Below, piece after piece: positions 1 to 64,000 of a DNA stretch of 64,000 nucleotides. How positions within the stretch are numbered: the first letter of the stretch is position 1; each line of letters begins with the position of its first letter. The DNA is from Gemmatimonadota bacterium. Lineage in GTDB: Bacteria; Gemmatimonadota; Gemmatimonadetes; Palauibacterales; Palauibacteraceae. The notes beneath the pieces were generated by a model. That model worked only from the letters and a program-made list of their open reading frames with translations, was not told where the DNA came from and made no database searches. The DNA is taken from positions 89,508 through 153,507 of the forward strand of contig JBDGXC010000002.1 of assembly GCA_039584815.1 (NCBI GenBank), in the 5' to 3' direction. Both the position numbers and the translations under genes were made by a program.

Positions 1-2
1 CC

Positions 3-509
3 AACGTCCGATGGCGGATCTTCGACCGCGGCGACCTCAAGTACATGATTCTGGAGCTGCTGCGGGAGCGCCCGATGCACGGGTACGAGGTGATGCGCGC
101 CCTGGAAAAGACGTCGCAGGGCTGTTACTCGGCTAGCCCCGGCTCGGTATATCCGGCTCTCCAGTCGCTCGAGGACGACGGGTACGTGAGCGGCGTGGAG
201 GAAGACGGGCGCAAGGTCTACACGATCACGGACGAGGGTCGGGAATTCCTGGACCGAAACCGGGATCGGGTGGAGGATATCCTGCACCGGCTCGGAGACT
301 TCGCCCGTCACTTCTCCGGCGCGCCGATGACGGACGTCACGAAGTCCTTCGTGCGGCTGGCGCACGCCAGCTTCGAGCAGACTGTGCGGCGGGTGGGCGA
401 TGAAGAGTCGCTCGAGAGAATGCGGGAGATTCTGGAGCGGGCGGCGCGAGAGATCGAGGGCGTCGGCAGAGCCAGCAGGGAACCCCGGGCCGAGGCGGAA
501 GAGGAATGA
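3..509 (+). CDS. PadR family transcriptional regulator (5' end off window)
   Basis: Frame continues open to the window start (..RGDLKYMILELLRERPMHGYEV..). This is the characteristic PadR winged-helix N-terminal motif; about 160 aa. Confidence 0.8.
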   Translation, partial: NVRWRIFDRGDLKYMILELLRERPMHGYEVMRALEKTSQGCYSASPGSVYPALQSLEDDGYVSGVEEDGRKVYTITDEGREFLDRNRDRVEDILHRLGDFARHFSGAPMTDVTKSFVRLAHASFEQTVRRVGDEESLERMREILERAAREIEGVGRASREPRAEAEEE

Positions 510-799
510 CAGCATTACTGGTGGGTGCGTGGTTTTTCTACATGGTCTCCTTCTGCGTGCTGGGCATCGTCTGCCGTCTCGCCTGCCGCGGCCGGATCGC
601 GCGAGGCGGGACTTGCGTGTGCGGTCGGCACTCGGATCGTGAGCGCGTTGCTCCATTCCGTGGGCGGACAGCAACTCCGACGTCCCGTCTCCGCTCCGCG
701 GAGCCGCACGTCCGGGCGCTGCAGCAGCGGTACGTCGAGGGGCTCCTCTCGATGGAGCAATACGAAGTCGAGCTGGACAGAGTCGTCGGTCTGGCGTGA
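506..799 (+). CDS. small membrane protein with C-terminal SHOCT-like motif
   Basis: The ATG overlaps the PadR stop (ATGA). The stop overlaps the tag GTG start (GTGA). There is an N-terminal TM helix (LLVGAWFFYMVSFCVLGIV). The C terminus (RYVEGLLSMEQYEVELDRV) resembles the SHOCT short C-terminal domain. Confidence 0.45.
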   Translation: MTALLVGAWFFYMVSFCVLGIVCRLACRGRIARGGTCVCGRHSDRERVAPFRGRTATPTSRLRSAEPHVRALQQRYVEGLLSMEQYEVELDRVVGLA

Positions 800-1386
800 C
801 CAGCCCCGGTCCGTCGGACCCCGCCGAGAATGTTCCACGTTGCGGGTGGGCCTCAGGCACCCGGATGATCGCCTACCACGATCGGGAGTGGGGCGTCCCG
901 CTTCACGAGGACCGCCGGCACTTCGAGTTCCTGCTGCTCGAGGGGGCGCAGGCGGGGCTCTCCTGGGAGACCATTCTCCGTAAGCGGGAGGGATACCGGC
1001 AGGCCTTCGCCGGCTTCGACCCGACGCGCGTGGCATTGTTCGGAGAGGCAGACCGCGACCGGCTGCTGGGTGACCCGGGCATCGTGCGCAATCGCCTCAA
1101 GATCAAGGCCGCGATCGGGAACGCACGCGCCTTTCTCGACGTGCAGCGCGAGTTCCAGAGCTTCGACTCCTACATATGGCGTTTCACCGGCGGAGCCACC
1201 ATCCGGAACCGATGGCGCAGGCTGTCCGACCTTCCGGCCGAAACGGAGGAATCGCGATGCATGAGCCGGGATCTCAAGCGGCGCGGCTTTCGCTTCGTCG
1301 GCCCGACCATCTGTTACGCCTACATGCAGGCGGTCGGGATGGTCAACGATCACCTGATCGGCTGCTTCCGGCACGAACAGGTCTGA
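796..1386 (+). CDS. tag: DNA-3-methyladenine glycosylase I
   Basis: Clear similarity to Tag across the length (CGW..IAYHDREWGVP..LEGAQAGLSWETIL..FVGPTICYAYMQAVGMVNDH). GTG start overlapping the upstream stop. Confidence 0.9.
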   Translation: MTSPGPSDPAENVPRCGWASGTRMIAYHDREWGVPLHEDRRHFEFLLLEGAQAGLSWETILRKREGYRQAFAGFDPTRVALFGEADRDRLLGDPGIVRNRLKIKAAIGNARAFLDVQREFQSFDSYIWRFTGGATIRNRWRRLSDLPAETEESRCMSRDLKRRGFRFVGPTICYAYMQAVGMVNDHLIGCFRHEQV

Positions 1387-1540
1387 GTCCCTCCTGAGCC
1401 GCCCCGTCCGGTCTGCCCACGCCGAGTCTTCCCCTGCCCGAAGGTTTTCTCACAGCCGCATGTCCCTGGAGCCCGATCCCGGGATGGAACCGGAGCGGCG
1501 ATCAGGGATACCCCATGCAACCGCCACCAGGAGGATAGGG

Positions 1541-2560
1541 ATGAAAGGCTGGTTCCGATGGTCGGCCGCCTGCGCCGTCGCGACGCTCGCTCTCGGAGCC
1601 GGGTTCGAAGGCGCGGGTCCGGGTGTGCTCGCGGCGCAGGACACGGTCCGGATCGAGGAGTGGGACGTTCCATGGGACGGCACGCGCCCGCGTGACCCGC
1701 ACGTCGCTCCCGATGGCCGGGTGTGGTTCGTGGGACAGACGGGGGACTACCTGGCCCGCTTCGATCCGGAGGACGAGAGCTTCGAGCGCTTCAACCTCGA
1801 CCCCGGTACCGGACCGCACAACCTGGTCGTGGATGGCGCCGGAATCGTGTGGTACGCGGGAAACCGGGCGGCGCACATCGGGCGGCTGGATCCCGCGAAC
1901 GGCGAGATCCGCGAGTATCCGATGCCGGATCCGGAGGCGGAGGACCCCCACACCCTGGTGTTCGACAGCGACGGGCGGATCTGGTTCACGGTGCAGCACG
2001 GGAACATGGTAGGCCGGTTCGACCCCACGTCCGGTGACGTCGATCTCGTGGCCGTACCGACGCCGGCGTCACGCCCGTACGGCATCGTCGTGGACGCCGG
2101 TGACCGGCCGTGGGCGACCGAGTTCGCGGCCGGGAAGATCGCCACGGTGGACCCGGCGACGCTGGAGCTGCGCGAGTACGAGCTCCCGCGAGCCGCCGCG
2201 CGTCCGCGCCGGCTCATGATCACGTCGGACGGAGCGATCTGGTACGTGGACTACGCGGGCGGCATGCTCGGTCGTCTGAACCGCGACACCGGCGAGGCCC
2301 GCGAGTACGAGCTTCCGGGTGGAGAGGGCTCCCGTCCCTACGGCATGGTGGTCGACGAGAGTGACACGATCTGGCTCGTGGAGACCGGGTCCCGCCCGAA
2401 CCGCTTCGTCGGGTTCGACACGCGGACGGCCGAGTTTCGGAGTGTGACCGACATTCCAAGCGGGGCGGGGAGTGTGCGGCACATGTACTACGATCCGGCG
2501 CACCGCGAGGTGTGGTTCGGTACGGACGCGAACACGGTCGGTCGGGCCAGCTTGCCGTGA
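1541..2560 (+). CDS. secreted Vgb-like (streptogramin-lyase family) beta-propeller protein
   Basis: GGAGGA RBS precedes the ATG at 1541. Signal peptide MKGWFRWSAACAVATLALGA. Six repeats of the type (R)PYGIVVDxxDxxW(F/Y). This is the blade motif of COG4257 Vgb lyase-like propellers. Confidence 0.65.
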   Translation: MKGWFRWSAACAVATLALGAGFEGAGPGVLAAQDTVRIEEWDVPWDGTRPRDPHVAPDGRVWFVGQTGDYLARFDPEDESFERFNLDPGTGPHNLVVDGAGIVWYAGNRAAHIGRLDPANGEIREYPMPDPEAEDPHTLVFDSDGRIWFTVQHGNMVGRFDPTSGDVDLVAVPTPASRPYGIVVDAGDRPWATEFAAGKIATVDPATLELREYELPRAAARPRRLMITSDGAIWYVDYAGGMLGRLNRDTGEAREYELPGGEGSRPYGMVVDESDTIWLVETGSRPNRFVGFDTRTAEFRSVTDIPSGAGSVRHMYYDPAHREVWFGTDANTVGRASLP

Positions 2561-2623
2561 CCCGGAGCCCCGGCGTCGCGTCACGATCGGAGCTCCTGCA
2601 CACCGATCGGGGGGAGATCGCTG

Positions 2624-3424
2624 ATGTCAGACAAGGGACGCCGCCCCGGCGCCCTGATCACGGGTGCCTCGAGCGGCATCGGGTACGAGCTGGCCCGGAT
2701 CCTGGCGCACGAAGGCCATAACGTGGCACTCGTGGCGCGATCGGGAGATCAGCTGGAGCGCATAGCCGACGAGCTGCGCTCCGATTGCGGCGTGCGTGCT
2801 GAAGTGGTCGTGGCGGACCTCGCGGAGCCCGGCGCTCCGGACGCGGTGCATGAGCGCCTGCTGCAAGCGGGCTTCCGGACCGACGTGCTGGTCAACAACG
2901 CGGGCTTCGGGAGCCTGGGCCCGTTCTGGCGGGCCGACGAGGGCACGCAGCTCGACATGGTGAACGTGAACGTCCGGGCCGTGACTCACCTGACCCGCCT
3001 ATTCGTGCCGGCGATGGTCGAAGGCGGATTCGGTCGCGTGCTCAATGTCGCGTCGACCGCTGCCTTTCAACCGGGACCGCTGATGGCGGTGTACTTCGCC
3101 ACGAAATCCTATGTGCTGTCCTTCTCGGAAGCGCTCGGCGAAGAGCTGCGGGGCACGGGCGTCACGGTGACCGCCCTGTGTCCCGGCCCCACGCCGACGG
3201 GCTTTCAGAAACGCGCCGCGATGGAGCGGACTCCGATCGGCGGCCACATGGTCACGGGAGACGTGGTGAAGGTGGCACAGGCCGGGTACAAGGGGATGGT
3301 GAGGGGAAGACGCGTCGTGATTCCCGGCGTCTTCAACCGCCTCGGTTCCTTCCTGCCGCGGCTGTTTCCGCGCCGTCTCGCCGCCTGGGTGGTCGCCCGC
3401 ATGACGGCATCGCGCAAGGGCTGA
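2624..3424 (+). CDS. SDR family oxidoreductase
   Basis: TGASSGIG Rossmann motif, NNAG, and the YxxxK catalytic motif (YFATK). 266 aa. Confidence 0.85.
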   Translation: MSDKGRRPGALITGASSGIGYELARILAHEGHNVALVARSGDQLERIADELRSDCGVRAEVVVADLAEPGAPDAVHERLLQAGFRTDVLVNNAGFGSLGPFWRADEGTQLDMVNVNVRAVTHLTRLFVPAMVEGGFGRVLNVASTAAFQPGPLMAVYFATKSYVLSFSEALGEELRGTGVTVTALCPGPTPTGFQKRAAMERTPIGGHMVTGDVVKVAQAGYKGMVRGRRVVIPGVFNRLGSFLPRLFPRRLAAWVVARMTASRKG

Positions 3425-3455
3425 TGCCGCGTTGGGCGACCCTGTCCTGCACCCG

Positions 3456-5516
3456 TCAGCTCACCGGCTGGAGGTATCGGCCCAGCCAGTCGAAGAACAC
3501 ACGGTGCCATAGGATCCCGTTCTGTGGAGAGAGGATCCAGTGTCCCTCCTCCGGGAAGTAGAGGAACCGGCTCTCGATTCCCTTCAGCTGGGCAGCCGTA
3601 AACGCCTGCATGCCCTCCGTGATCGGGACACGGAAATCCTTCTCGCCGTGAATCACCAGTATCGGCGTGTCCCAGTCCGCCACGAAGCGATGTGGCGAGA
3701 ACGCCTCGTAGCTGGCCGGGTTCTCCCAGTAGGGACCGGCCAGATCGAAGTTGACGAAGAACATCTCCTCGGTGGCCCCGTACATGCTCTCGAGGTTGAA
3801 CAGGCCGGCGTGCGCGACGAACGTCCGGAACCGCCCCCCGTGATTGCCGGCCAGCCAGTACACGGAATAGCCACCGAAGCTGGCGCCGATGGCCCCGAGT
3901 CGCCCCTGGTCCACGTACGGCTCCGCGGCCACGTGATCGATCGACGCGAGTAGGTCCTCCATGGCCTGGCCGCCCCAGTCGCCCGAGATCTGTTCCTTCC
4001 ACTCCTGTCCGAAGCTCGGAACCCCACGCCGGTTCGGAGCGACCACGATGTACCCGTGCGCCGCCATGAGCTGGAAGTTCCACCGGTACGAGAAGAACTG
4101 GCTCACCGTGCCCTGTGGTCCGCCCTGCGCGTACAGGAGGGCCGGGTAGCGACGCGACGGATCGAAGCCCGGCGGGTAAATCACCCATGTCAGGATCTCC
4201 TGCCCGTCGCTAGCCGGGACCATGCGCTTCTCGACGCGCCCCAGCTCCACTCCGGCCAGAATCTCGCGGTTGGCATACGTGAGCTGTTCGGCGGCGCCGG
4301 TCTCCGGATCGACCCGGAAGATCTCGGTCGGGGCAGACATCGAGCGGCGGGCCGCGACGAGAGTCTCACCTTCCCCGGATCCCGCCGCGTCGAGCGACAC
4401 GTAGTCGAACACGCCTTCAGTCACCTGATGCACCGGGCCGCCCGCGGCGGCGACGGTGAAGATCTGAACGGTGCCCCGCGAGTCGCTGATGAAGTGCAGC
4501 GCGTCTCCTCCGGCGGTCCATACGGGGGAATGCGCATCGTTATCGTAGCCGGTTGTGAGCTCGCGCGTCGATCCGGTCCCGAAGTCATGCACGAACAGAC
4601 GGTTGCGATCGGCCTCGTAACCGTCCCGTTCCATGCTCAGCCATGCGATGCGTCCTCCGTCGGGCGAGAACACCGGCTCGACGTCGTAGCCCGGCATGCC
4701 CCTGGTGAGGTTCGTGGTCTCGCCTGCGTCGAGGTCGAAAATGTAGATGTCGGAGTTCGTGCTCACCGTGTACGCCGTGCCCACGACCTTCTTCGCGGTG
4801 TACGCGATCCTCCGTCCATCGGGACTCCAGCCGATCTGCTCGACCCCGCCAAACGGATTGAGAGGTGTGTCGAAGGCCTCGCCGGGCATCAGGTCCACGG
4901 GCGTCCCCACCCGTCCGTCACCGTAGCGGGCCACGAAGAGATGACTGTAGGCGTAATCGTGCCAGGCGTCCCAATGCCGGTACATCAACCCGTCCATGAT
5001 GCGGGCGTCGGCCTCGGGGAGGTCCGGGTACAGGTCATGGATCGTCGGATCGAGCTTTACGTCCCGAGTGAACGAGACATGCGATCCGTCCGGGCCGTAG
5101 CTGAAGTTCCCGACACCGCCCTCGACGTCTGTCACCTGGCGCAGCTTTCCGCCGTCCGGCCGTACTTCCCACAACTGGGTCGTGCCCCCGTTGCTGGACA
5201 GGAAGCCGATCCACTGACCGTCCGGCCGCCACGTGGCCCCGCTCTCCGACCCTTCCATGTCCGTGAGCCGGACCGGCGTTCCTCCCTCGACGGATACAAG
5301 GAAGAGATCCGTATCGCCCTTGTTCGCCTGCACGTCGTACGAGCGCACCCCGTAGACGATGGATTGACCGTCGGGCGAAACGGAGGGGGCGGAGACGCGC
5401 TTCAGCTTCCACAGCAGCTCCGGCGTCATGACGTCCTGCGCGCCGGCGCGCCCGGGCACGGCGACGATCGACAGCGCGATGAGAAGGCAGATTGCGGCGC
5501 TGAACCGTGCAGTCAT
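3456..5516 (-). CDS. S9 family serine peptidase (prolyl oligopeptidase/acylaminoacyl-peptidase type), secreted
   Basis: N-terminal signal peptide. The N-terminal region has beta-propeller-like repeats. The C-terminal alpha/beta hydrolase carries GASFGGY (GxSxGG) and a terminal EEGHW His. Confidence 0.85.
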   Translation of the reverse strand: MTARFSAAICLLIALSIVAVPGRAGAQDVMTPELLWKLKRVSAPSVSPDGQSIVYGVRSYDVQANKGDTDLFLVSVEGGTPVRLTDMEGSESGATWRPDGQWIGFLSSNGGTTQLWEVRPDGGKLRQVTDVEGGVGNFSYGPDGSHVSFTRDVKLDPTIHDLYPDLPEADARIMDGLMYRHWDAWHDYAYSHLFVARYGDGRVGTPVDLMPGEAFDTPLNPFGGVEQIGWSPDGRRIAYTAKKVVGTAYTVSTNSDIYIFDLDAGETTNLTRGMPGYDVEPVFSPDGGRIAWLSMERDGYEADRNRLFVHDFGTGSTRELTTGYDNDAHSPVWTAGGDALHFISDSRGTVQIFTVAAAGGPVHQVTEGVFDYVSLDAAGSGEGETLVAARRSMSAPTEIFRVDPETGAAEQLTYANREILAGVELGRVEKRMVPASDGQEILTWVIYPPGFDPSRRYPALLYAQGGPQGTVSQFFSYRWNFQLMAAHGYIVVAPNRRGVPSFGQEWKEQISGDWGGQAMEDLLASIDHVAAEPYVDQGRLGAIGASFGGYSVYWLAGNHGGRFRTFVAHAGLFNLESMYGATEEMFFVNFDLAGPYWENPASYEAFSPHRFVADWDTPILVIHGEKDFRVPITEGMQAFTAAQLKGIESRFLYFPEEGHWILSPQNGILWHRVFFDWLGRYLQPVS

Positions 5517-6113
5517 TTCGACCTGACCTCCGTGTTGCCCGCGGTCCCGCCCCGACCGCGAAATGGGGTGTCATGGTGTGTCCTCCCGCACTACCATGCA
5601 ACCCGCCTGCCACGGTGCGGACCGGCGCCGCGGTATCGATCTCTCACAGCGAGCAAGTGGCCATGCCGAAATCCGGGACGCGCCGACCTCTCGCCTGACA
5701 CCTGCTCGGGCTGTGGCGGCCCCCGACACTTTGACCCACAACGGGCGTAGCTGGCACGCGAGAGAGTATGGGGCTCTCCAACCGTGATCGGCGGATCACC
5801 ATATCGGATCTTGTTCTCATCCGCCCTCTCTCGTTGAGACGAATCCGGCATGCTCCTTGCCCGATCCAACGCCAATTACCCTTCATGATCAAGATTCCGC
5901 TGAGGCCGGAAGGCCCGTGGGACATCCTGCGATAGACCAGCGTCGCGCCGACGGCGGCGAGTTCTGATACAGACCAGCTACACGAATGTCAGTGACACTG
6001 CGTGGTGGGCTTTCGCGGGCGGGATAGCTCCATCGTCGTCCCGTGGGGGAGAGTGCCGGAGTGGCGAACCTGCGTCGACAGTTCTTCCCCTCGGATCTTC
6101 AACGGAGGTTGCC

Positions 6114-7232
6114 ATGACCGAATCCCCGAGCTGGTTCGTCGAGGAGCTCGAGAGGCGGGGCGTCTCGCGTCGCGAATTCGTGGGCTTCTGCGGGGTGATG
6201 GCTTCGGTCCTCGCTCTGCCGAGGACGCTGGGCGCGAGAATCGGACAGGCCATCGAGAGCAGCAACAAGCCGACCCTGGTCTGGCTGGAGTTCCAGGACT
6301 GTGCCGGCAATACAGAGTCGTTCCTCAGGGCCGGTCGACCGACGGTGGCCGATATCATCCTGGACACGTTGTCGGTCGACTATCACGAGACGATCATGGC
6401 GGCTGCAGGTCATCAGGCCGAGGAGAACCTGGCAACGGTGGTGGCTGAGAAGCCCGGAGAGTACCTCGCCGTCGTGGAGGGATCGATCCCGACGGGGGCG
6501 AACGGCGCCTATTGTACTGTTGGGGGCCGATCGGCGCTGCAGATGGCGACGGAAGTGTGCAGCGATGCGGCCGCCACCATCGCGATCGGTACGTGTGCCG
6601 CGTTTGGTGGCCTCCCGGCGGCGGCGCCGAATCCCACCGGGGCGCTCAGCGTTTCAGATGCGGTGCCTGGCCTTAGGAACCTCATCAATCTTCCGGCATG
6701 TCCGGCGAACGCCGACAACCTGGCCGCATTGATCGTCTACTACATAACCTTCGGCCGGTGGCCGCCACTGGATGTTTACCGCCGACCCCTGTTCGCGTAC
6801 GGGAAGGCCATCCACGACAACTGCGAGCGCAGAGCCCACTACGATGCCGGGCAATACGTGGAGAACTGGGGTGACGAGGGGCACCGCCTCGGGTACTGCC
6901 TCTACAAGATGGGCTGCAAGGGTCCCGTAACGTTCCAGAACTGCCCGAACGTCGGGTGGAACGAGGGCACGAACTGGCCTGTCGGCTGCGGCCACCCGTG
7001 CCTAGGGTGCGCCGAACCTGACTTCTGGGACAAGATGACGCCGTTCTATAGCCACATCGCAGGTGTGCCTGGTTTCGGAGTCCACGCGAGCGCGGACCGA
7101 GTGGGGCTGTGGCTCACCGCCGGCGTCGCAGCAGCGTACGCTGCGGGAGGACTGATCCAGTACGGCAGACGGCTCGCGCACGATAAGCCAGAGGCGGCCG
7201 CCGTGGAAGAAGAGAAGGGAGGTCTGTCATGA
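6114..7232 (+). CDS. hupS: [NiFe]-hydrogenase small subunit (membrane-bound uptake type, Tat-exported)
   Basis: GGAGG RBS. Twin-arginine motif SRREFVGF. FeS-cluster motifs GTCAAFGG, LPACPAN, HDNCERRAHYD, and CxxxxxxC..GCGHPCLGC. C-terminal TM anchor. Confidence 0.92.
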   Translation: MTESPSWFVEELERRGVSRREFVGFCGVMASVLALPRTLGARIGQAIESSNKPTLVWLEFQDCAGNTESFLRAGRPTVADIILDTLSVDYHETIMAAAGHQAEENLATVVAEKPGEYLAVVEGSIPTGANGAYCTVGGRSALQMATEVCSDAAATIAIGTCAAFGGLPAAAPNPTGALSVSDAVPGLRNLINLPACPANADNLAALIVYYITFGRWPPLDVYRRPLFAYGKAIHDNCERRAHYDAGQYVENWGDEGHRLGYCLYKMGCKGPVTFQNCPNVGWNEGTNWPVGCGHPCLGCAEPDFWDKMTPFYSHIAGVPGFGVHASADRVGLWLTAGVAAAYAAGGLIQYGRRLAHDKPEAAAVEEEKGGLS

Positions 7233-8935
7233 CCCACGTCGTTGTCGATCCGGTCACGCGCATCGAGGGCCACCTGCGGGTCGAAGCGGAGGTCGATGGC
7301 GGCGCAGTACAGGATGCCTGGTCCTCCTCCACGATGTTCCGAGGGGTCGAGATCATCCTCAGAGGCCGGGACCCGAGGGACGCATGGGCCTTCACCCAGC
7401 GGATCTGCGGCGTCTGCACGACAGTTCACTCAATCGCATCGATCCGCGCCGTGGAGAACGCCATCGGCGCCCGCCCGCCGGCGAACGCGCGGCTGCTGCG
7501 CAACCTGATCATGGCCGCACAGATGGTCCAGGACCATGTGGTCCACTTCTACCATCTGCACGCCCTGGATTGGGTGGACGTCGTCTCGGCGCTGTCGGCC
7601 GATCCTGGGGCGACGTCGCGGCTCGCTCAGTCCGTCTCGGACTGGCCGCTCTCCAGCGCGACCTACTTTAGCGGTGTGAGGGAACGGGTACAGCAGTTCG
7701 TCGAGCGTGGTCAACTCGGGCCCTTCGCGAACGCCTACTGGGGCCACCCGGCCTATCGCCTTCCCCCGGAGGCGAACCTGCTTGCCGTAGCGCATTACCT
7801 GGAGGCGCTCGACTGGCAGAGGGATTTCATCAAGATGCACGCGGTGCTGGGGGGAAAGAATCCACACTTGCAGAGCTTCCTGGTCGGAGGCATGGCTACG
7901 CCGGTCGATCCCGACAAGCAGGCTGCGATCAACGTGACCTCGATTTCCACCATGCGGAAGCTGATCCGGGAGGCGCGCGCTTTCGTCGCGAAGGTCTACA
8001 TCCCAGACCTTCTGGCGGTGGCGTCGTTCTACAAGGACTGGGCGGGCTACGGCGCCGGTGTCGGCGACTATCTGGCGTACGGCGAGTTTCCGGAGGGTGA
8101 CGATCCCAACTCTCCCCTCTTCCTCCCCACCGGCCTCATCCGGGACCGGGACCTGTCTGCCGTCGAGCCGATGGATCAGACGAAGATCACCGAGTACGTG
8201 ACCCACTCGTGGTACGAGTACTCGACCGGAGACGGCGAGGGGCTGCATCCGGCAAGTGGAGAGACGAATCCGACCTACACCGGACCGGAGCCGCCCTATG
8301 AGCGTCTGAATACCGACGGCAAGTACAGCTGGCTGAAGTCGCCACGGTATGACGGGCTACCGATGGAGGTCGGTCCACTGTCTCGCATGCTGGTGGCTTA
8401 CGGCTCGGGTCACGCGAGGGTGCAGGAGCTGGTCGGTTACGCCCTGGGAGAGCTGGGTGTCGGACCCGACGCCTTGTTCTCCACGCTTGGCCGAGTCGCG
8501 GCCCGCGGCATCGAGACGCTGGTCCTGGTGGAGAAGATGGAAGACTGGCTGGACGAGCTTGCCGACAACATGGGCCGCGGCCAGCTGGACATTCACGACA
8601 ACACGAAGTGGGATCCGTCCACGTGGCCCAGCGAATGCAGCGGCGCGGGCTTCCACGAAGCCCCTCGCGGTGCCCTCGGCCACTGGGTCCACATCGTGAA
8701 CGGCGAGATTGCCAGTTACCAGTGTGTGGTGCCTAGCACGTGGAACGCGGGACCGCGGGATGCCGCCGGACAGCGCGGACCGTATGAGGAAGCCCTGGTG
8801 GGCACCCCCGTGGCCGATCCCGAGCATCCCCTTGAGATCCTGCGAACCCTGCACTCCTTCGATCCCTGCATGGCGTGCGGTGTCCATGTCGTGGACCGCG
8901 CCGGTCACGAACTGGCAACCGTGAGGCTGCCATGA
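7229..8935 (+). CDS. hupL: [NiFe]-hydrogenase large subunit
   Basis: ATGA overlap with hupS. N-terminal RIEGH and RICGVCTTVHSIAS (L1 motif). C-terminal DPCMACGVHVVD (L2 motif), with a post-His tail consistent with HupD cleavage. Confidence 0.95.
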   Translation: MTHVVVDPVTRIEGHLRVEAEVDGGAVQDAWSSSTMFRGVEIILRGRDPRDAWAFTQRICGVCTTVHSIASIRAVENAIGARPPANARLLRNLIMAAQMVQDHVVHFYHLHALDWVDVVSALSADPGATSRLAQSVSDWPLSSATYFSGVRERVQQFVERGQLGPFANAYWGHPAYRLPPEANLLAVAHYLEALDWQRDFIKMHAVLGGKNPHLQSFLVGGMATPVDPDKQAAINVTSISTMRKLIREARAFVAKVYIPDLLAVASFYKDWAGYGAGVGDYLAYGEFPEGDDPNSPLFLPTGLIRDRDLSAVEPMDQTKITEYVTHSWYEYSTGDGEGLHPASGETNPTYTGPEPPYERLNTDGKYSWLKSPRYDGLPMEVGPLSRMLVAYGSGHARVQELVGYALGELGVGPDALFSTLGRVAARGIETLVLVEKMEDWLDELADNMGRGQLDIHDNTKWDPSTWPSECSGAGFHEAPRGALGHWVHIVNGEIASYQCVVPSTWNAGPRDAAGQRGPYEEALVGTPVADPEHPLEILRTLHSFDPCMACGVHVVDRAGHELATVRLP

Positions 8936-9651
8936 GCGAAGCGACGAGCATGACAGCGGAGCCAGCGCTCGTCAGGGTCTACGTCTGGGATCTGGTCGTC
9001 CGCCTCACCCACTGGCTCCTGGCCCTTTCCATTGTCGTCCTGGCCGTCACCGGGTTCTATATCGGGAACCCCTTCATCGTAGCTCCGGACCCCGCGGGAC
9101 AGACTTTCGTGATGGGTACGGTGCAGGCGATTCACTTCTACGCGGCGGCGGTCTTCAGTCTGTCCGAGCTTTCCAGGATCCTGTGGATGTTTCTGGGAAA
9201 AAGATACGCCCGTTGGAACGAGCTGATACCGACGAGCAGGCATCGGTGGAAACTGGCGTGGGAGTGGATGAAGTTCTACGTTCTCTTTCGCCCGGTCACC
9301 CCGAAGTTCGTGGGCCATAACCCGCTTGCGGGAATCACCTACGTCGTGGTCTATGCGGTCGGCCTCCTGACGGCGCTCACCGGTTACGCCATGTTCTCGG
9401 TATACGCCGGAGCGGGCTCGCCGATGCAGGTCTTCTCGGGCCTCCAGCCGGTCTTCGGCGGGCTCCAGACCGCTCGGTGGATCCATCACGTGTGCATGTG
9501 GGTGTTCGTGTTGTTCGTCATCCACCACGTGTCCTGTGCCCTTCTCGTCGCCCGGGCAGCCAAGAACGCCGCGATCGAGTCGATGTTCTCGGGCTACCGG
9601 TTCGTTCGGGCGGATGACCTGGAGGCGGAGGAGGTGGGAAGAGAAGGATGA
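8932..9651 (+). CDS. hupC: Ni/Fe-hydrogenase b-type cytochrome subunit
   Basis: ATGA overlap with hupL. About four TM helices with conserved His (LTHWLLALSIVVLAVTGFYIGNPF, IHHVCMWVFVLFVIHHV). HyaC/HupC family. Confidence 0.85.
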   Translation: MSEATSMTAEPALVRVYVWDLVVRLTHWLLALSIVVLAVTGFYIGNPFIVAPDPAGQTFVMGTVQAIHFYAAAVFSLSELSRILWMFLGKRYARWNELIPTSRHRWKLAWEWMKFYVLFRPVTPKFVGHNPLAGITYVVVYAVGLLTALTGYAMFSVYAGAGSPMQVFSGLQPVFGGLQTARWIHHVCMWVFVLFVIHHVSCALLVARAAKNAAIESMFSGYRFVRADDLEAEEVGREG

Positions 9652-10217
9652 AAGCGTCGGGCGACTCGGCCTCTCTCCTGGTTCTCGGACTGGGCAACGT
9701 CCTCTGTAGCGACGACGGTCTCGGCGTGGCGGCGGTGGATCTCCTGGTGGGGCGGTACCGGCTACCGGAAAGCGTGCGGGTTATTGACGGCGGGACGCTG
9801 GGTTTGAGTCTGCTCTCCTATATACGTTCCTGCGACGACGTGATCCTCGTAGACGCAATCAGCGACGAGGGCCCACCGGGCACCTTCATTCGACTGGAGG
9901 GGACCGACGTGGCGCCGGCGGTGCGGAACCGCCTCTCCTGTCATCAGATCGGGGTGGCCGATCTATTGAACGCGCTGGACCTCTTGGATGAGGAGCCGCG
10001 GTCACTCACGCTGCTGGGGCTGATCCCGAAGACGCTTGAGCTGGGCCTCGGCCTGTCACCTCCGGTCGAGAACCAGCTTCCCGTGCTGGTGGAGAAGATC
10101 GCGGACGAGGCATACTGCCTGGGCCACCAGCTCCTTCCTCATGCCGGAATGCTGAGCACTGAGCACCAGCACCCATCCCGGGGCTCGCGGCCATGCAGGA
10201 CGCGCTCTGGACCGTGA
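9648..10217 (+). CDS. hupD: hydrogenase maturation protease
   Basis: ATGA overlap. LVLGLGNVLCSDDGLGVAAVD matches the HyaD/HybD endopeptidase signature (GxGNxxxxDDGxG). Confidence 0.85.
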   Translation: MKASGDSASLLVLGLGNVLCSDDGLGVAAVDLLVGRYRLPESVRVIDGGTLGLSLLSYIRSCDDVILVDAISDEGPPGTFIRLEGTDVAPAVRNRLSCHQIGVADLLNALDLLDEEPRSLTLLGLIPKTLELGLGLSPPVENQLPVLVEKIADEAYCLGHQLLPHAGMLSTEHQHPSRGSRPCRTRSGP

Positions 10218-10289
10218 CTGATCCTCGAGCCTGAGCCCGGTGCGGGTGTGTGCTACGCCGGGCTCCTCGGGCGCCCGACCGCTGAGAGG

Positions 10290-10604
10290 CTAGGTATCTG
10301 CCTCGTGGACCCCGCTGCGGCGTTCCTCAAGCCGGAGTAGCGCGTACATGAGCCACTGCGCGGGAAGAGGAATCACGAGCACGAGCACGACAACGGCGAG
10401 CAAGACGAGGAGGGCCACCTTGTATTCCGACGCGAGGGCCGGCTGTCGCAGGGTGTCAGCGATGAACCGGACGGTCCAGACACCTGCGAAGATGGCCCAC
10501 GCGGCGCTGACAAGAATGCCGAGGACCAGAGTCAGTCGAGGTCCCGCGCCCGCCGTCCAAGCCCTGGTAAGCAAGCTGGCGGGCAGCTTCGGAATGAGCC
10601 GCAA
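10290..10604 (-). CDS. small two-TM membrane protein (hypothetical)
   Basis: TTG start, with AAAGGGGA 6 nt upstream. Two predicted hydrophobic helices. No recognisable family. Weak call. Confidence 0.3.
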   Translation of the reverse strand: MRLIPKLPASLLTRAWTAGAGPRLTLVLGILVSAAWAIFAGVWTVRFIADTLRQPALASEYKVALLVLLAVVVLVLVIPLPAQWLMYALLRLEERRSGVHEADT

Positions 10605-10639
10605 CGCCGGTCCCCTTTACGAGTTCAGGCGCGGGTCGG

Positions 10640-11122
10640 TTGTCTAACCGTCCCGGGGCCGCCCCCAACACCCGGCGAGAAACTGGTTCGCGTCAGGGCC
10701 GAATGCAAGGTGAAGGAACCGATCTCAGGTGGCTGCCGATCGCAGGGATGCTGATGCTCGGGCTGTGGGCCTGTGACTCTGGAGATCTGCCGCGGGACTA
10801 CCGCGTGCTGGAGGTACCAGGGGCGAGCCTGGCGTCACCGGAAGCCCGAACTCGAGGCCGAGGCCTGTTTCTGGAGCACTGCGCCATCTGCCACGGGGAG
10901 CGGGCAAATGGACGAGGTCGTCGCAGCAACCTGTCGGTGAAGGCGGCTGACTTTACCGATCCCAGGTGGCGCGGGCGAATGAGCCCGAGGCGGGTTTTCT
11001 TCTCCGTACGGGAAGGCGTCGGGGGAACGCCGATGCCAGCATGGAGATTCTTCACTACTGACCAGGTCTGGGATCTGGTTGCATACGTGCTCTCGGTGGC
11101 CGAGTTGGGGCCGGGGACTTGA
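10640..11122 (+). CDS. class I c-type cytochrome, probable lipoprotein
   Basis: Single CAICHG haem-binding motif. Distal GTPMPAW Met-ligand motif. N-terminal hydrophobic segment ending ..LGLWAC. The exact start is uncertain (10640, 10700 or 10730). Confidence 0.7.
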   Translation: MSNRPGAAPNTRRETGSRQGRMQGEGTDLRWLPIAGMLMLGLWACDSGDLPRDYRVLEVPGASLASPEARTRGRGLFLEHCAICHGERANGRGRRSNLSVKAADFTDPRWRGRMSPRRVFFSVREGVGGTPMPAWRFFTTDQVWDLVAYVLSVAELGPGT

Positions 11123-11131
11123 GAGAGTCCA

Positions 11132-11389
11132 GTGCATGAGCTCAGCATAGCGCTGGATGTCTGCCGCATCACCGAGGAGCACGTCGGGCCGGACGCCCTG
11201 GCACGCGTGACGGCCGTCGGACTGGACGTCGGAGATCGGGCGGGCATCGAGATCGACAACCTGGAGTTCTGCCTCGAGGCGCTGCTCGGGAGCCCCCCGT
11301 TCGGAAACGCGGCTCCGAGCATCCGGCGGCTGTCGGGAGACGAGCTGAGGGTGACTTACGTGGAGGTGGAGGACGATGGCAGTCCGTAG
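11132..11389 (+). CDS. hypA: HypA-like hydrogenase nickel-insertion protein, lacking the zinc-finger module
   Basis: N-terminal MHELSIALDV matches the HypA Ni-binding MHE motif. The C terminus (RVTYVEVEDDG) resembles the HypA terminal strand. Only 85 aa, and the CxxC..CxxC motifs are absent. Confidence 0.5.
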   Translation: MHELSIALDVCRITEEHVGPDALARVTAVGLDVGDRAGIEIDNLEFCLEALLGSPPFGNAAPSIRRLSGDELRVTYVEVEDDGSP

Positions 11390-12053
11390 GATCGACGTTC
11401 GCGAAAAGGTGATGGCGAAGAACGACGAGCTGGCCGCGCGGGTCAGACATCGCCTGCACGCCCACGGGGTACCCTCCCTGAACCTCGTGTCGTCGCCCGG
11501 ATCCGGGAAGACGAGCCTGCTCGAACGGACCCTCGACGCGCTCGGCGACACCCTGCGCATGGCCGTGGTGACCGGAGACGTGCAGACTCAGAACGACGCC
11601 GACCGTCTCGCCGTGCGTACCGACCGTCTCGTGCAGGCGGTGGTCACCGGGGGAGCGTGCCACATGGACGCCCGCCAGATAGCCACCGCGCTCGACAAGA
11701 TCGATCTCGGCGACACCGACCTCCTGTTCGTCGAGAACGTCGGGAACCTCGTGTGCCCGGCCTCGTGGGATCTGGGGGAGAACGCCAAAGTCGTGATCTT
11801 CTCGGTGACCGAGGGAGAGGACAAGCCGCTCAAGTATCCCCGCATGTTCGAGCGCTCGGACTACTGCGTGATCAACAAGATCGACCTGCTGCCCTACCTG
11901 CCGTTCGCGATGGATCGTGCCGTGGACTACGCACGCGAGGTGAATCCCGCTCTGCGGTTCTTCCACACGTCCGCCCTCACCGGCGAGGGGATGATGGAGT
12001 GGTACGACTTCCTTGCCGATCTGGCCTGTCGGGAGGCGGAGTCGCCGGCTTGA
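11376..12053 (+). CDS. hypB: hydrogenase nickel incorporation GTPase HypB
   Basis: RIDVREKVMAKND, P-loop SSPGSGKTSLLE, metal-site CH..C, and the NKIDL motif. Overlaps hypA by 14 nt. Confidence 0.9.
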   Translation: MAVRRIDVREKVMAKNDELAARVRHRLHAHGVPSLNLVSSPGSGKTSLLERTLDALGDTLRMAVVTGDVQTQNDADRLAVRTDRLVQAVVTGGACHMDARQIATALDKIDLGDTDLLFVENVGNLVCPASWDLGENAKVVIFSVTEGEDKPLKYPRMFERSDYCVINKIDLLPYLPFAMDRAVDYAREVNPALRFFHTSALTGEGMMEWYDFLADLACREAESPA

Positions 12054-14464
12054 GCCGGGAAGTCCCGCTCTCCCGGCGATCCGCTCCGGACTCGCACTCA
12101 TACTCCGAGGGGATCGAAGCACGTCGCCTTCTGGTGACGGGTGTTGTGCAAGGCGTCGGGTTTCGGCCCTTCGTGCACCGCCTCGCGGGTCGGCACGAAT
12201 TGTCGGGCTGGGTCCGCAACGAGTCCGGTCGAGTGTTCATCGAGGTGGAGGGCGCGGCGACCGCGCTCGACGCCTTCACGGAAGCCCTGCGGAGCGAGGC
12301 GCCCGTGCTCGCTCGCCTGGACGAGGTAACCGTGGAGCGGGTGACGGCTCGCGGTGCAGAGGGGTTTCGCGTTCTGGAGAGCCGGGTGTCCCCGGGACGT
12401 CTGCCGGTGTCTCCGGATGTGTCCGTCTGCGAGGCCTGCAGGTCGGAGCTGTTCACGCCCACCGACCGCCGATACCGTTATCCCTTCATCACGTGCACCG
12501 ACTGCGGACCCCGCTACACGGTGATCGAATCCATGCCGTACGATCGGGAGCGCACCAGCATGCGCGCCTTTCCCCAGTGTCCTGCGTGCGAGCGCGAGTA
12601 CGGCGACCCGGCGGAACGCCGCTTTCACTCGGAGACGAACAGCTGCCCCGAATGCGGGCCGCGGGTGTGGGTAGCGGGACCGGACGGCGTGCCGATCGCA
12701 TCTGGCGACGAAGCTCTCACAGTCGCCGCGCGCCACCTGGAGGTGGACGCCGTGCTGGCGATTCGCGGGCTGGGTGGATACCACCTGGCCTGCGATGCCA
12801 CGAGCGATGCCGCGGTGAGCCGGCTGCGGTCTCGCAAGACGCGCGAGGGGAAGCCCCTGGCCGTGATGACGTTCGACCTGGCGGGAGCTCGGAGTCTCGG
12901 TCACGTCGGCGAGGTGGAGGAGAAGGCGCTGCTGGATCCGGCGCACCCGATCGTCCTGCTCCGCCGGCGAGCCGACAGCGCTCTGGCTCCGTCGGTGTCT
13001 CCGGGTCTCGATACCGTGGGCGTGATGCTGGCGTACACGCCGCTTCATCTGCTGCTACTCGAGCGCGTCGGCCGCCCCCTCGTGATGACCAGCGGCAACG
13101 TCAGCGACCTTCCCATCTGCACGTCGAACCGGGAAGCCGAGCGGAAGCTGTCCGGCGTGGCGAGCGCCTTCCTGATGCACGACCGCGAGATCGTGTCACG
13201 GTATGATGACTCGGTGGTCCGCGTGATCAGGGGCGCCCCCGTGTTTCTCCGCCGTGCAAGGGGATACGCGCCGTTGCCGGTGCCCCTTCCGGTTCCCACA
13301 CCCGAGCCCCTGCTCGCTGTGGGACCTCACCTGAAGAACACGTTCACGCTGGCGGCCGGGACCAGCGCGTTCGTGAGCCAGCATGTAGGGGACCTGGAGA
13401 ACGTCGAGACGCTCGATCATTTCCGTGACTCCCTCGTGCGGTTCAAGGGCCTGTTCCGGATCGAGCCGGTGGTCGTGGCCCGCGATCGCCACCCCGGGTA
13501 CCTGTCCAGCAGAATCGCGGAAGAGCTGGGGCTGGCCAGGGTCGTGGACGTCCAGCATCACCACGCACACGTGGCGGCGGTAGCGGCCGAGCACGGGATC
13601 ACACAGCCAGTGGTGGGTGTGGCGTACGACGGGACCGGTTACGGCGACGACGGCCACACATGGGGCGCCGAGATCCTGGTCGCGGACCTGGCGAATTATC
13701 GTCGCGTGGCTCAGCTGCGATACGCGCCGATGCCGGGCGGCGACCTGGCGGCGCGGCGACCGTGGCGCGCCGCTGCGGGCTACCGTTCACTGGATCGCCA
13801 TCATGCCGATGCCTTCGCCGGGGCGCTCAGCGAAGTCCCGGAGAGCGAACTGAGCGTGGTAGAGGCGCAGATCGAACGACGGGTCAACGCACCGCTGGCC
13901 TCGTCCATGGGCCGGCTGTTCGATGCGGCCGCCGCCATCCTGGGGATCCGGGGCGTTGCCACGTACGAGGGCCAGGCGGCGATGGAGCTCGAAGCGCTGG
14001 CCTCCGTCTCCGTGGTGGAGGGCTCCGTCTTGCGTGGCGACCCGTCCGATCTGGTAACGCGACGGGACGCGGCGGCGGACCGCTTCCCGGTGCTCGAGTT
14101 TCCGTTCTCGGAGGCGTCGGGGGAGGTGTGGGTGATGGATCCCGTCCCCCTCCTCGTGGAGCTGGGGGGCCGCGCGACATCGGGCGAGCGGCCGGGTGAT
14201 TTGGCGGCTGCCTTCCACCTCGCGGTGGGCCGCACGACCATTGAGCTGACGCACCGGGCCTGCCGGCGCAGCGGCATCGACCGGGTGGTGCTGGGCGGAG
14301 GCGTCTTCCAGAACGCGCTCCTGTTGGCGATCGTGGAGGCTGGCCTTGTGGATCGCGGCTTGCAGGTGTTCGCGCCCGAGCGCCTCGGACCGAACGATGG
14401 AAGCATCAGCTACGGGCAGGCGGCGGTCGCGGCCGCTTGCCTGGCCGCCGAGCGGGGGAGGTGA
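12050..14464 (+). CDS. hypF: carbamoyltransferase HypF
   Basis: Acylphosphatase domain (VQGVGFRPFV). Two Zn fingers (CEAC..CTDCGPRY; CPAC..CPECGP). YrdC-like and Kae1-like domains. The probable start is a TTG overlapping the hypB stop (TTGA). The upstream part of the listed ORF (11657 onward) overlaps hypB in another frame and is not coding. Confidence 0.88.
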   Translation: MSREVPLSRRSAPDSHSYSEGIEARRLLVTGVVQGVGFRPFVHRLAGRHELSGWVRNESGRVFIEVEGAATALDAFTEALRSEAPVLARLDEVTVERVTARGAEGFRVLESRVSPGRLPVSPDVSVCEACRSELFTPTDRRYRYPFITCTDCGPRYTVIESMPYDRERTSMRAFPQCPACEREYGDPAERRFHSETNSCPECGPRVWVAGPDGVPIASGDEALTVAARHLEVDAVLAIRGLGGYHLACDATSDAAVSRLRSRKTREGKPLAVMTFDLAGARSLGHVGEVEEKALLDPAHPIVLLRRRADSALAPSVSPGLDTVGVMLAYTPLHLLLLERVGRPLVMTSGNVSDLPICTSNREAERKLSGVASAFLMHDREIVSRYDDSVVRVIRGAPVFLRRARGYAPLPVPLPVPTPEPLLAVGPHLKNTFTLAAGTSAFVSQHVGDLENVETLDHFRDSLVRFKGLFRIEPVVVARDRHPGYLSSRIAEELGLARVVDVQHHHAHVAAVAAEHGITQPVVGVAYDGTGYGDDGHTWGAEILVADLANYRRVAQLRYAPMPGGDLAARRPWRAAAGYRSLDRHHADAFAGALSEVPESELSVVEAQIERRVNAPLASSMGRLFDAAAAILGIRGVATYEGQAAMELEALASVSVVEGSVLRGDPSDLVTRRDAAADRFPVLEFPFSEASGEVWVMDPVPLLVELGGRATSGERPGDLAAAFHLAVGRTTIELTHRACRRSGIDRVVLGGGVFQNALLLAIVEAGLVDRGLQVFAPERLGPNDGSISYGQAAVAAACLAAERGR

Positions 14465-14469
14465 CTGCC

Positions 14470-14799
14470 ATGTGTCTCGGGATTCCGGGTAAGGTGACGG
14501 AGGTGTATCCGAACGAGGGCCTGGCCATGGGAATGGTCGACTTCGGCGGCGTGCGTCGCGAGGTTTGCCTGGCCTACGTGGCGGATGAGGTCGACGCGGG
14601 AGACTACGTGGTCGTACACGTCGGGTTCGCCATTTCCAGGGTGGATGAGGAAGAAGCCCGCCGCACGTTCCAGCTGCTCCAGGAGCTCGGGCAGACGGAC
14701 GAGCTCGACTGGATGCGAGAGATGGCCGAGCAGAGCCTCGCCGGCATGGACGACGCCGCGGACGCCAGGGAGGGCGAGAGCGCCGGGGGGACGGCATGA
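14470..14799 (+). CDS. hypC: hydrogenase assembly chaperone HypC/HupF
   Basis: [10 protein letters not shown] terminus (the Cys2 signature). Acidic C-terminal extension. Confidence 0.85.
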
Positions 14800-15908
14800 A
14801 GTATCTGAGCGAGTATCGGGATCCCCAGCTCGCCCGGACACTCGTCGACCGGATCCTCGCAACGGCCAGCCGGCCACGGGTGCTCATGGAGGTGTGCGGC
14901 GGACAGACGCACACGATCGTCCGGCAGGGGCTGCAAGAGCTGCTGCGGGACGCGGTGGAGATGATCCACGGGCCAGGCTGTCCGGTGTGCGTCACGCCAC
15001 TCGAGCAGATCGATCGCGCCCTGCACCTGGCGGCGCGTCCGGAGATCATCTTCACGTCGTTCGGCGACATGCTTCGGGTGCCCGGCAGCGATAGCGATCT
15101 CTTCCAGGTGCGAGCGGCGGGAGGAGACGTCCGCGTGGTGTACTCGCCCCTCGACGCCCTGGCCATCGCGAGGCGCAACCCGGATCGCGAAGTGGTGTTC
15201 TTCGCGGTCGGTTTCGAGACGACGGCGCCCGCCAACGCCATGGCCGTGTGGCAGGCGCGCGAGCTTGGAGTCGGCAATTTCAGCGTGCTCGTGTCTCATG
15301 TGACCGTTCCGCCAGCCATCGAAGCGATCCTCGATTCGCCGGACAACCGTGTAGAGGGCTTCCTGGCGGCGGGCCATGTGTGCACGGTCATGGGGTGGAG
15401 GGAATACGAGCCCCTGGCTGCGCGGTACGGCGTTCCGATCGTCGTCACCGGTTTCGAGCCGGTCGACATCCTCGAAGGGATCTACATGGCGGTGCGGCAG
15501 CTCGAGGAAGGCCGGGCCGAGGTGGAGAACCAGTACGCCCGATCGGTGCGCAGGGAAGGAAACGAGCCCGCGCAGGAGCTGGTGTCGCAGGTCTTTCGGC
15601 TGGTGGATCGGGCGTGGCGCGGAGTCGGCGAGATCCCGGCCAGCGGGCTCGGGTTGCGGGAGGAGTTCACCGCGTTCGACGCCGAGCGAAAGTTCGAGCT
15701 CCAGGACATTCGGGCCACGGAGCCGGAGGACTGCATGGCGGGAGCCGTCCTGCGCGGCCGGATCAAGCCCATCGAGTGTCCGGCGTTCGGCAGCGCGTGC
15801 ACTCCCGAGAGCCCGCTCGGAGCGCCGATGGTGTCATCCGAGGGCGCCTGCGCGGCCTATTACAACTACGCCCGCTTCCAGCTGAAACCGACGGGAGATC
15901 CGGCGTGA
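14796..15908 (+). CDS. hypD: hydrogenase formation protein HypD
   Basis: ATGA overlap. Motifs [13 protein letters not shown], and [11 protein letters not shown]. Confidence 0.9.
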
Positions 15909-17011
15909 CGGACGGCTCTGCCGGGGCACGACCCGGAGCGGCGAGTGAGGGAGTCGCCCGGATCGCCGCCGCGGGGCTGTCCTGCCCGGCGCCCGCCGGA
16001 CCGGCGAGCCGGGTGCTGCTGGGCCACGGCTCAGGCGGGAAGCTGAGCGCGGCTCTGCTCAGGGAACGGTTCCTTCCTCGCTTCGCGAACGACATCCTGT
16101 CGGCGCTCGGCGACGCCGCGATCGTGGACGTGCCGGGCAGCCAGGTCGCCGTGTCGACGGACACGTTCGTCGTCAGCCCGCTGGAGTTTCCCGGGGGTAA
16201 CATCGGGCACCTGGCGGTGCACGGCACGGTCAACGATCTGGCCATGATGGGAGCCTCGCCCCTGTGCCTGGCGGCCGGCTTCATCCTCGAGGAAGGCCTG
16301 CCGTTCGACGTTCTGGACCGGGTGCTCGACGCCATGGCCGACGCCAGCGCGGCCGCCGGCGTTCCCGTAGTCACCGGCGACACCAAGGTGGTGGAACGCG
16401 GCAAGGCGGACGGGATGTTCATCAACACGACAGGCATCGGCCGGCTCGAGGAGCAGTTTCGACCGGCTCCGGACCGGGCTCGCCCGGGGGACGCCGTGAT
16501 CATATCCGGACCCATAGGACGACACGGAATCGCGATCATGGCTGCGCGCGAGGATCTGCGGTTCGAGGTGGAATTGGAGAGCGACACCGCCAACCTCGTT
16601 CCCCTCGTGCGGCTTCTCCACGAAGCCTGTGGGGATTCCGTGCATTGCCTGCGCGATCCGACACGGGGCGGAGTCGCCAGCGCCCTGAACGAGATCGCGG
16701 CCGCCTCGGGAGTCGGAGTGGAACTGGAGGAAGAGGCGCTGCCCGTTCCGGTCCCGGTGCGCGCCGCCTGCGAGGTGCTCGGCCTCGATCCTCTCTACGT
16801 GGCAAACGAAGGCATCCTCGTAGCGATCGTCGATCCCGAGCTGGCCTTGGAGGCGGTGGCGGTCCTGCGGGACCATCCGGGCGGCGCCGGGGCGGCCCGG
16901 ATCGGATTCGTGAGCGGGGACCGTCCCGGGCTGGTATCGCTCCGGACCGGCCTCGGATCCCGTAGGGTCGTGGACATGCTTCCGGGCGATCAGTTGCCGC
17001 GCATCTGTTGA
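15905..17011 (+). CDS. hypE: hydrogenase expression/formation protein HypE
   Basis: GTGA overlap with hypD. AIR-synthase-like fold. The C-terminal ..PRIC Cys is the cyanation site. An alternative GTG at 16013 would give an N terminus of the E. coli type (LLGHGSGGK). Confidence 0.9.
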
Positions 17012-17039
17012 CCCGCCCGCCCGATTCACCCCCGTGAGG

Positions 17040-17072
17040 TTGACGAAGCGGGCACATCGATTCATTATAATG
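17040..17072 (+). promoter_or_regulatory. sigma70-like promoter upstream of rpmE
   Basis: TTGACG at 17040-17045. TATAAT at 17066-17071 (CATTAT at 17063-17068 gives a 17-nt spacer). About 80 nt upstream of the rpmE ATG. Confidence 0.45.
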
Positions 17073-17153
17073 CGTTTAGCACCCTGCGTTCCCCGCACGG
17101 GAGGACGCAGGGCGCGTCTGTAGATATGAGTGGGTACCGAGGCGGAGCATACG

Positions 17154-17477
17154 ATGAAGCCAGGCATTCATCCGGAATACAAGTCGTCCAGAATCACGTG
17201 CGCGTGCGGCCGCGTCTCCGAGACGTACGCGACCGTGGACGAGCTGCACGTCGAGATCTGCTCGCACTGTCATCCGTTCTTCACGGGGCGCCAGAAGCTG
17301 GTGGACACTGCCGGGCGCGTGGAGCGGTTCCGGCGCAAGTACGGCACGGGCGCGGCCGTGGAGGAGGAGGCTCTCGCGCAGGAGTCGGACGGAGACCCGG
17401 CCGCCGAGGAAGCACGTACGGACGACGCGGACGTCGAGACGGTAGCGGCCGGCGAAGCCGAGACACCTGCCGACTGA
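17154..17477 (+). CDS. rpmE: 50S ribosomal protein L31 (zinc-ribbon C+ form) with acidic C-terminal tail
   Basis: [35 protein letters not shown]. About 40 aa D/E-rich extension. Confidence 0.9.
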
Positions 17478-17483
17478 CGTCGA

Positions 17484-17503
17484 GGGACGCCGGACAGCGT
17501 CCC
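17484..17503 (+). terminator. stem-loop after rpmE (possible weak terminator or attenuator)
   Basis: GGGACGC-cggaca-GCGTCCC, a perfect 7-bp stem, followed by a poor T-tract. Confidence 0.25.
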
Positions 17504-17529
17504 GCTCATCCGCTTTCCTGTAGCCCGAT

Positions 17530-18621
17530 ATGGCTGATCCTTCCCCGCTGGTATCCCGAGTCGAGGCGGCCGTGGCGGCCCACACGGAGCTGGCGGTTCG
17601 TCTGGCAGATCCGGCGGTCCTGGACGATCTGCCTCGTCTTCGAAAGCTTGCCCGACAGCACTCCGAGCTGGAGACCCTCGTCGAGGCGGGTCGTCGGTAC
17701 CTTAAGCTGCTCGACGACCTCGCCCAGGCCCGGGAGGTGGCGGCGTCCGCCGAGGACGGAGAGCTGAGGGGCCTGGCGCACGCTGAAGTCGACGCTCTCA
17801 CGGCCGAGCGGGAAGCTCTCGAAGCCCGAGTCCGCCGCCTGCTGGTGCCGAAGGATCCCCTCGACGATCGTCCCGCCGTGGTCGAGATCCGTGCCGGGGC
17901 GGGCGGGGACGAGGCAGGGTTGTTCGCCGCCGATCTGTTCCGCATGTACGGGCGGTACGCGGACGAGCGGGGCTGGGACGTCGAGGTGGTGTCGACGAGT
18001 GAGGGCGCCCTGGGAGGCGTGAAGGAGGTCATCTTCGTGGTCCGCGGCTCCGACGCCTACGGGCTCCTGCGATACGAGTCCGGCGTGCACCGGGTGCAGC
18101 GCGTACCGGTCACGGAGAGCTCCGGCCGCATCCACACATCCGCGGCCAGCGTTGCCGTCCTTCCGGAGGCGGAGGAAGTCGACGTCGTGATCGAACCCGA
18201 CGAGCTCAAGATCGACGTCTTCCGGTCGTCCGGTCCGGGAGGACAGTCCGTCAACACGACCGATTCGGCGGTCAGGGTCACCCACATCCCCACCGGACTC
18301 GTCGTGTCCTGCCAGGACGAGAAATCGCAGCACAAGAACAAGGCGAAAGCTCTCAAGGTGCTGCGAAGCCGCCTGCTGGATCGCGAGGTCGCCGAACAGG
18401 AAGCCCGGCGATCCCGCGAACGTCGGGCACACGTGGGGACGGGGGACCGATCGGCCAAGATCCGTACGTACAATTTTCCGCAGAATCGGGTCACCGACCA
18501 TCGGATTGGATTGACGCTGCACCGACTGGAAGCCGTGTTGGGTGGCGACCTCGACGAGCTCATCGAAGCCCTGGGCGCGGCGGGCCTCGAGGAGCGGTTG
18601 CACGAGGACGAGAACAGGTGA
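17530..18621 (+). CDS. prfA: peptide chain release factor 1
   Basis: GGQ motif ([23 protein letters not shown]). RF-1 PxT-type domain. 363 aa. Confidence 0.95.
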
Positions 18622-19556
18622 ACCGTCCCCCGGTGGTTCCGCCGCCGGCGCCGAGCCGACGCGAGGTACTCGAAGGCCTGACGAAGGAATTGACGGTCGG
18701 TGGTGTGGAGGCGCCCCGCCAGGAAGCCGAGCGGCTCCTGGCCTACGTGCTCGGGGAGACTCGCGGGAGCTTGCTGCTGTGCCTCGACACGCCCGTCGAG
18801 CCGTCCGAGGCCGGTCAGGTGGCGACCCTGGTGGGACGCCGGCTGGCCGGCGTCCCTCTGCAACACTTGGAAGGCACCGTCGCGTTTCGCGACCTGATCC
18901 TCCTATGCGACCACCGAGCGCTGATTCCCCGGCCGGAGACCGAGCAGCTGGTCGAGCAGGTAGCCGCGTGGGCGGCCGGCCGTGACGTCCGGGCTGGCGT
19001 GCGTATCGTCCGGCGTCCGAAGCGATCGGCGGCCCGCCTGGGATGCGCCCTCGACATCGGTACCGGAAGCGGCGCCATCGCACTCTCACTGGTCGGTGAG
19101 GGCATCGTGCGCCGGGCCGTCGGGCTCGACATGGCACCCGAAGCTCTCGAGCAGGCGACGGAGAACCGCGGGCTGGCCGGTCTGGAGGACTCGGTGGAGT
19201 TTCGCGCGGTCGATCGGTTCGCGTGGGACGCCGTTCCGCCGGCGGAGAGGTACGACGTCATCGTGTCCAACCCGCCGTACGTGAGCGATGCCGAGCTGGC
19301 GGACCTGCCGCGGGAGGTCCTGGCGCATGAGCCGCGCCTGGCGCTCACCGGCGGTTCGGACGGATTGGACGTGGTGCGGGAGATCGCGCACGGAGCGCGC
19401 CGGCATCTGCGACCCGCTGGCGGCCTGTTTCTCGAGATCGGATCCGCACAGGGAAGCGCCGTACAGGACATCCTGTTGTCGAGCGGTCCGTGGAACATTG
19501 TGGAAGTGCGTCCCGACCTGGCGGGACACGATCGATTCGCCGTTGCGCTTGCCTGA
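18618..19556 (+). CDS. prmC: release factor glutamine methyltransferase
   Basis: GTGA overlap with prfA. SAM motif [10 protein letters not shown] and NPPY. Confidence 0.9.
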
Positions 19557-19675
19557 CACGACACCGGGCGACCGGCGGTCCGAGCACCGGGAATGCCGGT
19601 CGCGGTACCGGGACTCCGACCGTATGTTGCACGACTGTCGGGGAGTCGGCCTGACCGCCCCGCCGCTTCACCTAC

Positions 19676-20065
19676 ATGGAGGGGAAAGAGATGGAAGCCT
19701 CCGATCGAGACCGGATCTTCGAGCGGGCCGGAGACGTCGGACGGCTCCTGTCGCAGGCGCCCGAGTACGGGTATCTGCGAGCCGCCATGCGGGACATCGA
19801 CGGTGATGAGGAGGCGAAGGGGCAGCTGGATCGGATCCGGGAGCTGCAGGAGAAGCTGATCGGGTTCCTCGAGCGTGATGAAGAGCCCCCGGAGGAGCTT
19901 CGCCAGGAGCTAGGCACGCGGAGCGAGGAGATGCAGGCCAGCTCTCGCTACCAGTCTCTCATTTCAGCGCAGGCGAACTTCGACCGGCTGATGGAAAAGG
20001 TCAACCAGGCGATCGCCCGCGGCTTGAAGGAGGGCGAGAAGTCGAGGATCATTCTCCCTTCATGA
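19676..20065 (+). CDS. YlbF/YmcA-like (UPF0342) protein
   Basis: GGAGGGG RBS. SQAPEY..DEEA region resembles the Com_YlbF family. Low confidence. Confidence 0.4.
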   Translation: MEGKEMEASDRDRIFERAGDVGRLLSQAPEYGYLRAAMRDIDGDEEAKGQLDRIRELQEKLIGFLERDEEPPEELRQELGTRSEEMQASSRYQSLISAQANFDRLMEKVNQAIARGLKEGEKSRIILPS

Positions 20066-20754
20066 TGCGCGTCCGGGCGAGTCTGGAGCGCGGCCTGCGA
20101 AGGGTCGTCGATCCGATCATCGACTGGATGGTCCAGGCAAGGGTGCACCCGAACACCCTGAGCACTCTCGGCTTCCTCATCACGTGCTCCTCGGGCTTCT
20201 TCTTCCACTCGCACCAGGTGCGCACGGCGGGCGCCCTGATCCTCGCCGGCGGCATATTCGACCTGTTCGACGGCACGGTGGCGAGGCGCACCGGGCTCGC
20301 GTCTCCGTTCGGCGCGTTCTACGACTCGACGCTCGACCGGCTGTCCGAGATCATCGTCTACGCCGGTCTCCTGTCGCTGTACAACGATTATCGGGCCGAC
20401 GCCAACGACGTGGTGATGATCTACGTGGTGATCCTGGCGATGGCCGGATCCCTGATGATCAGCTATACGCGGGCCCGCGCCGAGGCGCTCGGCATCGACT
20501 GTACCGTCGGGCTGATGCAGAGAGCCGAGCGGGTGATTCTGATCGGTGCGGCAGCCCTGCTGTTCGGAGAACAGGGAAACGGGGCGGTTCTTCGCATCGT
20601 GCTGTGGGTGCTGGCGATTTCCACCAATTTGACGGTCGTGCAGCGCATCTGGTGGGTGTACCGGAACACGCGACCCGAGGGAATCGCGGTCGGCGCGGCC
20701 GTGTGGAGAATGCCGGAATGGCTCCGTCGTAAATTAGACAAAACAGACAGTTAA
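20062..20754 (+). CDS. CDP-alcohol phosphatidyltransferase (phosphatidylinositol-phosphate synthase-like)
   Basis: DLFDGTVARRTG..G..D..D motif (D-G-x2-A-R-x8-G-x3-D-x3-D). Multiple TM helices. Immediately upstream of the inositol-3-phosphate synthase gene. Confidence 0.75.
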   Translation: MMRVRASLERGLRRVVDPIIDWMVQARVHPNTLSTLGFLITCSSGFFFHSHQVRTAGALILAGGIFDLFDGTVARRTGLASPFGAFYDSTLDRLSEIIVYAGLLSLYNDYRADANDVVMIYVVILAMAGSLMISYTRARAEALGIDCTVGLMQRAERVILIGAAALLFGEQGNGAVLRIVLWVLAISTNLTVVQRIWWVYRNTRPEGIAVGAAVWRMPEWLRRKLDKTDS

Positions 20755-20778
20755 ATACGTTTACCTGAAGTGGATTAG

Positions 20779-22107
20779 ATGATCATGAACGAGCAAAATA
20801 GCGGGCGGCACGTCGAGCCGGCCGAGGGCAGACTCGGAGTTCTTCTCGTCGGCCTGGGCGCCGTTTCCACGACGGTGATCGCCGGCGTCGAGTCCATCCG
20901 GAGAGGTCTCGGAAAGCCCATCGGTTCGATCACGCAGATGAGCACGATTCGCCTCGGGAAACGAACCGACGCCCGGACTCCGCTGATCCGAGACTTCGTC
21001 CCACTGGCCGATCTGGACGACATCGTGTTCGGTGCCTGGGATCCGATTCCCGACGATGCCTACGTGTCAGCCAGCGTGTGTGGCGTGCTCCGCCCGGAGG
21101 ACCTCGAGCCGATAGCCGACTTCATGAAATCCATCCGGCCGATGACGGCAGCGTTCGACCGGACGTACGTGAAGAAGCTCGACGGCCCGAACGTGAAGAA
21201 GGGGGCCAACAAGCTGGAGCTGGCCGAGCAGGTGCGCGAGGACATCCGCCGGTTCAAGACGGAAAGCGGTTGTGACCGACTGGTGATGGTGTGGGCCGCC
21301 TCGACCGAGATCTTCCTGACACCGCACGAGGTGCACGCCACGCCCGATTCACTCGAGCAGGCGATGCGGGACAACCACGAGGCGATCGCTCCCTCGATGC
21401 TTTACGCCTGGGCGGCGATTCAGGAAGGGGTCCCGTTCGCGAACGGTGCTCCGAACCTGACCGTGGATCTCCCCTGCATGCTGGAACTGGCGAAGCGCAA
21501 CAACGTCCCGATCGGTGGCAAGGACTTCAAGACCGGCCAGACGCTGATGAAGACTATTCTGGCGCCCGGGCTGAAGGCCCGGATGCTGGGTCTCGGCGGA
21601 TGGTTCTCGACCAACATCCTCGGAAACCGGGACGGAGAAGTACTGGACGATCCGGAGAGCTTCAAGACGAAGGAGGAATCGAAGCTCGGCGTCCTCGAGT
21701 ATATCCTGCAGCCGAACATGTATCCCGACCTGTATCGGGACATGTACCACAAGGTGCGGATCAACTACTACCCGCCGCGTGGAGACAACAAGGAAGGCTG
21801 GGACAACATCGACATCTTCGGGTGGATGGGCTACTCGATGCAGATCAAGATCGACTTTCTGTGCCGGGACTCGATCCTCGCGGCACCGATCGTGCTCGAC
21901 CTCGCCCTGTTCCTCGACCTGGCGCAGCGCGCGGGCCTGCACGGGGTGCAGGAGTGGCTGTCGTTCTACTTCAAGAGTCCGCAGACTTTGCCGGGACTCT
22001 ATCCTGAGCACGATCTCTTCATCCAGCACTGGAAGCTCAAGAACACGCTCCGCTGGATGATGGGCCAGGAGCAGATCACTCACCTCGGCGTCGAGTACTA
22101 CGACTGA
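20779..22107 (+). CDS. inositol-3-phosphate synthase (myo-inositol-1-phosphate synthase)
   Basis: 442 aa. The conserved MIPS core is present throughout (GLGGWFSTNILGNRDG, NGAPN, SYNHLGNNDG-like region). Confidence 0.9.
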   Translation: MIMNEQNSGRHVEPAEGRLGVLLVGLGAVSTTVIAGVESIRRGLGKPIGSITQMSTIRLGKRTDARTPLIRDFVPLADLDDIVFGAWDPIPDDAYVSASVCGVLRPEDLEPIADFMKSIRPMTAAFDRTYVKKLDGPNVKKGANKLELAEQVREDIRRFKTESGCDRLVMVWAASTEIFLTPHEVHATPDSLEQAMRDNHEAIAPSMLYAWAAIQEGVPFANGAPNLTVDLPCMLELAKRNNVPIGGKDFKTGQTLMKTILAPGLKARMLGLGGWFSTNILGNRDGEVLDDPESFKTKEESKLGVLEYILQPNMYPDLYRDMYHKVRINYYPPRGDNKEGWDNIDIFGWMGYSMQIKIDFLCRDSILAAPIVLDLALFLDLAQRAGLHGVQEWLSFYFKSPQTLPGLYPEHDLFIQHWKLKNTLRWMMGQEQITHLGVEYYD

Positions 22108-22742
22108 GCGCCAGCGGCGGGCTGTTCATCGTCTTCGAGGGAGTCGAAGGGGCGGGAAAATCGACGCACCTTCGTTGGCTGTCCGAGCGTCTAGATCGGG
22201 CGGGAATCGCGCATCTCGTCGTGCGGGAGCCGGGCGGAACTCCGGCCGGCGAGCGCATCCGCGGTATCGTGCTCGATCCGAACACGCCGGTCCTGCCTGA
22301 GACGGAGCTCCTCCTCTATCTGGCGTCGCGGGCCGAGTTCGTGCGGCGCGTCGTCAGCCCGGCTCTCGAGCGCGGTGAGCTCGTACTCGCGGACCGTTTC
22401 GAGCTGTCCACGTATGCGTACCAGGGCATCGCGCGACGTCTGGGACTCGACCGTGTGCGTGCCCTGAACTCTTTCGCCACCGGCGATGTGAAGCCGGACG
22501 GCACCGTTCTCCTTACGCTCGATCCTGAAGTAGGGCGCGGGCGCAAGCGAGGCGAGGCGGATCGGCTGGAACGAGAAGACGTCGACTTCCACCGCACGGT
22601 GGCACAGGCGTATTCGAGCCTGTCCCAATCGGAGGCCGGCGTGATCCGTGTCTCGAGCGACGGCCCGCTCGATGTGGTGCAGGACCGCATCTGGGCAGCC
22701 CTGGCACGGAAATGGCCGGACCGGTTTCCCGGTGCCGGATGA
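22104..22742 (+). CDS. tmk: thymidylate kinase
   Basis: P-loop FIVFEGVEGAGKST, the DRF/ELS region and the lid are all in one frame. No ATG/GTG/TTG lies upstream of the P-loop. The proposed start is a CTG at 22104 overlapping the upstream TGA. The ORF track begins only at the GTG at 22221, which would lack the P-loop. Confidence 0.75.
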   Translation: MSASGGLFIVFEGVEGAGKSTHLRWLSERLDRAGIAHLVVREPGGTPAGERIRGIVLDPNTPVLPETELLLYLASRAEFVRRVVSPALERGELVLADRFELSTYAYQGIARRLGLDRVRALNSFATGDVKPDGTVLLTLDPEVGRGRKRGEADRLEREDVDFHRTVAQAYSSLSQSEAGVIRVSSDGPLDVVQDRIWAALARKWPDRFPGAG

Positions 22743-22837
22743 AACCTTTGGAGAGCGGGAGAGTTTCAGGGTAACGGGTGGGTGGTCGCGCGCGAAGCGC
22801 GCCCGCCCGTCGAGGTGAAACCGTGGTGAGAGGGCCG

Positions 22838-24505
22838 ATGCGCCTCAGACGTTCCTGGATGATGCCGCTGGCCATCCCGCTGGTCGTTCTGGCCAGCGGC
22901 GGCTGGTTCCTGCAGGAAGACGAGCGAATCGCCGTGTCCGAGGCGTTGCTCGAGACCGTCGTGCAGCACGTGGCCGACGGATTCGTCGAGGAGGTGTCTC
23001 CGCACGAGCTGTACGACATGGCGATCACCGGCCTGCTCGTGAACCTCGGAGATCCTTACGCGGCGTACATCGAGGCGGAGGACCAGACGACCGCCCTGCT
23101 CTCGAACAGCTACGGCGGCGTCGGCATGCGCATTCTGGCCGAAGAGGACGGCATCAGGGTCCTCAGCATCATCCCGAACAGCCCGTCGTCGGAGCTCGAT
23201 CTCCGATCGGACGATCGGATCGTCGCGGTGGACGGGGAACCCACTATGGAGTGGACTCAGTCCGAGGCCGTCGGAGCCCTGAGAGGGCCGCAGGGAGAAC
23301 CCGTAGAGGTCTCGGTTCGCCGTGAGGGCGTCGCGGACATGATCCACGTCACGATCGTGCGGGACAACGTGCACATCGTGGCCGTCGAGTCGCTCGTGCT
23401 GGCGGACGACGTGGGCTACGTGGTTTTGTCCCAATTCAGCCGTCTCGCCCGCAAAGAGCTCCAGATTGCGATCAGCGACCTTCTCGCCCGGGGAGCCCGT
23501 TCCCTGGTGCTCGATCTCCGGTACAATCAGGGGGGCATTCTGCGCGAGGCGGTCGAGATTGCGGACCTGTTCCTTGCCCAGGGGGATATGGTCGTGGACA
23601 CCCGGGCCCGGGATTCGCGCGACAGTTACGCTTTCACGACTCCCGGTCCGGACCACTATCCCGGACTTCCGGTGGTCGTGCTGGTGAACGCCTGGTCGGC
23701 CAGCGCTTCCGAGATCGTGGCGGGCGCGCTTCAAGACCACGATCGGGCGCTGGTCCTGGGTACGCGGACCTTCGGGAAGGGCGTCATGCAGAGCGTGTTT
23801 CCGCTCCCTGGAGGCAACTACCTGCGCCTCACGACCGGCACCTGGTATACGCCTTCCGGCCGTTCGATTCACAGGTCTCGCGGCGAGGGAGACGATACCT
23901 TCGCCCTGGGCTCGGAGGAATTCAATGAGGCGGTCTCGGAGGCGGTGCAACTCGGGATGCGGGCCACCGACGGGTACGTGCGAGGCGCAGGCGGCGAGCC
24001 GGAAGGTGAGGAAGAGGCCCAGTCGTTCAGGACGGCCGGTGGACGAACGGTGTACGGGGGAGGCGGAATCCGGCCGGACGTGGTAGTCAGCCCGGACACC
24101 CTGACAACCACGGAACAGCGGCTTCGACAGGTGCTCCTGGAGGCGGACGTGCCGTTCACGGACCTCGCCTTCCGCTTCGCCGTGCGGTACAGCAGGGCGC
24201 ACCCGGAACTCACTGAAGATTTTACCATCACGCGCGAAATGCGGCAGGAGTTCATCTCGTTTCTCGAGGAACGAACGGGGGCGGAGCTGGACGCGGGCGT
24301 CGTGGACGACGCCGGGGACTTCGTGGACTATCAACTGGGCCGCCAGGTCGCCATCGCCGCGTTCGGCGAGGGAGCGGGATTGCGGCGGGCTATCGAGCGC
24401 AGTCGCCAGGTGCGCGAGGCGGTGCGGCTTCTCGAGGGCGTGGCGACCCCGGAGGAGCTGCTCGCGCAGCGAGCGGCGGAACAGGAAACGGGACCGGAGA
24501 GTTGA
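22838..24505 (+). CDS. S41 family C-terminal processing peptidase (paralogue 1)
   Basis: RBS GAGAGGG. N-terminal TM/signal. PDZ domain. Catalytic GxSASASE Ser and TFGKG Lys. Long C-terminal domain. Confidence 0.85.
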   Translation: MRLRRSWMMPLAIPLVVLASGGWFLQEDERIAVSEALLETVVQHVADGFVEEVSPHELYDMAITGLLVNLGDPYAAYIEAEDQTTALLSNSYGGVGMRILAEEDGIRVLSIIPNSPSSELDLRSDDRIVAVDGEPTMEWTQSEAVGALRGPQGEPVEVSVRREGVADMIHVTIVRDNVHIVAVESLVLADDVGYVVLSQFSRLARKELQIAISDLLARGARSLVLDLRYNQGGILREAVEIADLFLAQGDMVVDTRARDSRDSYAFTTPGPDHYPGLPVVVLVNAWSASASEIVAGALQDHDRALVLGTRTFGKGVMQSVFPLPGGNYLRLTTGTWYTPSGRSIHRSRGEGDDTFALGSEEFNEAVSEAVQLGMRATDGYVRGAGGEPEGEEEAQSFRTAGGRTVYGGGGIRPDVVVSPDTLTTTEQRLRQVLLEADVPFTDLAFRFAVRYSRAHPELTEDFTITREMRQEFISFLEERTGAELDAGVVDDAGDFVDYQLGRQVAIAAFGEGAGLRRAIERSRQVREAVRLLEGVATPEELLAQRAAEQETGPES

Positions 24506-24512
24506 TCCAGAC

Positions 24513-26213
24513 ATGACGAAGATGAACAGGTCTTGGGTGCCGGCGGTGGTGGTGACGGTCATGGCGCTGGGCGCGGGTGGCTGGCTGCTTCAGCGGGGTG
24601 CGAGCGCCCAGGAGAGCACGGTGTTCAAGGCCCGCCTCTTCGAAGAGGTGCATCGGCTGATCTCAGAGCGGTACGTGGAGGAGATGGAGGCGTCCGATCT
24701 GTATCGGATGGCCATCGACGGCATGCTCCAGGAGCTCGGAGATCCATACTCCGTGTTCATCGACGTCGACCAGACAGAGGACCTCGAGCTTTCGATCGAG
24801 GGAGATTACGGCGGTCTGGGCATCCGGATCCAGAAGGTGGGTGAGTGGATTACGGTCATGGGAGTGCTTCCCAACACGCCGGCGGAGCGCCAGGGACTCC
24901 TGACCGGGGACCGCATTCTGGGTGTCGAGGGAGAATCGGCGCACGACTGGGACGACCAGGAGGCCGTTGAGAGGCTGCGTGGTCCGAAGGGAAGCCCCGT
25001 CACGATCACGGTCGGGCGTGTCGGGGCAGGCGAGCCCATCGAGTTCACGATCGTGCGCGATGAGATCCACGTACAGACGGTGAAGGCGTTCATGGTGGAT
25101 GACCGGATCGGCTTCGTCGATCTCGACGGGTTCAGTCGTGACGCCCGAGAGGAGCTCCGCGCGGCCGTGGACGATCTGTTGTCGCGCGGCGCCGAGGCGC
25201 TCATTCTGGATCTACGATGGAATCCGGGCGGCCTGCTCGACCAGGGAGTCGCCGTATCGGACCTGTTTCTGGAACCCGGTGCGGACATCGTGGAGACCCG
25301 CTCGCGGCTCGAAGATCAGAACTACACGTTCCGGGCCCCCTCGGACGACGTGTTTCCCGGGCTGCCCGTCGTGGTCCTCGTGAATACGGCGAGCGCGAGC
25401 GCATCGGAGATCCTCGCCGGTGCTCTGCAGGACCACGACCGTGCGGTGATCCTGGGCATCCCCACCTTCGGCAAGGGATCCGTACAGACAGTCTATTCCC
25501 TGCCGGGCGGGAACCACCTGAAGCTGACTACGGCGGGGTGGTATACGCCCAGCGGACGTTCCATCACACGTAAGATGGGTCGTGACGACTCGGTGGAGGA
25601 CCTGGTGCTCGCGGTTACCACGCATGCCGATGCGGCTCGGGGAGTGATCGCGGACACGGCCGGCAAGGAAGTCTTCTACACGGCCGCCGGTCGGTCGGTG
25701 TACGGCGGTGGCGGGATCACTCCCGATCTCATCGTTCCGGATACCACGACGCTCGACGAGCGTGAGTTCGCGCGCGCGGTGGCTGCCGGGGGATTCTCAC
25801 TGAATCAGCTGGCCTTCCGGTTCGGCGTCGAGTACACGAGCCAGCACCCCGACCTCGAGCCCGATTTCGTGGTAACCGAAGAAATGCGGGAGGCGTTTCT
25901 GCTCATGCTGTCCGGAGAGGACGGTCTGGACCTGGATCCCGAGCTCACGGAACGGATCGGCATCCACGTCGATCGCTACATCGAGGCGCAGATCGCCAAC
26001 TCCGCGTTCGGCGAGACCGAGATGGTGCGGCGTTTCGAGTCCTACAGCCCGATGTTCCAGGAAGCCGTGCGTCTCCTTTCCGAGGCGCACACGCCCTCCG
26101 ATCTGCTCAGCCTGGCCACGGCCGACAGCCGCCGCGAATCGATCGCGGGCGAGAAGGGTCCGACCGCCGCCGTGGCGACAACCGGGGAAGACTCGGGAGA
26201 CGACGGCTCGTAG
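24513..26213 (+). CDS. S41 family C-terminal processing peptidase (paralogue 2)
   Basis: Same architecture and motifs as paralogue 1 (SASASEILAGALQDHDRAV, TFGKG). Starts 8 nt after the upstream stop. Confidence 0.85.
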   Translation: MTKMNRSWVPAVVVTVMALGAGGWLLQRGASAQESTVFKARLFEEVHRLISERYVEEMEASDLYRMAIDGMLQELGDPYSVFIDVDQTEDLELSIEGDYGGLGIRIQKVGEWITVMGVLPNTPAERQGLLTGDRILGVEGESAHDWDDQEAVERLRGPKGSPVTITVGRVGAGEPIEFTIVRDEIHVQTVKAFMVDDRIGFVDLDGFSRDAREELRAAVDDLLSRGAEALILDLRWNPGGLLDQGVAVSDLFLEPGADIVETRSRLEDQNYTFRAPSDDVFPGLPVVVLVNTASASASEILAGALQDHDRAVILGIPTFGKGSVQTVYSLPGGNHLKLTTAGWYTPSGRSITRKMGRDDSVEDLVLAVTTHADAARGVIADTAGKEVFYTAAGRSVYGGGGITPDLIVPDTTTLDEREFARAVAAGGFSLNQLAFRFGVEYTSQHPDLEPDFVVTEEMREAFLLMLSGEDGLDLDPELTERIGIHVDRYIEAQIANSAFGETEMVRRFESYSPMFQEAVRLLSEAHTPSDLLSLATADSRRESIAGEKGPTAAVATTGEDSGDDGS

Positions 26214-26261
26214 GAGGTTCCGCCGCGGTTACGGCGTCCTGCGACTCGGGAGGAAGAGACA

Positions 26262-26307
26262 GGCGCCCCGCTGGCCGTTCCGGCCATCGGGGCGCCGTTC
26301 TGTTTGG
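26262..26307 (+). terminator. rho-independent terminator between convergent ctp and HU genes
   Basis: GGCGCCCCG-17 nt loop-CGGGGCGCC, a perfect 9-bp stem. The loop contains an inner GGCCG/CGGCC stem. Followed by GTTCTGTTTGG. Confidence 0.5.
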
Positions 26308-26356
26308 CGGGGGCACGGGTCCCCGGTTGTCCTGCCTTTGTTTCGGACGGCCGCGA

Positions 26357-26650
26357 TTACTCGCGAACCCGGTCCTTCAGGCCCTTGCCCGCCCGGAAGG
26401 AGACGCTGTTCCGCGCGGCGATGGTGATCTCCTGGCCGGTCTGCGGATTGCGGCCCTTGCGCTGCTTCGTCCGGCGCGTCTTGAACGTGCCGAAGCCCGT
26501 GATTGTGACGTCCCGGCCCGCATCCAGCTCGACAGCGATGATGCCCTCGCCGGGCTTCGTGGAGAAGACGCAGTCCATGACCTCCATTGCCTTGGCCTTG
26601 GAAAGGTCACACTTGCCGGCGAGCTTCTCCGCAAATTCCTGTTTCGTCAC
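26357..26650 (-). CDS. HU family DNA-binding protein
   Basis: MTKQEFAEKLA..TITGFGTFKTRRTKQRKGRNPQTGQEI. RBS AAAGGAGACGG. Confidence 0.9.
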   Translation of the reverse strand: MTKQEFAEKLAGKCDLSKAKAMEVMDCVFSTKPGEGIIAVELDAGRDVTITGFGTFKTRRTKQRKGRNPQTGQEITIAARNSVSFRAGKGLKDRVRE

Positions 26651-26704
26651 GCTTCCGTCTCCTTTGGGTGAGAATGAGAAGTGGCGAACACCTCATTTCG
26701 GCCC

Positions 26705-26733
26705 ATTATGTAGCATCCATTCGAGGTTGGCAA
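26705..26733 (-). promoter_or_regulatory. near-consensus sigma70 promoter for the HU gene
   Basis: On the - strand: TTGCCA (26728-26733), a 17-nt spacer, then CATAAT (26705-26710). Predicted 5' UTR of about 48 nt. Confidence 0.5.
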
Positions 26734-26904
26734 GGCAAATCAGCCCGAAACGCAGGGCGCACCGGGGCCGCACACCCTCCGCGCTCGGTCGAGCGCGTTC
26801 GTTCGCGGCCGGCCGGTTTGACGTTCACCGGGTGGGGCGGGAGATTCCGGGCCGGGCACGTCAACACTCGGCGGTTGGTGCCAAACATGGAGGAGGCAAG
26901 CACG

Positions 26905-27405
26905 ATGAGGAAGGCGGTCAGTGTTCGACGTGGGATCCGTTTCGGGCTCCTGACGCTCGTACTGGGAGTCCTCGCCTGCGGAGGGACGAAGAGCGAGGAC
27001 TCGGCGGGTGGCGCTTTGGAGTCGACCGACGTGCGGTCCGAAGGCGCCGCGACGGAGACGGCCCCCGGGCACGTGTCGATGTTGACCGCGGACGAGCTGC
27101 TGGCCCTCCTGCAGGCCGGCGAGAGTCCTGTCGTCCTCGACGTCCGAACGCCAGAGGAGTACGACGAAGGGCACGTGGCGGGAGCCATCAACATCCCGCA
27201 CGATCAGATCGGGGACCGTCTTGCGGAGCTGGAAGCGTACCGGGACCAGGGCCTCGTCGTGTACTGCCGGACCGGGCGGCGGGCCGGCGTCGCGGAGGCG
27301 GAGCTGCGGGCGGCGGGATTCGATCGGTTATGGGACCTCGAGGGTCACATGGTCTCGTGGGTAGGCAATGAGCTTCCCCTCGAAGTGTCCGAGGGCTGTT
27401 GCTAG
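26905..27405 (+). CDS. rhodanese-domain lipoprotein (sulfurtransferase-like)
   Basis: GGAGGAGG RBS. MRKAVSVRRGIRFGLLTLVLGVLAC lipobox. Rhodanese core with the active Cys in VVYCRTGRRAG. Confidence 0.7.
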   Translation: MRKAVSVRRGIRFGLLTLVLGVLACGGTKSEDSAGGALESTDVRSEGAATETAPGHVSMLTADELLALLQAGESPVVLDVRTPEEYDEGHVAGAINIPHDQIGDRLAELEAYRDQGLVVYCRTGRRAGVAEAELRAAGFDRLWDLEGHMVSWVGNELPLEVSEGCC

Positions 27406-28430
27406 AGGAGTCCACGCTGGAAACCAGGCACCTGATCGTAGACGTCAGTCGAGGCTCCGCGGTGGAATCCACTCATCGTGTGCGCGGCGTCGTGTGCGCG
27501 GCGGACGGGACGGACGAACGCTGCGGAGGCGACCACAGCCTGCTCACGTACTGGCGGTCCGCCATGAAGCCGTTCCAGACGATTCCGATTCTGGAAGACG
27601 GAGCAGCACACGCGTTCGAATTCGGCCCCGAGGAGATCGCTCTGTGTTGTGCTTCGCACGGCGGCATGCGGCAGCACACGTCCCGAGTGGCGGAGATGCT
27701 GCGCCGCATGGGGCTGGACGAGGCCCATCTCCACTGCGGGCCGCACCCTCCGTTCGATGCGGATACGGCCCGGGTTCTGACCTGCGCCGGGCGCCTTCCG
27801 CGGCGCCTGCACAACAACTGCTCGGGCAAGCACGCGGGCATGCTGGCCCTCGCCCGCCAACATGGCTGGCCCACCTCTGGGTACGAGCGCCTCGAGCACC
27901 CGGTGCAGCAGAGGATACGCGCCTGTCTGGACCGCTGGATGGACTTCGAGCCGGACGATCACGAGTGGGCCCTCGACGGCTGTGGTGTCCCTACGCCGCG
28001 CATGCCGCTGGCCGAAATGGCGCGGGCGTACTCGCGACTCGTCCGACATGCCCGGGACGGACACGTGGCGGCCCACGCCGTTGTGAGCGCGATGACGACG
28101 CACCCGGAGCTTACCTCGTCGCCGGGACGCGTACCGCTCCAGATCATGGAAGCCACGCGCGGCAGACTTGTGGCCAAGGAAGGAGCCGAGGGCGTGCTGT
28201 GCGTCGCGGCGGTGGACGACGACTGGGGTCTGGTCGTCAAGGTGGAGGACGGAGCGATCCGGGCCGTCGGCCCCGCCACCGTGGAGTTGCTGCGTGCGGC
28301 CGATCTGCTGCGCCACTCCGAAGACGGGGCGCTCGAGAATCTCCGCCGGGCGTCGATTCGCAACACGCTGGAGGAGGAAGTGGGAGTGGTCGCGGCACGG
28401 TCTCCATTGTCCACCGGGGTGTCCTCTTGA
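27399..28430 (+). CDS. asparaginase II family protein (PF06089-type)
   Basis: TTG start overlapping the upstream stop. Conserved blocks VSRGSAVESTHRV, KPFQ, NNCSGKHAGMLALA, and GCGVP. Confidence 0.75.
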   Translation: MLEESTLETRHLIVDVSRGSAVESTHRVRGVVCAADGTDERCGGDHSLLTYWRSAMKPFQTIPILEDGAAHAFEFGPEEIALCCASHGGMRQHTSRVAEMLRRMGLDEAHLHCGPHPPFDADTARVLTCAGRLPRRLHNNCSGKHAGMLALARQHGWPTSGYERLEHPVQQRIRACLDRWMDFEPDDHEWALDGCGVPTPRMPLAEMARAYSRLVRHARDGHVAAHAVVSAMTTHPELTSSPGRVPLQIMEATRGRLVAKEGAEGVLCVAAVDDDWGLVVKVEDGAIRAVGPATVELLRAADLLRHSEDGALENLRRASIRNTLEEEVGVVAARSPLSTGVSS

Positions 28431-29143
28431 ACGATGCGACAGGATTCCGCGCCGGGACGCGAGGAGGCGGGAACGCTGCCGCCGGGACCGGTTGGCGCGA
28501 AGGCCGGCTCACGGAACAGAACGCCCGTGTCCTGGTCCGGCTGTCGGCGGCGCTGGCCGGGGGTGACGACGGGGAGCTCCGGGCGGCGCTGCGCACGGCG
28601 TCAGCGACTGTCCCGGTGACGGCGGTGGAGGAGGCCCTGCTCCAGAGCTATCTGTTCCTCGGTTTTCCGGCGGCACTGTCCGGCCTGGCGACCTGGCGCG
28701 AGGTCTCGGGCAATCCGCCCGAGCAGGACGGGTTCGCAGACGGGCCGACGGAGTGGGCGACTCGGGGAGAGGACGTGTGCCGGATCGTGTACGGTCGAGC
28801 GTACGAGAAGCTGCGCGGAAACGTGCGCCGGGTACATCCGGCTCTGGACCGTTGGATGATCGTCGAAGGCTACGGAAAGGTGCTGGCGCGGCCGGGGCTG
28901 GATCTCGGCACACGGGAGACCTGCATCGTGGCGATCCTCGCAGCGACCGCTCGGGAGCCCCAGCTCCATTCCCACCTGCGGGGCGCACTGCACGCCGGTG
29001 CCCCCCCTGCGCGCGTACAGTATGCGCTCGAGCAGGGACTGCGATGCACGCGCGACGCGGGCTGGGCGGCCCGCGCCGGAGCCTTGTGGGAGCGGGTGCG
29101 CGACAGGGTCGACCGCACGCCGCGAGGCGAAGGGCAGGTCTGA
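28427..29143 (+). CDS. carboxymuconolactone decarboxylase (AhpD-like) family protein
   Basis: TTGA overlap with the upstream stop. CMD-like helices (ETCIVAILAATAREPQLHSHL). The start is uncertain. Confidence 0.55.
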   Translation: MNDATGFRAGTRGGGNAAAGTGWREGRLTEQNARVLVRLSAALAGGDDGELRAALRTASATVPVTAVEEALLQSYLFLGFPAALSGLATWREVSGNPPEQDGFADGPTEWATRGEDVCRIVYGRAYEKLRGNVRRVHPALDRWMIVEGYGKVLARPGLDLGTRETCIVAILAATAREPQLHSHLRGALHAGAPPARVQYALEQGLRCTRDAGWAARAGALWERVRDRVDRTPRGEGQV

Positions 29144-29146
29144 AGC

Positions 29147-30187
29147 GTGTTCATCGATTTCGCGCGCATCCGGGTGAAGGCAGGCGCCGGAGGGGCGGGC
29201 GCCGTGGCGTTCCGACGTGAGAAGGGAGTGCCACGAGGCGGCCCGAGCGGCGGGAACGGCGGACGCGGGGGCGACGTCGTCCTGGTGGCCGAACCGCAGC
29301 TCGACACCCTGCTCGACTACAGCTACCGGGAGAGCTATGCGGCTGGACGGGCGGGGCATGGCGAGGGGAGCAACAAGACGGGGACCGACGGAAAGGAGCT
29401 CGCGTTGCCGGTGCCGCTCGGCACGGTCGTGCGGGACGCTGATTCGGGTGTCCGGCTGGGGGAGTTGCTGAAGCCCGGCGACCGCCTCGTGGCGGCACGC
29501 GGAGGGCGTGGAGGACGAGGGAACGCAGCCTTCGCGACGGCGACGCACCAGGCACCCCGCAAATGGGAGCCGGGACAGTGGGGGGAGGAACGGCGCATCG
29601 AGCTCGAGCTCAAGCTCATCGCCGATATCGGTCTGGTGGGTGAGCCCAACGCCGGGAAGAGCACGCTGCTCGCGGCCGTCTCGGCGGCCCGGCCGAAGAT
29701 CGCCGACTATCCGTTCACGACACTCGAGCCGAACCTGGGTGTCGTGGGGCTGTCCGATGGGCGCTCAATGATTTTGGCGGACATTCCGGGCATCATCGAG
29801 GGGGCGGCGGAAGGCAAAGGGCTCGGTACCCAGTTCCTGCGCCATATCGAGCGGACCCGTACGCTCGCCCTCATGGTGCCGGCCGACTCGGAGGACCTGC
29901 AGACCAGGTACGATCTCCTGCGCGGTGAGCTTCTGGCGCACGATGCAGCCCTGGGGCACATCCCGCACTGTCTGGTGATCACCAAGGCGGACCTGCGCCC
30001 TGCGACGGAGCGCGAGTGGGGAATCGAAGCTCCCGGCGCCTGGCGGACGTTCGTGATCTCCAGCGTGTCGCGGTACGGACTCGACGATCTTCTGGAGGGA
30101 CTCTGGAGCCGTGTGGAAGAGGAGAAGGCGCGCGAGCGGGCCGCCGCGCCGGATCTGTTTCCGGAGCTCGAGGAGTGGCGGCCATAG
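29147..30187 (+). CDS. obg: GTPase Obg
   Basis: Gly-rich N-terminal Obg fold. G1 GEPNAGKST, G3 DIPGIIEGA, G4 TKAD. Confidence 0.95.
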   Translation: MFIDFARIRVKAGAGGAGAVAFRREKGVPRGGPSGGNGGRGGDVVLVAEPQLDTLLDYSYRESYAAGRAGHGEGSNKTGTDGKELALPVPLGTVVRDADSGVRLGELLKPGDRLVAARGGRGGRGNAAFATATHQAPRKWEPGQWGEERRIELELKLIADIGLVGEPNAGKSTLLAAVSAARPKIADYPFTTLEPNLGVVGLSDGRSMILADIPGIIEGAAEGKGLGTQFLRHIERTRTLALMVPADSEDLQTRYDLLRGELLAHDAALGHIPHCLVITKADLRPATEREWGIEAPGAWRTFVISSVSRYGLDDLLEGLWSRVEEEKARERAAAPDLFPELEEWRP

Positions 30188-30195
30188 GCCAGAGC

Positions 30196-31095
30196 GTGAC
30201 GAGGCCGGGCGGCGGATCCGGCGGATCCCCGCGGCACGTTCGGCGCGGGACTCCGGAGTACCCCTCACGACTCGAGCACCTCGAGCGACCTCCTCCCGAG
30301 CTGTGGCTCCGTGGCCCGCTCGACGTGCCGGCGTCCCGGGTCGTCGCGATTGTGGGCACGCGCGCCTCCACCGAGTACGGCCGACGCATGGCGCATGACC
30401 TGGCGCTCGGCATGTCGGCTGCCGGCTGGACGGTGGTCAGCGGTCTTGCACGGGGCGTGGACGCCGCCGCCCATCGGGGAGCCCTGGCCGAGCGCGGCAG
30501 GACGATCGGCGTCCTCGGATGTGGGATCGACCGGGTGTATCCCGCCGGGCACCGTGATCTCTACGCCTCCGTGGGACGCAGCGGTCTGCTGCTCAGCGAG
30601 TTCGAGCCGAATACCCCGCCGCTGCGGTATAACTTCCCGCGCCGCAACCGCATCATCGCTGCGCTGGCCGACGCAGTAGTGGTCGTGCAGGCTCCCGAGC
30701 GAAGCGGGGCTCTCATCACCGCCGACATGGCCCTGGACATGGGTCGCGAGGTGTTCGCCGTGCCCGGACCGGCGGATCAGGCAGTCTCCGGAGGCGTTCA
30801 CCGGCTGATCCGGGAAGGAGCCGGGCTGGCGACGTCGGCCAACGCGGTGCTGGAGGAGCTCGGAGACTCCGTCGCGGGACCGGGCGAAGGGTCCTCCGTG
30901 CAGGTGTCCGATCCGCGATCCGCCGCCGAGGAGCGTCTCCGGGCCGCTTTGCGCGACGGGCCCGCCCTCCTGGATGACCTGGCCGGAAGAACCGGAATGC
31001 AGGTACCGGCGGTCCTCTCCATGTTGAGCCGGCTCGAGCTCGCGGGATCCGTTCGGTCGCTGCCCGGTCACCGCTTCGAGCTGTCCCGATCGTGA
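30196..31095 (+). CDS. dprA: DNA processing protein DprA
   Basis: Rossmann-like DprA core (VAIVGTRASTEYG..VVSGLARGVDAAAHRGAL..FPRRNRIIAALADAVVVVQAPERSGALITA). GTG start 8 nt after the obg stop. Confidence 0.85.
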   Translation: MTRPGGGSGGSPRHVRRGTPEYPSRLEHLERPPPELWLRGPLDVPASRVVAIVGTRASTEYGRRMAHDLALGMSAAGWTVVSGLARGVDAAAHRGALAERGRTIGVLGCGIDRVYPAGHRDLYASVGRSGLLLSEFEPNTPPLRYNFPRRNRIIAALADAVVVVQAPERSGALITADMALDMGREVFAVPGPADQAVSGGVHRLIREGAGLATSANAVLEELGDSVAGPGEGSSVQVSDPRSAAEERLRAALRDGPALLDDLAGRTGMQVPAVLSMLSRLELAGSVRSLPGHRFELSRS

Positions 31096-32297
31096 ATATT
31101 CCCGTGGCTCGCGGCTCTCCTCCTCCGACCGGCGTGTATTTCCACTTTCCGTTCTGCGTCCACCGATGCCACTACTGCGACTTCTCGGTTCAGCGAACAC
31201 GCATGGCGCCGGTGGACGAGTGGCTGGACTGCGTGGCGGCGGAACTGGCCGACTGGTTCACGGACGGCGGATGGCCCACACCCGTCAAGCTCGAGACGGT
31301 GTTCGTGGGGGGTGGAACGCCTTCTCTACTGTCGGGCGATGGGATGCCCCGTCTGCGCGATGTGCTCCGCCAACGTTGCCGGTGGGATGCGTCACGGCTG
31401 GAGTGGACGGCGGAGGCGAATCCGGCCTCGCTGACCGCGCGGCTGTTGGCGAGCTGGAGAGAGGCCGGGGTCACGCGCCTCAGCCTGGGAGTCCAGTCCT
31501 TCGACGACGGAGCGCTGGCGTGGCTCGGTCGCCTGCACGACGAGTCGGAAGCGAGATCGGCACTCGCGCGAGCGCGGGCGGCGGGCTTCCATGACGTCAA
31601 CCTCGACCTGATCTTCGGGCTCCCGGCGTCGGTGCCGCGGGACTGGCGATCGGAGGTGGCGGCAGCCGTCGACGCCGGCGTGACACACGTCAGCGTGTAT
31701 GGACTGACAGCGGAACCGGACACTCCGCTCGGTCGACGAGTCGGCCAGGGCCGGGTCCGCATGCCGGACGAGGACCGATACGAGTCGGAGTACGTCGCCG
31801 CGGCGGAAGAGCTGGAGCAAGCTGGCTTCGTGCATTACGAGGTGTCGAACTTCGCCCGTCCGGGGCGGGAGTGCCGCCACAACTGGCAATACTGGGACGG
31901 ATCCTCTTACCTTGGCGTCGGCCCGTCGGCGCACAGCCATCTGGGCGGCACACGGCTGTGGAACGTCTATAGCTGGGAGGCGTACCGCAGGGCGTTGGGA
32001 GAGGGGCGAAGCCCGCGGGAAGGCTTCGAGACGATCGGGGCGGGCGAGAGCCGGCTGGAGCGGCTCTGGCTCGCCTTTCGCACGAACCGTGGTCTTCCGG
32101 CCGAGGATCCCCTGAACCGGTTCGTGCGCCGGGAGGCAGGCGGAATGCTGACGGCGTGGCGGGATGCGGGCTGGCTGACGGAGACCGGCGGAGGCCTTCG
32201 GCTCACCCGATCCGGCTGGCTCCGCATGGACGCGATGGTGGCGTCACTGGAGGCACGGATGGAATCGATTCTGACACGGGGCTCGTCGAGAGAGTGA
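31092..32297 (+). CDS. hemW: radical SAM haem chaperone HemW (coproporphyrinogen III oxidase-like)
   Basis: GTGA overlap. CVHRCHYC (the CxxxCxxC radical-SAM motif). HemN_C-like tail. Confidence 0.85.
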   Translation: MNIPVARGSPPPTGVYFHFPFCVHRCHYCDFSVQRTRMAPVDEWLDCVAAELADWFTDGGWPTPVKLETVFVGGGTPSLLSGDGMPRLRDVLRQRCRWDASRLEWTAEANPASLTARLLASWREAGVTRLSLGVQSFDDGALAWLGRLHDESEARSALARARAAGFHDVNLDLIFGLPASVPRDWRSEVAAAVDAGVTHVSVYGLTAEPDTPLGRRVGQGRVRMPDEDRYESEYVAAAEELEQAGFVHYEVSNFARPGRECRHNWQYWDGSSYLGVGPSAHSHLGGTRLWNVYSWEAYRRALGEGRSPREGFETIGAGESRLERLWLAFRTNRGLPAEDPLNRFVRREAGGMLTAWRDAGWLTETGGGLRLTRSGWLRMDAMVASLEARMESILTRGSSRE

Positions 32298-33346
32298 TGG
32301 GTTTCGAGGGATTGACGGACAGAGAGCGAACGATTCTCCAGGCTGTAGTGGAGGCGTTTATCCAGACGGCGGAGCCGGCCGGCTCGCGGCGCATCGTGCA
32401 ACGCGCTGATCTCGGCCTGTCCCCGGCCACCGTCCGGAACACCATGGCCGACCTGGAGACCAAGGGATACCTGACGCACCCCCACACCTCGGCGGGCCGC
32501 GTGCCCACGGATCTGGCGTATCGCTGCTACGTCGACACGCTCATGGATCGGCGTGACATCTCAGCGCGACAACGGGCTCGCATCGAGAAAGAGCTGGTCG
32601 TTCCGAGTGCCGCGTCGGAGCTGGAGGCGGTGGTGCAGCGCGCGGCCCGTGTGCTGGGCCTCCTCACCGGTGAGCTCGGGCTCTCCGTTGGGCCGATCCT
32701 GGCCGAGGCCGTGCTTCTGAAACTGGATTTCGTGCCGATCGACTCGGGGAAGGCGTTGATGGTGCTCACACTGGGTTCCGGTGTGGTGCGCACCGTGTAC
32801 GTAGACCTGCCGGCTGCCCTGCCGGCTCAGACCCTGGCTTCGGTCGCGGTCGTGATGAACGAGCGGCTGGCCGGATCGTCGCTGCGGGAGATCCATGCTA
32901 CCCTCGAGGAGCGGTTGCGGGACGTACAGGTGTCGGATCCGTCAGCGGAGAAGCTGGTCAACATCTTCGTGGAATCGGGCCCCGATATCTTTGAATGGGT
33001 CCTCCGCACCGAGGACATCCACCTCGGGAGCGTATCGGTCCTCGCCAGCCAGCCGGAGTTCCACTCCGGGGAGCGCCTGAAGGCCCTGATGGAGCTCACC
33101 GAGCAGCGCGACCTCCTGGCGGCAGTGCTGCACGGCCGTGCCACCGTCGGTGGATCCCGCATCACGATCGGAGCCGAGCACGGGGCCCCGGAGCTGTCGG
33201 ACCTGACCATCATCACGGCGACCTACGCGGCAGGCCAGCTCGAGGGTGTGCTCGGCGTCATCGGTCCGACGCGCATGCCGTACGAGAAGATCCTCGCGGT
33301 GGTCGAATGCACCTCGTCCCTCGTGTCGAATCTGGTCGCTCACTGA
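32297..33346 (+). CDS. hrcA: heat-inducible transcription repressor HrcA
   Basis: TGATG overlap. N-terminal winged helix (LTDRERTILQAVVEAFIQTAEPAGSRRI). HrcA C-terminal domain. Confidence 0.85.
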   Translation: MGFEGLTDRERTILQAVVEAFIQTAEPAGSRRIVQRADLGLSPATVRNTMADLETKGYLTHPHTSAGRVPTDLAYRCYVDTLMDRRDISARQRARIEKELVVPSAASELEAVVQRAARVLGLLTGELGLSVGPILAEAVLLKLDFVPIDSGKALMVLTLGSGVVRTVYVDLPAALPAQTLASVAVVMNERLAGSSLREIHATLEERLRDVQVSDPSAEKLVNIFVESGPDIFEWVLRTEDIHLGSVSVLASQPEFHSGERLKALMELTEQRDLLAAVLHGRATVGGSRITIGAEHGAPELSDLTIITATYAAGQLEGVLGVIGPTRMPYEKILAVVECTSSLVSNLVAH

Positions 33347-33410
33347 ACAGAGGGCAGGGATCGGTCGGACCGCCACGTAATGGGGCGGCGAGCCATCTCC
33401 GAAGGAATGC

Positions 33411-34562
33411 ATGACGGACTACTACGACAGACTGGGTATAGCACGGGACGCCGATTCCGAAACGATCAAGAAGGCGTATCGGAAGCTCGCCATGCAGTAC
33501 CATCCCGACAAGAACGACTCTCCGGATGCGGAGGAGAGGTTCAAGCGGGTGACGGAGGCCTACGAGATCCTGCGGGACCCCGAGAAGCGGCAGTTGTACG
33601 ACCGGTACGGCGAGGCGGGGGTCCGGCGCGGCATGGGTGGTGGACCCGCCGGCGGCTTCGGGGGCTTCGACTTCGCGGACGCGTTCGAAGTGTTCATGCG
33701 GGAGTTCGGTGGCATGGGCCTCGGAGATCTGTTCGGAGGACGTCCAGGGCGATCCCATGGACAGCGGCACGGCTCGGACCTGAAGCTGCGGCTGAGGGTC
33801 ACTCTCGAGGAAGCGGCACGGGGCGCGGAGCGCAACGTCAAGATCCGGGTGCTCGAGAAGTGTGACCGGTGCGGCGGCTCCGGAGCCGAGCCGGGTACGA
33901 CCCCCGAGCGGTGCGGCACGTGCGGAGGGGTCGGCGAGGTACGGCAGGTACAACGATCGATGCTGGGCCAGTTCGTGAGCGTTCGCCCCTGTCCGGCCTG
34001 CGACGGACGGGGTGAGCGGATCCACTCCGTGTGCTCGGAGTGCGCCGGTGACGGCAGGATTCGCCGGGACAGGACCGCCAAGCTGGACATCCCCGCCGGG
34101 GTCTCGACCGACGACGTTCTCAAGCTGTCCGGGCGGGGAGATGCCGGACCGGGTGGCGGGCCGAACGGGGACGTGCTCGTTCGTGTGGAAGTGGACCCGG
34201 ACCGCCGATTTCAGCGGGTCGGCGACGACCTGGTATACAACCTGGCGGTAACCCTGAGCCAGGCGGCCCTCGGGGCGGAGGTCGAAGTGCCCACGATCAC
34301 CGACGGCCCGGCGATGCTCCAGGTTCCCCCCGGCATTCAGAGCGGGCAAGCCCTCAGGCTCCGCGGCCGCGGCATGCCGCGACTCCGGCGCTCTGAGCGC
34401 GGCGACCTGATCGTGCGCGTGCTGGTGTGGACGCCGACCAACCTGACGGGCGAGGAGCGGGAAGTGCTCGAACGGCTCCGCGATGTGGAGCAGAATCCTC
34501 CCGAGCCCGATACGGAGGAGCCCGGATTCTGGGAGCGGGTGAAGCGCGCGTTCACCGCCTAG
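33411..34562 (+). CDS. dnaJ: molecular chaperone DnaJ
   Basis: J-domain with HPD. G/F region. Four CxxCxGxG repeats. Confidence 0.95.
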   Translation: MTDYYDRLGIARDADSETIKKAYRKLAMQYHPDKNDSPDAEERFKRVTEAYEILRDPEKRQLYDRYGEAGVRRGMGGGPAGGFGGFDFADAFEVFMREFGGMGLGDLFGGRPGRSHGQRHGSDLKLRLRVTLEEAARGAERNVKIRVLEKCDRCGGSGAEPGTTPERCGTCGGVGEVRQVQRSMLGQFVSVRPCPACDGRGERIHSVCSECAGDGRIRRDRTAKLDIPAGVSTDDVLKLSGRGDAGPGGGPNGDVLVRVEVDPDRRFQRVGDDLVYNLAVTLSQAALGAEVEVPTITDGPAMLQVPPGIQSGQALRLRGRGMPRLRRSERGDLIVRVLVWTPTNLTGEEREVLERLRDVEQNPPEPDTEEPGFWERVKRAFTA

Positions 34563-34718
34563 GCTCACCTTCGTTCGGCAAACCGCACGCTTCCTTCCGC
34601 GTGCTGGCCGGAGCCGACACCACGAGGCCCCTTGCGGGCCGGGGCCGCGGGCTAAATCCTCATGGGCAATCGAGGCATGCGCTGAAGCTTGATATACCCT
34701 CAGCTTCCGAGGTTGGGA

Positions 34719-35252
34719 ATGCATGGTATCGACGAGGAGCGCCCGGCCCCCGGCGAGTACGACCCGTTCTATCAGGGGTACATCGACCGGGTTCCCGAAG
34801 GATCGATCATGGAAGCGCTCGAGGAGCAGCGATACGAGATCATGGGCTTCCTGGGAAGCCTCGATAACGCAACCGCTGCCCACCGCTACGAGCCAGGGAA
34901 GTGGAGCGTCAAGGAAGTGCTCGGGCACCTGCTGGACACCGAGAGAATCTTTGCCACCCGGGCGCTGTGCTTTGCCCGCGGTGAAGATAAACCGCTCCCC
35001 GGTTTCGAGCAGGACGACTATGTCGACCAGGGGGAATTCGACCGGCGGTCGCTGGCCAGCCTGTCCCACGAATTCGAAGCCGTGCGCCAGTCGACCGAGC
35101 GCCTGTTCGGAAGCCTCGGCGACGGTCATTGGAAGCGCTCCGGGGTGGCCAACGAAGCCCGGACGTCGGTTCGAGCGGTCGCCTACATCGTCGTCGGTCA
35201 TGCCGCCCACCACATGGCGGTGATCCGTGAACGTTACCTGGGCGATCACTGA
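34719..35252 (+). CDS. DinB/YfiT-like (DinB_2) putative metalloenzyme
   Basis: Four-helix bundle family pattern with conserved His residues (LGHLLDTERIF, GHAAHHMAV). Confidence 0.55.
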   Translation: MHGIDEERPAPGEYDPFYQGYIDRVPEGSIMEALEEQRYEIMGFLGSLDNATAAHRYEPGKWSVKEVLGHLLDTERIFATRALCFARGEDKPLPGFEQDDYVDQGEFDRRSLASLSHEFEAVRQSTERLFGSLGDGHWKRSGVANEARTSVRAVAYIVVGHAAHHMAVIRERYLGDH

Positions 35253-35298
35253 CGAGGGGAGGGGTCTCCCGCGCGGCAGACCCCCCGCGGGAGGTAGC

Positions 35299-36534
35299 AT
35301 GAGCCCCTCGCTCACCCTCGAGGGGTGGACGTGGAAGCGAGCGGGCAGCCTGGCCGCCGGACTCGCAATGATCGTGGCGTCCTGGATGACGATCCAGCAC
35401 TTCTTCGCCGCGAATTATCCCGAGTCGATCTGGGAAGGCTCGTTCTGTGACATCTCCTCCTTCTTCAACTGCGACAGCTCCGCGTTCTCGCGGATTTCCG
35501 CGGTCGGCGGTACGCCCATCGGCGTGTTCGGGGCCATGCTGGGCGGACTGGTGGCGTTCGGCGCGGTGTTCCCGTCTGCCGGTCTGGAGCGCACGAACAA
35601 GACCCTCGCTCTGCTGAACGGGCTTGGCGTCGTGGCGCTGCTCTTCTACTCGGTGGGTATCCTCGGAAGTCTGTGTCTGCTGTGTACCGGCTACTACGTG
35701 TTCTCGGGCGCCAGCCTCGTCCTGTTCTGGCGATACGGGATCGATCGCGACGCCGGGACGGCGAGTGTCCGCTGGCTCCGCCCCAGGGCGAGCGTTCTGG
35801 TGGTCGCGGCCATCGTGACGATGTCCCAGGCCTGGGTAGCCGCGCAGTACCACGAGGCGAGGCGCGACGCACAGAGCGGGGGCGTCGCCGAGCGCATCGT
35901 ACGTCAGTTCCACGGTCTCCCACGCGTCCCGTGGCCCAGTGAGATCTCGCCCTTCCGTACAGCGTCTGCCTACCCGGTGTTCGAGGACGCCCCCATCCGG
36001 ATCGTCGAGTACGCGGACCTGCTGTGCTCGGACTGCCTCTATCTCAACGAGCAGCTGGTCCGTCTGAAGGAGGAATTCGGCGACCACATGAACGTGGCGT
36101 TCCAGTTCTTTCCGCTCGATGCGTCGTGCAACCAGGTGGTCGAAAAGGACAAGCACCCCGGGGCCTGCGCCCTGTCCTTCATGGCGGCCCACGACCCGGC
36201 CAGGTTCAGAGCCGTCCACGACGAGATTTTCGCCAACTTCGAGGCGGCGAAGGATCCCGACTGGAGAGGAGACCTCGCGCAGCGCCACGGCGTGACGGCG
36301 GCGCTCACGGACTCGACCACTATCGACCGGGTCCTTCGTCTGATCGCCACCGGAGTCGAGTACGAGAGAACGTCGGACGAGTACTCGCACGGCATCCGCT
36401 CGACACCCACCATGATCATCAACAATCGCATGGTGATCGGTACGTTTCCCTACGAACAGCTGCGGGCGATCTTCCAGGCGCTGGTGGACGAGGCGGACGG
36501 GGAAGGGAAGTTCATGGAGCATTGGGTGGAGTGA
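35299..36534 (+). CDS. vitamin K epoxide reductase (VKOR) domain fused to thioredoxin/DsbA-like domain
   Basis: VKOR loop Cys pair (CDISSFFNC). TM CxxC active site (CLLCTGYY). C-terminal Trx-like domain with CSDC. Confidence 0.7.
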   Translation: MSPSLTLEGWTWKRAGSLAAGLAMIVASWMTIQHFFAANYPESIWEGSFCDISSFFNCDSSAFSRISAVGGTPIGVFGAMLGGLVAFGAVFPSAGLERTNKTLALLNGLGVVALLFYSVGILGSLCLLCTGYYVFSGASLVLFWRYGIDRDAGTASVRWLRPRASVLVVAAIVTMSQAWVAAQYHEARRDAQSGGVAERIVRQFHGLPRVPWPSEISPFRTASAYPVFEDAPIRIVEYADLLCSDCLYLNEQLVRLKEEFGDHMNVAFQFFPLDASCNQVVEKDKHPGACALSFMAAHDPARFRAVHDEIFANFEAAKDPDWRGDLAQRHGVTAALTDSTTIDRVLRLIATGVEYERTSDEYSHGIRSTPTMIINNRMVIGTFPYEQLRAIFQALVDEADGEGKFMEHWVE

Positions 36535-36715
36535 ACACCGGCCTGCCGGCATGCATTCGGAAGCACTTCGGAAGCACTGCCGTGGGCTGGCCGAGTCGGC
36601 TCCAGCGAGATCTCCGCCGGGATGTCACGCAGGCTTGCCCGGCACTCCGTTCAGAGCTCTTCCCCGCCTCCTGCGCGCTCGCCGTGCCAAGCCGTCGTCC
36701 TGTGATCGGCGCGTC

Positions 36716-38095
36716 TCAGCCGCCGCGCGACACCAGCTCCACCCCCTCGATGAGTCGCTCCACCTCTTCCGGGTCGGTGTAGCAGGCGCAGCCGGCCCGC
36801 AGGAGTCCGGACGGTTCCACGCCGAGGCGTCGGGTCACCCCCGGGGCGTAGAAGTTCCCGTGCGACAGGAACAGGCCCCTGTCGGACAGCTTGGACGCCG
36901 CCTCGACGGGCGAGACGCCGTCGATCGTGAACGACAGAGTGGGTGTGCGGGGGACACCGGGAGACGGACCGTACAGGCGGACTCCCGGAACCGATGCCAA
37001 CCCTTCCCACAAGCGTCGGATCAACCCGTCTCCCCGCCGCGACAGCTCGGCGAACACCGCGTCCAGACATGTGCGGCGGTCGCCGGCGCCCCCGAGTCCG
37101 GCGAGGTACTCGACCGCGGCGCGCGTGCCAGCGATCCCCTCGTGATTGGCCGTTCCAGTCTCCCAGCGTTCCGGCGCGGTCTCCGGCGCGGGCGCCAGCT
37201 TCGGAGGGCGCGCTTCCGCGAGAAGACCGGCGCGACCCCACAGCACTCCGACGTGTGGGCCGTAGAACTTGTAGGCGGAGCAGGCCAGCAGGTCGCATCG
37301 CAGCGCGGCCACGTCGAGCCGCTCGTGAGGAGCGAGGTGGACGGCATCCACGAACAGGAGAGCTTCGACAGCCGCGGCCCGGGCTGCGACACGGGGAACG
37401 TCCACGACGGTTCCGAGCGCGTTCGAGGCCCCGGTCACCGCGATGAGGCGAGTGCGACCCGAAACGAGGCGATCGAGTGCCTCCCAATCCAGGTCGGCGG
37501 TCTCCACATCCAGCGGCACCGTTCGCACGACGATGCCCCGTTCGGATTCCAGGTCCCTCCACGGCGCCACGTTGGCGTCGTGGTCCAGCTCCGTCACCAC
37601 GATTTCGTCGCCGGGTCCGAGGCGACGCCCCAGGGCCCGCGCCATGTGGAAGGTGAGCGTCGTCATGTTCGGACCGAACACGATCTCGTCCGGCGCGCCA
37701 CCCACGAAATCGGCGACCGCCGCCCGGCTTTCCTCCAGGACCTCGTCCAGCTCGCGCGAGGTCGCGTACGCCCAGTGCGCGTTGGCGTTGTGGCGCAGCA
37801 TCTGCTCGGCGACCGCCCGGGCTACGCTCTCGGGCACCTGGGTACCCCCCGGAGCATCGAAGTACGCAGCTCGAACATCGCCCTGGAGTCGCCGCAGGGC
37901 CGGGAACCCCTCGCGGATGGAGACCAGGGAGGCGACGTCGGGTCGCGGTGCGACGTCTGACGGCGAGATGTCGGTCACTCCTGTCAGCGCTCCGCGGCTC
38001 GAGTGGTCGCGACGGCACGACGCCGGCGCGGAACCGGAAGCTACGAGTGACTCGGTCTGCGCGCAGACGGCGGGCTCCTCCGGCCGGCCGGTCAT
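36716..38095 (-). CDS. aminotransferase class V / cysteine desulfurase-like PLP enzyme
   Basis: YFDAPGG, HHAN, and the PLP-Lys motif SAYKFYGPHVGVLWG. The start is ambiguous (ATG 38176, ATG 38095 or GTG 37978); the N-terminal roughly 70 aa is low complexity. Confidence 0.8.
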   Translation of the reverse strand: MTGRPEEPAVCAQTESLVASGSAPASCRRDHSSRGALTGVTDISPSDVAPRPDVASLVSIREGFPALRRLQGDVRAAYFDAPGGTQVPESVARAVAEQMLRHNANAHWAYATSRELDEVLEESRAAVADFVGGAPDEIVFGPNMTTLTFHMARALGRRLGPGDEIVVTELDHDANVAPWRDLESERGIVVRTVPLDVETADLDWEALDRLVSGRTRLIAVTGASNALGTVVDVPRVAARAAAVEALLFVDAVHLAPHERLDVAALRCDLLACSAYKFYGPHVGVLWGRAGLLAEARPPKLAPAPETAPERWETGTANHEGIAGTRAAVEYLAGLGGAGDRRTCLDAVFAELSRRGDGLIRRLWEGLASVPGVRLYGPSPGVPRTPTLSFTIDGVSPVEAASKLSDRGLFLSHGNFYAPGVTRRLGVEPSGLLRAGCACYTDPEEVERLIEGVELVSRGG

Positions 38096-38305
38096 CGTGC
38101 CCTGCCTGGACAAAGTGTCCCGACGGGGGCACTGTCCTCCGGGAGGATCGCACGTGAAGACACGACACAAACACATGATGCGGTTGATGATACATTACAC
38201 TTCGGTGAAACCGCGCACTGGCTCGGTTCCTGCTGCAACGCGCGCCGTGACGTCCGTGCGGCACCTCTGGCCGACCGGCGATCCATCCTCACGCAGAGAG
38301 CAACG

Positions 38306-39445
38306 ATGACCTCCCAAGCCGACAAGAAGGCCGATCTCGCCGGACCGGGCGTGAGCACGTACGAAGAGGTAGCCAGAATCCTGCCGACCGATTACCGACC
38401 GCTGCTCGATCCCAAGGAGACGATGAAGGCGCTGTTCGATGTCAAGCGGATCATCGAGGACGGCCTGTGCCGCGAGCTGGACCTGATGATGGTCCAGGTT
38501 CCGTTGATCGTGGACGTCAGGAGCGGCGTGAACGACATGCTGGACCGAGACGGATCACGCACGCCGGTCGAATTCGATTGCGGGCTCGGCCTGGCAAGAC
38601 CTATACGGGCGAGCGTCGTCCAGGCGGCCACCAAGTGGAAGCGGATGGCCCTGCGGCAGTTCGGCTGCGAGGTGGGCGAGGGCGTGTGCACGGACATGAA
38701 AGCCGTCCGCAAGGACTACTTTCTGGATCACGATCACAGCTCGTACGTGGATCAGTGGGACTGGGAGAGGGTCATCACGGCGGACCAGCGCAACGTGTCC
38801 TTCCTCACGGAGATCGTCCGGAGGATCTGGATGGTCCTCAAGGAAGCCGAGGAATACGTGTTCGATCGGTATCCCGCGCTGAACGACCCCCGCCATCCAC
38901 GGCTTCCGGACGAGCTCGTCTTCCTGCACGCCGAAGAGCTGCTCGAGATGTACGCAGACCTGCCGCGCAAGCAACGGGAGACGAGGATCCTGCAGGAGCA
39001 CGCGCCGGCGGTCTTCATCTACGGCATCGGCTGGCCGCTGGCGGACGGCTACCCGCACGAGATGCGTGCCGCCGACTACGACGACTGGGTGACCGACACG
39101 TCGGTGGAGACCGGGAGGGACACCCATGGCCTGAACGGAGACATCCTGGTGTGGAATCCGGTGACGCGACGCCGTCACGAGCTCACGTCCATGGGAATCC
39201 GCGTCACTCCGCAGACGCTCGTGCGTCAGCTGGAGCTGAGCGGACAGATGGACTTCCTGGAACAACCCTACCACCAGGCCATTCTGAACGACGAGATCCC
39301 GCTCAGCGTCGGTGGCGGCATCGGACAGTCCCGCACGTACATGCTGCTCCTCCGTAAGGCGCACCTCGGGGAAGTGAGCGTGACGGTCTGGCCGGACGAG
39401 CTGAAGAGGATCTGCGCGGAACGCGGGATCATCGTGCTCGAGTAG
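38306..39445 (+). CDS. asnA: aspartate--ammonia ligase
   Basis: AsnA-specific blocks (FIYGIGWPLADG, LSVGGGIGQSRTYMLLL). 379 aa. Confidence 0.9.
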   Translation: MTSQADKKADLAGPGVSTYEEVARILPTDYRPLLDPKETMKALFDVKRIIEDGLCRELDLMMVQVPLIVDVRSGVNDMLDRDGSRTPVEFDCGLGLARPIRASVVQAATKWKRMALRQFGCEVGEGVCTDMKAVRKDYFLDHDHSSYVDQWDWERVITADQRNVSFLTEIVRRIWMVLKEAEEYVFDRYPALNDPRHPRLPDELVFLHAEELLEMYADLPRKQRETRILQEHAPAVFIYGIGWPLADGYPHEMRAADYDDWVTDTSVETGRDTHGLNGDILVWNPVTRRRHELTSMGIRVTPQTLVRQLELSGQMDFLEQPYHQAILNDEIPLSVGGGIGQSRTYMLLLRKAHLGEVSVTVWPDELKRICAERGIIVLE

Positions 39446-39506
39446 CATCGACGGCCCCTGCCCGCCGAAGGCGGGAACGGGACAAGGCGATCTTGCGGGA
39501 GGGACG

Positions 39507-40904
39507 GTGGACGCGGACGGAGCGGCGGAGACGACATTCGGCGTGAGCGATCTGGAGAGGACTCTCGATCGGCCCCGCGCGGAGTGGACCGGCGAGCACA
39601 TCACGAGCCTGTTTCGGCTGGGCGTAGCCCGGGCTCTCAGCCTGATGCACGTCGGTGGAGACGGGTGGCTGAAGCGGCTGGATTTCGTCCCGCACGACGA
39701 GAGCCATCTACTGGCGGTCTGCGAAGGGGGCGAGCGGGCCGACGGGTCGAGTCTCTTTCCGGGTGCCGGAATCGCGACCGGATCGTCGGACATCGTTCTC
39801 CGGCCTCGTCTCGATACGACGTTCGTGGATCCGTTCGCCCGATTGCCCACCCTTGTCGTGCTGTGTGGCCACAGCGCTCCCGATGGCGAGCCGCTCCCGC
39901 AGTCGCCGGATACGATCCTGCGGCGGGCCATGGATCGCCTGCGTTCGGAGACCGGTATCGAACTCATGGCCCTCGGAGAAGTGGAGTACTTCCTCGGAAA
40001 GCGGCGGGACGAGACGGACATATACGGCGCGGACGACCGTGGCTACCACGCGGTGTCTCCCTTCGTGTTCGGAGAGCCCCTGCGGCGCGAGGCGCTCGCC
40101 CTGCTCTGCGAGATGGGAGTGCGGGTCAAGTACGGACACAGCGAGGTCGGCTACATCGAGCCGCGGGAGCCGGACGGAGTCATCTGGGAGCAGCACGAGA
40201 TCGAGCTCGCTCTCGACACGTTGCCTCGAGCTGCCGACGGGATCCTGCTCGCGCAGTGGGTACTCCGTAACCTGTCGCACCGCACCGGCATGCGGTGCAG
40301 TACGGATCCTATCATGGTCGAGGGGCATGCCGGCAACGGACTGCACTTCCACCTTGCACCGGTGCGCGATGGCGACCTCGTTCCGGTGCGGGAGGCCAGT
40401 GATCGGCTCTCCGACCCTGCCCGCTGGCTCATCGGCGGCCTGGCGGAGATCGGGGCGGCTCTCATGGCATTCGGCAATCGGGCCCCGGGATCGCTCGCCC
40501 GGCTCACCCAGGCGAAGCAGGCGCCGAACCGGATCACGTGGGGGTTTCACGATCGTTCAGCCCTGATACGACTCCCGGCGCGGGCCCGGGATGCCGCCGG
40601 ACGAGCGGTCAGCCCGGCCACCGTAGAGTTCCGCCTTCCCGATGGCTCGGCCTTTCCGCACCTGCTCCTCGCGGGAGCGGCGCTGGCGGCGATCCGCGGC
40701 GCAGCGACGGCGGACCTGGACACGCTGCTCGAGGCGACCGCGGCCTCGAGCGCGAGCGGAGTCGGGGGGCGCACGCGTCCAGTGCCCCGGAATTTCGCCG
40801 AAGTCGCCGCCGCCGTAGCGGAGCACAGATCCCTGTTCGAGGCCGGAGACGTGTTCCCGGCTCCGCTTCTGAATCGCCTGGTGTCGGATCTCGAGCACAT
40901 CTGA
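39507..40904 (+). CDS. glutamine synthetase family protein (divergent GS-like ligase)
   Basis: GS catalytic-domain motifs: ALGEVEYFL, KYGHSEVG, GNGLHFHL, NRSALIRLP. Confidence 0.75.
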   Translation: MDADGAAETTFGVSDLERTLDRPRAEWTGEHITSLFRLGVARALSLMHVGGDGWLKRLDFVPHDESHLLAVCEGGERADGSSLFPGAGIATGSSDIVLRPRLDTTFVDPFARLPTLVVLCGHSAPDGEPLPQSPDTILRRAMDRLRSETGIELMALGEVEYFLGKRRDETDIYGADDRGYHAVSPFVFGEPLRREALALLCEMGVRVKYGHSEVGYIEPREPDGVIWEQHEIELALDTLPRAADGILLAQWVLRNLSHRTGMRCSTDPIMVEGHAGNGLHFHLAPVRDGDLVPVREASDRLSDPARWLIGGLAEIGAALMAFGNRAPGSLARLTQAKQAPNRITWGFHDRSALIRLPARARDAAGRAVSPATVEFRLPDGSAFPHLLLAGAALAAIRGAATADLDTLLEATAASSASGVGGRTRPVPRNFAEVAAAVAEHRSLFEAGDVFPAPLLNRLVSDLEHI

Positions 40905-40921
40905 GGTAGGCTACGCCCCAC

Positions 40922-41266
40922 ATGAAGGTGTTCGCGCCCGTCATGATCGGCCTGAGTTTTCTCCTCCTGGCAGCCCACTTCAGCCGGGCCGGGATGGAGA
41001 CGCTGGTATGGGCCAGTCTGGGGATGCCCTTCCTTCTGGCGGTCCGGCGGCCATGGTCCGGGTGGGTGCTTCGCGTGGCGCTCGCCCTCGGAGGAATCGA
41101 ATGGCTGCGGACGCTGTGGCGACTGGTGGCGGAGCGACGCGTGGCGGGCGAGCCGTGGGGTCGGCTCGCCTCGATTCTAGCGGCGGTGGCCCTCGTGACC
41201 TTCGTCGCGGCGTGGCTCGCCGGCCGCCACGGCCCTCGTCAGGTCGCGCCGGTAAAGCGGTCCTAG
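40922..41266 (+). CDS. small membrane protein (hypothetical)
   Basis: 114 aa with three or four hydrophobic helices. No RBS. Weak call. Confidence 0.3.
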   Translation: MKVFAPVMIGLSFLLLAAHFSRAGMETLVWASLGMPFLLAVRRPWSGWVLRVALALGGIEWLRTLWRLVAERRVAGEPWGRLASILAAVALVTFVAAWLAGRHGPRQVAPVKRS

Positions 41267-44079
41267 ATCGCCTCGATCAGACGAGCCATCCCACCCTCGA
41301 CGTCCCACCCCAGATGGGCATGTATCACCTTACGTCCGCCGTGCCGAAGGGTCTGGACGTCTCCGAGCGCCTGGGCACGCTGGAGTGTGCCCAGGCTGAC
41401 GTCCGACTCGGGGACATCGAGATCTTCCACCGGATCCGCCGTCAGAACGAAGTACAGTCCGTCCGCGCGTCCGCCCTTGTGCAGCTGCCCGGTCGAGTGG
41501 AGGTAGCGGGGTCCGTACCCGAACGTGGTGACCCGGCCGGTTCGCGCCTCCAGCCTCGCGCGCAGGCGCACGATCGCGTCGTCGCGTTCCGGTGTCGCGC
41601 CGAAGAAGCCGAGCACGGCCACGTACCCGATCTGCTCTCCGGACTCGAGCTGCTCCGACAGCGCCTCGGCCAGCGTCGTCTCACCCTGGTGCTCGGCGTC
41701 GCCATTCGTGAACAGGTAGAGGGGGCCAGTGCTTGCGCGGGCCTTACCGGTCGGGAAGCCTCCGGCCGTCGCACGCCGATCCAGGAGGTCAGCGGTCGCC
41801 CGCTTTGCGGCTGACACGTCCGGCTCGTCGAACGGGTTTACGCCGAGTATCGTCCCGGCGGTTGCCGTCGCGATCTCCCAGCGCAGGAACTCGCCGCCCA
41901 GGGCTTCGGGCTCCGGCAGGGCAAACCGAACGACGGGATGCCCGGCCTGTTCGAGTGCGTCCAGCGTCCCTTCGGTCGCGGCCACTTCTTCGCCGGCCAG
42001 GGAAATGCCCAGGAACACGCGATCCGGCTCGCACGCGGCGGGCGTTGGGAGCGCCGCGTGCGTGACGGGGAGAATCCCCACGCCATTCTTGCCGGTGCTC
42101 TCAGCCACCAGCTGCTCGATCCACAACGGAAACGTCGCCAGGGACGGAGAGGCCGCGATGGTGAGCATGTTTCGTCCCGCCCGGGCGAGCAGGGCGAGTC
42201 GTGCGCCCAGCCGAACGGCCGGATTCGCGGACTCGGGCAGGGCGGGCGAGCACTCGAGACTCATCTCGCGGGCCCAGCTGACGACCTTCCCGACGTCCGC
42301 TCCCATCAGGGCCATCGGAAGAAGCCCGAACGTTGTCAGAGCGGAATAGCGACCGCCCACGTCGGAAGGAGCTTGGAACACTCTACGGAAACCGGCTTCC
42401 TCCGCTTCCTGGAGGAGCGGCGATCCGCGATCCGTGATGGCCACGAAATGTCTCCCCGGAGCCGGAATTCGCTCGCTCGCCAGGCGCGCCGCGAAATACC
42501 GGTACAGGGTCATCGTCTCGATCGTGCTGCCGGACTTGCTCGCCACTACGAAAAGCGTGCGGAAGAAATCGATGTCCGCGTCCAGCCGGGCGACTGTGCC
42601 CGGATCCACGTCGTCGAGCACCCGCAGCTCAGGATAGCCGTTCGCCGCGGGAAGCGCGTCGCGCGCTACGAGCGGACACAGGCTACTGCCCCCCATCCCT
42701 ATCAGCACCACGTGCCGGACGCCTTCGGCGCGGACCTCGTCGGCCAGCGTGGCGAGCTCCGGAGCGAGACGCGACGCTTCTTCCGGACAACGGATCCATC
42801 CGAGGCGCTCCGCGATGGCTTCGCGCGTCGCCGCGTCTCCGTCCCACAGTGTCGGGTCACGACGGTGCAGGCGCTGCGCGAAGCGCTGCTCACGCAGCGC
42901 CACGAGTGCTCCGGGCAGTTCCGGCGGCTCGTAGATCGGTCCGCGTGATTCGACACCTGAAGCCTCGCGCATCGCGGCTCGACGCCCGGCGAGTCCATTC
43001 AACAGGGCGTCGAACGGATCGATGAACTTCTGCGCTCCTTCGGCGAGCAGCTGCGCGTGCACCGCTGCCATGTCGATGCCGACGGCCGCCAGACCGGCGA
43101 ACACCTGCTCCGCGTCATCGATATCGCGCTCCACCGCATCGGGCGCGATTCGGCCACTGGACGCGAACGCTTCGATCGTCACCTCGGGCATCGTGTTCAC
43201 GGTGTCACGGCCGACCAGGGGCTCGACATAGCGAACCGGGTCGTACAGCGGATTCTTCGTGCTCGTGCTGGCCCACAACAGTCGCTGCGGACGCGCCCCC
43301 GCCGCCGCAAGCGACTGCCATTCGGAGCTCGCGGACAGTGTGCGGAAGGCACGATACGCGAGCCGCGCGCTGGCCACGGCCGCCCGTCCGATCAGGTCCT
43401 GCGGAGCCGGCGTCGCAGGGGCGCCGATCCTGTGCGACAGGAGCCGGTCCACCATGACGTCGATGCGACTGAGGAAGAAGCTCGCGACCGAAGCCACAGC
43501 ATCGAGGCTCCGTCCGTCGGCCAGCCTTCGCTGAAGAGCGCGAACGTAGGCCCGGGCCACCGTCTCGTACGCCTCGACGGAGAACAGAAGCGTCACGTTC
43601 ACGTTGATGCCGTCGTACAGAAGTTCCTCGATGGCCGGTGCTCCGGCGGCAGTGCCCGGGATCTTGATCATGAGATTGGGCCGATCCACCGCGGCCCACA
43701 GGCGCCGTGCCTCCTCGACGGACCCGGACGTGTCGTGGATCAGGTGGGGCGACACCTCGAGGCTTACGTAGCCGTCGGCCCCTGCGGATGCTTCGTACAC
43801 GGAGTGCAACGCCTCGCACGCCTCGCGGATGTCGGTCACGACCAGAGTCTCGTACATCTCGCCGACCGCGGTCCCGACGCCAGCGAGCTCACGGATTTGC
43901 TCGTCGTAGTCCGAACCGGTCGAAATCGCCTTGTGGAAGATCGCCGGATTTGAGGTCACGCCCCTCAGGCCCTGCTCTCTCACCCGTCGCTCGAGGTCTC
44001 CCCCGCGGATCATGCCGCGAGTGAGATTGTCGAGCCAATAGCTCTGGCCGTGCTGGATCAGTTCCAGGAGGTTGTGCAT
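41263..44079 (-). CDS. bifunctional transaldolase / glucose-6-phosphate isomerase fusion
   Basis: N-terminal transaldolase (SYWLDNLTRG..TSNPAIF). C-terminal PGI (VVLIGMGGSSLCP, SKSGSTIET). 938 aa. Confidence 0.9.
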   Translation of the reverse strand: MHNLLELIQHGQSYWLDNLTRGMIRGGDLERRVREQGLRGVTSNPAIFHKAISTGSDYDEQIRELAGVGTAVGEMYETLVVTDIREACEALHSVYEASAGADGYVSLEVSPHLIHDTSGSVEEARRLWAAVDRPNLMIKIPGTAAGAPAIEELLYDGINVNVTLLFSVEAYETVARAYVRALQRRLADGRSLDAVASVASFFLSRIDVMVDRLLSHRIGAPATPAPQDLIGRAAVASARLAYRAFRTLSASSEWQSLAAAGARPQRLLWASTSTKNPLYDPVRYVEPLVGRDTVNTMPEVTIEAFASSGRIAPDAVERDIDDAEQVFAGLAAVGIDMAAVHAQLLAEGAQKFIDPFDALLNGLAGRRAAMREASGVESRGPIYEPPELPGALVALREQRFAQRLHRRDPTLWDGDAATREAIAERLGWIRCPEEASRLAPELATLADEVRAEGVRHVVLIGMGGSSLCPLVARDALPAANGYPELRVLDDVDPGTVARLDADIDFFRTLFVVASKSGSTIETMTLYRYFAARLASERIPAPGRHFVAITDRGSPLLQEAEEAGFRRVFQAPSDVGGRYSALTTFGLLPMALMGADVGKVVSWAREMSLECSPALPESANPAVRLGARLALLARAGRNMLTIAASPSLATFPLWIEQLVAESTGKNGVGILPVTHAALPTPAACEPDRVFLGISLAGEEVAATEGTLDALEQAGHPVVRFALPEPEALGGEFLRWEIATATAGTILGVNPFDEPDVSAAKRATADLLDRRATAGGFPTGKARASTGPLYLFTNGDAEHQGETTLAEALSEQLESGEQIGYVAVLGFFGATPERDDAIVRLRARLEARTGRVTTFGYGPRYLHSTGQLHKGGRADGLYFVLTADPVEDLDVPESDVSLGTLQRAQALGDVQTLRHGGRKVIHAHLGWDVEGGMARLIEAI

Positions 44080-44122
44080 CGGATCGATTCGCTCCGGATT
44101 GGCTGCCCGCGGAGCAGCCTGT

Positions 44123-44593
44123 TCAGTCGGAATTGCGCTGGGGTAGCATGTACTCTCGTTCGACGTCCAGCAGCTTGTTCAGGCGGCGTCGGTGGCGATC
44201 TTCATCGCTGAATCGAGCCCGCATGAACACGTCCGTGACCTGCAGCGCCACTTCGATTCCGATCACGCGCTCGCCGAGACACAGGACGTTGATGTCGTCG
44301 TGCTCCACCGCCTGACCCGAAGAGTATGTGTCGTGGCATACTCCGGCCCGCACACCGGGAATCTTGTTGGCCACCACGCTCACGCCCACGGCGCTGCCGC
44401 ACACGAGGACACCCCGCTCGACCTCGCCTTGCGCCACGGCTTCGGCGACCACCCGAGCGTAGTCTGGGTAGTCCACCGACTGTGGACCGTCGGTGCCGAG
44501 ATCCAGCACTTCGTGACCGGCGTCGCGCAGGGCGTCCGCCAGAATCCGCTTGTACCTGTACCCCGCGTGATCCGACCCGATCGCCACGCGCAT
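44123..44593 (-). CDS. rpiB: ribose-5-phosphate isomerase B
   Basis: [40 protein letters not shown]. The start overlaps the tkt stop (TGATG). Confidence 0.85.
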   Translation of the reverse strand: MRVAIGSDHAGYRYKRILADALRDAGHEVLDLGTDGPQSVDYPDYARVVAEAVAQGEVERGVLVCGSAVGVSVVANKIPGVRAGVCHDTYSSGQAVEHDDINVLCLGERVIGIEVALQVTDVFMRARFSDEDRHRRRLNKLLDVEREYMLPQRNSD

Positions 44594-46659
44594 CAGTTTT
44601 CCTCCAGAAGTCGTCGGGCGAGCGAGATCACGTTGTCGGCAGTGAAACCGTACCGTCGCCACAATTCCGCGGCCGGCGCGCTCGCACCGAACGTGGTCAC
44701 TCCCAGCACGTCGCCTCCGTCGCCTACCCATTCCCTCCATCCGAACGGGGCTCCAGCCTCGATGGCCAGCCGGCGCCGGATCGTCGGGGGCAGTACGTGG
44801 TCGCGGTAGGCTCGATCCTGCTCGCGGAACATCTCCCAGCTCGGCATGCTGACCACTCGCGTTCCGATCCCGAGAGCCTCCAGCGCCCCTCGCGCCTCGA
44901 GCGCGAGCGCGACCTCCGAGCCGGACGCGATGAGTATCAGATCGAGTTCCTCGCTCCCCGACTCCGCCAGGATGTACGCCCCCCTGTGAAGCCCGACGGC
45001 GGCCCCCGGTCCGCCGACCGCCAGAACGGGCACCTTCTGGCGGGTCAGCACGAGAATGGTCGGACCGGAGACACGGGAGATCGCCGCCTTCCAGGCCTCG
45101 ACCGTCTCGGCGGCGTCGGCTGGCCGGATGATGCACAGTCCGGGCACGGCTCGCAGGGCTGCCAGGTGCTCTATCGGCTGGTGGGTGGGGCCGTCCTCTC
45201 CCAGTCCGATGGAGTCGTGGGTCATCACGTAGATGACGGGCTGTCCCATCAGGGCGGCGAGGCGGATCGCGGGCCGCGCGTAGTCCGTGAAGACGAAGAA
45301 GGTCGCAGCGTACGGTCGAAGCCCCCCGTGCAGGGTCATGCCCGTGGTCGCCGCGCACATCGCGTGCTCCCGGATGCCCCAGCGCAGGTTCCGGCCCTCG
45401 TAGGACTCGCGCCCGAAGCTCGGGGATCCCTCGATCAGCGTGTTGTTCGAGGGAGACAGGTCGGCGCTCCCCCCGATGAGCCAGGGGATGCGATCCGCGA
45501 GCACGTTCAGGACGATCCCGGACGCCTGGCGCGTCGCCATCCCCCCGTTTGCCGGGTCGAAGGACGGAAGCCCGGCCTGCCAGTCCGCGGGTAGACGCCC
45601 CTCGATGGCCGCGTCCAGCTGCTCGGCCAGAACGGGCTGGTCCCGCCGGTAGCGCTCCATGTCCTCGCGCCAGGCCGCCTCGAGCTTCTCCCCTCGCTCG
45701 ACGGCCTCGCCCATGTGAGTCCGGGCGCGGTCCGGCACGAGAAACTGCGCGTCCTCGGGCCATCCGTAGACGCCCTTAGTCCGCCGGACTTCCTCCTCTC
45801 CGAGGGGCGAGCCGTGTGCCGCCGCGGTGTCTTGCTTGGCGGGGGAACCGAACCCGATGTGAGATCGGATGATGATGATGGAGGGTCTGGCCGCGTCCGA
45901 CCGGGCGGCTGACAGGGCCGATTCGATGGCGGCGACGTCGTTGGCCGCATCTCCGAGGCTCTGTACGTGCCACCCGTAGGCCGCGAAGCGCTGCTCGGGG
46001 TCGTCCGAGCACGTCAGCTCCGTCGAGCCGTCGATCGTGATCCGGTTGTCGTCAAATATCACGATGAGCTTGCCGAGGCCGAGGTGTCCCGCCACGGATG
46101 CAGCTTCGTGCGAGGCACCCTCCATCAAGTCGCCGTCGCTGCACAGCGCGTAGGTCCGGTGATCGATGATCGAGTGGCCGGGACGATTATAGACGGCGCT
46201 CAGGTGCGCTTCGGCGATGGCCATGCCGACCGCGTTCATGAGGCCCTGACCGAGCGGGCCGGTCGTCGTCTCGACCCCTGGCGTCAGGCCGTGCTCGGGG
46301 TGACCCGGTGTCCGGCTGTCCCACTGGCGGAAGGCGCGGATCTCGTCGAGGCTCAGATCGTATCCGCTGAGATGAAGCATGCCGTACAGCAGCATCGACG
46401 CGTGTCCCGCCGACAGCACGAACCGATCCCTGTCGAACCAGTCCGGGTTCTGCGGATTGTAGCGCATGTGGCGGCTCAGCACGTACGCTACCGGGGCCAG
46501 AGCCATCGGTGCCCCCGGATGGCCTGAATTCGCCCTCTGGATGGCGTCGATGGCCAACGTTCGGATGGTGTGGATGGACAGCTCTTCGAGCGACATGTCG
46601 CTCAGGGAGGCTTGGCTCCCGGCCTCCTCCATCCGGACGTCGGATGCGGGGGTCTCCAT
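44593..46659 (-). CDS. tkt: transketolase
   Basis: TPP motifs ([32 protein letters not shown]). Full-length pyrimidine and C-terminal domains. Alternative starts at 46596 and 46632; the listed ORF start at 46869 adds a low-complexity leader. Confidence 0.93.
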
Positions 46660-46988
46660 GCCTCTCGTCTTTCCTCTTTCGCGGGGGCTCGAAACGGTTT
46701 GCGCCGGTCTCGGGTCGCTCGACGCCCCCACATTATCACGGGGAAGAAGTGTGCGCACCTTCGCCCGCTCGGCCGGGCCTCCCGGCCCCGGCTTCGGTCC
46801 GGTAAGTTCCGGTACCCGCGTGGAACCACCCACACGGAGACATGAAGAGCGGAGGGGAGCACGCGGCATCCCTCAGCCCCGCGACATGACCCCGTTTGCG
46901 ACCCACGAGCGGTATCTCGACATTGACTTCAGGCGAAGCCGCGGACGACTTCTCGAGTCGTGCCGCCCGACCGGACATCGAACACGTG

Positions 46989-48905
46989 ATGGGAACGGAC
47001 GTGCGATACGACATCAGCATGCTGTCGGAGGATGACCTTCACTGGTTCAAAGAGGGTCGCCACTTCCGGATGTGGGAGCACTTCGGGAGCCACGTGGTGG
47101 AGACGGGGGACGGTTCGGGGACCGTGTTCGGCGTGTGGGCGCCGGACGCGGTCGACGTCCACGTCATCGGCGACTTCAACGACTGGAACGGAGAGAGCCA
47201 TCCCCTGCGTCCCCGTGGATCATCCGGGCTCTGGGAAGGTCTGGTTCCGGGTATCGGAACGGGAATGAAGTACAAGTACCTGATCCGGGGACGTGACGGA
47301 CACGCGGTCGCGAAGGCGGATCCGCTGGGCCGGGCCTGCGAGGAACCTCCCGCCACCTCGTCCGTGATCTGGGAAGATGCGTATGCATGGGGTGACGGAA
47401 ACTGGATGCTGTCGCGCGCGGAGAAGAACCGGCTGGACTCCCCGATCTCGATCTACGAGTTGCACCTGGGTTCGTGGATGCGCCCGCCGCACGGCGGTTT
47501 CCACTCGTACCGGGAGATCGCACCGCTCCTCGCGGATCACGTCGAGCGAACCGGATTCACGCACGTGGAGCTCCTGCCGGTCATGGAGCACCCGTTCTAC
47601 GGGTCTTGGGGTTATCAGGTCACCGGTTACTTCGCGCCCACGGCCCGCTACGGCTCGCCGGCGGACCTGAAATACCTCGTGGATCAACTTCACCAGCGCG
47701 GCATCGGCGTGCTGTTCGACTGGGTGCCCAGCCATTTCCCCGGCGATGCGCACGGATTGGCTCTATTCGATGGTACACACCTGTACGAGCACGCCGACGC
47801 GAGACTCGGATTTCATCCGGACTGGCACAGCTGGATCTTCAACTACGGACGGCACGAAGTCCGGAGTTTTCTGGTCAGCAGCGCCCTGTACTGGCTGGAG
47901 GAATATCACGCCGATGGGCTGCGGGTGGACGCCGTCGCATCGATGCTGTACCGCGACTACTCGCGGGAGGAGGGGGAGTGGCTCCCCAACGTCCATGGCG
48001 GGAGGGAGAACCTGGAGGCCATGGACATGCTGCGTGCCCTCAATCGGGAGGTCTACGTGCGACAACCCGACGTGCAGACCGTAGCAGAGGAATCCACGGC
48101 GTGGCCGATGGTGTCGCGTCCCGTCGAGACCGGAGGTCTGGGCTTCGGACTGAAGTGGGACATGGGCTGGATGCACGACATCCTGCGCTACATGGGGAAG
48201 GACCCCGTGCAGCGCAGCTGGCACCACAGCGATCTGACGTTTCGCCATCTGTACGCGTTCAACGAGAACTTCGTCCTCCCGTTCTCGCACGACGAAGTGG
48301 TGCACGGCAAGGGCTCCTTGTGGTCCAAGATGGCGGGTGACGAGTGGCGCAAGTTCGCCAACCTGCGGCTTCTGTACGGATGCATGTTCGCTCAGCCGGG
48401 CAAGAAGCTCCTGTTCATGGGGGCCGAGCTCGCCCAGCGGAGCGAATGGGATCACGAGGGGGAGCTCGAATGGGACCGAATCACTGACGCACGCGGCCAG
48501 GGAGTGCTGCGCTGGGTGTCGGACCTCAACCGACTGTATCGCGAGGAACCCGCGCTGCACGAGCTCGATTGTGAGAGCGCCGGCTTCGAGTGGATCGCAC
48601 CCGACGACCACGTCCAGAACGTGATCAGCTTTCTCCGTCGACCACGTGACGGGCGCCGCCCGATCCTCATCATCTGCAACTTCTCGGCGGTACCCCATGA
48701 GGAGTATCGGGTCGGCGTCCCGTACGGAGGGTCGTGGATCGAGCGACTGAACAGCGATGCTCGCATCTACGGCGGATCGGGACGGGGCAACCCGGGATCC
48801 GTGACGGCCGAACGGCAACGGTTCCACGGCCGCGAATGGTCGGTGGGCCTGACCCTGCCGTCCCTCGCGTCCGTGTTCCTGCAAGCGGCGGAATCCGGTG
48901 GCTGA
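46989..48905 (+). CDS. glgB: 1,4-alpha-glucan branching enzyme GlgB (GH13)
   Basis: CBM48 and GH13 catalytic regions (GVLFDWVPSHFP, GLRVDAVASMLY, EESTAWP, FSHDEVVHGK). Confidence 0.9.
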   Translation: MGTDVRYDISMLSEDDLHWFKEGRHFRMWEHFGSHVVETGDGSGTVFGVWAPDAVDVHVIGDFNDWNGESHPLRPRGSSGLWEGLVPGIGTGMKYKYLIRGRDGHAVAKADPLGRACEEPPATSSVIWEDAYAWGDGNWMLSRAEKNRLDSPISIYELHLGSWMRPPHGGFHSYREIAPLLADHVERTGFTHVELLPVMEHPFYGSWGYQVTGYFAPTARYGSPADLKYLVDQLHQRGIGVLFDWVPSHFPGDAHGLALFDGTHLYEHADARLGFHPDWHSWIFNYGRHEVRSFLVSSALYWLEEYHADGLRVDAVASMLYRDYSREEGEWLPNVHGGRENLEAMDMLRALNREVYVRQPDVQTVAEESTAWPMVSRPVETGGLGFGLKWDMGWMHDILRYMGKDPVQRSWHHSDLTFRHLYAFNENFVLPFSHDEVVHGKGSLWSKMAGDEWRKFANLRLLYGCMFAQPGKKLLFMGAELAQRSEWDHEGELEWDRITDARGQGVLRWVSDLNRLYREEPALHELDCESAGFEWIAPDDHVQNVISFLRRPRDGRRPILIICNFSAVPHEEYRVGVPYGGSWIERLNSDARIYGGSGRGNPGSVTAERQRFHGREWSVGLTLPSLASVFLQAAESGG

Positions 48906-51141
48906 TCGTTGCGTGTGCGTGCACGCTCATTTCTATCAGCCACCCCGGGAGAACCCGTGGCTCGGCAGGGTGGAGTCCGAGCCGTCGGCCGCTCCATCTC
49001 ACGACTGGAACGAGCGGATCACGGACGAGTGCTATGCGCCGAACGCGGCCTCCCGCCTCCTCGACGACGAAGGCCGAATCACGGCGATCCGCAACAACTA
49101 CGCGTCGATCAGCTTCAACTTCGGCCCCACGCTGCTCAGCTGGATGGAGCGTCGGGGGACCTCGACCTACCTGGCCATCCTCGAAGCCGATCGCCGGAGC
49201 CGGGAGCGCTTCGAGGGTCACGGATCGGCGATCGCTCAGCCGTTCAACCACATGATCCTCCCGCTCGCCTCGGCGCGGGACCGGCGCACGCAGGTCGCCT
49301 GGGGCATCGCCGATTTTCGGCATCGCTTCGGCCGGGACCCGGAGGGCATGTGGCTTCCGGAGACGGCCGTGGACATCGCCAGCCTGGAGGCACTGGCGGA
49401 GGCGGGGATTACCTTCACGGTCCTCGCCCCCCACCAGGCGGCGCGCGTCCGTCCCGCCGATGCCTCGGCGTGGCCGGAGGCGAGCGACGGGACTCTCGAC
49501 ACGGGCGTCGCGTATCGGCAGCACCTTCCATCCGGTCGCCACATCGATCTGTTCTTCTACCACGGTCCCACGTCGCGGGCTGTCGCGTTCGAGAACCTGC
49601 TGGAGAACGGCCAGACACTAGCCGAGTGCCTGAAGGACCTGACGCACCGGCCGGAGGACGCGGCCGCGAGGCTCGGACACATTGCGACCGATGGCGAGAC
49701 GTACGGACACCACCACGCGCACGGCGACATGGCCCTGGCCGTCGCGATCGACTGCCTGCAGTCGGATCCCGGGGTCCGCATCGTGAACTACGGTCAGTTT
49801 CTGGCTCGGAACCCGCCGCAGTACGAGGTCGAGATCCGCGAAGGGACCTCGTGGAGCTGCTCCCACGGCGTGGAGCGCTGGAGGTCGGACTGCGGCTGCT
49901 CGACCGGCGGTCAGCCGGGATCGAATCAGGCGTGGCGCGCGCCGCTCCGACGTGCCCTGGACGGTCTGGCACGGGACCTCGCAGACCTGTACGAGCGCGA
50001 AGCCGGTCGTCTGCTGCCCGATCCCTGGGCGGCGCGGGACTCCTACGCTGCGGTACTCCTGGATCCGGTCGATGATACGCGCACGGCGTTCGTGAGGGCT
50101 CACGCGGCCCGCCCGCTGGCGGCGGCGGAGGAGCGACGCGTGTTCGGACTGCTGGAAATGAGCCGCCATGCGATGCTGATGTACACGAGCTGCGGGTGGT
50201 TCTTCGACGACCTCACGAGGATTGAGACGAGACAGATCCTGCGATACGCCGCGCGGGCCGTCGAGCTCGCCGCACTGCTCGGAGGAGCGAGCGCGCGGGA
50301 ACCGTTTCTGACCGCTCTCGCCGAGGCGAGGGCGAACGGACCCGATGCGCCGAACGGACGCGACGTTCTGCTCAAGGAGGCCGGGCGGTCCCGTGTGGCG
50401 GCTGCGGACGTGGCCGCAGAGCGCGCGGCCCTCTCGACGGTGGGCGGACCGCCTGTCCCGGCGGCCGAGTGGTCCGTACAGGAGACCCGGGTCACGGTGT
50501 CCGGTCCCGGCAGTCGATCCGCAGCGGGGCGCGTGTCCGTGACGGACGCCCGTACCGGTGCCACCGAGCGCTTCCGCTATCGGGCCCGGGCCAGACGCGA
50601 CAAGGGACTTGATGTGCGTCTCGCGGCCGTTGAGCCGGGGGAAGGGACGGCAGCGGAACGCAGCGTATCGCTCACGGATCTGCGAGCCGATGTCCGGGAT
50701 GTTGTGGCCGCCCGTTGCGTGGACCGCTTCGACGCGCCCGACGACGGGTGGCGCGACATGGGATCGTCTCTCGGGCTCGCCCGGTCGCATCCGGGTGAGC
50801 CGTTCTGGGGCCGCGAAGCGCTGCGCCATGCCCGCCGAATTGCAGCCGCCCTGAGCCGGCCGAGGGATGTGCGGTTGGTAGCGGAACTCGAAGCAACCCT
50901 CGAGGCGCAGACGCAAGTCCTGGTGGCGGACCATGCGGGGCTCGAACCGGAGGCGTCCTGCCAGACCATGCTTCTGTTGCTCGACGTCGCCGACGTTCTG
51001 GGCGTCGACCTCGACCTGTGGACCCTGCAGAACCGGTGGTGGAGCGCGCTCCAGGGGAGGAAGGAGGGGAAGGACTCATCGGCGGCGCGCCGGGTGACGG
51101 TCCGCCTCGGTTTCGCCGCCCCGGATCGAGACACGGCGTGA
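48898..51141 (+). CDS. glycoside hydrolase family 57 protein
   Basis: GTG start with an 8-nt overlap with glgB. N-terminal HAHFYQPPRE and GH57 core (ETYGHHHAH). 747 aa. Confidence 0.8.
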   Translation: MADRCVCVHAHFYQPPRENPWLGRVESEPSAAPSHDWNERITDECYAPNAASRLLDDEGRITAIRNNYASISFNFGPTLLSWMERRGTSTYLAILEADRRSRERFEGHGSAIAQPFNHMILPLASARDRRTQVAWGIADFRHRFGRDPEGMWLPETAVDIASLEALAEAGITFTVLAPHQAARVRPADASAWPEASDGTLDTGVAYRQHLPSGRHIDLFFYHGPTSRAVAFENLLENGQTLAECLKDLTHRPEDAAARLGHIATDGETYGHHHAHGDMALAVAIDCLQSDPGVRIVNYGQFLARNPPQYEVEIREGTSWSCSHGVERWRSDCGCSTGGQPGSNQAWRAPLRRALDGLARDLADLYEREAGRLLPDPWAARDSYAAVLLDPVDDTRTAFVRAHAARPLAAAEERRVFGLLEMSRHAMLMYTSCGWFFDDLTRIETRQILRYAARAVELAALLGGASAREPFLTALAEARANGPDAPNGRDVLLKEAGRSRVAAADVAAERAALSTVGGPPVPAAEWSVQETRVTVSGPGSRSAAGRVSVTDARTGATERFRYRARARRDKGLDVRLAAVEPGEGTAAERSVSLTDLRADVRDVVAARCVDRFDAPDDGWRDMGSSLGLARSHPGEPFWGREALRHARRIAAALSRPRDVRLVAELEATLEAQTQVLVADHAGLEPEASCQTMLLLLDVADVLGVDLDLWTLQNRWWSALQGRKEGKDSSAARRVTVRLGFAAPDRDTA

Positions 51142-51170
51142 CGCGTCCGGCCGGTGAGCCGGGGGCGGGA

Positions 51171-51434
51171 TTACGCGGTCTTCTTCCCCCGACAGAAGAG
51201 CACGCGGTTCGTGGCATCCAGTACGGCGGCGGCCGCCGCAGCGACATGCGTCGTGCGGACCGCCACGGCCCCGATGTAACGGCTGCCCTCCGCCGCGGGG
51301 TCGCGCAGCGCCACCAGAATCACGTCCGCATCGAAGGCGTGCATGAGCTTGATGCCGACCAGGAGGAAGGGTTGCGCACCGGTGACCTCGATCAGCGCCT
51401 CGAGGGTCGCGAGGGCCGCCAGGCGGATTTCCAT
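51171..51434 (-). CDS. hypothetical protein (conserved about 90-110 aa C-terminal domain)
   Basis: ORF 51171..51836. The likely real start is the ATG at 51434, or a GTG about 30 codons upstream. The low-complexity 5' part of the ORF overlaps the rsmE start. No family recognised. Confidence 0.3.
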   Translation of the reverse strand: MEIRLAALATLEALIEVTGAQPFLLVGIKLMHAFDADVILVALRDPAAEGSRYIGAVAVRTTHVAAAAAAVLDATNRVLFCRGKKTA

Positions 51435-51790
51435 CGTCTCGGTTCCGATCCCTTCCGACGTGGCCACGTAAGATCGGTCACCGAAGCTCAGCTCGACGCT
51501 CGTCCGCACCTGTGAGCCGGGCTCGTGCTCGGCCTTGGCCTCCACGATCCGGACCCGTTCCTGAACCGCCGCCGGTCGTTCCGGTGCGTCGCTGACCCTT
51601 GCCACAGCCCTCCCTCCTGTCGCCGCCTTAAGAGCACGCCGCCGCGCCGCGGGCGCCGCATGGCACAACACTCTAGCACAACACTTCAGAGTAGGGCTGT
51701 GCCCTCCGGGGCGCCACGGGTATCTCCGGGTGGACGCAGCGCTCACCCGACGGGGTGGCGACGCTTGTCGTGCTCGCTCACATTCCGCGC

Positions 51791-52633
51791 ATGCCACCGT
51801 CCGAGCTCCCAAATCGACCGCCTTTGCTCTTCGCACCCGGCGTGAAGGGCCGCTCGGCGCACGAGGTGCTCCATCTGACTGGCGAAGAGACCCGGCACGT
51901 GCGGGCCCTCCGCCTCCAGCCAGGTGCAGTGGTTGCCTTGACGGACGGTTGCGGCGCCATGTGGCGCGGTCGGTTAGCGGGCGTCGGGGCGCGTGTCGCG
52001 AATTGTGTTCTGGACACTCCTATCGCGGTGCCGCCGCGGCTTTCGGCGACCCTGGTGTTCGGGGTGGGCAACAAGGCGCACACGCTGTGGCTGGTCGAGA
52101 AGTCGACCGAGCTCGGAGCTGCCGCCCTGTGCCCGGTCGAGTTCGCTCGGTCGCGCTCGGTGGCGGACGCCGCCCGGTCCCCGGCGTTCTGGAGCAAGGC
52201 CGAGCGCAGGGCCGTGGCCGCTCTGAAGCAGAGCGGCGGGGCCTGGCTTCCCTCTTTGCACCGACCGGTGGGCCTCCCGGAGTACCTGCAGATGGAGTCG
52301 TCCCCGGGTCGGTCCGGGGACGACTCGCGAGACGATCAGAACCCGCGGATTCTGCTGGACCGGGTCGGCGCGCCGCTCGGCGCAGAGATTGCCGCCTGGC
52401 GGGGGGAAGGCATGGCTTCGCTGGCGGTGGGGCCAGAGGGAGGCATGACGCGAGACGAGACCACGATGCTGCGCGCGGCCGGCTTCCGCCCGGCCCGAGT
52501 CGCCCCGGGGATCCTGCGCTTCGAGACGGCAGCCATCGCCGGTCTCGCGGTGCTCGCGCAGCACATTGAGGCGATGCGGGCCGCCGGCCCGCCCGCACAG
52601 ACGGCGCCATCGGGCGCAGGAGGCGCGCAGTGA
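51791..52633 (+). CDS. rsmE: 16S rRNA (uracil1498-N3)-methyltransferase RsmE
   Basis: LFAP N-terminal motif. C-terminal SPOUT knot (GPEGGMTRDE..RFETAAIAGLAVL). Confidence 0.8.
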   Translation: MPPSELPNRPPLLFAPGVKGRSAHEVLHLTGEETRHVRALRLQPGAVVALTDGCGAMWRGRLAGVGARVANCVLDTPIAVPPRLSATLVFGVGNKAHTLWLVEKSTELGAAALCPVEFARSRSVADAARSPAFWSKAERRAVAALKQSGGAWLPSLHRPVGLPEYLQMESSPGRSGDDSRDDQNPRILLDRVGAPLGAEIAAWRGEGMASLAVGPEGGMTRDETTMLRAAGFRPARVAPGILRFETAAIAGLAVLAQHIEAMRAAGPPAQTAPSGAGGAQ

Positions 52634-52977
52634 GCGACGATTGTCTGTTCTGCAGAATCGCGCGGGAGGAGATTCCGGCAGACCGCATCGCTGAAGGTGC
52701 GACGTGGATCGCCTTTCGCGACATCCAGCCGCAGTCGCCGGTGCACGTGCTGGTGATTCCCCGCCAGCATGTGGCGAGCGTCGCCGAGCTCGCGTCAGAG
52801 GACGCCGGCCTGGCGGGCGAGCTTCTGCTCGCAGCGGCCGAAGTGGCGCGACAGGAAGGGATCGACGGTACCGGCTACCGGGTGGTCACCAACGTCGGTG
52901 AGCGGGCCGGGCAGAGCGTGTTCCACCTCCACTTCCACGTCCTGGGCGGGAGGCGCATGCGATGGCCTCCCGGCTGA
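52630..52977 (+). CDS. HIT family protein
   Basis: CLFCRI..HVLVIP..HLHFHVLGG histidine triad. Confidence 0.85.
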   Translation: MSDDCLFCRIAREEIPADRIAEGATWIAFRDIQPQSPVHVLVIPRQHVASVAELASEDAGLAGELLLAAAEVARQEGIDGTGYRVVTNVGERAGQSVFHLHFHVLGGRRMRWPPG

Positions 52978-52990
52978 CCTCGAGTCCGCG

Positions 52991-55420
52991 GTGAGCCATC
53001 CGGAGTCGAGCCGGTCGGCCGAGGTCCATGCGCTGGAGATCCTGGAGTTTCCGAGAGTGCTGGAAAGGATCGCCGGCCTGGCGGTTTCGGAGCCCGGCCG
53101 CCGTGCGGTAAGAGAGCTGCGTCCGTGGCGTGAGCTGGACACGGTGCACGAAGCCCTGGCGACGACGGACGAGATGGTGGGGATGCTCCTTCGGTACGAA
53201 GACTGGGCCCCCCCGCCGATCCCGGACGCCGGCCGAATCCTCCGCAGACTGGCCCCCGAAGGCTCCATCCTCGACGTCGACCAGTTGCCGGACATCCTGG
53301 GACTTCTGCGGGCCTCAAGGCTGGTACGCGGCGACCTGCGCCGACTCCCCGACGATCTGCCGAGACTGGCGGCCCTGGGTGACCGGATGGTGCGCCTCGA
53401 GAAACTGGAGGCGCGCCTGGATCGCTCACTGAAGCCGGCGGGTGGCCTGGCCGACGCCGCTTCTCCGGAGCTGGCCAGGACGCGGCGGTCTCTGCGGGAA
53501 GCCAGGTCCTCGATCGTCAGACGGCTCGAGCAGTTCATCCGGCGGCTGCCCGAGCGGCTGCGTGTCCTCGATGCCTCGGTGACGATCCGGGCAGGTCGCT
53601 ATTGCGTGCCCGTGCGCCGGGAGGCCATGTCGCAGGTCGGGGGCATCGTCCACGATGAGTCGGCCACGCACCGTACCCTGTTCGTCGAACCCCCCGAAGC
53701 GATCGAGCCGATGAATCGCATCGCGGAGCTCGAGAGGGAGGAACACCGTGAGACGCTCAAGGTTCTCCGGGATCTGACCGATCTCCTGCGGCCGCACGGG
53801 GAGGCCGTGACACGCAGTGCCGCGGCGCTGGCCGAGGCTGATTCTCTCTATGCGCGGGCCCGCTACGCGCTGCGCCACGGGGGCGCCCCACCCGAGGTCC
53901 GGGCCATGGAAGCCGGGGGTGAGTGGCCGGGGTACCGGGCCGTACAGGCCCAGCACCCGCTGCTCGAGGTCACGGGTGAGCCGGTCGTTCCGTTCGACCT
54001 GGACGTCGGGCCTGAGGAGCGCGTCCTGCTGATCAGCGGACCGAATGCCGGTGGAAAGACGGTCCTTCTCAAAGCGGTCGGCCTCCTCTCAGCCATGGCC
54101 CAGGCCGGGATCGTTCCCCCGATCGGTCGCGGGAGCCGGTTCCCCCTGTTCCGCTCTTTCTTCGCCCTGATCGGCGACGAGCAATCGATCCAGGCCTCCC
54201 TGTCCACGTTCAGCGCGCAGGTGGAGGGCCTGCGGGTGATCCTGGCCGAAGCCGAAGCCACGTCGCTCGTCCTGATCGATGAAGTAGGCGGCAGCACCGA
54301 TCCGGCCGAAGGGGCGGCCCTTGCGGCGGCGGTCCTGTTGCGGCTCGCCGGGCAGGCGGGCCTTTCCGTCGCGACGACCCACCTTGGCGAGCTCAAGGAT
54401 CTTGCCGCACACGAGAGCGCGGTAGTGAACGCTTCGCTGCAGTTCGACACACGGGCGCTCCGCCCCACGTTCCGTCTGGTGCGCGATCGCCCGGGTCGCA
54501 GCTACGCGCTCGAGATCGCGCATCGTCTGGGACTCCCGGAGGATGTCCTACGAGTGGCCCGTTCCCGACTGTCGGATGCGATTCTGCGAGTGGACGGTCT
54601 GCTCCAGGAGCTCGAGGAGCGCGAGGTCGAAATGGACCGACTCACAACCGAAGCCCGGGTATCGGCCCGCCGGAGCCGCCGGCACGAGGAGCTGCTCGCG
54701 GAGTCGACGAACCGGCTGGCTCGCCGGGAAGAGGAGATCGAACGGGAAGCTCGCGCGAGGGTCGAACGGTACCTGCTGGAGGCACGTCGGGATGTCGAGA
54801 CCGAGGTGGAGCGACTCCGGTCGGAGGTCGCCCGAGCCGTGCAGGCCGGTGAGGCGGACCCCGGCGCGTTCGACGATGCCGTGCGGCAGGCTCGGTCCGC
54901 GGTCGAGGAGCGATTGCGCGAGGCCCGGAAACGACCGCACGCGCCGGAAGGTCTGGCCGAGCCCGTTCGCCTGGACCTGAGCCCGGGACTCCGGGTGCGC
55001 TCGCGTTCCCTCGGCGTGGAGGGTGAAGTGCTGGAGGTCAGGGAGGGCGAGGCCGTGATCGAGGCCGGCGGCCTCCGCTTCAATCTGGATCCGGCAGACC
55101 TGCAGGCCGGCGGCGCGCCCTCCGGGAATCGGCTGTCCGACGGGGTTCCCGCGGCGCCTTTCCCGGAGCTCGCGCCCGCCACCGAGGTCAATCTTCGAGG
55201 CCTCCGGGTGGACGAAGTGGAGGCAACGCTCGGCCCGGCGCTCGACGCCGCGTTCGTACACGACGTTCCGAGCCTGAGAGTCATCCACGGTAAGGGAACC
55301 GGTGCCTTGCGCGAGGAAGTCTCCCGCATTCTGGGTGCCGACCGCAGGGTGCGAGCGTTCCGTCCCGGAGGTTTCCATGAGGGGGGGTCGGGAGTTACCG
55401 TAGTCGAGTTCGAAGGATGA
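52991..55420 (+). CDS. mutS2: endonuclease MutS2
   Basis: Walker A GPNAGGKT, DE motif LVLIDEVGGSTDP, coiled-coil region, and C-terminal Smr domain (LRVIHGKGTGALREEV). GTG start inferred. Confidence 0.9.
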   Translation: MSHPESSRSAEVHALEILEFPRVLERIAGLAVSEPGRRAVRELRPWRELDTVHEALATTDEMVGMLLRYEDWAPPPIPDAGRILRRLAPEGSILDVDQLPDILGLLRASRLVRGDLRRLPDDLPRLAALGDRMVRLEKLEARLDRSLKPAGGLADAASPELARTRRSLREARSSIVRRLEQFIRRLPERLRVLDASVTIRAGRYCVPVRREAMSQVGGIVHDESATHRTLFVEPPEAIEPMNRIAELEREEHRETLKVLRDLTDLLRPHGEAVTRSAAALAEADSLYARARYALRHGGAPPEVRAMEAGGEWPGYRAVQAQHPLLEVTGEPVVPFDLDVGPEERVLLISGPNAGGKTVLLKAVGLLSAMAQAGIVPPIGRGSRFPLFRSFFALIGDEQSIQASLSTFSAQVEGLRVILAEAEATSLVLIDEVGGSTDPAEGAALAAAVLLRLAGQAGLSVATTHLGELKDLAAHESAVVNASLQFDTRALRPTFRLVRDRPGRSYALEIAHRLGLPEDVLRVARSRLSDAILRVDGLLQELEEREVEMDRLTTEARVSARRSRRHEELLAESTNRLARREEEIEREARARVERYLLEARRDVETEVERLRSEVARAVQAGEADPGAFDDAVRQARSAVEERLREARKRPHAPEGLAEPVRLDLSPGLRVRSRSLGVEGEVLEVREGEAVIEAGGLRFNLDPADLQAGGAPSGNRLSDGVPAAPFPELAPATEVNLRGLRVDEVEATLGPALDAAFVHDVPSLRVIHGKGTGALREEVSRILGADRRVRAFRPGGFHEGGSGVTVVEFEG

Positions 55421-55495
55421 TAGCACTGAACGGAGGCCGAGCGAGAGATTGAGGAGTGCCGCGCCACCCTCCCACCAAGTGGGCAGCGGTCCCCG

Positions 55496-57298
55496 ATGGT
55501 GAGTGACACGCTCGTTCAGGATATCCGGGAGCGCGCCGAGATCCTGGAAATTTGCGGCGAATTCGTCCGCCTGAAGCGCTCCGGCAAGACATATCGAGGC
55601 CCCTGTCCCCTGCATGGCGGAGAGGGGCCGAACTTTTCTGTGGATCCCACGCGGGGGATCTTCAAGTGCTTCGTGTGCGGGGAGGGCGGTGACGTCTTCT
55701 CGTTCCTCATGAAGCATCTCGGAGTCGATTTTCCCACTGCGGTGCGCCAGGTGGCCGCCCGCCTGGGCGTCGAGGTGCCGGACGAGAGCGAGACACGCGA
55801 GGACCCGTGGGCGCACCTCCGCGAAGTCGTGGCGTTCGCGGAGGAGTGGTTTCGAGGCCTGCTTCTGGATGAGGACAGCGGCGCGACCGCGCGCCGGTAT
55901 CTCACGGAGCGCGGGATCGATCCGACGGCGGCGGAAGAGCTCGGCCTCGGCTACGCGCCCGAAGGCTGGCGACGATTGCGGGAGGCGGCGGTAGCGCGCG
56001 GCATCCCGGACGAACACCTGCTTGAGGCCGGTCTCCTGGCCACGAGCGACCGGGCGGAGGAGCCGTACGACCGGTTCCGCGGTCGGCTGATGTTCTCCAT
56101 CCGCGATCTGAGAGACCGCCCGATGGCATTTGGCGGGCGCGTCCTGGGTGGATCGGACGACCAGGCGCCCAAGTACATCAACTCTCCCGAGACACCCATC
56201 TTCAGGAAGAGTCGAACGCTGTACGGATTGAACCGGGCGCGTCATGCGATGCGGCGGGAAGGCCGTGGCCTGGTGGCCGAAGGGTACATGGATGTCCTCG
56301 CGATGCATATGGGGGGGTTTCCGGCGACCGTCGCGCCGCTCGGCACGGCGCTCACCGGGGAACAGGCGGACCTGCTCCACCGGTATGCCACACGCGTCTA
56401 TCTGCTGTACGACAGTGACGAGGCCGGTCTCCGCGCTACGTTCAGGGCGGCCGATGCGCTGCTGGCCGTGGGATGCCATCCCATGGTGGTGACGTTCCCC
56501 GCCGGGGAGGATCCGGCCTCGGTTATCGAATCAGAAGGATCCGACGGATTGCGACAGTACCTGGCTGACGCGATCGACGTTCTCGAGCGCAAGCTCCAGA
56601 TCCTCGAACGGAAGGGATACCTGGACACCATAGAGGGACGTCGCCGGGCTGTCGACGGCCTGCTGAGCACGCTGCGCTCGGTGAAGGACCCGGCCCTGCT
56701 GGACATCTACCTCGGTCGGGCGGCGGAGCGGACCGGGGTGCGGCGCGAGACGCTCGTGAGCGAAGTGGCCAGGGAACGCGCGATGCGGAGGCCGCACCGC
56801 CCACGAGACGTGGGTCGAGGAGCGAAGAGCCTCGAAGGGAGTGAGCCCGGCGGGCAACGAGATGCCGCGGGTGCGGCGGAGCAGACGTTGCTGCTTCTGC
56901 TGGCCAGGGACCGGGCGCTCGTAGACGTGGCGGTGGAGGTGGGGCTGGAGGCCGGGCACTTTCGGGATCCGACTCGGAGTCGCATCTATGACGCCCTCGT
57001 GCTGGCGGACGAGGAGGAGCCCGAACTGGACGAGCGAGCCTCGGAGCAGTGGGAACTGCTCCGTGCAGACAGTACGGAGCTCGTCCACCCTCGCGAGGCG
57101 TTCCGGGAAACGGTCCGGGGGATTGTACACCAGGCCCGGCTGGATCGGCTCGTGCAGATCGACCGGGAGCTGGAGCTGGCCGACGAAGCCCAGGCCAGGC
57201 AGTTGCTGATCGAAAAGGAACAGGTCGCCCGGGAACTGAGAAAAGCGGGCGTGCCGCTGAGCTTCGTTCGGCGGTACTCGGAGACGACACCGGCCTGA
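55496..57298 (+). CDS. dnaG: DNA primase
   Basis: Zn-ribbon CPLHGGEGPNFSVDPTRGIFKCFVCGEGG. RNA polymerase domain. TOPRIM (EGYMDV..LYDSDEAG). Confidence 0.95.
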   Translation: MVSDTLVQDIRERAEILEICGEFVRLKRSGKTYRGPCPLHGGEGPNFSVDPTRGIFKCFVCGEGGDVFSFLMKHLGVDFPTAVRQVAARLGVEVPDESETREDPWAHLREVVAFAEEWFRGLLLDEDSGATARRYLTERGIDPTAAEELGLGYAPEGWRRLREAAVARGIPDEHLLEAGLLATSDRAEEPYDRFRGRLMFSIRDLRDRPMAFGGRVLGGSDDQAPKYINSPETPIFRKSRTLYGLNRARHAMRREGRGLVAEGYMDVLAMHMGGFPATVAPLGTALTGEQADLLHRYATRVYLLYDSDEAGLRATFRAADALLAVGCHPMVVTFPAGEDPASVIESEGSDGLRQYLADAIDVLERKLQILERKGYLDTIEGRRRAVDGLLSTLRSVKDPALLDIYLGRAAERTGVRRETLVSEVARERAMRRPHRPRDVGRGAKSLEGSEPGGQRDAAGAAEQTLLLLLARDRALVDVAVEVGLEAGHFRDPTRSRIYDALVLADEEEPELDERASEQWELLRADSTELVHPREAFRETVRGIVHQARLDRLVQIDRELELADEAQARQLLIEKEQVARELRKAGVPLSFVRRYSETTPA

Positions 57299-57335
57299 GG
57301 CCCGAGGGGCCGTCAGGCCAACACACGGAGATCGT

Positions 57336-58043
57336 ATGAAGGGAGACACGCTGGATAGCCTCCGCGTCCTGCAGGAGATCGACGCGACCATCGCCGAGAG
57401 GAGGACCAGGCTGAGAGCGCTGGAGGCGGAGCACGCACAGCTGTCCGAGGAGCTCGCGGCTCTCGAGGGCCGGACCGACGGACTCCGATCCCGGATGGAG
57501 CAGGCCGAGGTCGATCTCCGGCAAGCGGAGCGCACTGTGCAGGCCGGCCGCGAGACTCTGAAGCGATTGCAGGGCCGGGCCCAGGAGGTTCACAACATGC
57601 GGGAGCACCTGGCGGCACGCACCGAGGTGGACGCGTCACGCCAGAACCTGGAGATCGCGGAGGACCAGCTCCTGGAAGCCATGCAGGAGCAGGAATCGGC
57701 GCGCTCCGCCATGTCCGACCTTCAGGGCGACATCGCCAGCCGAGGCGAAGAGTACGGGGAGCGCATGCGGGAGCTGGACGCCGAGCGTGATCGACTGGAG
57801 GAAGAGATCGCGGTGCAGATAGACAAACGCTCCAATCGGGCGCTTCGCCTGGACGCGGGTGCCCGAAGCCTGTACGACACGGTGCGGGGGGGGCGGGCGG
57901 ATAGCCCTCTGGCGCCGCTCGTTGACGGCGTATGTGGCCATTGCTTCACGGCGATTCCCCTTCAGACGCAGCAGGTGATCCGGTCGGGCAGGACTCTGGT
58001 CGTGTGCGAGACGTGCGGTGTCATCCTGCACGTCGCCGAGTGA
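57336..58043 (+). CDS. C4-type zinc-ribbon / coiled-coil protein (COG1579, DUF164 family)
   Basis: Long coiled coil followed by CGHC..CETCG at the C terminus. Confidence 0.7.
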   Translation: MKGDTLDSLRVLQEIDATIAERRTRLRALEAEHAQLSEELAALEGRTDGLRSRMEQAEVDLRQAERTVQAGRETLKRLQGRAQEVHNMREHLAARTEVDASRQNLEIAEDQLLEAMQEQESARSAMSDLQGDIASRGEEYGERMRELDAERDRLEEEIAVQIDKRSNRALRLDAGARSLYDTVRGGRADSPLAPLVDGVCGHCFTAIPLQTQQVIRSGRTLVVCETCGVILHVAE

Positions 58044-58137
58044 GACCGGACTCCGCTCTTTCGCGGCCGGCCGCTCGCGTTCCGAGCCGGCGTTTGGCTC
58101 CGTGAACCGCGCGGGAGGAACGTCGCGACGCTGGATC

Positions 58138-59829
58138 ATGCCGCTCCCGGTTCCGGATGGACGGGTCGACGGACTCGCCGGGTCGCTCGGCCTCCCGCCC
58201 GATGTGTGTCGCATCCTGATCCGCCGGGGCGTGGACTCCACCGAAGAGGCGCGCTCATTCCTGCGCCCTCATCTCTCGGGCCTGCGGTCGCCCGCCGATC
58301 TTCCGGATCTCGGGCCGGCCGTGGAGCGAATCGAGGCGGCAATCCTCGCGGGTGAGACCATCCTCGTCCACGGGGACTACGACGCGGATGGCATGTCGGC
58401 GGCAGCCCTGTTGACCCTGGGCCTGAGTGAGCTCGGAGGACGCGTGGAGGCCTTCGTGCCGCACCGGACGCGAGATGGATACGATCTCTCCGAGGCCGGA
58501 CTCGAGCGGGCCACCGAGTCGGGAGCCTCCCTGATCGTGACGGCCGATTGTGGTGTCACGGCGGTGTCTGCGGTGCAGAAGGCGGCCACGTCTGGGATCG
58601 ATGTCGTGGTGACGGACCATCACCGCCCCGGGAAACGGCTGCCCGATGCGGTCGCGCTCGTGAACCCGCTGCGGGCGGACAGCTCGTACGGCTTTCATGG
58701 ATTGGCGGGAGTCGGGGTGGCGTTCAAGGTTCTCGCGGCCCTGTACGAGCGATCGACCATCGCGGCGCCGCTGCTGAACCAGCACCTGGATCTCGTCGCG
58801 ATCGGTACCGTGGCCGATCAGATGCCGTTGACGGACGAGAACCGGATTCTCGTGCGGGCCGGCCTGCGGGCGCTGGAACGAACCCGCAAGCCGGGGCTAC
58901 GGGCCCTGCTCTCGCACGCGGGTGTGGACGGAGACAAGGGAATCCACGCCCAACAGATATCGTTTCGCATCGCACCGCGGCTGAACTCGGTGGGACGAAT
59001 GGCGGAAGCGGACGCGGGCCTCGAGCTCCTGCTCACGCGAGATCCGGTAGCCGCCGAGAGGCTCGCCGCGCACCTCGAACGCCAGAACGCGCAGCGCCGG
59101 CAGACCGACAGCCAGGTGTTCGAAGAGGTCAGGCAGCAGCTGCGCTCCAGGTTCCGGGACGACGATCGAGCAGTCGTGCTGTGGGGAGACGGCTGGCATC
59201 CGGGCGTCATCGGGATCGTAGCTTCCCGTCTCGTGGAACGTCTGCACCGACCGTCCGTGGTCATCGCGTTTGACGGGGACGTGGGGCGGGGGTCGGGCCG
59301 GTCCATCGAGGGCTTCCACCTGTTCGAGGCACTCCGGGAGTGCGAGTCGCTTCTCGATCGGTTCGGCGGACACCGCCTCGCCGCGGGTCTGACGGTTCGC
59401 CGTGACCGGGTCGAGGAACTGGCGGATCGTCTGCGACAGGTAGCGGAGAGGGAGCTCCGGGATCGAGAGCCGATCGACGAGTTGCGCCTCGATCTGGAGA
59501 TCTCCCTCGATCGGGTGAACCCCGATCTCCTGCGCTGGCTCGATCACCTCGGTCCCTTCGGTCAGGGCAACCCCCCGCCGGTACTCATGGTGCGCCGGGT
59601 ACATCTGGATCGACCGGGCAGAGTAGGAAGCGATGGCGCGCACCTTCGAGTGGCACTGTCGCGGGGGGAGGACCGGGTACCGGCCATCGGCTTCGGCCTG
59701 GGACGTCGTCTGCAGGAGGCTCGCTCCATGAGCCACGCCGACGTGGCGATCGAGCTGGCCGAGAATCGGTGGAACGGCCGTGCCGAGCTGCAGGCCCGGG
59801 TCCTGGATTTTCGCCCGACCGAGCCGTGA
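58138..59829 (+). CDS. recJ: single-stranded-DNA-specific exonuclease RecJ
   Basis: DHH motifs (ILVHGDYDADGMSAAALL, TADCGV, VTDHH) and the DHHA1 domain. Confidence 0.9.
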   Translation: MPLPVPDGRVDGLAGSLGLPPDVCRILIRRGVDSTEEARSFLRPHLSGLRSPADLPDLGPAVERIEAAILAGETILVHGDYDADGMSAAALLTLGLSELGGRVEAFVPHRTRDGYDLSEAGLERATESGASLIVTADCGVTAVSAVQKAATSGIDVVVTDHHRPGKRLPDAVALVNPLRADSSYGFHGLAGVGVAFKVLAALYERSTIAAPLLNQHLDLVAIGTVADQMPLTDENRILVRAGLRALERTRKPGLRALLSHAGVDGDKGIHAQQISFRIAPRLNSVGRMAEADAGLELLLTRDPVAAERLAAHLERQNAQRRQTDSQVFEEVRQQLRSRFRDDDRAVVLWGDGWHPGVIGIVASRLVERLHRPSVVIAFDGDVGRGSGRSIEGFHLFEALRECESLLDRFGGHRLAAGLTVRRDRVEELADRLRQVAERELRDREPIDELRLDLEISLDRVNPDLLRWLDHLGPFGQGNPPPVLMVRRVHLDRPGRVGSDGAHLRVALSRGEDRVPAIGFGLGRRLQEARSMSHADVAIELAENRWNGRAELQARVLDFRPTEP

Positions 59830-60380
59830 GCCTGCGGATCATCGCTGGCGATCTGGGAGGCCGCCGCATCAAGACACCGCGCGGTACGGCCACCCGTCCT
59901 ACGCGGGAGGCTGTACGCGAAGCGTGGTTCAGCAGTCTGTCGCCGCGGCTCCCTGACAGCCGTGTCCTGGATCTGTTCGCGGGCTCGGGCGCGCTCGGCA
60001 TCGAGGCGCTGTCCCGAGGAGCGGCCTGGGTGACCTTCGTGGAGGCGGACCAGCGCGTGTGCGATGTGCTGAGGTCGAACGTAAGCACGCTCGGCGTAGA
60101 GGAACGCTGTGAGGTACGGCGGGCCGATGCCGTCCGCGTGGCCGAGAGGCTGGCGCGCGAAGGCGTGCGGGAGTGGGACATCGTGCTCTCGGACCCGCCG
60201 TACGGGGGAGACGAGGCGATGCAGATCGTGGCGGCCTTCGGTCGCTTCGCGTACGCGCGTATCCTGTGTGTGGAGCACGCCCCGGATACGGACCTTCCCG
60301 GTGATCCGGTGTGGAACCGGACGTACGGGGACACGGCCCTGTCCTTCTTCGTGGATCCGATGGAAGGAGTGTCGGCATGA
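59826..60380 (+). CDS. rsmD: 16S rRNA (guanine966-N2)-methyltransferase RsmD
   Basis: GTGA overlap. TRPT..VREA..LDLFAGSGALGIEALSRGA..DPPY. Confidence 0.8.
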   Translation: MSLRIIAGDLGGRRIKTPRGTATRPTREAVREAWFSSLSPRLPDSRVLDLFAGSGALGIEALSRGAAWVTFVEADQRVCDVLRSNVSTLGVEERCEVRRADAVRVAERLAREGVREWDIVLSDPPYGGDEAMQIVAAFGRFAYARILCVEHAPDTDLPGDPVWNRTYGDTALSFFVDPMEGVSA

Positions 60381-60886
60381 GTGAGCAACGGATCGCCATC
60401 TACCCTGGTTCGTTCGATCCCCTAACGCTGGGGCATGACGATATCGTGCAGCGGAGCCTCAAGCTCGTGGACCTGGTGATCGTAGCGATCGCCGCGACGG
60501 CTACGCACACCAAGGAAGCCACGTTCACGGTGGAGCAGAGGGTAGCCCTGGGGCGGGAGACTTATGCGAATCAGGGGCGTGTGGAGGTGGTTCCGTTCGA
60601 CGGTCTTCTCGTTGATCTGGCGCGGGAACTTGGATCACGGCTCATCGTCCGCGGTCTGCGCGCCGTGAGCGACTTCGAGTACGAGTTCCAGATGGCTCTC
60701 ATGAATCGGACTCTGTCACCCGAGATCGAGGTGATCTTCATGGCTCCGGCCAGCAATTTCACCTTTCTGAGCTCCTCGCTGGTACGGGAGGTGGCCCGGC
60801 TCGGCGGCGACGTTTCGGGCTTCGTGCCGGCTCCCGTGCTGCGAGAGCTGATCCGGGTCTACGGTCCGGCCGCCGGCGGACAGTGA
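60377..60886 (+). CDS. coaD: phosphopantetheine adenylyltransferase
   Basis: ATGA overlap. IAIYPGSFDPLTLGHDDIV (HxGH). Confidence 0.9.
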   Translation: MSEQRIAIYPGSFDPLTLGHDDIVQRSLKLVDLVIVAIAATATHTKEATFTVEQRVALGRETYANQGRVEVVPFDGLLVDLARELGSRLIVRGLRAVSDFEYEFQMALMNRTLSPEIEVIFMAPASNFTFLSSSLVREVARLGGDVSGFVPAPVLRELIRVYGPAAGGQ

Positions 60887-61848
60887 GCTTCGTCGATTCC
60901 CTGCGTGAGCGCGCCGCACGGATCGGCGGGCGAATCGGCTTCCCGGAAGCCGGTGAGCCCCGAACCGCGGAGGCCATCCTTCGCCTGGCCCGGGAGGGAG
61001 CGGTGCGACCGGTCGTGGTCGGCGACGCCGTGGGCGATCCGGGGCCCGAAGTGGAGATCGTGGATTCGGCCGCACCCGAGTTCCGGGACCTGGTCGCGGA
61101 TTTGCTGACGGAAGCGTCAACCCCGGGACCGGTGGACGCGCTGCGTTTCGCGGTGGCCCTGCTTCGCGACGAACACCTGGACGGCGTCGTAGCCGGGGCC
61201 CGGAGCTCGACAGCCGAGGTCCTGCGAACGGGCCTGAACCTCCTCGGAGCAGCCCCCGGAACCGACACGGTATCCAGCTCTTTCTATATGGTCGTACGAC
61301 GGGAGCCCGATGAAACCGAGTCCGTGCTCACGTTCACCGACGCTGCCGTGGTGCTGCGACCGGGGCCCGAGCAATTGGCCGCGATCGCTCAGGAGGCCTG
61401 CCAGGCCCGCCGTCTGATCGTCGGCGACGAGCCCCGCGTCGCCTTCCTCTCGTACTCCACGCACGGGTCGGCGGACGGCGAGTCGGTCCGGCGCGCGAGG
61501 GAGGCTCTGAGGCTGTTTCGGGAGCGCCAGCCCGATATACTCAGTGACGGAGAGCTGCAGGTCGATGCGGCTCTGGTCTCCGAGGTGGCGGCGCGCAAGG
61601 CACCGGGCTCACCGCTCGCGGGACGGGCGAACGTTCTGGTGTTTCCGGACCTGGACGCGGGCAACATCGGGTACAAGCTCGTGCACCGCCTGGCGGGCGC
61701 GCGCGCTCTCGGGCCGATTCTTCAGGGACTCGATCGTCCGCTGAACGACCTATCGCGCGGAGCGTCCGTCGATGACATCGTTCACGTGGCGTATATCACG
61801 GCCCTGTTGGCGGGCCGGTCGCGCACGCAGGGTTCTGCATTCATTTGA
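60883..61848 (+). CDS. phosphate acetyl/butyryltransferase (PTA_PTB family)
   Basis: GTGA overlap. PTA_PTB fold blocks (VAFLSYSTHGS, LVFPDLDAGNIGYKL, DLSRGASVDDIVHVAYITAL). 321 aa. Confidence 0.75.
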   Translation: MSFVDSLRERAARIGGRIGFPEAGEPRTAEAILRLAREGAVRPVVVGDAVGDPGPEVEIVDSAAPEFRDLVADLLTEASTPGPVDALRFAVALLRDEHLDGVVAGARSSTAEVLRTGLNLLGAAPGTDTVSSSFYMVVRREPDETESVLTFTDAAVVLRPGPEQLAAIAQEACQARRLIVGDEPRVAFLSYSTHGSADGESVRRAREALRLFRERQPDILSDGELQVDAALVSEVAARKAPGSPLAGRANVLVFPDLDAGNIGYKLVHRLAGARALGPILQGLDRPLNDLSRGASVDDIVHVAYITALLAGRSRTQGSAFI

Positions 61849-61861
61849 GACAGAGGCCACC

Positions 61862-62191
61862 ATGTTCTCCATCGCCGAGATGAACGGCATCACGATCGTG
61901 GAAGTGGACGGGGAGTTGATCGTGGGCAACCGGAAGGAGCTCAAGGACACGGTCCTGCACAGGCTCGACGCGGGCGATCGCCGGTTCCTCATCGATTTCA
62001 CGACCTCCAGCTACATCGACTCCAGTGGCCTAGGGGTCCTGGTAAGCCTGTCGAAGAAGATCCGGGAAGCCGGGGGCATGCTGCGCCTGGCGGGCCTGAA
62101 CGAGGATCTCCGGACGCTGTTCGAGCTCACGAAACTGGACACGTTGTTTCAGATCGCCGACACGCGGTCCCGCGCCCTGAGTGATTTCTGA
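61862..62191 (+). CDS. STAS-domain anti-sigma-factor antagonist
   Basis: SpoIIAA/RsbV-like (LVGNRKELKDTV..LIDFTTSSYIDSSGLGVLVSL..LRLAGLNEDLRTLFELTKLD). Conserved phosphorylatable Ser in DSSGLG. Confidence 0.8.
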   Translation: MFSIAEMNGITIVEVDGELIVGNRKELKDTVLHRLDAGDRRFLIDFTTSSYIDSSGLGVLVSLSKKIREAGGMLRLAGLNEDLRTLFELTKLDTLFQIADTRSRALSDF

Positions 62192-62198
62192 CCCGGTA

Positions 62199-64000
62199 AT
62201 GCCAACCGACAGCGCTCTCATCTGCTCTCACCGGCCGCGGGTGACGGACGATCTCCTGCGAGAGCTCGCGGCAATCGATGCCCGGGCCACCGTCTCGCGG
62301 TCGCCGCGCGACTGGCCGTCGGACCCACCGGGGATCGCCTTCATGGACCTTGCCGACGAGGACCAACCCGTCCGCGAGGCGCGGCTGGCCTTCGGACGAT
62401 CCACCGAGCTCATCGCGATCGTGGACAACGAGTCGGTCGACCGCCTCGTTCCCGCACTGGCGGCAGGGTGCGCCGACTACCTGTTCTTTCCCCTCAATGC
62501 AGACGAACTGGGCCTGAAGTGGAAGCGCCACCTCGCCGGCGAGGGCGGTACCGGGGCGCGACGGCCGGAGGGACTCGCGGGCCGACTCGACCTGGTGTTT
62601 CCATCCGAGGTCGAGTTCGTGCGCGAGGTCGTGGCAGAGGTCGTGGATGCTTGCGAGCGACTCGCATTCTCGGGTTCGAGGGCCACGCTCAACCTGCGGG
62701 TAGCGGTGGGAGAGGCTCTGTCGAACGCCATCCTGTACGGCAATCGCGAGGATCCCGATAAGGCGGTGCGCGTGTCCGCCCTGCTGCGACCGGGGTCGGC
62801 CGAAGTGACGGTCACAGATGAAGGGGCCGGGTTCAATCCGGGTGCGGTCGCGGACCCGACACAGCCGGGGAACAGAGGTCGCAGTCACGGCCGCGGCCTT
62901 TTTCTGCTACGGTCCCTGACCGACGACGTGAGGTTCAACGAGCGAGGCAACTCGGTTACGCTGACTTTGCGGATCGACACCGTGGAAACGGATTCCCGGG
63001 ACGCCGACCTTACGCCGTCCGATTCGCTTCCTTCCGGCGAGCTCCCGGACGCGGCGGAGGCCAGGCCGTTCCGGAGCGAGCGGATCGAGGAGTACCTCGA
63101 GAGCTTCCACCGTGTCACGGGTCTTCGCTTTCGACTGGCGGCCGAGGGCCCCGCCGGATCGGCGGTGCTCCACGACTCTCTGGCTGACACGGATCAGGGA
63201 ACGGTCGGGGAGACCAGCTGGGCGGTCATGCCCGGTCTCCGCCTGCGGCTCGGAACGGCGCCGGACCCGACGGTCGATGGGCTGACGATCGACCTGCTTC
63301 GCGAGTCAGCGAGCCGCCTGGTTGCGTCGGAGCGGGAGGCCAGGTTCTTCGCGGGCGAGCTGTCGGAACGGTACGAGGAGATCGAGTTGCTGACCTCGGC
63401 CGGAGAGACGCTGGGCTCGATCATCCACCTCGAGCGGGCTGCGAGCCGCCTGCTGGAACGACTGGCGAACGTTCTGGAGGCCGATGTCGCAGCCGTCTGG
63501 GTTCCCGATGAAGGGGCTCCCGACGGGTTCCGGAGGCTGGCGATCGGGGGAGAGGGAGAGGCGGATCACGGGTTGGCAGAAGCGGGATTCGAGACTGCGC
63601 ACACCGACACCGTGCTTCGAACGCAGGTACCACGCGTGCGGAAGGGCCGCGATGAGGCCATCGAGACCTCGGATCGGACGTTCCTCGCCGTGCCTCTTCG
63701 CCACTCGGCGCTACACGGCAGCTCCCGCGCGGTGGGAGTTTTGGGGGCGCGTGGTCGTCGGGGGCGGGACACCTTCGCACAGGGTGACGTCAACCTGGCG
63801 GCGACAGTGGCATCGCACCTCGCGGCGGCCATCGAGAACGACCGGCTGGTACGAGAGAGCCTCGTCCAGGAGCGGATGCTCGTGGAGCTGGAACTGGCGC
63901 ACCACCTGCAGATGAAGCTGCTTCCGGATCTCGGTGACTTCGCGGGAATCGCGGACGTCGCCGCCCGGTGCGAGCCGGCCGAGTCGGTCGGAGGGGACTT
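62199..64000 (+). CDS. multidomain partner-switching regulator (REC-like / RsbW-like Ser kinase HATPase / GAF / PP2C phosphatase), OsaC-like; 3' end off window
   Basis: Frame-0 reading from the ATG at 62199 is open to position 64000 with no stop, which is why it is missing from the ORF track. HATPase N-box (GEALSNAILYG), G1 (VTDEGAGFNP) and G2 (GRGLFLLRSL). GAF-like region. The start of the SpoIIE/PP2C domain (LQMKLLP..ARCEPAESVGGD). Confidence 0.7.
   Translation, partial: MPTDSALICSHRPRVTDDLLRELAAIDARATVSRSPRDWPSDPPGIAFMDLADEDQPVREARLAFGRSTELIAIVDNESVDRLVPALAAGCADYLFFPLNADELGLKWKRHLAGEGGTGARRPEGLAGRLDLVFPSEVEFVREVVAEVVDACERLAFSGSRATLNLRVAVGEALSNAILYGNREDPDKAVRVSALLRPGSAEVTVTDEGAGFNPGAVADPTQPGNRGRSHGRGLFLLRSLTDDVRFNERGNSVTLTLRIDTVETDSRDADLTPSDSLPSGELPDAAEARPFRSERIEEYLESFHRVTGLRFRLAAEGPAGSAVLHDSLADTDQGTVGETSWAVMPGLRLRLGTAPDPTVDGLTIDLLRESASRLVASEREARFFAGELSERYEEIELLTSAGETLGSIIHLERAASRLLERLANVLEADVAAVWVPDEGAPDGFRRLAIGGEGEADHGLAEAGFETAHTDTVLRTQVPRVRKGRDEAIETSDRTFLAVPLRHSALHGSSRAVGVLGARGRRGRDTFAQGDVNLAATVASHLAAAIENDRLVRESLVQERMLVELELAHHLQMKLLPDLGDFAGIADVAARCEPAESVGGD

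Follow-up and report, generated by a model that had tools for sequence, protein, structure and literature searches.

Asparagine at the second proximal-cluster cysteine position of a Gemmatimonadota [NiFe] hydrogenase small subunit is an invariant, previously described signature of a very large lineage

A preliminary description of this locus had called an asparagine at the second proximal-cluster cysteine position unusual for a Tat-exported, cytochrome b-linked [NiFe] hydrogenase, but we found the residue to be invariant in its clade, Asn or Asp to be usual at the same site in neighboring lineages, and such a variant to be in print already, whatever subgroup label is applied to the enzyme. The Asn motif is an invariant, previously described signature of a very large lineage and as such is already known; the gene studied here, found in a 64,000-nt stretch of DNA (the whole of which we refer to as the window), is one more member of that lineage and not a genome-specific oddity. 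Judged by its genes, the uptake hydrogenase locus on the + strand of the window is complete, and it seems reasonably likely to us that the enzyme, taken as a whole, is a normal Asn/Asp-type, Tat-exported, cytochrome b-linked uptake hydrogenase that works by the mechanism preferred below.

The small-subunit gene (6114..7232, +) encodes a 372-aa protein of the Asn type (CxGN) with matches to PF01058, PF14720, TIGR00391 and solved structures in the PDB; its TIGR00391 score is 412 bits against an NCBIfam cut-off of 179.5, and its best PDB E-value in phmmer searches, obtained with group 1 enzymes, is 3e-94. Near the N terminus, the translation contains a Tat signal motif, SRREFV (residues 18-23; 6165..6182, +), which phmmer aligned with the Tat leader of D. 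vulgaris Miyazaki in the PDB ('rgvsrrdflkf'). At the other end lies a hydrophobic helix (approximately residues 328-349; 7095..7160, +), recognized by Kyte-Doolittle analysis with the top 19-residue window beginning at residue 330; it aligned with the tails of Hyd-1 and MBH in the same PDB searches and is likely to be the membrane anchor of the subunit.

In crystal structures, half of the four ligands of the proximal cluster come from a C-x-x-C pair (Cys17 and Cys20 in D. gigas numbering). The corresponding bases of the window, 6300-6320, read TGT GCC GGC AAT ACA GAG TCG and encode C63-A-G-N66-T-E-S, with LEFQDC as the context leading into the motif. A phmmer search of the PDB brought residues 51-113 into gap-free alignment with the small subunits of D. 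vulgaris Miyazaki, E. coli Hyd-1, A. vinosum and R. eutropha MBH, which sets 'lefqdCagNtesflra' over 'lhnaeCtgCsesvlra', 'slsfqeCtgCtesltra' and 'ihgleCtcCtesfirs'. Because this alignment to solved enzymes is ungapped, N66 (codon AAT; 6309..6311, +) occupies the Cys20 position, in agreement with the preliminary description, while Cys63 (6300..6302, +) is the equivalent of Cys17 and the first proximal ligand, invariant in all 120 of the closest protein clusters. A shifted alignment was considered and rejected, as there is no gap against any of the four solved enzymes and no register that brings a Cys or an Asp to the site. By alignment, the third and fourth proximal ligands, Cys161 in GTCA (6594..6596, +) and Cys196 in PACP (6699..6701, +), are kept, as had been stated. 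The distal-cluster ligands H234, C237, C262 and C268 (6813..6917, +), aligned to DvMF, Hyd-1 and A. vinosum, are invariant within the clade, and the medial-cluster ligands C277, C296 and C299 were located by alignment at 6942..7010 (+); the remaining 11 cluster ligands of the small subunit are all kept. Where enzymes with a [4Fe-4S] medial cluster have a Cys, the window protein has Pro289 (NWPV). The medial segment also encodes an extra, clade-specific cysteine, Cys292 (W-P-V-G-C-G-H-P-C), which lies four residues ahead of a medial ligand and is invariant in the window clade.

The start of the large-subunit gene overlaps the small-subunit stop by 4 nt (ATGA). The large subunit (568 aa; 7229..8935, +; PF00374, 8.8e-234) retains its Ni-binding motifs, namely L1 (RICGVCTTVH), the histidine of GGKNPH, and L2 (DPCMACGVH), and its L1 and L2 regions, TQRICGVCTTVH and SFDPCMACGVH, agree with RxCGxCxxxH and DPCxxCxxH. 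The next genes encode a HyaC-type Ni/Fe-hydrogenase b-type cytochrome subunit (8932..9651, +; PF01292; TIGR02125, 159 bits against a cut-off of 121.5), a HyaD/HupD-type maturation endopeptidase (9648..10217, +; PF01750; TIGR00072, 137 bits), and a mono-haem c-type cytochrome (CAICH; 10640..11122, +; PF13442, PF00034) that has a lipobox-like leader and an uncertain start codon. The series continues on the + strand with a short hypA (11132-11389), hypB (11376-12053), hypF (about 12140-14464), hypC (about 14470-14799), hypD (14796-15908) and hypE (about 15905-17011), all recognized by Pfam except hypC, which was read from its translation. The Tat signal and domains, the L1 and L2 motifs, and the cytochrome b and endopeptidase genes are those of a group 1 membrane-bound periplasmic uptake enzyme, and with the SRREFV motif and the TIGR02125 match, the earlier characterization of a typical Tat-exported group 1 hydrogenase with a cytochrome b partner stands.

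Upon inspection of the AAT codon, which had been flagged for a possible sequencing error, we found none. An identical protein, with the same codons at the site (TGTGCCGGCAAT), is encoded in four or more separate JGI metagenome assemblies, which differ by 1-2 nt across the whole gene. There is a vanishingly small chance that an error of sequencing or assembly, or a decaying pseudogene, lies behind Asn66: AAT is two base changes away from any Cys codon, the four independent assemblies have identical site codons, the reading frame is intact with the other ligands all in place, and the maturation operon is complete. No point in support of such an artefact was found. In addition, Asn is encoded in all 80 related loci among GTDB species representatives, which come from Gemmatimonadota, Acidobacteriota (Thermoanaerobaculia, Vicinamibacteria), Myxococcota, Planctomycetota and Binatia; this agreement and that of the four assemblies led us to reject a sequencing error. 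In the 79 of these loci that were read at the codon level, Asn is specified by AAC in 74 and by AAT in five, and this synonymous codon use with a constant amino acid is a signature of purifying selection. The residue is likewise Asn in 120 of the 120 closest protein clusters, at 73-100% identity. The asparagine is thus almost certainly a genuine family-wide trait.

Looking more widely, we took the best 150 hits of an exhaustive HMMER search against 50%-identity cluster representatives, of which 97 span all three retained proximal cysteines. Of those 97, 67 have Cys at the site, 18 Asn, eight Asp, two Pro and one Glu, with one gap, so that 27 have Asn, Asp or Glu. A neighbor-joining (NJ) tree placed the window clade among other Asn/Asp lineages and away from groups 1b (DvMF), 1d (Hyd-1) and 1e (A. 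vinosum), with at least two more Asn/Asp/Glu clades in other parts of the tree. Starting from a sister representative with CAGD (P0125), the search returned small subunits of Frankia, Parafrankia, Amycolatopsis and Actinomadura, all with WLEFQDCAGD[ST]E[AS] and, for Frankia and Parafrankia, with lengths of 391-419 aa; Asn and Asp are mixed among the 120 neighbors of this representative. A second search, from P0122, led to a Chloroflexota-dominated clade that includes Chloroflexota MAGs, in which CAGN is found in 109 of 119 members, CCGN in one, and a Tat-like motif in 116 of 119. PDB searches with two further representatives, P0219 and P0177, returned NiFeSe enzymes.

The substitution also has a published record. 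Among natural changes at 'proximal, position 2', Table 1 of Yonemoto et al. 2014 gives Cys-to-Asp for Geobacter metallireducens and Cys-to-Asn for Nostoc punctiforme HupS, 'each represented by multiple members' (PMC4070099). Mohammadi et al. 2017 described Asn in place of one proximal Cys in the Tat/cytochrome b HupS of Methylacidimicrobium, and reported the same Cys changed to Asn or Asp in group 1f of Roseiflexus, Geobacter and Frankia, and to Asn in group 2a (PMC5364354). The preliminary description had said beforehand that its view would fail if a HydDB subgroup carried this motif as standard, and this is essentially the case, with Asn or Asp at the position in group 1f (PMC5364354). Recent soil studies place the family among 'high-affinity' H2 oxidisers.

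By sequence, N66 is the Cys-to-Asn/Asp change reported for group 1f, and the enzyme probably belongs to this 'oxygen-protecting' HydDB group. Across its mature core, the small subunit shares 60.7% identity with Parafrankia (1f), compared to 51.4% with DvMF (1b), 50.0% with A. vinosum (1e) and 44.8% with Hyd-1 (1d), making Parafrankia the closest of four subgroup anchors in a comparison whose named 1f sequences represent one lineage (Frankia-type). The group 1f enzymes (Geobacter Hya, Frankia synton-3 HupSL, and those of Roseiflexus and Acidobacterium capsulatum) resemble that of the window in their Tat-exported small subunit, and the Frankia type further shares Asn or Asp within a WLEFQDCAG[N/D]TE context, although Frankia and Geobacter have Asp at the site whereas the window clade has Asn. 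The locus of Parafrankia colletiae (L081) encodes a small subunit of 414 aa, a large subunit of 571 aa, a cytochrome b, a protease and HypA, and has in common with the window the gene order small subunit, large subunit, cytochrome b, protease. Its subunit sizes agree with those of the Frankia synton-3 enzyme, HupS of 410-420 aa and HupL of about 573 aa, which Berckx et al. 2024 assigned to HydDB group 1f (PMC11879354). The large subunit, by comparison, is 58% identical to A. vinosum HynL, the 1e anchor, and 56% identical to Parafrankia HupL, the 1f anchor, and its best PDB match is A. vinosum 3MYR_B (744 bits); the NJ tree grouped the window with a Frankia superclade at a bootstrap of 51%, with a single named 1f anchor lineage included. 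Because the large subunit is nearly equidistant from the 1e and 1f anchors and the bootstrap is this low, the subgroup label is not secure.

Other subgroups fitted less well. Both A. vinosum HynSL of group 1e (3MYR) and the group 1d enzymes MBH and Hyd-1 are alike in overall architecture, but carry Cys at the site where the window has Asn. Group 1d, the O2-tolerant MBH type, also has the C-terminal anchor and cytochrome b of the window; its supernumerary cysteines, Cys19 and Cys120, are replaced by G65 and G166, both invariant in the clade, and we rejected this assignment. The large subunit scores 617 against a Hyd-1 equivalog cut-off of 1101, and the missing supernumerary cysteines together with sub-threshold NCBIfam equivalog scores argue against both 1d and 1c. 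Group 1e enzymes of the Isp type have isp1/isp2 along with hynSL, whereas the window has no isp genes, its motif is CAGN and not CTGC, and the gene next to the large subunit encodes a HyaC-type cytochrome b. From the cytosolic group 2a, the window enzyme differs in having both a Tat signal and a cytochrome b, and HucS, which has only the CxGN motif in common with it, gave an E-value of 3e-33 against 3e-94 for group 1. In a tblastn search of plasmids, the matches did not exceed 49% identity and were confined to 1b-, 1d- and 1e-like genes.

The preliminary description held that ligation of the proximal cluster is altered, and on this point we agree, since the substitution must change that cluster. 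From the residue, its conservation, its family context and the identity of its motif with that of HucS, we infer the type of the cluster and its consequences. In the periplasm, the large subunit would split H2, and the small subunit's three FeS clusters would relay the electrons to cytochrome b, from which they would enter the quinone pool. The cluster site closest to the active site has just three thiolates (C63, C161 and C196), with the conserved Asn66 as the fourth residue. Such a three-Cys site would hold a [3Fe-4S] cluster, and Asn66 would serve as a second-sphere hydrogen-bonding residue in the empty corner, as in HucS; the cluster would raise the proximal potential and bias the enzyme toward H2 oxidation. 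HucS of M. smegmatis (PDB 7UTD/7UUR), ACSGNTMSFLNA, aligned directly with the window segment DCAGNTESFLRA (CAGNTESFLRA), and the two small subunits have the CxGNTxSFL motif in common. In the 1.52 A cryo-EM map of Huc and by EPR, all three clusters, the proximal one included, are [3Fe-4S] (PMC10017518). Huc is the only structural precedent for a C-x-G-N site. It is otherwise distant from the window, as it has neither a Tat signal nor a cytochrome b partner nor the distal His (H234 here). Within the PDB, phmmer found no chain closer to the small subunit than approximately 50% identity. To our knowledge, no group 1f-type or Tat-exported Asn/Asp-type hydrogenase has been solved structurally or studied spectroscopically.

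The main competing explanation, which we regard as possible but somewhat short of an even chance, is that the amide O or N of Asn66 acts as the fourth ligand of a [4Fe-4S] proximal cluster held by three Cys and one Asn, which would tune the potential or lability of the cluster and not remove an iron. The chief argument for it is the free interchange of Asn and Asp in related sequences. Amides seldom ligate FeS clusters, which counts against it. Carboxylate ligation has a precedent in the group 1h enzyme of C. necator (AH, 5AA5), where three Cys and one Asp ligate a [4Fe-4S] proximal cluster, a parallel that is drawn by description and not by sequence position (PMC11023054). For cyanobacterial HupS, with the same Asn, a review citing EPR work gives a [4Fe-4S] proximal cluster held by three Cys and one Asn (PMC6616624), the literature annotates the site in this way for groups 1f and 2a (PMC5364354, PMC4070099), and engineered Cys-to-Asn/Asp variants at natural-variant positions kept measurable activity (PMC4070099). 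Against this, the only high-resolution structure with C-x-G-N, that of Huc, contains [3Fe-4S], with EPR that lacks a [4Fe-4S]+ signal (PMC10017518). We gave more weight to the high-resolution structure, whose motif is identical, and for this reason, by analogy with Huc, we give a narrow preference to a [3Fe-4S] proximal cluster over an Asn-ligated [4Fe-4S] one.

We consider it very improbable that another cysteine (C134, C149, or C64 in CCGN variants) provides the missing fourth thiolate and makes the site effectively all-Cys. This idea draws on the invariance of C134, C149 and C292 in the 120 closest clusters and on the occurrence of CCGN in 15 of the 80 loci and three of the 120 clusters. 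However, C134 is also found in canonical enzymes with four or six proximal cysteines (Hyd-1 'gmfCiss'), C149 is found in lineages that have Cys at position 66, and the window protein has A64, not C64. Returning to the [3Fe-4S] and Asn-ligated [4Fe-4S] clusters, O2 tolerance of the [4Fe-3S] type known from group 1d would not be expected with either. The link to O2 tolerance suggested in the preliminary description was not borne out: glycines (G65 and G166) replace the supernumerary cysteines, and the Asn-type Methylacidimicrobium enzyme was reported to be highly O2-sensitive (PMC5364354). That enzyme is the one Asn-type Tat/cytochrome b hydrogenase with physiology on record.

Comparison with other characterized systems shows how far these resemblances extend. 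Group 2a Huc (7UTD/7UUR/8DQV) and cyanobacterial HupS share the identical C-x-G-N-T-x-S-F-L proximal motif with the window, but at the position of the distal His, H234 in the window, cyanobacterial HupS carries Gln. Methylacidimicrobium HupS, from verrucomicrobial methanotrophs, is similar by description in its Tat signal, its cytochrome b and its Asn in place of one of four proximal cysteines, and was placed by its authors near groups 1d and 1b (PMC5364354). The group 1h/5 Hhy enzymes and C. necator AH likewise combine three Cys with a single carboxylate or amide residue at their proximal cluster, yet they have Asp, lack both a Tat signal and a cytochrome b, and are very distant from the window in the small subunit (E-value 1.8e-27).

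As a discovery, the asparagine carries little weight; its remaining value lies in setting hypotheses for a structurally uncharacterised lineage. The Asn/Asp-type family is very widespread, occurring in Acidobacteriota, Gemmatimonadota, Chloroflexota and Actinomycetota, and the match to the HucS motif predicts a [3Fe-4S] proximal cluster in these periplasmic enzymes too, a prediction that bears on how the potentials of an electron relay set catalytic bias. The window clade adds two features to those of group 1f: Cys292, which is invariant, and a conserved gene for a cytochrome c of the CxxCH type, lying no more than 0.9 kb from hupD in 58 of the 58 loci having both genes. A joint reading for the Gemmatimonadota/Acidobacteriota clade, which we hold to be unlikely, is that its FeS relay has been rewired, with a Huc-like [3Fe-4S] proximal cluster, a [4Fe-4S] medial cluster completed by Cys292 as a fourth thiolate, and the lipoprotein cytochrome c encoded downstream of hupD as a second periplasmic exit for electrons. 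If this were true, the clade would possess a periplasmic high-potential hydrogenase distinct from the characterised group 1 enzymes.

The two subunits of the window's Asn-type hydrogenase disagree in their nearest anchors. For the large subunit (7229-8935), the best solved match was the group 1e enzyme of A. vinosum (744 bits, 58% identity), with 56% identity to the Parafrankia group 1f protein, whereas the small subunit (6114-7232) is clearly closer to Parafrankia 1f (60.7%) than to A. vinosum 1e (50.0%). The window locus also differs from the Parafrankia 1f locus in gene content: a mono-haem c-type cytochrome gene (10640-11122, + strand; PF13442), encoding a CAICH motif and a lipobox-like LGLWAC leader, lies 3′ of hupD, and no cytochrome c gene was found in the Parafrankia locus. 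The textbook operon comprises small subunit, large subunit, cytochrome b and protease genes, without a dedicated cytochrome c. Just downstream of hupD in related loci (L001-L079), a CxxCH-bearing cytochrome c gene was found within 0.9 kb of hupD in all 58 loci having both genes, spanning several phyla.

Within the small subunit, a sub-lineage of 15 of the 80 loci (L067, L068 and 13 other GTDB loci) carries C-C-G-N in place of C-A-G-N, with one more cysteine, adjoining the first proximal ligand, which may alter ligation again. QDCCGN occurs in 3 of the 120 closest small-subunit clusters, and cluster representative P0211 also belongs to the C-C-G-N set. Three additional cysteines, Cys134, Cys149 and Cys292 (codons at 6513-6515, 6558-6560 and 6987-6989, all + strand), are invariant across these 120 clusters. 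Cys292 falls in the context W-P-V-G-C-G-H-P-C, with medial ligand C296 four residues later; outside the window clade, among full-length cluster representatives, it was seen only in P0256 and P0260, each of them with a further Cys in place of Pro289. Some small-subunit homologues are unusually long (P0153, P0322 and P0323, 809 aa; P0180, 808 aa), and Asn-type members with CSGN occur among them. The small-subunit part of P0153 forms the C-terminal third (residues 528-796), preceded by approximately 500 N-terminal residues without an assignment, while that of the Cys-type P0180 is N-terminal (residues 133-385).

In one related Thermoanaerobaculia locus, L035, a second small-subunit gene (L035:6157-7062, - strand), whose product has the canonical motif LHFQECTGCTES, lies divergently oriented directly beside the Asn-type operon, and thus both small-subunit types coexist in one genome. 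The window's hypA (11132-11389, + strand) encodes only 85 aa, with a Pfam match limited to positions 1-60 of 112; its product retains the N-terminal MHE Ni-binding start and lacks the CxxC...CxxC zinc site. This short form, which overlaps the start of hypB, is conserved in related Gemmatimonadota loci (L001, L006, L007, L031 and L063) at 60-78% identity.

Follow-up and report, generated by a model that had tools for sequence, protein, structure and literature searches.

A conserved HypA without a zinc ribbon accompanies an ordinary type I HypB in Gemmatimonadota hydrogenase loci

In a 64-kb stretch of Gemmatimonadota DNA (64,000 nucleotides; referred to below as the window), the hypA gene at 11132..11389 on the + strand encodes a Zn-ribbon-less protein of only 85 amino acids, matched by Pfam PF01155 over part of the profile and corresponding to the nickel-binding domain only. 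We found that this short HypA is not peculiar to the locus in the window but belongs to a phylum-wide family with parallels in other lineages. We consider it likely that the 85-aa protein represents a HypA which has been minimised naturally, is functional and works with an ordinary type I HypB, and that the zinc ribbon is dispensable in this lineage. This reading draws on the sequence, the fold prediction, conservation, selection and synteny, from which we infer that the protein would bind nickel, transfer it and support hydrogenase maturation. The Gemmatimonadota are an abundant phylum of soils and sediments, and the role of the HypA zinc domain (structural, in pH or nickel sensing, or in partner selection) has been debated for about 15 years. 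According to textbooks a zinc site is present in every HypA, and the conserved family is at odds with this rule. Reviews state that all HypA proteins bind zinc (PMC7055735), and the two-domain description is repeated in a 2025 minireview (PMC12134894) and in a 2026 JBC paper that calls the zinc site essential for partner interaction (PMC13202556). Both the current reviews and the primary literature of 2026 portray HypA as a protein of two metals, in which the zinc site serves a structural purpose and is required for contacts with partners. In a full-text literature search that covered few subscription papers, no description of a Zn-less HypA was found; the conserved Zn-less HypA is thus the part without a prior description that we could find, whereas the HypB belongs to a type described before.

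A complete uptake-hydrogenase locus lies on the + strand of the window, in the arrangement hyaABCD-hypABFCDE. The structural genes encode the [NiFe] hydrogenase small subunit (6114..7232; PF01058 and PF14720, with a Tat-like SRREFV signal at the N-terminus), the large subunit of the group 1 membrane-bound type (7229..8935; PF00374, 777 bits) and the b-type cytochrome subunit Ni_hydr_CYTB (8932..9651; gene call and PF01292 in the identical loci L001-L008), and they are followed by the gene for a nickel-dependent maturation endopeptidase of the HycI/HyaD family (9648..10217; PF01750, 92.7 bits). Downstream of hypA lie hypB (11376..12053; TIGR00073), which encodes a 225-aa GTPase-type protein without the N-terminal metal-binding tail (type I), hypF (12050..14464; gene call with PF00708, PF07503, PF01300 and PF17788 in L001), hypC (14470..14799; PF01455), hypD (14796..15908; PF01924) and hypE (15905..17011; PF00586 and PF02769), all on the + strand. 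The closest solved chain to the large subunit was that of the Allochromatium vinosum membrane-bound enzyme (3myr_B, 744 bits), followed by Salmonella Hyd-5 and E. coli Hyd-1. Its C-terminus reads DPCMACGVH and continues with a 15-residue extension, which implies that the subunit needs nickel-dependent C-terminal processing. The protease gene is separated from hypA by a 104-aa predicted membrane ORF on the - strand (10290-10604; no Pfam family) and a c-type cytochrome gene on the + strand (10640-11122; PF13442). This insertion occurred only in a subset of the related loci (L001-L008, L011, L018, L037, L043, L046 and L064), and the protease gene directly adjoins hypA in most loci of the Gemmatimonadota. 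The inserted pair may be an extra electron-transfer partner of the hydrogenase.

The preliminary description of this DNA had noticed that the 85-aa ORF opens with the HypA nickel-binding motif MHE, and the start is indeed fixed. The codons GTG-CAT-GAG at 11132..11140 (+) encode M1-H2-E3 as the exact N-terminus from a GTG start, and since an in-frame TGA lies three codons upstream at 11120-11122, the protein must begin with M-H-E. A start codon (ATG, GTG or TTG) was always located directly before HE in the related loci as well. In the search with PF01155 the ORF scored 39.2 bits (cut-off 28.9), matching only profile positions 1-60 of 112. NCBIfam TIGR00100 gave 29.8 bits against a cut-off of 88.1, and the NCBIfam HypA equivalogs as a group gave 12-30 bits for the short HypAs against cut-offs of 88-146. 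Scores far below every equivalog cut-off count against reading the protein as a minimal HypA.

The zinc module was reported to be wholly missing, and this proved correct. No CxxC was present in the 85-aa protein or in any of the three translated forward frames of 11101-11420, so a frameshift cannot restore the module. Relative to canonical HypAs, the protein lacks the ribbon as a clean gap of about 33 residues that sits as a single break (...PG, then the ribbon, then G-x-E-L-x-V...). The HypA-like terminal strand, likewise noted before, is retained beyond the break: in the family-profile alignment GDELRVTYVE pairs with GNEMRLLSLE of H. pylori. The end of the gene overlaps hypB by 14 nt (11376..11389, +), an arrangement of translational coupling with GGAGG Shine-Dalgarno sequences within the 3' end of hypA. 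The conserved acidic C-terminus V-E-V-E-D-D (window 11340-11389) is encoded by GTGGAGGTGGAGGACGATG, which holds the GGAGG sites together with the hypB ATG. Translational coupling, rather than HypA function, may therefore account for part of the conservation at the 3' end of hypA.

The preliminary description had proposed HMM analysis and structure prediction of the protein. An AlphaFold2 model built with the family alignment (pLDDT 94.1, pTM 0.83) consists, in order, of a helix (residues 2-25), a strand (26-34), a helix (41-52) and two further strands (61-67 and 72-79). When the model was used as a Foldseek query, the first 14 matches were all HypA chains (TMq up to 0.82), with alignments that gapped out the zinc domain, and the model superposed on HypA across 81 of its 85 residues. 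The predicted structure thus has the alpha/beta fold of the nickel-binding domain, and as modelled the 85-aa protein is the entire HypA nickel domain. In the PDB comparison a single-sequence search was uninformative and a family profile was required. The last two predicted strands are joined by the hairpin L67-S68-G69-D70-E71-L72 (11330..11347, +; model secondary structure), and its turn, S68-G69-D70-E71, is the site at which canonical HypA inserts the CxxC-Xn-CxxC ribbon of about 33 residues (alignments A2 and A4). Canonical HypA/HybF proteins (PF01155; 3A43 of T. kodakarensis, 6G81/2KDX of H. pylori) comprise 110-140 aa, whereas the short HypA has 85 aa and a tight beta-turn in place of the ribbon.

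The known nickel ligands appear to be largely preserved in the short protein. In H. pylori HypA, Ni(II) is coordinated by the amine of the N-terminus, the amides of His2 and Glu3, and the His2, Glu3 and Asp40 side chains (PMC7055735). An ungapped profile alignment of residues 1-44 to 6g81/2kdx makes E40 (11249..11251, +) the equivalent of Asp40. In T. kodakarensis, however, the high-affinity nickel site is completed by His98 from the zinc-domain region (PMC7055735), a ligand with no counterpart in the short HypA; that system employs an ATPase-type HypB, whereas the Gemmatimonadota locus encodes a GTPase-type HypB. The missing His98 equivalent counts against the minimal-HypA reading, as do the finding that H. 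pylori HypA mutants in the zinc-site cysteines had lowered hydrogenase and urease activity (PMC7055735) and the essential role in partner interaction ascribed to the zinc site (PMC13202556).

With 25-35 residues fewer than canonical HypA and scores under all NCBIfam cut-offs, the protein could be a pseudogene, a truncated remnant of canonical hypA, or an artefact of gene calling or a frameshift. This alternative, which the preliminary description had also raised, is effectively refuted. A search of 5.8 billion proteins yielded 152 clusters that match the short HypA, almost all of them 81-89 aa long, and no CxxC was present in the 120 homologues inspected out of these 152 clusters. The identical 85-aa protein occurred on contigs from eight or more MAGs belonging to the population of the window. 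In a scan with one genome per species, relatives were found in 309 GTDB species; the best 80 of the 309 were Gemmatimonadota/Gemmatimonadales MAGs except for three labelled "uncultured bacterium" and one labelled Bacteroidetes, and these 80 include two closed chromosomes. The median pairwise dN/dS was 0.27 (Nei-Gojobori, 1530 comparisons), with values of 0.23 for residues 1-55 and 0.34 from residue 56 to the end, where dS is depressed because the last codons overlap hypB. Purifying selection (dN/dS about 0.1-0.3) extends to the C-terminal half. The equal length of more than 150 clusters, the lack of CxxC in any frame, the retained C-terminal strand with a predicted fold that is complete, and the overlap with hypB likewise contradict the remnant or artefact explanation.

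In an alignment of 71 family members, residues H2, E3, S5, A7, C11, V33, G34, F46, C47, L48, P56, F57 and E78 were invariant, and M1, E40, G69, L72, R73 and Y76 were conserved in at least 90%. Two of these features distinguish the Gemmatimonadota short HypAs from canonical HypA, namely C11 (window 11162-11164), where other HypAs have a hydrophobic residue, and the P55-P56-F57 loop (window 11294-11302). C47 (window 11270-11272), on the other hand, belongs to the general HypA motif F-C-[FL]. We considered C11 and C47 as a replacement metal or disulfide site and rejected the idea: among representatives clustered at 50% identity, residues 11 and 47 change independently of each other (C/W, G/C, G/S, A/C), which makes an obligate Cys pair unlikely.

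The genomic context was compared in 88 Gemmatimonadota-family loci (L001-L088). The hypB gene was located directly 3' of the short hypA in all 88, the two genes overlapped by 14 or 20 nt in nearly every locus, and HypB was 222-230 aa long wherever it was intact. The large subunit, cytochrome b and protease genes lay immediately upstream in most loci, and hypF-C-D-E usually followed downstream where the contig reached far enough and was intact. The recurrence in 88 of 88 loci places the combination of a short HypA with a tail-less HypB far beyond chance. In four long-read or low-coverage MAG loci (L051, L073, L028 and L030) hypB appeared fused, split or broken by N runs (364-371 aa or 152-166 aa instead of about 223 aa), and errors of assembly or frameshifts, not a biological cause, most likely explain these irregularities.

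A canonical hypA elsewhere could relieve the short protein of its general duties. It would then be a hydrogenase-specific paralogue, like E. coli HybF, serving only the group 1 membrane-bound hydrogenase, and a Zn-containing HypA encoded at another place in the genome would do the general job. There are known cases of HypA paralogues conferring specificity for a hydrogenase (PMC12134894), a Gemmatimonadota MAG can carry genes for several types of [NiFe] hydrogenase (PMC11316326), and our hypA search covered the window and the locus flanks. Within that scope, the result was consistently negative. An HMM built from 65 two-CxxC representatives of canonical HypA gave exactly one match per locus and one in the window, always the short gene, and no second hypA was detected in the window or within +/-10 kb of the 88 family loci, as regards the canonical copy suggested earlier. 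The short gene is coupled to the only hypB-hypFCDE set seen, and in a pair of orthologous operons described below the short form takes the operon position of the canonical one. We therefore regard a specialised paralogue as unlikely, and even if it were one, the Zn-less protein would nonetheless function as a HypA for the group 1 enzyme.

Since domain fission is common, we also considered that the gene might be split and the zinc ribbon supplied in trans by a separate small protein. ORFs of 30-160 aa with the pattern CxxC-X6-30-CxxC were scanned in the window and the 88 loci. No support was found: the scan gave no conserved candidate, and the only recurrent cluster (10 loci) was an out-of-frame ORF within hypD. 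On the evidence of the window and these loci, a ribbon provided in trans is highly improbable.

The HypB of the window proved to be an ordinary protein. It scored 254.6 bits against TIGR00073 (cut-off 121.2), and its nearest solved chains were 2wsm, 2hf8 and 4lps. In comparison with PRK10463, the model of the E. coli-type HypB (290 aa), it reached 260.9 bits over model positions 76-288, below the 385-bit cut-off. The E. coli-type protein has residues 1-75 with the N-terminal high-affinity nickel site CxxCGC, both of which the HypB of the locus lacks, whereas the G-domains are homologous. The G-domain alignment begins at residue 4. Neither CxxCGC nor a His-rich stretch is present at the N-terminus, which has three His in the first 40 residues, and a TGA at 11352-11354, seven codons upstream of the hypB ATG, makes an N-terminal extension impossible. 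The G3E GTPase motifs include the P-loop G42-S-G-K-T46 (11499..11513, +), ENVGNLVCP at residues 120-128 and NKID at 167-170. The G-domain metal site is intact as C95-H96 ... C127 (11658..11756, +), a CH-X30-C arrangement that falls within the motif defined as CHX30-34C (PMC13202556). The absent N-terminal nickel site and the intact C-H-C site had both been read correctly in the preliminary description, and "minimal nickel-delivery branch" remains a fair summary of a HypA without the zinc module beside a HypB without the metal tail.

The descriptive part of that earlier reading stands, and two of its implications do not. The tail-less HypB is not unusual, given that HypBs whose N-terminus is short and binds no metal, such as that of H. 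pylori, form a recognised subgroup (PMC13202556). The type I GTPase HypBs (H. pylori 4LPS, A. fulgidus 2WSM, M. jannaschii 2HF8) share with the locus HypB the P-loop, NKID, CH-X30-C and the N-terminal hydrophobic-x-hydrophobic peptide, and we noted no difference of importance between them. By sequence, then, this is an already known type I GTPase HypB without novelty. The HypA and HypB features are also not linked to each other: in locus L091 (8001-9032), with the order hypFCDE-hypA(85 aa)-hypB(251 aa), a Zn-less HypA stands beside a HypB that carries MCETCGCG and a His-rich N-terminal tail, which rules out that a Zn-less HypA is tied to a tail-less HypB.

The N-terminus of HypB also contains the putative HypA-binding peptide. 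HypA binding and maturation both depend on a pair of hydrophobic residues where the HypB G-domain begins, Y4/L6 in A. fulgidus and L78/V80 in E. coli (PMC3287977). Two alignment registers pair I6-D7-V8 (11391..11399, +) with L78-E79-V80 of E. coli and Y4-E5-L6 of A. fulgidus. The peptide I-[DE]-[VIL] was conserved in almost all of the 88 loci with a readable HypB N-terminus, and the longer N-terminal peptide M-A-V-R-[RT]-I-[DE]-V-R-E was conserved across the related loci. These features can be combined into a delivery route. The short HypA would keep the nickel domain with M1-H2-E3, the ligand equivalent E40, two helices and a three-stranded sheet, and the zinc ribbon, which canonical HypA inserts between the last two strands, would have been lost in favour of a four-residue turn. 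Translated together with HypB through the overlapping genes, HypA would bind the I6-D7-V8 peptide at the GTPase domain's N-terminus, receive Ni(II) from the C95/H96/C127 site after GTP hydrolysis and pass it to the large subunit loaded with Fe(CN)2CO. The endopeptidase encoded in the operon would then cut off the 15-residue C-terminal extension. In such a scheme the ribbon would be dispensable for all HypA contacts in the Gemmatimonadota lineage.

The conserved HypA-binding peptide of HypB would suit a different division of labour just as the scheme above, namely that HypA, no longer a nickel carrier, serves solely to dock HypB onto the large subunit as an adaptor, while HypB delivers the nickel directly. 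A scaffold role of HypA has been proposed in E. coli (PMC7055735). However, H2 and E3 are invariant, M1 and E40 are conserved in at least 90%, and the start codon is always placed so as to give M-H-E. This conservation is hard to explain unless the nickel site formed by the N-terminal amine, His2 and Glu3 is used, and a pure adaptor is accordingly very unlikely. A nickel-carrying minimal HypA remains our preferred reading.

Zn-less HypAs were also found beside hypB outside the Gemmatimonadota, although such parallels were rarer. When 1.84 billion representatives at 50% identity were searched with a profile, 1524 matches were obtained, and the best 150 of these comprised 36 full-length Zn-less forms and 68 canonical ones. 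Fifteen of the 36 belonged to the Gemmatimonadota-type family and the other 21 were proteins of 78-89 aa. Besides L091, an Anaerospora sp. MAG (L093) encodes hypA(80 aa)-hypB(220 aa). The clearest comparison is offered by L089 and L098, two orthologous hyaABCD-hypABFCDE operons of a non-Gemmatimonadota lineage. L089 reads hyaABCD-hypA(87 aa)-hypB(219 aa)-FCDE and has a Zn-less HypA (L089:8001-8264), whereas the HypA of L098 is canonical, with 122 aa and two CxxC (L098:8001-8369). The two operons share 78% identity in the small subunit, 88% in the large subunit, 76% in HypB, 86% in HypD and 77% in HypE, and their HypAs, with 77% identity across residues 1-66, are set apart by a clean indel of the 33-residue zinc ribbon. 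The short forms outside the Gemmatimonadota make up small clusters, some of which have canonical nearest neighbours (e.g., P0174 vs P0205, 58%), and this pattern suggests that the ribbon has been lost repeatedly among them. The nearest canonical cluster, P0173/P0294, was uninformative on whether the canonical and short forms co-occur, as it has its own hypA-hypB-hypF operon in a different assembly.

The existence of a ribbon-free family under purifying selection, together with orthologous operons that differ by the ribbon, implies that the core HypA function in nickel delivery probably needs only the nickel domain of about 80 residues. We lean towards a broader view in which the ribbon is an accessory module, the nickel domain alone suffices for group 1 membrane-bound hydrogenases, and separate losses of the ribbon have occurred several times, one of them at the root of a large clade of Gemmatimonadota, one or more in the lineage of L089 and L098, and further ones scattered elsewhere. 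If the ribbon is accessory, near-isogenic pairs such as L089/L098 would isolate the role of the zinc domain, for example in regulation, partner selection or zinc/nickel cross-talk. The short HypA represents a ready-made minimal chaperone, and the matched pairs with and without the ribbon are suited for probing what the zinc domain does. The finding is of moderate interest to specialists in nickel chaperones and hydrogenases, and it gives a handle on the old question of the purpose of this domain.

The short HypAs also constitute an annotation trap, as they are either labelled zinc-finger proteins or missed at equivalog cut-offs. Metabolic surveys that demand a full-length HypA could consequently mis-score the hydrogenase maturation capacity of Gemmatimonadota. 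The JGI name of the window protein, P0011, P0022, P0026 and others is "Zn finger protein HypA/HybF", although the zinc finger is absent. Among the ORFs scanned in the window there was no second hydrogenase, second hypA, nickel transporter or SlyD-type protein, and the remainder is housekeeping. In addition, the window encodes two S41 C-terminal processing peptidases, paralogous and in tandem, that have PDZ and CtpB_N-like domains (22778-24505 and 24513-26213), a 435-aa VKOR-DsbA/thioredoxin fusion protein (35227-36534, +) and a 937-aa transaldolase-phosphoglucose isomerase fusion protein (41263-44079, -).

Follow-up and report, generated by a model that had tools for sequence, protein, structure and literature searches.

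Near-cognate start codons are a known but rare kind of bacterial gene start. In E. coli, infC and pcnB start at AUU. Among bacterial genes, CTG, ATT, ATC and ATA starts are annotated at about 0.05%. Another relevant arrangement is that of translationally coupled gene pairs of the trpB-trpA type, reportedly described by Huber et al. in 2019 and 2023, in which the stop and start codons share a -4 NTGA overlap. Outside E. coli, ebpA of Enterococcus faecalis starts at ATT (PMC4447247), sigR of Streptomyces starts at GTC (PMC5472188), and NCBI gives ATT starts to tmk, the dTMP kinase gene, in two Gemmatimonadota lineages that have no canonical start there: MDT8435235.1 (JAVVDU010000001) and UCG77168.1 (CP070670.1). 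Among coupling geometries, the NTGA overlap is both the most frequent and the most efficient (PMC12548453, PMC10666635). For the coat-lysis overlap of phages fr, MS2 and GA, scanning reinitiation is reported (Adhin and van Duin 1990, summarised in PMC12548453 and PMC10666635): the downstream start, located within the upstream gene or where that gene ends, has no Shine-Dalgarno (SD) sequence of its own and serves ribosomes that terminated nearby, with preference for the start nearest to the stop.

We analyzed the junction between the myo-inositol-1-phosphate synthase (MIPS) gene and tmk in a 64-kb stretch of DNA from an uncultured Gemmatimonadota bacterium, hereafter the window. The window tmk is most likely a further case of a near-cognate start. 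As in the genes above, there is no usable ATG, GTG or TTG, and a near-cognate codon occupies the homologous N-terminal position; gene callers limited to ATG, GTG and TTG truncate the product, and low initiation efficiency is expected. It differs from those genes in that its candidate start is a CTG, not an ATT, shares bases with the upstream stop, and is deduced from sequence rather than measured. IF3-dependent autoregulation has been shown for infC and sigR, whereas the window tmk shows no sign of such regulatory logic. The likeness to NTGA-coupled pairs is that MIPS and tmk are co-directional, TG is common to the stop and the candidate start, the downstream gene has no SD, neither a promoter nor a terminator separates the two, and the operon contains a further overlap, an ATGA. 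Unlike in those pairs, where N is A, G or T, the window has C at this position, and MIPS and Tmk are not subunits of one complex. With the ATT-start tmk genes of Gemmatimonadota, the window shares the gene itself, the MIPS neighbourhood, the loss of the canonical start and a near-cognate codon in or beside the MIPS 3' end. However, the ATT of MDT8435235.1 and UCG77168.1 comes from MIPS TAT TAC or GAT TAC and lies in the MIPS+1 frame, whereas the window has CTG in the MIPS+2 frame. The ancestral GTG, with its 20-nt overlap (see below), and the present CTGA both resemble the phage coat-lysis layout, although the phage genes have canonical start codons demonstrated by experiment and the window case is a matter of sequence comparison.

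Results

The features of the junction are as follows.
20779..22107, + strand: MIPS gene from the list of open reading frames, 442 aa, C-terminal end ...ITHLGVEYYD-TGA
22088..22090, + strand: GCG at the site of the relatives' embedded tmk GTG (junction table), out of frame with the window tmk
22104..22106, + strand: CTG, best candidate tmk start, sharing bases with the MIPS stop as CTGA (-4 overlap)
22104..22742, + strand: complete tmk coding sequence as proposed here, 212 codons followed by TGA 22740-22742
22105..22107, + strand: MIPS stop TGA; the last MIPS codons are TAC TAC GAC TGA
22108..22124, + strand: 17-nt stretch from the MIPS stop to TTC ATC GTC, a 1-nt insertion relative to the 16 nt of eight compact-junction relatives
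22122..22124, + strand: CTG, alternative near-cognate start, the Leu of G-L-F; its product would be MFIVFEG...
22128..22130, + strand: ATC, third in-frame near-cognate; a start here would truncate strand beta-1
22140..22166, + strand: P-loop GVEGAGKST (Walker A), upstream of the sole canonical start
22221..22223, + strand: GTG, the start annotated by JGI and NCBI for a 173-aa 'dTMP kinase'

JGI MIPS gene calls at loci identical to the window carry PF07994 and PF01658. A frame walk showed that the tmk frame is open from TGA 22005-22007 onward and that it holds no ATG, GTG or TTG from there until GTG 22221. The preliminary description of this DNA had claimed that no canonical start precedes the P-loop and that the only one lies downstream of it, and both the sequence read and the frame walk bear this out. 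It had also placed the P-loop in the tmk frame, which is correct, at 22128-22166, which is not: FIVFEGVEGAGKST covers 22125-22166. In-frame near-cognates are CTG 22029, CTG 22053, CTG 22104, CTG 22122 and ATC 22128. As had been proposed, CTG 22104 overlaps the MIPS TGA as CTGA, and translation from it gives L/M-SASGGLFIVFEGVEGAGKST. The second in-frame CTG, at 22122, had been missed; the product from it would begin MFIVFEG, a normal Tmk N-terminus that resembles those of the solved chains 3hjn and 2pbr. The CTGA at 22104-22107 is a 4-nt stop/start overlap only if CTG is the start, and with N = C it falls outside the canonical NTG (A, G or T). An ATGA overlap is also present at 20062-20065, within the same operon.

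The MIPS-tmk interval yielded neither a promoter nor a terminator, and the 64-kb window contains no tRNA gene, including one for initiator tRNA. Anti-SD duplex energies revealed no SD above background (median -3.6, 10th percentile -7.2) at any tmk start candidate. The best SD-like pairing, GGCGGG located 6 nt upstream of ATC 22128, reaches -5.5 kcal/mol, which is within background.

Upstream of 22104 the tmk frame remains open for 99 nt, overlapping MIPS in its -1 frame, as would suit a MIPS-Tmk fusion produced through programmed -1 (or +2) ribosomal frameshifting close to the MIPS end. We rejected such a fusion, which we regard as extremely improbable, on four grounds: (i) there is no X XXY YYZ slippery heptamer in 22005-22135, nor in the zero frame at 21985-22107; (ii) there is no homopolymer of at least 4 nt in 22005-22135; (iii) no stable downstream structure is predicted, the fold of 22060-22180 having z = -0.18 against shuffles; and (iv) in relatives the phase of tmk relative to MIPS is variable, with all three phases represented and spacers of up to 159 nt. 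The population SNPs in this upstream segment, 22014, 22015 and 22066, also speak against a fusion, as all are non-synonymous in the tmk frame. Starts at CTG 22029 or CTG 22053 were likewise rejected: they would add 17-25 residues seen in no homologue, and in the tmk frame the SNPs of that segment change the encoded amino acid.

The 212-aa product scored 160.8 bits against TIGR00041, the dTMP kinase equivalog (cutoff 83.25), with protein residues 6-196 matched onto profile positions 4-196 of 196. A full-length match requires residues from about 22119 on, and because the match spans it, the P-loop N-terminus belongs to the family fold. The N-terminal P-loop, GxxGxGK(S/T) after strand beta-1, is present as FIVFEG-VEGAGKST at 22125-22166 and aligns with the P-loops of solved Tmks, including 4e5u, 3uxm and 2pbr; it is part of the product only if translation starts upstream of 22134. 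In the DR(Y/F) motif, D97 and R98 are invariant and F comes next. For the Arg-rich LID, the corresponding region in relatives and in Pseudomonas Tmk aligns with GRGRKRGEADRLE. Directly before FIVFEG, conservation of G6 and L7 reaches at least 90% across 29 relatives, and the window codons are GGC GGG CTG. The window tmk is most likely an intact, functional dTMP kinase gene without a canonical start, for which dTMP phosphorylation is predicted.

The 173-aa product without a P-loop (JGI P0001, NCBI P0121) is almost certainly a mis-annotation. It begins at the sole canonical start, GTG 22221, and appears in both JGI and NCBI, but it lacks the P-loop and strand beta-1, both needed for ATP binding in every Tmk, and purifying selection maintains the 39 conserved codons that precede GTG 22221. 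We therefore give almost no weight to its being a real protein. The same truncation recurs in relatives, as 131-aa, 199-aa and 202-aa calls made by gene finders that accept ATG, GTG and TTG only. By exact look-up, the 212-aa and 206-aa CTG-start proteins are absent from the collection and called by no pipeline. Metabolic reconstructions and estimates of genome completeness that require an intact Tmk would be misled by the 173-aa annotation.

The preliminary description had left room for a base-call error, which is now very unlikely. Eight loci, each recovered from a different JGI sample and carrying SNPs of its own, match the window at 99.7-99.9% identity, and bases 22067-22159 are exactly as in the window in all eight independent metagenome assemblies of the same population. 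The source samples are JGI 3300041074-3300041087. Because eight assemblies with their own SNPs agree at the junction, the missing start is no assembly quirk. A wrong base at 22104 or a spurious base in 22108-22124 might be suspected from the GC-rich junction (GCGGCGGGC) and from the window being one base off the relatives with 25 nt (see below). Against this stands the base-for-base agreement of separate assemblies whose flanking SNPs differ, as well as the absence of any homopolymer in the stretch searched above. Moreover, no single indel restores a canonical start: deletion of a single base would bring tmk into the MIPS+1 frame, still without ATG, GTG or TTG, with GCG in place of the relatives' GTG.

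Population SNPs also bear on whether the N-terminal segment is translated. In tmk, the SNPs at 22160, 22193, 22211 and 22238 are all at synonymous third positions (4/4, P ~0.006). The three upstream of GTG 22221 (22160, 22193 and 22211) are synonymous in this frame (3/3, P ~0.019) and mostly non-synonymous in the two other frames. Over the 29 codons that start at the F of FEG and stop just short of GTG 22221, comparison with relatives gave 11-14 synonymous and 4-8 non-synonymous codon differences. Purifying selection acts on the tmk N-terminal segment, as seen in these small numbers. The tmk SNP set has no population SNP within 22104-22121; third positions in 22107-22121 are G or C in 5/5 cases, which is weakly coding-like.

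We compared 13 compact with 16 spaced MIPS-tmk junctions, taking lineages without phylogenetic correction. In most compact junctions of this Gemmatimonadota clade, the tmk start is a GTG embedded in the MIPS 3' end (GGT GTC). The GGT codon is present in MIPS at 9/13 compact versus 2/16 spaced junctions (Fisher p = 0.0027), and the window MIPS has GGC GTC where compact relatives have GGT GTC. The distance separating the MIPS stop from the F codon of FEG is 26 nt in the window, against 25 nt in L012, L019, L089, L090, L096, L097, L169 and L177. The Leu codon aligned with CTG 22122 is TTG in L010 and L170-172. A usable canonical start is absent in four other short-junction lineages, of which L012, L020 and L021 have ATT and L177 has only ATC or ACG. 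The canonical start is thus lost at 5/16 short versus 0/16 spaced junctions, a marginal difference that ignores kinship (p = 0.043). One of the other start-less lineages is represented by 22 further independent contigs, with 131-aa truncated calls. A protein search with Tmk showed an identity gap between 100% and 78%, and a metagenome scan with the protein found nothing closer than 68%.

The ancestral tmk start state is seen in these relatives. In this compact state, the tmk GTG lay inside CTC GGT GTC GAG TAC TAC GAC TGA of MIPS, and the resulting 20-nt overlap left no space for an SD. In the window lineage, change of the Gly codon to GGC destroyed the embedded GTG, and the extra base after the MIPS stop moved tmk from the MIPS+1 to the MIPS+2 frame. 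With the GGC change and the extra base, the tmk body came into frame with the CTG of GAC-TGA. Comparison of orthologous junctions, which had been suggested earlier, proved informative: relatives show the embedded GTG and indicate how the canonical start was lost. The locus documents a clean evolutionary route, in which a canonical start inside the upstream gene gives way to a near-cognate CTG at a -4 overlap. It also shows a synonymous MIPS site (GGT) that is held by the overlapping tmk start.

The same two changes could be read as those of a recently inactivated pseudogene (GGT>GGC plus a 1-nt insertion), with another tmk elsewhere supplying the enzyme; an intact second copy is what the preliminary description had named as able to overturn its reading. 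Both changes look disabling relative to the ancestral compact junction, the canonical start is absent, and the genome view is limited to 64 kb. However, the 212-codon tmk reading frame is intact and free of internal stops, at least eight samples carry the same fixed junction, and no second Tmk-type P-loop was found in the 64-kb window. The 4/4 synonymous SNPs and the 11-14 versus 4-8 codon differences disfavour a pseudogene as well. Finally, four other start-less lineages, one of them in 22 further contigs, would be unexpected for independent recent pseudogenes of an essential gene. We consider inactivation unlikely.

Discussion

A non-AUG start is the option that remains of those raised initially, and CTG 22104 is its best-placed candidate. 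We propose, with a probability of roughly 0.55, that translation of tmk begins at CTG 22104, probably by ribosomes terminating on MIPS. Leaving aside the rejected CTG 22029 and CTG 22053, it is the sole near-cognate upstream of the nearly invariant G-L-F, and we favour it because a -4 CTGA overlap suits termination-reinitiation ideally. Having just terminated on MIPS, ribosomes would reinitiate at CTGA, and initiator tRNA would read CTG 22104 as Met, giving MSASGGLFIVFEGVEGAGKST... We infer both which near-cognate is used and that coupling to MIPS is the driver; such coupling would be a reasonable mechanism. Initiation in E. coli at CUG, AUU, AUC or AUA runs at about 0.02-3% of the AUG level, and CUG is a very weak start codon there (bioRxiv 10.1101/063800). 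Reinitiation in E. coli is lowered by IF3 overexpression (PMC2268962). Our literature search returned no experimental report of reinitiating bacterial ribosomes tolerating CUG better than de novo initiation does. With reinitiation after MIPS, a weak near-cognate without an SD could suffice for a low-abundance enzyme.

CTG 22122 and ATC 22128 share the tmk frame as well, and among solved Tmks an N-terminus such as MFIVFEG is normal. Hence a functional tmk could begin at CTG 22122 (MFIVFEG...) or, with lower probability, at ATC 22128, which is the least likely start of the three candidates. In that case the 17 nt following the MIPS stop would serve as an untranslated spacer, in which the 1-nt insertion was harmless; an indel in a non-coding spacer calls for no special explanation. 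Several observations agree with such a downstream start. Solved Tmks begin at or next to this position (residue 1 of 3hjn_A aligns with query residue 7, and residue 2 of 2pbr_A with query residue 8), and the TTG at the same Leu codon in L010 and L170-172 is able to serve as a start in those relatives. In addition, the GGCGGG pairing lies upstream of both codons, though with proper spacing only for ATC 22128 and at an energy within background. Other evidence argues against it: the G-L ahead of FIVFEG, at least 90% conserved in relatives, is kept in the window; CTG 22122 is 14 nt beyond the stop, and coupling efficiency drops quickly with distance (PMC10666635); and the run of G or C at third positions in 22107-22121 begins before either codon. 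We judge a downstream start to be possible but doubtful. The readings predict different N-terminal peptides: (f)MSASGGLFIVFEGVEGAGK, i.e., (f)MSASGGLF..., from CTG 22104; MFIVFEGVEGAGK from CTG 22122; and MVFEGVEGAGK from ATC 22128.

Returning to initiation at CTG 22104 after termination on MIPS, we tentatively suggest an extension to the clade. At its compact junctions, tmk might be translated mainly by post-MIPS ribosomes, such that start-codon identity would be nearly irrelevant and the GTG could have been lost independently at least five times. This is a conjecture, which we consider less likely than the start assignment itself. If such near-cognate-tolerant reinitiation does operate clade-wide, these junctions would be natural test cases for the signals that post-termination ribosomes need to restart, and would form a natural series of near-cognate tolerance in bacterial termination-reinitiation for an essential gene. 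Separately, L006 is a natural variant with a 32-nt MIPS deletion, which would be informative on coupling if real.

A tmk frame without a canonical start codon ahead of the P-loop

We read the sequence from 21800 to 22900 and walked codon by codon through the frame of tmk, the thymidylate (dTMP) kinase gene that lies directly downstream of the gene for myo-inositol-1-phosphate synthase (MIPS). The features concerned are:

20779-22107 (+), MIPS, 442 aa (PF07994 and PF01658 in JGI calls on identical loci), with 3' end ...GGC GTC GAG TAC TAC GAC TGA and stop TGA at 22105-22107
22104-22742 (+), proposed tmk, 212 codons and a stop
22140-22166 (+), Tmk P-loop, GVEGAGKST, upstream of GTG 22221
22160 (AAA>AAG), 22193 (CTA>CTC), 22211 (GCG>GCT) and 22238 (GGA>GGT), population SNPs in tmk, each at a synonymous third position

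The tmk frame is open from TGA 22005 and holds no ATG, GTG or TTG between that stop and GTG 22221, so that tmk lacks a canonical start ahead of its P-loop, as the preliminary description had claimed. Near-cognate codons in the frame are CTG 22029, CTG 22053, CTG 22104, CTG 22122 and ATC 22128. The walk also bears out the described overlap of CTG 22104 with the MIPS stop (CTGA); a product from this codon would begin MSASGGLFIVFEGVEGAGKST. The P-loop sequence had likewise been given correctly, with its start coordinate 3 nt off (FIVFEGVEGAGKST begins at 22125, not 22128).

The 212-aa product scores 160.8 bits against TIGR00041, the dTMP kinase equivalog (cutoff 83.25; profile positions 4-196 of 196), and its whole length can be aligned with solved thymidylate kinases and with 28 relatives (61-78% identity). 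Exact matches in the databases are limited to 173-aa products from GTG 22221, P0001 (JGI, named dTMP kinase) and P0121 (NCBI), which are without strand beta-1 and the P-loop; an exact look-up in a 15-billion-sequence collection found no full-length Tmk from CTG 22104 or CTG 22122. We reject the 173-aa product as a real protein because it has no P-loop, and one specific value of the locus is that this truncated annotation can be corrected.

Selection within the population and between species points to a coding, constrained segment ahead of the annotated start GTG 22221. The SNPs at 22160, 22193 and 22211 lie upstream of this codon, and reading them in either of the other frames makes them mostly non-synonymous; with ~27% of possible changes synonymous, chance would give three of three with P ~0.019 and four of four with P ~0.006. 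In comparisons with other species, the stretch of 29 codons that begins at the F of FEG and ends just before GTG 22221 differs at 11-14 synonymous versus 4-8 non-synonymous codons. The SNPs upstream of 22104, at 22014, 22015 and 22066, would each change the amino acid if read in the tmk frame, which fits a tmk start at or after 22104. As to a second intact tmk, with this copy a pseudogene, the 64-kb window contains no further Tmk-type P-loop.

A base-call error had been offered as one cause of the missing start. It is very unlikely, because the junction is identical in eight loci, removing one base does not help, and no homopolymer of at least 4 nt occurs in 22005-22135. The coding sequence of the 173-aa product occurs on at least 10 contigs, which come from different JGI samples; the eight loci compared are 99.7-99.9% identical to the window, carry SNPs of their own and match it exactly across the MIPS-tmk junction. 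After removal of one base, the neighboring frame reads GCG at the position of the relatives' GTG and offers no other canonical start.

MIPS-tmk junctions in relatives

The comparison covered 32 distinct MIPS-tmk junctions, taken from genomes and metagenomes of Gemmatimonadota. In a widespread compact type, 25 nt separate the MIPS stop from the F codon of FEG, tmk lies in the +1 frame relative to MIPS, and its GTG start is made from the MIPS codons GGT GTC (G-GTG-TC), giving a 20-nt overlap and the N-terminus MSSTTTEG..GLF. The MIPS C-terminus ITHLGVEYYD dictates the sequence there and leaves no room for a Shine-Dalgarno (SD) sequence. At the Gly codon of ...LG(V)EYYD (22087-22089 in the window; the corresponding site in L015, L019, L089, L090, L093, L096, L097, L169 and L178), the rare codon GGT occurs in 9 of 13 short (compact) junctions versus 2 of 16 spaced ones, where the spacer is at least 55 nt and tmk starts separately (Fisher p = 0.0027). 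This concentration indicates that the embedded GTG is the selected tmk start, and the overlapping start appears to hold a synonymous site of MIPS.

Comparison of orthologous junctions, as proposed earlier, thus found in compact relatives a canonical start that the window is missing. The window differs in two changes: it has GGC GTC, hence GCG for GTG at 22088-22090, and 26 nt for 25, its tail at 22108-22124 being 17 nt for 16. Window tmk therefore lies in the +2 frame relative to MIPS and shares it with the CTG of GAC TGA, the universally conserved MIPS end. A second specific value of the locus is this clear mutational path, in which GGT>GGC and a 1-nt insertion lead from the embedded GTG to CTGA.

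How tmk may be started

Between MIPS and tmk we found no promoter-like or terminator-like site, at no candidate tmk start an SD above background, and in the junction RNA no unusual structure (z = -0.18). In termination-reinitiation, no geometry is more common or more efficient than the NTGA overlap, coupling weakens rapidly as the distance grows, and the start closest to the stop is favored (PMC12548453, PMC10666635). On these grounds we favor, as an inference, initiation at CTG 22104: ribosomes that have terminated on MIPS would initiate tmk there, with a low yet sufficient supply of a low-abundance enzyme. The -4 overlap is typical of translationally coupled pairs, and the same operon has an ATGA overlap at 20062-20065, between the ylbF-like gene and that for CDP-alcohol phosphatidyltransferase. 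Sister species present in the same samples (L169, L170) keep the order ylbF, CDP-alcohol phosphatidyltransferase, MIPS, tmk and two S41 peptidases. Our literature search turned up no experiment showing that ribosomes discriminate less against CUG when they reinitiate.

A start at CTG 22122 is a viable alternative, as the solved Tmks 3hjn and 2pbr start at the aligned position and the homologous codon is TTG in L010 and L170-172; however, it would drop G-L, at least 90% conserved, and lies 14 nt beyond the MIPS stop. We rejected CTG 22029 and CTG 22053, whose extension occurs in no homologue and whose region is unconstrained in the tmk frame, and a MIPS-Tmk frameshift fusion, given no slippery heptamer, no structure, and variable phase and spacers in relatives.

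Start-less relatives and other junction solutions

Four further short-junction lineages have no plausible canonical tmk start.

Start-less tmk junctions in relatives (locus, position, codons available)
L012, about 2480-2516, ATT only
L020 (chromosome CP070670.1), about 2471-2525, ATT only
L021, about 2456-2516, ATT, plus a GTG 31 codons upstream
L177, about 1441-1492, GGC GTC as in the window; ATC or ACG only

The ATT in the first three arises from MIPS TAT TAC or GAT TAC, and NCBI entries MDT8435235.1 (L012) and UCG77168.1 (L020) match the ATT start exactly. Prodigal-type callers give truncated products on start-less relatives, of 131 aa or of 202 aa beginning inside the P-loop; the L020-type tmk appears as 131-aa truncations from other pipelines on 22 further contigs. 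All five start-less cases fall at junctions of at most 43 nt (5/16 versus 0/16 spaced; p = 0.043, without phylogenetic correction), which lends modest support to canonical-start loss at overlapping junctions as a clade-level pattern, a third specific value of the locus.

Window tmk most likely has a near-cognate start codon, a rarity among bacterial genes that it would share with infC and pcnB (AUU), ebpA (ATT) and the ATT-start tmk of related Gemmatimonadota already in NCBI annotation. In well-curated genomes, ~0.05% of annotated starts are codons other than ATG, GTG and TTG (10.1101/063800), and evolutionary switches to CUG or AUU occur at ~1e-5 to 4e-4 per start (PMC5622118).

Other solutions exist at the same junction. 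The closest Tmk relatives (75-78% identity; L173 about 220-250, also L174, L175 and L009-L011) have a perfect 12-bp hairpin between MIPS and tmk (GGAATCGGCGCC-GCGA-GGGCGCCGATTCC, then GGAG, in the L173 group), and tmk of the L173 group starts at a TTG or GTG of its own. In L017 (about 2440-2500), an 18-nt unit, ATGGGTGATCGGCGCGAG, stands three times at the tmk 5' end, so that tmk has three ATGs in frame and an N-terminus in which MGDRRE is repeated.

Variation within and around MIPS

Just upstream of MIPS, a 60-nt spacer (20730-20790) is strikingly AT-rich (TAAATTAGACAAAACAGACAGTTAAATACGTTTACC...) against a 67% GC genome and may have a regulatory or promoter role; a sigma-70 consensus scan of it gave no match. 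One of the eight population assemblies, L006 (JGI sample 3300041074), is missing 32 nt inside MIPS (L006 1398-1462, window 21321-21352). MIPS is thereby moved into the tmk frame and stops at TGA 22005-22007, and JGI calls only a C-terminal 247-aa piece. The deletion is either a real MIPS-disrupted variant, which would be a natural test of the dependence of tmk on MIPS translation, or an assembly artefact. Two others, L004 and L005, have five SNPs clustered within the final 120 nt of MIPS (window 21988-22066), three of them non-synonymous in MIPS; the rest of the gene is sparse in SNPs, and the cluster may be a small recombination tract.

Follow-up and report, generated by a model that had tools for sequence, protein, structure and literature searches.

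Partner switching is a main bacterial route from stress signals to changes in gene expression. The Gemmatimonadota are common in soils and in the sea, though few of them are in culture, and to our knowledge nothing is known of partner-switching modules among them; a literature search pairing Gemmatimonadetes with anti-sigma factor antagonists returned no paper. A 64,000-nucleotide stretch of DNA from one such bacterium (the window, by which we mean the whole stretch analyzed) ends in an open reading frame that raises a number of questions. Does one polypeptide really carry both of the enzymes, kinase and phosphatase, that act on an antagonist of the STAS type; is the STAS protein encoded next door their substrate; and if so, is the output of the module a sigma factor or something else?

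The reading frame itself is straightforward. Translation from the ATG at 62199-62201 to the end of the window at 64000 (all features described here lie on the + strand) gives 600 sense codons, 0 stops and 2 bases over, so that the frame is open as the initial annotation had it, with a length of exactly 600 codons within the window rather than the "more than 600" claimed there. The stop codon of the upstream STAS gene (TGA, 62189-62191) lies 7 nt before this ATG, a GTG at 62181 in the same frame could serve instead as the start of the kinase/phosphatase gene, and an in-frame TGA at 62178-62180 sets the upstream limit of the frame. Given the contrast between a GC3 of 0.80 and a GC2 of 0.50, together with homologues by the dozen, this is not a chance ORF. 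The multidomain gene (62199..64000) runs past the window edge, the window encoding the first 600 of 795 residues; the full-length protein of 795 residues (P0001) comes from a contig (L001) of assembly GCA_039591675.1, which has 99.8% DNA identity to window positions 54583-64000, and it differs by 1 residue from the part encoded in the window. The order of its domains is pseudo-receiver, RsbW-type kinase, disordered linker, small α/β domain, GAF and PP2C/SpoIIE. Pfam searches of the full-length protein and the adjacency of the two genes thus place kinase and phosphatase in one polypeptide directly downstream of a STAS gene, as had been proposed, and all four domains that the initial annotation listed are borne out; what it missed are the linker (residues 261-287) and the small α/β domain (residues 294-353). 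Structural statements below refer to an AlphaFold2 model of the full-length protein, whose pTM of 0.56 leaves the inter-domain geometry uncertain.

Could the fusion itself be an error, a sequencing or assembly mistake having removed the stop between separate kinase and phosphatase genes? Most relatives are indeed split. Among 80 loci with both enzymes, 58 have two coupled genes and 22 have one, stand-alone kinases of ~260 residues form more than 200 clusters, and the junction of a split locus amounts to a stop codon plus 1-4 nt. We nevertheless consider such an artefact hardly credible, and it was ruled out by independent assemblies and by the 22 fused species-level loci: the gene is equally uninterrupted in the independent assembly GCA_039591675.1, and the 22 species-level genomes with a fused gene include a complete chromosome (CP070823.1). 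Additionally, 12 clusters of fused proteins, 37-74% identical, can be aligned across the kinase-phosphatase junction, and clustering at 50% identity gives at least 5 fused clusters that have the N-terminal domain and 4 that lack it. The fused state is therefore real and recurrent, and it is the minority among relatives. In raw counts, the fused or split state is correlated with the pseudo-receiver (21/39 against 1/39). A Gemmatimonas sp. MAG locus (L050) suggests that cultured Gemmatimonas may have the split orthologues. In the 12 split loci that we compared, the kinase and phosphatase genes lie 1-4 nt apart or overlap, a spacing that suggests translational coupling and one functional unit. 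A neighbor-joining tree of the C-terminal half has fused forms on its deep branches with split forms nested inside; because this tree is unbootstrapped and midpoint-rooted, we do not rely on it for the direction of change, fusion or fission.

The N-terminal domain (residues 1-112, 62199..62534) had been described as degenerate and receiver-like, and this description is apt. The domain has the (βα)5 fold of CheY, and its identity was settled through structure; residues 1-131 searched alone in Pfam at E ≤ 10 matched no family, the receiver model included. Invariant Asp50, after β3 at the acceptor position, is what remains of the phosphorylation pocket: the Asp12/Asp13 pair of CheY corresponds to Ser10-x-Arg12 after β1, Thr87 to Val75 after β4, and Lys109 to Phe/Tyr97 just before invariant Pro98. 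For this last position, we also used an hhalign comparison of the N-terminal alignment with Escherichia coli CheY, which maps Lys109 to Phe97 and Pro110 to Pro98; the comparison is weak (37 columns, 12.7% probability) and served this mapping only. Since only the β3 Asp is left of the pocket, we file the domain as a pseudo-receiver.

The kinase domain that follows (residues 128-258, 62580..62972) is a Bergerat (GHKL) domain of the RsbW/SpoIIAB serine kinase/anti-sigma type. It matches HATPase_c_2 at residues 134-256 (E 5e-26, 91.6 bits against a gathering cut-off of 27.4), and the three boxes that the initial annotation reported are intact: E172 and N176 in the N box, D207-x-G-x-G211 in G1 and G231-x-G233 in G2. 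None of these seven residues (E172, N176, D207, G209, G211, G231 and G233) varies in 12 homologues, and across 78 sequences each reaches at least 90% conservation. Sequence searches of the PDB with this domain return SpoIIAB, RsbW and LvrC. The NCBIfam models for RsbW and SpoIIAB score 33-34 bits, which is below threshold and far under their equivalog cut-offs of 135-155, and hence we regard the kinase as a relative, not an orthologue, of RsbW and SpoIIAB.

Between the kinase and the phosphatase lie a linker, a small domain and the sensor. The linker (62979..63059) is disordered in the model (pLDDT <50), and it is poorly conserved, being variable and gapped in the homologue alignment; comparison of the junctions of 12 split loci places the kinase stop and the phosphatase start of split relatives at this same position. 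The small α/β domain (63078..63257), one helix and four strands, is confidently modeled and is followed by a 47-residue helix (residues 361-407, 63279-63419). It can be aligned at the N terminus of every one of 11 split phosphatases, a comparison set drawn from several lineages in which identity goes down to 23-28%. A profile of the domain found nothing credible among PDB sequences and Pfam; residues 260-410 had no match in Pfam (residues 260-406 at E ≤ 10), and no PAS domain was detected between kinase and GAF. The GAF sensor (residues 411-527, 63429..63779), also anticipated by the initial annotation, passes the gathering score of two Pfam models, GAF_3 at residues 416-547 (E 9e-10, 39.5 bits against 27) and GAF (E 1e-7, 32.9 bits against 22.4), and is an α/β fold in the AlphaFold2 model. 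This domain is likely the signal input.

A long linker helix in the model (residues 528-573, 63780..63917) connects the GAF domain to the phosphatase and holds the motif LAHHLQMKLLP, which is nearly invariant in the homologue alignment; a linker helix of such a type has been described for RsbU-like PPM phosphatases (PMC12143880). Of the PP2C/SpoIIE domain (residues 587-795), only ~14 residues (587-600, 63957..64000) are inside the window, which ends at the metal-binding VGGD600. This is too little for a SpoIIE match, and the SpoIIE model indeed gave none on the window fragment; the PP2C assignment therefore rests on the full-length protein, in which SpoIIE (PF07228) matches residues 608-795 (E 2.7e-38; 132 bits, cut-off 25). 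The opening of a phosphatase that had been read at the window end is accordingly the start of a complete domain, whose metal-binding aspartates D600 (VGGD), D618 (GDVSSHG), D738 (FTDG) and D787/D788 (ADDRT) are conserved in the alignment. Foldseek matches this part to the phosphatase domains of Rv1364c, RssB, SiaA and SpoIIE. In kinase and phosphatase alike, the catalytic residues show no or almost no variation among 12 full-length homologues, of which the most distant is 37% identical.

What would these enzymes act on? The gene directly upstream (61862..62191) encodes a 109-residue STAS-domain protein of anti-sigma-factor-antagonist type, matching PF01740 (E 1e-21, 77 bits) and passing the TIGR00377 superfamily model (67.1 bits, cut-off 53.45). 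Its motif, YIDS54SGLG, lines up with YMDSTGLG in RsbV and with YMDSAGLG in TM1442, which in both proteins contains the phosphoserine; in SpoIIAA, too, the Ser at this place is the one phosphorylated. Ser54 (codon 62021-62023) is thus the predicted phospho-acceptor, the DSSGLG motif agrees with the earlier call of a STAS antagonist, and the protein is presumptively the substrate of the neighboring kinase/phosphatase. Of 82 independent related loci, 78 have a STAS gene directly 5' of their kinase. Over the 78 loci of the STAS set, the median identity of the STAS protein is 70.6%, compared with 48% for the kinase domain and 51.6% for PP2C.

The setting of the module is that of a housekeeping operon. 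The genes recJ, rsmD and coaD, and then pta (phosphate acetyltransferase; 60883..61848, PTA_PTB E 1e-87), lie on one strand and overlap or are closely spaced, pta ending 13 nt before the STAS start. Gene order around the module is identical in the loci with called genes, L001-L005, with the module between pta and rsmA, and tblastn finds pta upstream in the majority of the 80 loci from genomes. The initial annotation had suggested looking downstream for a sigma factor gene; on the contig of the second assembly, the kinase/phosphatase gene is instead followed by rsmA and then a rex-like gene, and there is no sigma factor gene in the 10 kb downstream on that contig, nor any among the ~40 larger of the 51 called ORFs of the window. 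Neither Rfam nor a tRNA search had a match in the window.

How new is such an architecture? The comparison originally drawn was with OsaC of Streptomyces coelicolor, which combines an RsbW-like kinase with PAS, GAF and PP2C domains and modulates SigB after osmotic stress; its kinase domain binds a sigma factor (PMC10117811, PMC12143880). Pfam coordinates and the model make this comparison apt as to domain order, in that both proteins have an RsbW-type kinase on the N-terminal side, GAF-containing sensors in the middle and PP2C at the C terminus. The Gemmatimonadota protein differs, however, in its additional N-terminal pseudo-receiver and in having a small α/β domain and no Pfam-detectable PAS. 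It also has one GAF domain, whereas the 2009 OsaC paper reportedly gives OsaC two, a comparison made by domain description. Finally, the phyla are different, and the Gemmatimonadota protein has a STAS gene directly next to its own and no known sigma factor.

There are precedents as close as OsaC or closer, namely SypE, HsbR/CrsR, Rv1364c and LvrC. SypE of Vibrio fischeri likewise joins an N-terminal RsbW-like kinase, a receiver fold and a C-terminal PP2C in one chain, and it sets the phosphorylation of the ~105-residue STAS protein SypA at a conserved Ser (PMC10120452). In SypE, however, the receiver is central, canonical and phosphorylated, with RscS upstream, whereas here it is N-terminal and lacks the catalytic residues; moreover, SypE has no GAF domain, and SypA acts downstream of SypE. 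HsbR (with HsbA, Pseudomonas aeruginosa) and CrsR (with CrsA, Shewanella oneidensis) also hold a receiver, a PP2C and an RsbW-type kinase/anti-sigma domain in one protein, and they both phosphorylate and dephosphorylate their STAS antagonist, RpoS being encoded elsewhere (PMC6482189). They differ from the Gemmatimonadota protein in order (REC-PP2C-kinase as opposed to pseudoREC-kinase-x-GAF-PP2C), in lacking GAF and in a receiver phosphorylated via HptB, where ours is without the acidic pair, Thr and Lys. In other words, the present protein is like SypE, HsbR and CrsR in uniting kinase and PP2C within a single chain and in having a cognate STAS protein of one domain. Its degenerate pocket sets it apart from their type, in which a canonical receiver can be phosphorylated and so turns the kinase into a phosphatase.

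For the N-terminal half, the best solved match is LvrC (SenB) of Leptospira (PDB 9qih), a receiver fold with an RsbW-like Bergerat domain directly after it, which is also the architecture of the stand-alone ~260-residue kinases of the split relatives. LvrC differs in that its receiver is canonical and phosphorylated by LvrB (PMC13269768), that it has neither a fused phosphatase nor a described STAS partner. Rv1364c of Mycobacterium tuberculosis (PAS, PP2C, RsbW-like kinase and STAS; PDB 3ke6) is another case of a partner-switch kinase and phosphatase in one chain, and it is a structural match to both of these domains (Foldseek E 3e-13); unlike the present protein, it has its PP2C before the kinase, its STAS domain fused instead of separately encoded, PAS in place of GAF as the sensor, and no receiver fold. 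The C-terminal half, with a GAF sensor, a long helix (here from the model) and a PPM phosphatase, resembles RsbZ of Clostridioides difficile (GAF-PP2C) and RsbU/RsbP, and in GAF-PP2C general-stress phosphatases the long helix is predicted to transmit the signal (PMC12143880). The split relatives of our protein have exactly such GAF-PP2C phosphatases; phosphatase and kinase are separate in the RsbZ type and covalently joined here.

Taken with these precedents, we infer the activities of the module, its direction of regulation, its signal and its output as follows. The kinase domain would use ATP to phosphorylate Ser54 of the STAS protein, and the C-terminal, Mn/Mg-dependent PP2C would strip that phosphate, such that a single neighboring polypeptide would set the phosphorylation state of the STAS protein. 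The sensor part, i.e. the small α/β domain and GAF, may set the balance of kinase and phosphatase, being wired to the phosphatase through long helices as in phosphatases of the RsbU/RsbP/RsbZ type, while the pseudo-receiver is next to the kinase, where LvrC also has its receiver, and probably serves protein contacts, not aspartyl phosphorylation. In the least certain step, the kinase domain would hold an unlinked sigma factor, which unphosphorylated STAS would displace, an output modeled on RsbV/RsbW, CrsA/CrsR and OsaC-SigB. Such a module is consistent with the closest solved structures (LvrC, the RsbU-RsbW domains of Rv1364c, RssB, SpoIIE and SpoIIAB) and with the long helices from sensor to PP2C in the full-length model, which match the linker mechanism of PMC12143880. 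Additionally, the fused kinase/phosphatase proteins CrsR and HsbR bind the sigma factor RpoS (PMC6482189), and OsaC binds SigB through its N-terminal kinase domain (PMC10117811). Counting against this reading are the lack of a sigma factor gene among the neighbors examined, the recurrence of the same housekeeping neighbors, the higher conservation of the STAS protein, kinase scores far under the equivalog cut-offs of RsbW and SpoIIAB, and the uncertain inter-domain geometry of the model; for a partner-switching module with that output we would put the chances at about even.

The main competitor keeps the same chemistry at Ser54 and changes the output: the kinase would sequester no sigma factor, and the STAS protein would itself be the output, binding another, phosphorylation-dependent target that is not necessarily a sigma factor and might have to do with the conserved neighbors. 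Conservation of the STAS protein far above that of both enzymes fits such further partners, although having to fit two enzyme active sites can also conserve a protein of 109 residues. The lack of a sigma factor gene near the locus, where neighbors were examined, points the same way, as does the position of the module within the conserved recJ-rsmD-coaD-pta ... rsmA string, albeit that this synteny may be plain conservation of gene order. There are precedents as well, in that the fused enzyme SypE acts upstream of the STAS protein SypA (PMC10120452) and in that the phosphorylation state of HsbA decides whether its partner is FlgM or HsbD (PMC6482189); on the other hand, the nearest characterized relatives of the kinase all bind sigma factors (SpoIIAB, RsbW and, putatively, LvrC). 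On balance, we see a STAS output as possible but rather doubtful. A more specific form strikes us as unlikely: the module would be a core Gemmatimonadota regulator in which a metabolite sensed by GAF switches the STAS protein, and the STAS protein in turn governs some housekeeping process. If it were true, candidate processes would be those linked to pta/coaD (the metabolism of acetyl-phosphate and CoA) or to rsmA/rsmD (maturation of the ribosome). The pseudo-receiver and the small α/β domain would then be new regulatory parts, and the switch would be tuned by the two enzymes repeatedly fusing and splitting. It is less likely still that one of the enzyme domains is inactive, the kinase being a binding module only or the PP2C an adaptor like E. 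coli RssB, which would leave a one-way regulator. The superfamily is rich in pseudo-enzymes, the protein's own N-terminal receiver is already degenerate, and both activities are predicted ones; yet the ATP-binding boxes of the kinase and the four metal-binding Asp positions of PP2C are the very residues that persist down to 37% identity, and the phospho-Ser motif of the STAS protein is kept.

Vibrio, Pseudomonas, Shewanella, Streptomyces and Mycobacterium already provide established cases of a kinase and a phosphatase joined in one chain that acts on a STAS protein, be it adjacent or cognate, and the value of the Gemmatimonadota module is in this respect incremental, not conceptual; it is interesting, not surprising. 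The features of its own are the pseudo-receiver, the polymorphism between fused and split genes, the location in a housekeeping operon and the stronger conservation of the STAS protein relative to its enzymes. For the phylum, it offers a single-locus module conserved across the genomes sampled. For the family, it offers a receiver fold stripped of its phosphorylation pocket and a natural series of the same two enzymes, split and fused, in which the effect of covalently coupling an antagonistic kinase and phosphatase can be tested.

Read on the plus strand from the ATG at 62199, the window stays open to its last position, 64000, and translation gives 600 sense codons, no stops and two bases over. 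The open frame described in the initial annotation thus stands, at a length of exactly 600 codons and not "more than 600", and the gene is missing from the ORF track because its frame exits the window. The frame is shut upstream by an in-frame TGA (62178-62180), a GTG at 62181, also in frame, could serve instead as the start, and the composition (GC3 0.80, GC2 0.50) is the coding signature of the host's 67% G+C genome. A protein search retrieved P0001, a full-length, 795-aa protein that differs from the window ORF at one residue and is encoded on contig JBDHDF010000040.1 (GCA_039591675.1), which is 99.8% identical to window positions 54583-64000.

Pfam finds HATPase_c_2 (aa 134-256, E 5e-26) and GAF_3/GAF (aa 411-547, E 9e-10) in the 600-aa window fragment and a complete SpoIIE/PP2C domain in P0001 (aa 608-795, E 2.7e-38), bearing out the RsbW/SpoIIAB-type kinase, GAF and phosphatase domains proposed from the sequence. 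Only ~14 PP2C residues, through VGGD600, lie inside the window, and the phosphatase assignment therefore rests on the near-identical contig and on homologues. Across 12 aligned full-length homologues that share 37-74% identity, there is little or no variation in the N box (E172, N176), G1 box (D207-E-G-x-G211) and G2 box (G231-R-G233) of the kinase or at the four metal-binding Asp positions of PP2C (D600, D618, D738, D787/D788); the kinase boxes are at least 90% conserved across 78 sequences. Judged by these residues, both enzyme domains look non-degenerate. The kinase scores only weakly, below threshold, against the NCBIfam RsbW and SpoIIAB models and is therefore a relative, not an orthologue, of those proteins.

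A full-length structure model (pLDDT 87.6, pTM 0.56) places, in order, a pseudo-receiver (aa 1-112), a Bergerat-fold kinase (aa 128-258), a disordered linker (aa 261-287, pLDDT <50), a small domain of one helix and four strands (aa 294-353), a 47-residue helix (aa 361-407), the GAF domain (aa 411-527), a 46-residue helix with the LAHHLQMKLLP motif (aa 528-573) and the PP2C domain (aa 587-795). The best Foldseek matches among solved structures are LvrC (REC plus anti-sigma Bergerat domain), the RsbU-RsbW domains of Rv1364c, P. aeruginosa RssB, SiaA, SpoIIE and SpoIIAB. The small domain (window 63078-63257) is confidently modelled and can be aligned at the N terminus of the compared split phosphatases from several Gemmatimonadota lineages; it has no relative in Pfam and none by sequence in the PDB, and may therefore represent a sensor or dimerisation domain not described before. 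The N-terminal domain has no Pfam match even at E<=10. It keeps an invariant Asp50 where beta3 ends, and the other receiver pocket residues are replaced: the acidic pair after beta1 by Ser10-x-Arg12, the Thr/Ser after beta4 by Val75, and the Lys preceding the invariant cis-Pro position by Phe or Tyr (F97-P98). "Degenerate receiver" was thus an apt description of a domain whose phosphorylation pocket is largely lost and which we infer to be unphosphorylated. Because it lacks these residues, the fusion is not a canonical response regulator.

Directly upstream, as initially annotated, lies a STAS antagonist gene (61862-62191), whose TGA at 62189-62191 leaves a spacer of 7 nt before the ATG. Its 109-aa product matches PF01740 (E 1e-21), passes the TIGR00377 cut-off (67 bits against 53) and carries a YIDS54SGLG motif that lines up with those of RsbV and TM1442, in which the motif Ser is the phosphorylated residue.

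The gene string dnaG - Zn-ribbon protein - recJ - rsmD - coaD - pta - STAS - kinase/phosphatase - rsmA(ksgA) - rex-like is found again on divergent contigs of the Gemmatimonadota, among them the complete chromosome CP070823.1. On that chromosome (L003, 5419-5664), the pta upstream of STAS is an 81-aa remnant, with STAS and the fused gene intact; the STAS-kinase-phosphatase module is independent of an intact pta neighbour. When each GTDB species was scanned through a single genome, at least 568 relatives emerged, and the best 80 are all from Gemmatimonadota save one contig labelled Akkermansiaceae (CAXMRU010000183.1, 126 kb). Its pta-STAS-fusion locus is of the Gemmatimonadota kind, with products 79-85% identical in amino-acid sequence to those of the window, and the contig is therefore probably mis-binned. 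STAS lies directly upstream of the kinase in 78 of 82 non-redundant loci, and in at least two of the four others (L048, L053) a contig end truncates the locus.

Of the same 82 loci, 22 encode kinase and phosphatase in a single unbroken ORF and 58 encode them as two genes. Where the N-terminal domain is present (39 loci), 21 are fused and 18 split; where it is absent (39 loci), one is fused and 38 are split, such that the pseudo-receiver goes with fusion in counts uncorrected for shared ancestry (L006-L085). Stand-alone proteins of ~260 aa combining pseudo-receiver and HATPase_c_2 form more than 200 clusters. Kinase genes of split loci finish with "...TLTLRE*[quoted passage not shown]...TLTLRIDTVETDS..."); fusion thus amounts to the plain in-frame loss of a stop codon, in a stretch modelled as disordered. 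When clustered at 50% identity, the fused proteins give at least five clusters with the N-terminal domain and four without it, and two fused clusters lack GAF; fused forms sit on deep branches of a rough NJ tree whose rooting is unreliable. An independent assembly and fusions in many species rule out an assembly or sequencing artefact as the cause. In the long-contig MAG locus L002 (5210-5310; same contig as L009), the first ~35 pseudo-receiver codons appear out of frame with the remainder of the kinase gene, called as only 228 aa; this break is probably an indel error, not a true truncation.

The window's gene content is housekeeping throughout, including [NiFe]-hydrogenase and hyp genes, RF1/prmC, obg, hrcA-dnaJ, pentose-phosphate and glycogen genes, mutS2 and dnaG, and tRNA and Rfam scans found no matches in it. 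The [NiFe]-hydrogenase operon encodes the small and large subunits and a cytochrome b, and hypF and hypD, for maturation, come after it (6114-9651 and 11657-15908, both +); this set of genes suggests hydrogen oxidation in the host. A 938-aa ORF (41263-44079, -), adjoining transketolase (44593-46869, -), joins transaldolase (aa 14-361) and phosphoglucose isomerase (aa 453-665) domains; a 435-aa protein (35227-36534, +) joins VKOR and DsbA/thioredoxin-like domains; and two CtpB-like S41 peptidases of 575 and 566 aa, paralogues with PDZ domains, lie in tandem at 22778-26213 (+). A 378-aa ORF (16031-17167, -) of coding-like composition, with no Pfam match at E<=1e-5, may not be a real gene because it partly overlaps a plus-strand ORF (17130-17477).

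Most likely, the fusion and the STAS protein form a partner switch, whose enzyme activities, signal and output we infer. The kinase domain would phosphorylate STAS Ser54 and the PP2C domain would reverse this; GAF and the small domain would set phosphatase activity via the long helical linkers, as in the general proposal for RsbU-type PPM phosphatases (PMC12143880); and the pseudo-receiver, by analogy with the REC-Bergerat protein LvrC, would modulate the kinase/anti-sigma domain by contact (PMC13269768).

What might such a switch control? Our preferred answer is that the kinase domain sequesters an unlinked sigma factor, following the precedents of CrsR and HsbR with RpoS (PMC6482189) and OsaC with SigB (PMC10117811). 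In the main rival reading, the STAS protein is itself the output, the role that SypA (PMC10120452) and HsbA play. Consistent with it, no sigma factor gene was found nearby wherever flanking genes were examined: the ECF or SigB-like gene considered possible downstream was not seen in the 10 kb beyond the fusion on L001, the near-identical contig, and none occurs among the ~40 larger annotated window ORFs. Also in its favour, when 78 loci (L002-L085) are compared with the window copies, STAS has a median identity of 70.6%, the kinase one of 48% and PP2C one of 51.6%, and a STAS protein far more conserved than its enzymes hints at additional binding partners. The boldest reading, a conserved non-sigma output through this highly conserved STAS protein, we regard as unlikely.

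Single proteins that use both a kinase and a phosphatase on a STAS partner are an established kind, and the fusion's domains suggest that it works like SypE (kinase-REC-PP2C), HsbR and CrsR (REC-PP2C-kinase), OsaC (kinase-PAS-GAF-PP2C) and Rv1364c (PAS-PP2C-kinase-STAS). The likeness to OsaC, already recognised in the initial annotation, is one of domain order (kinase, sensor, phosphatase); unlike OsaC, the fusion has no detectable PAS domain. Our literature search found no report of such modules in Gemmatimonadota. The original observation and its interpretation were correct, and annotating the fusion as a multidomain signalling protein is sound, though it would not surprise specialists; what distinguishes the fusion is its pseudo-receiver, an unassigned small domain, the fused/split polymorphism and a conserved housekeeping-operon setting.
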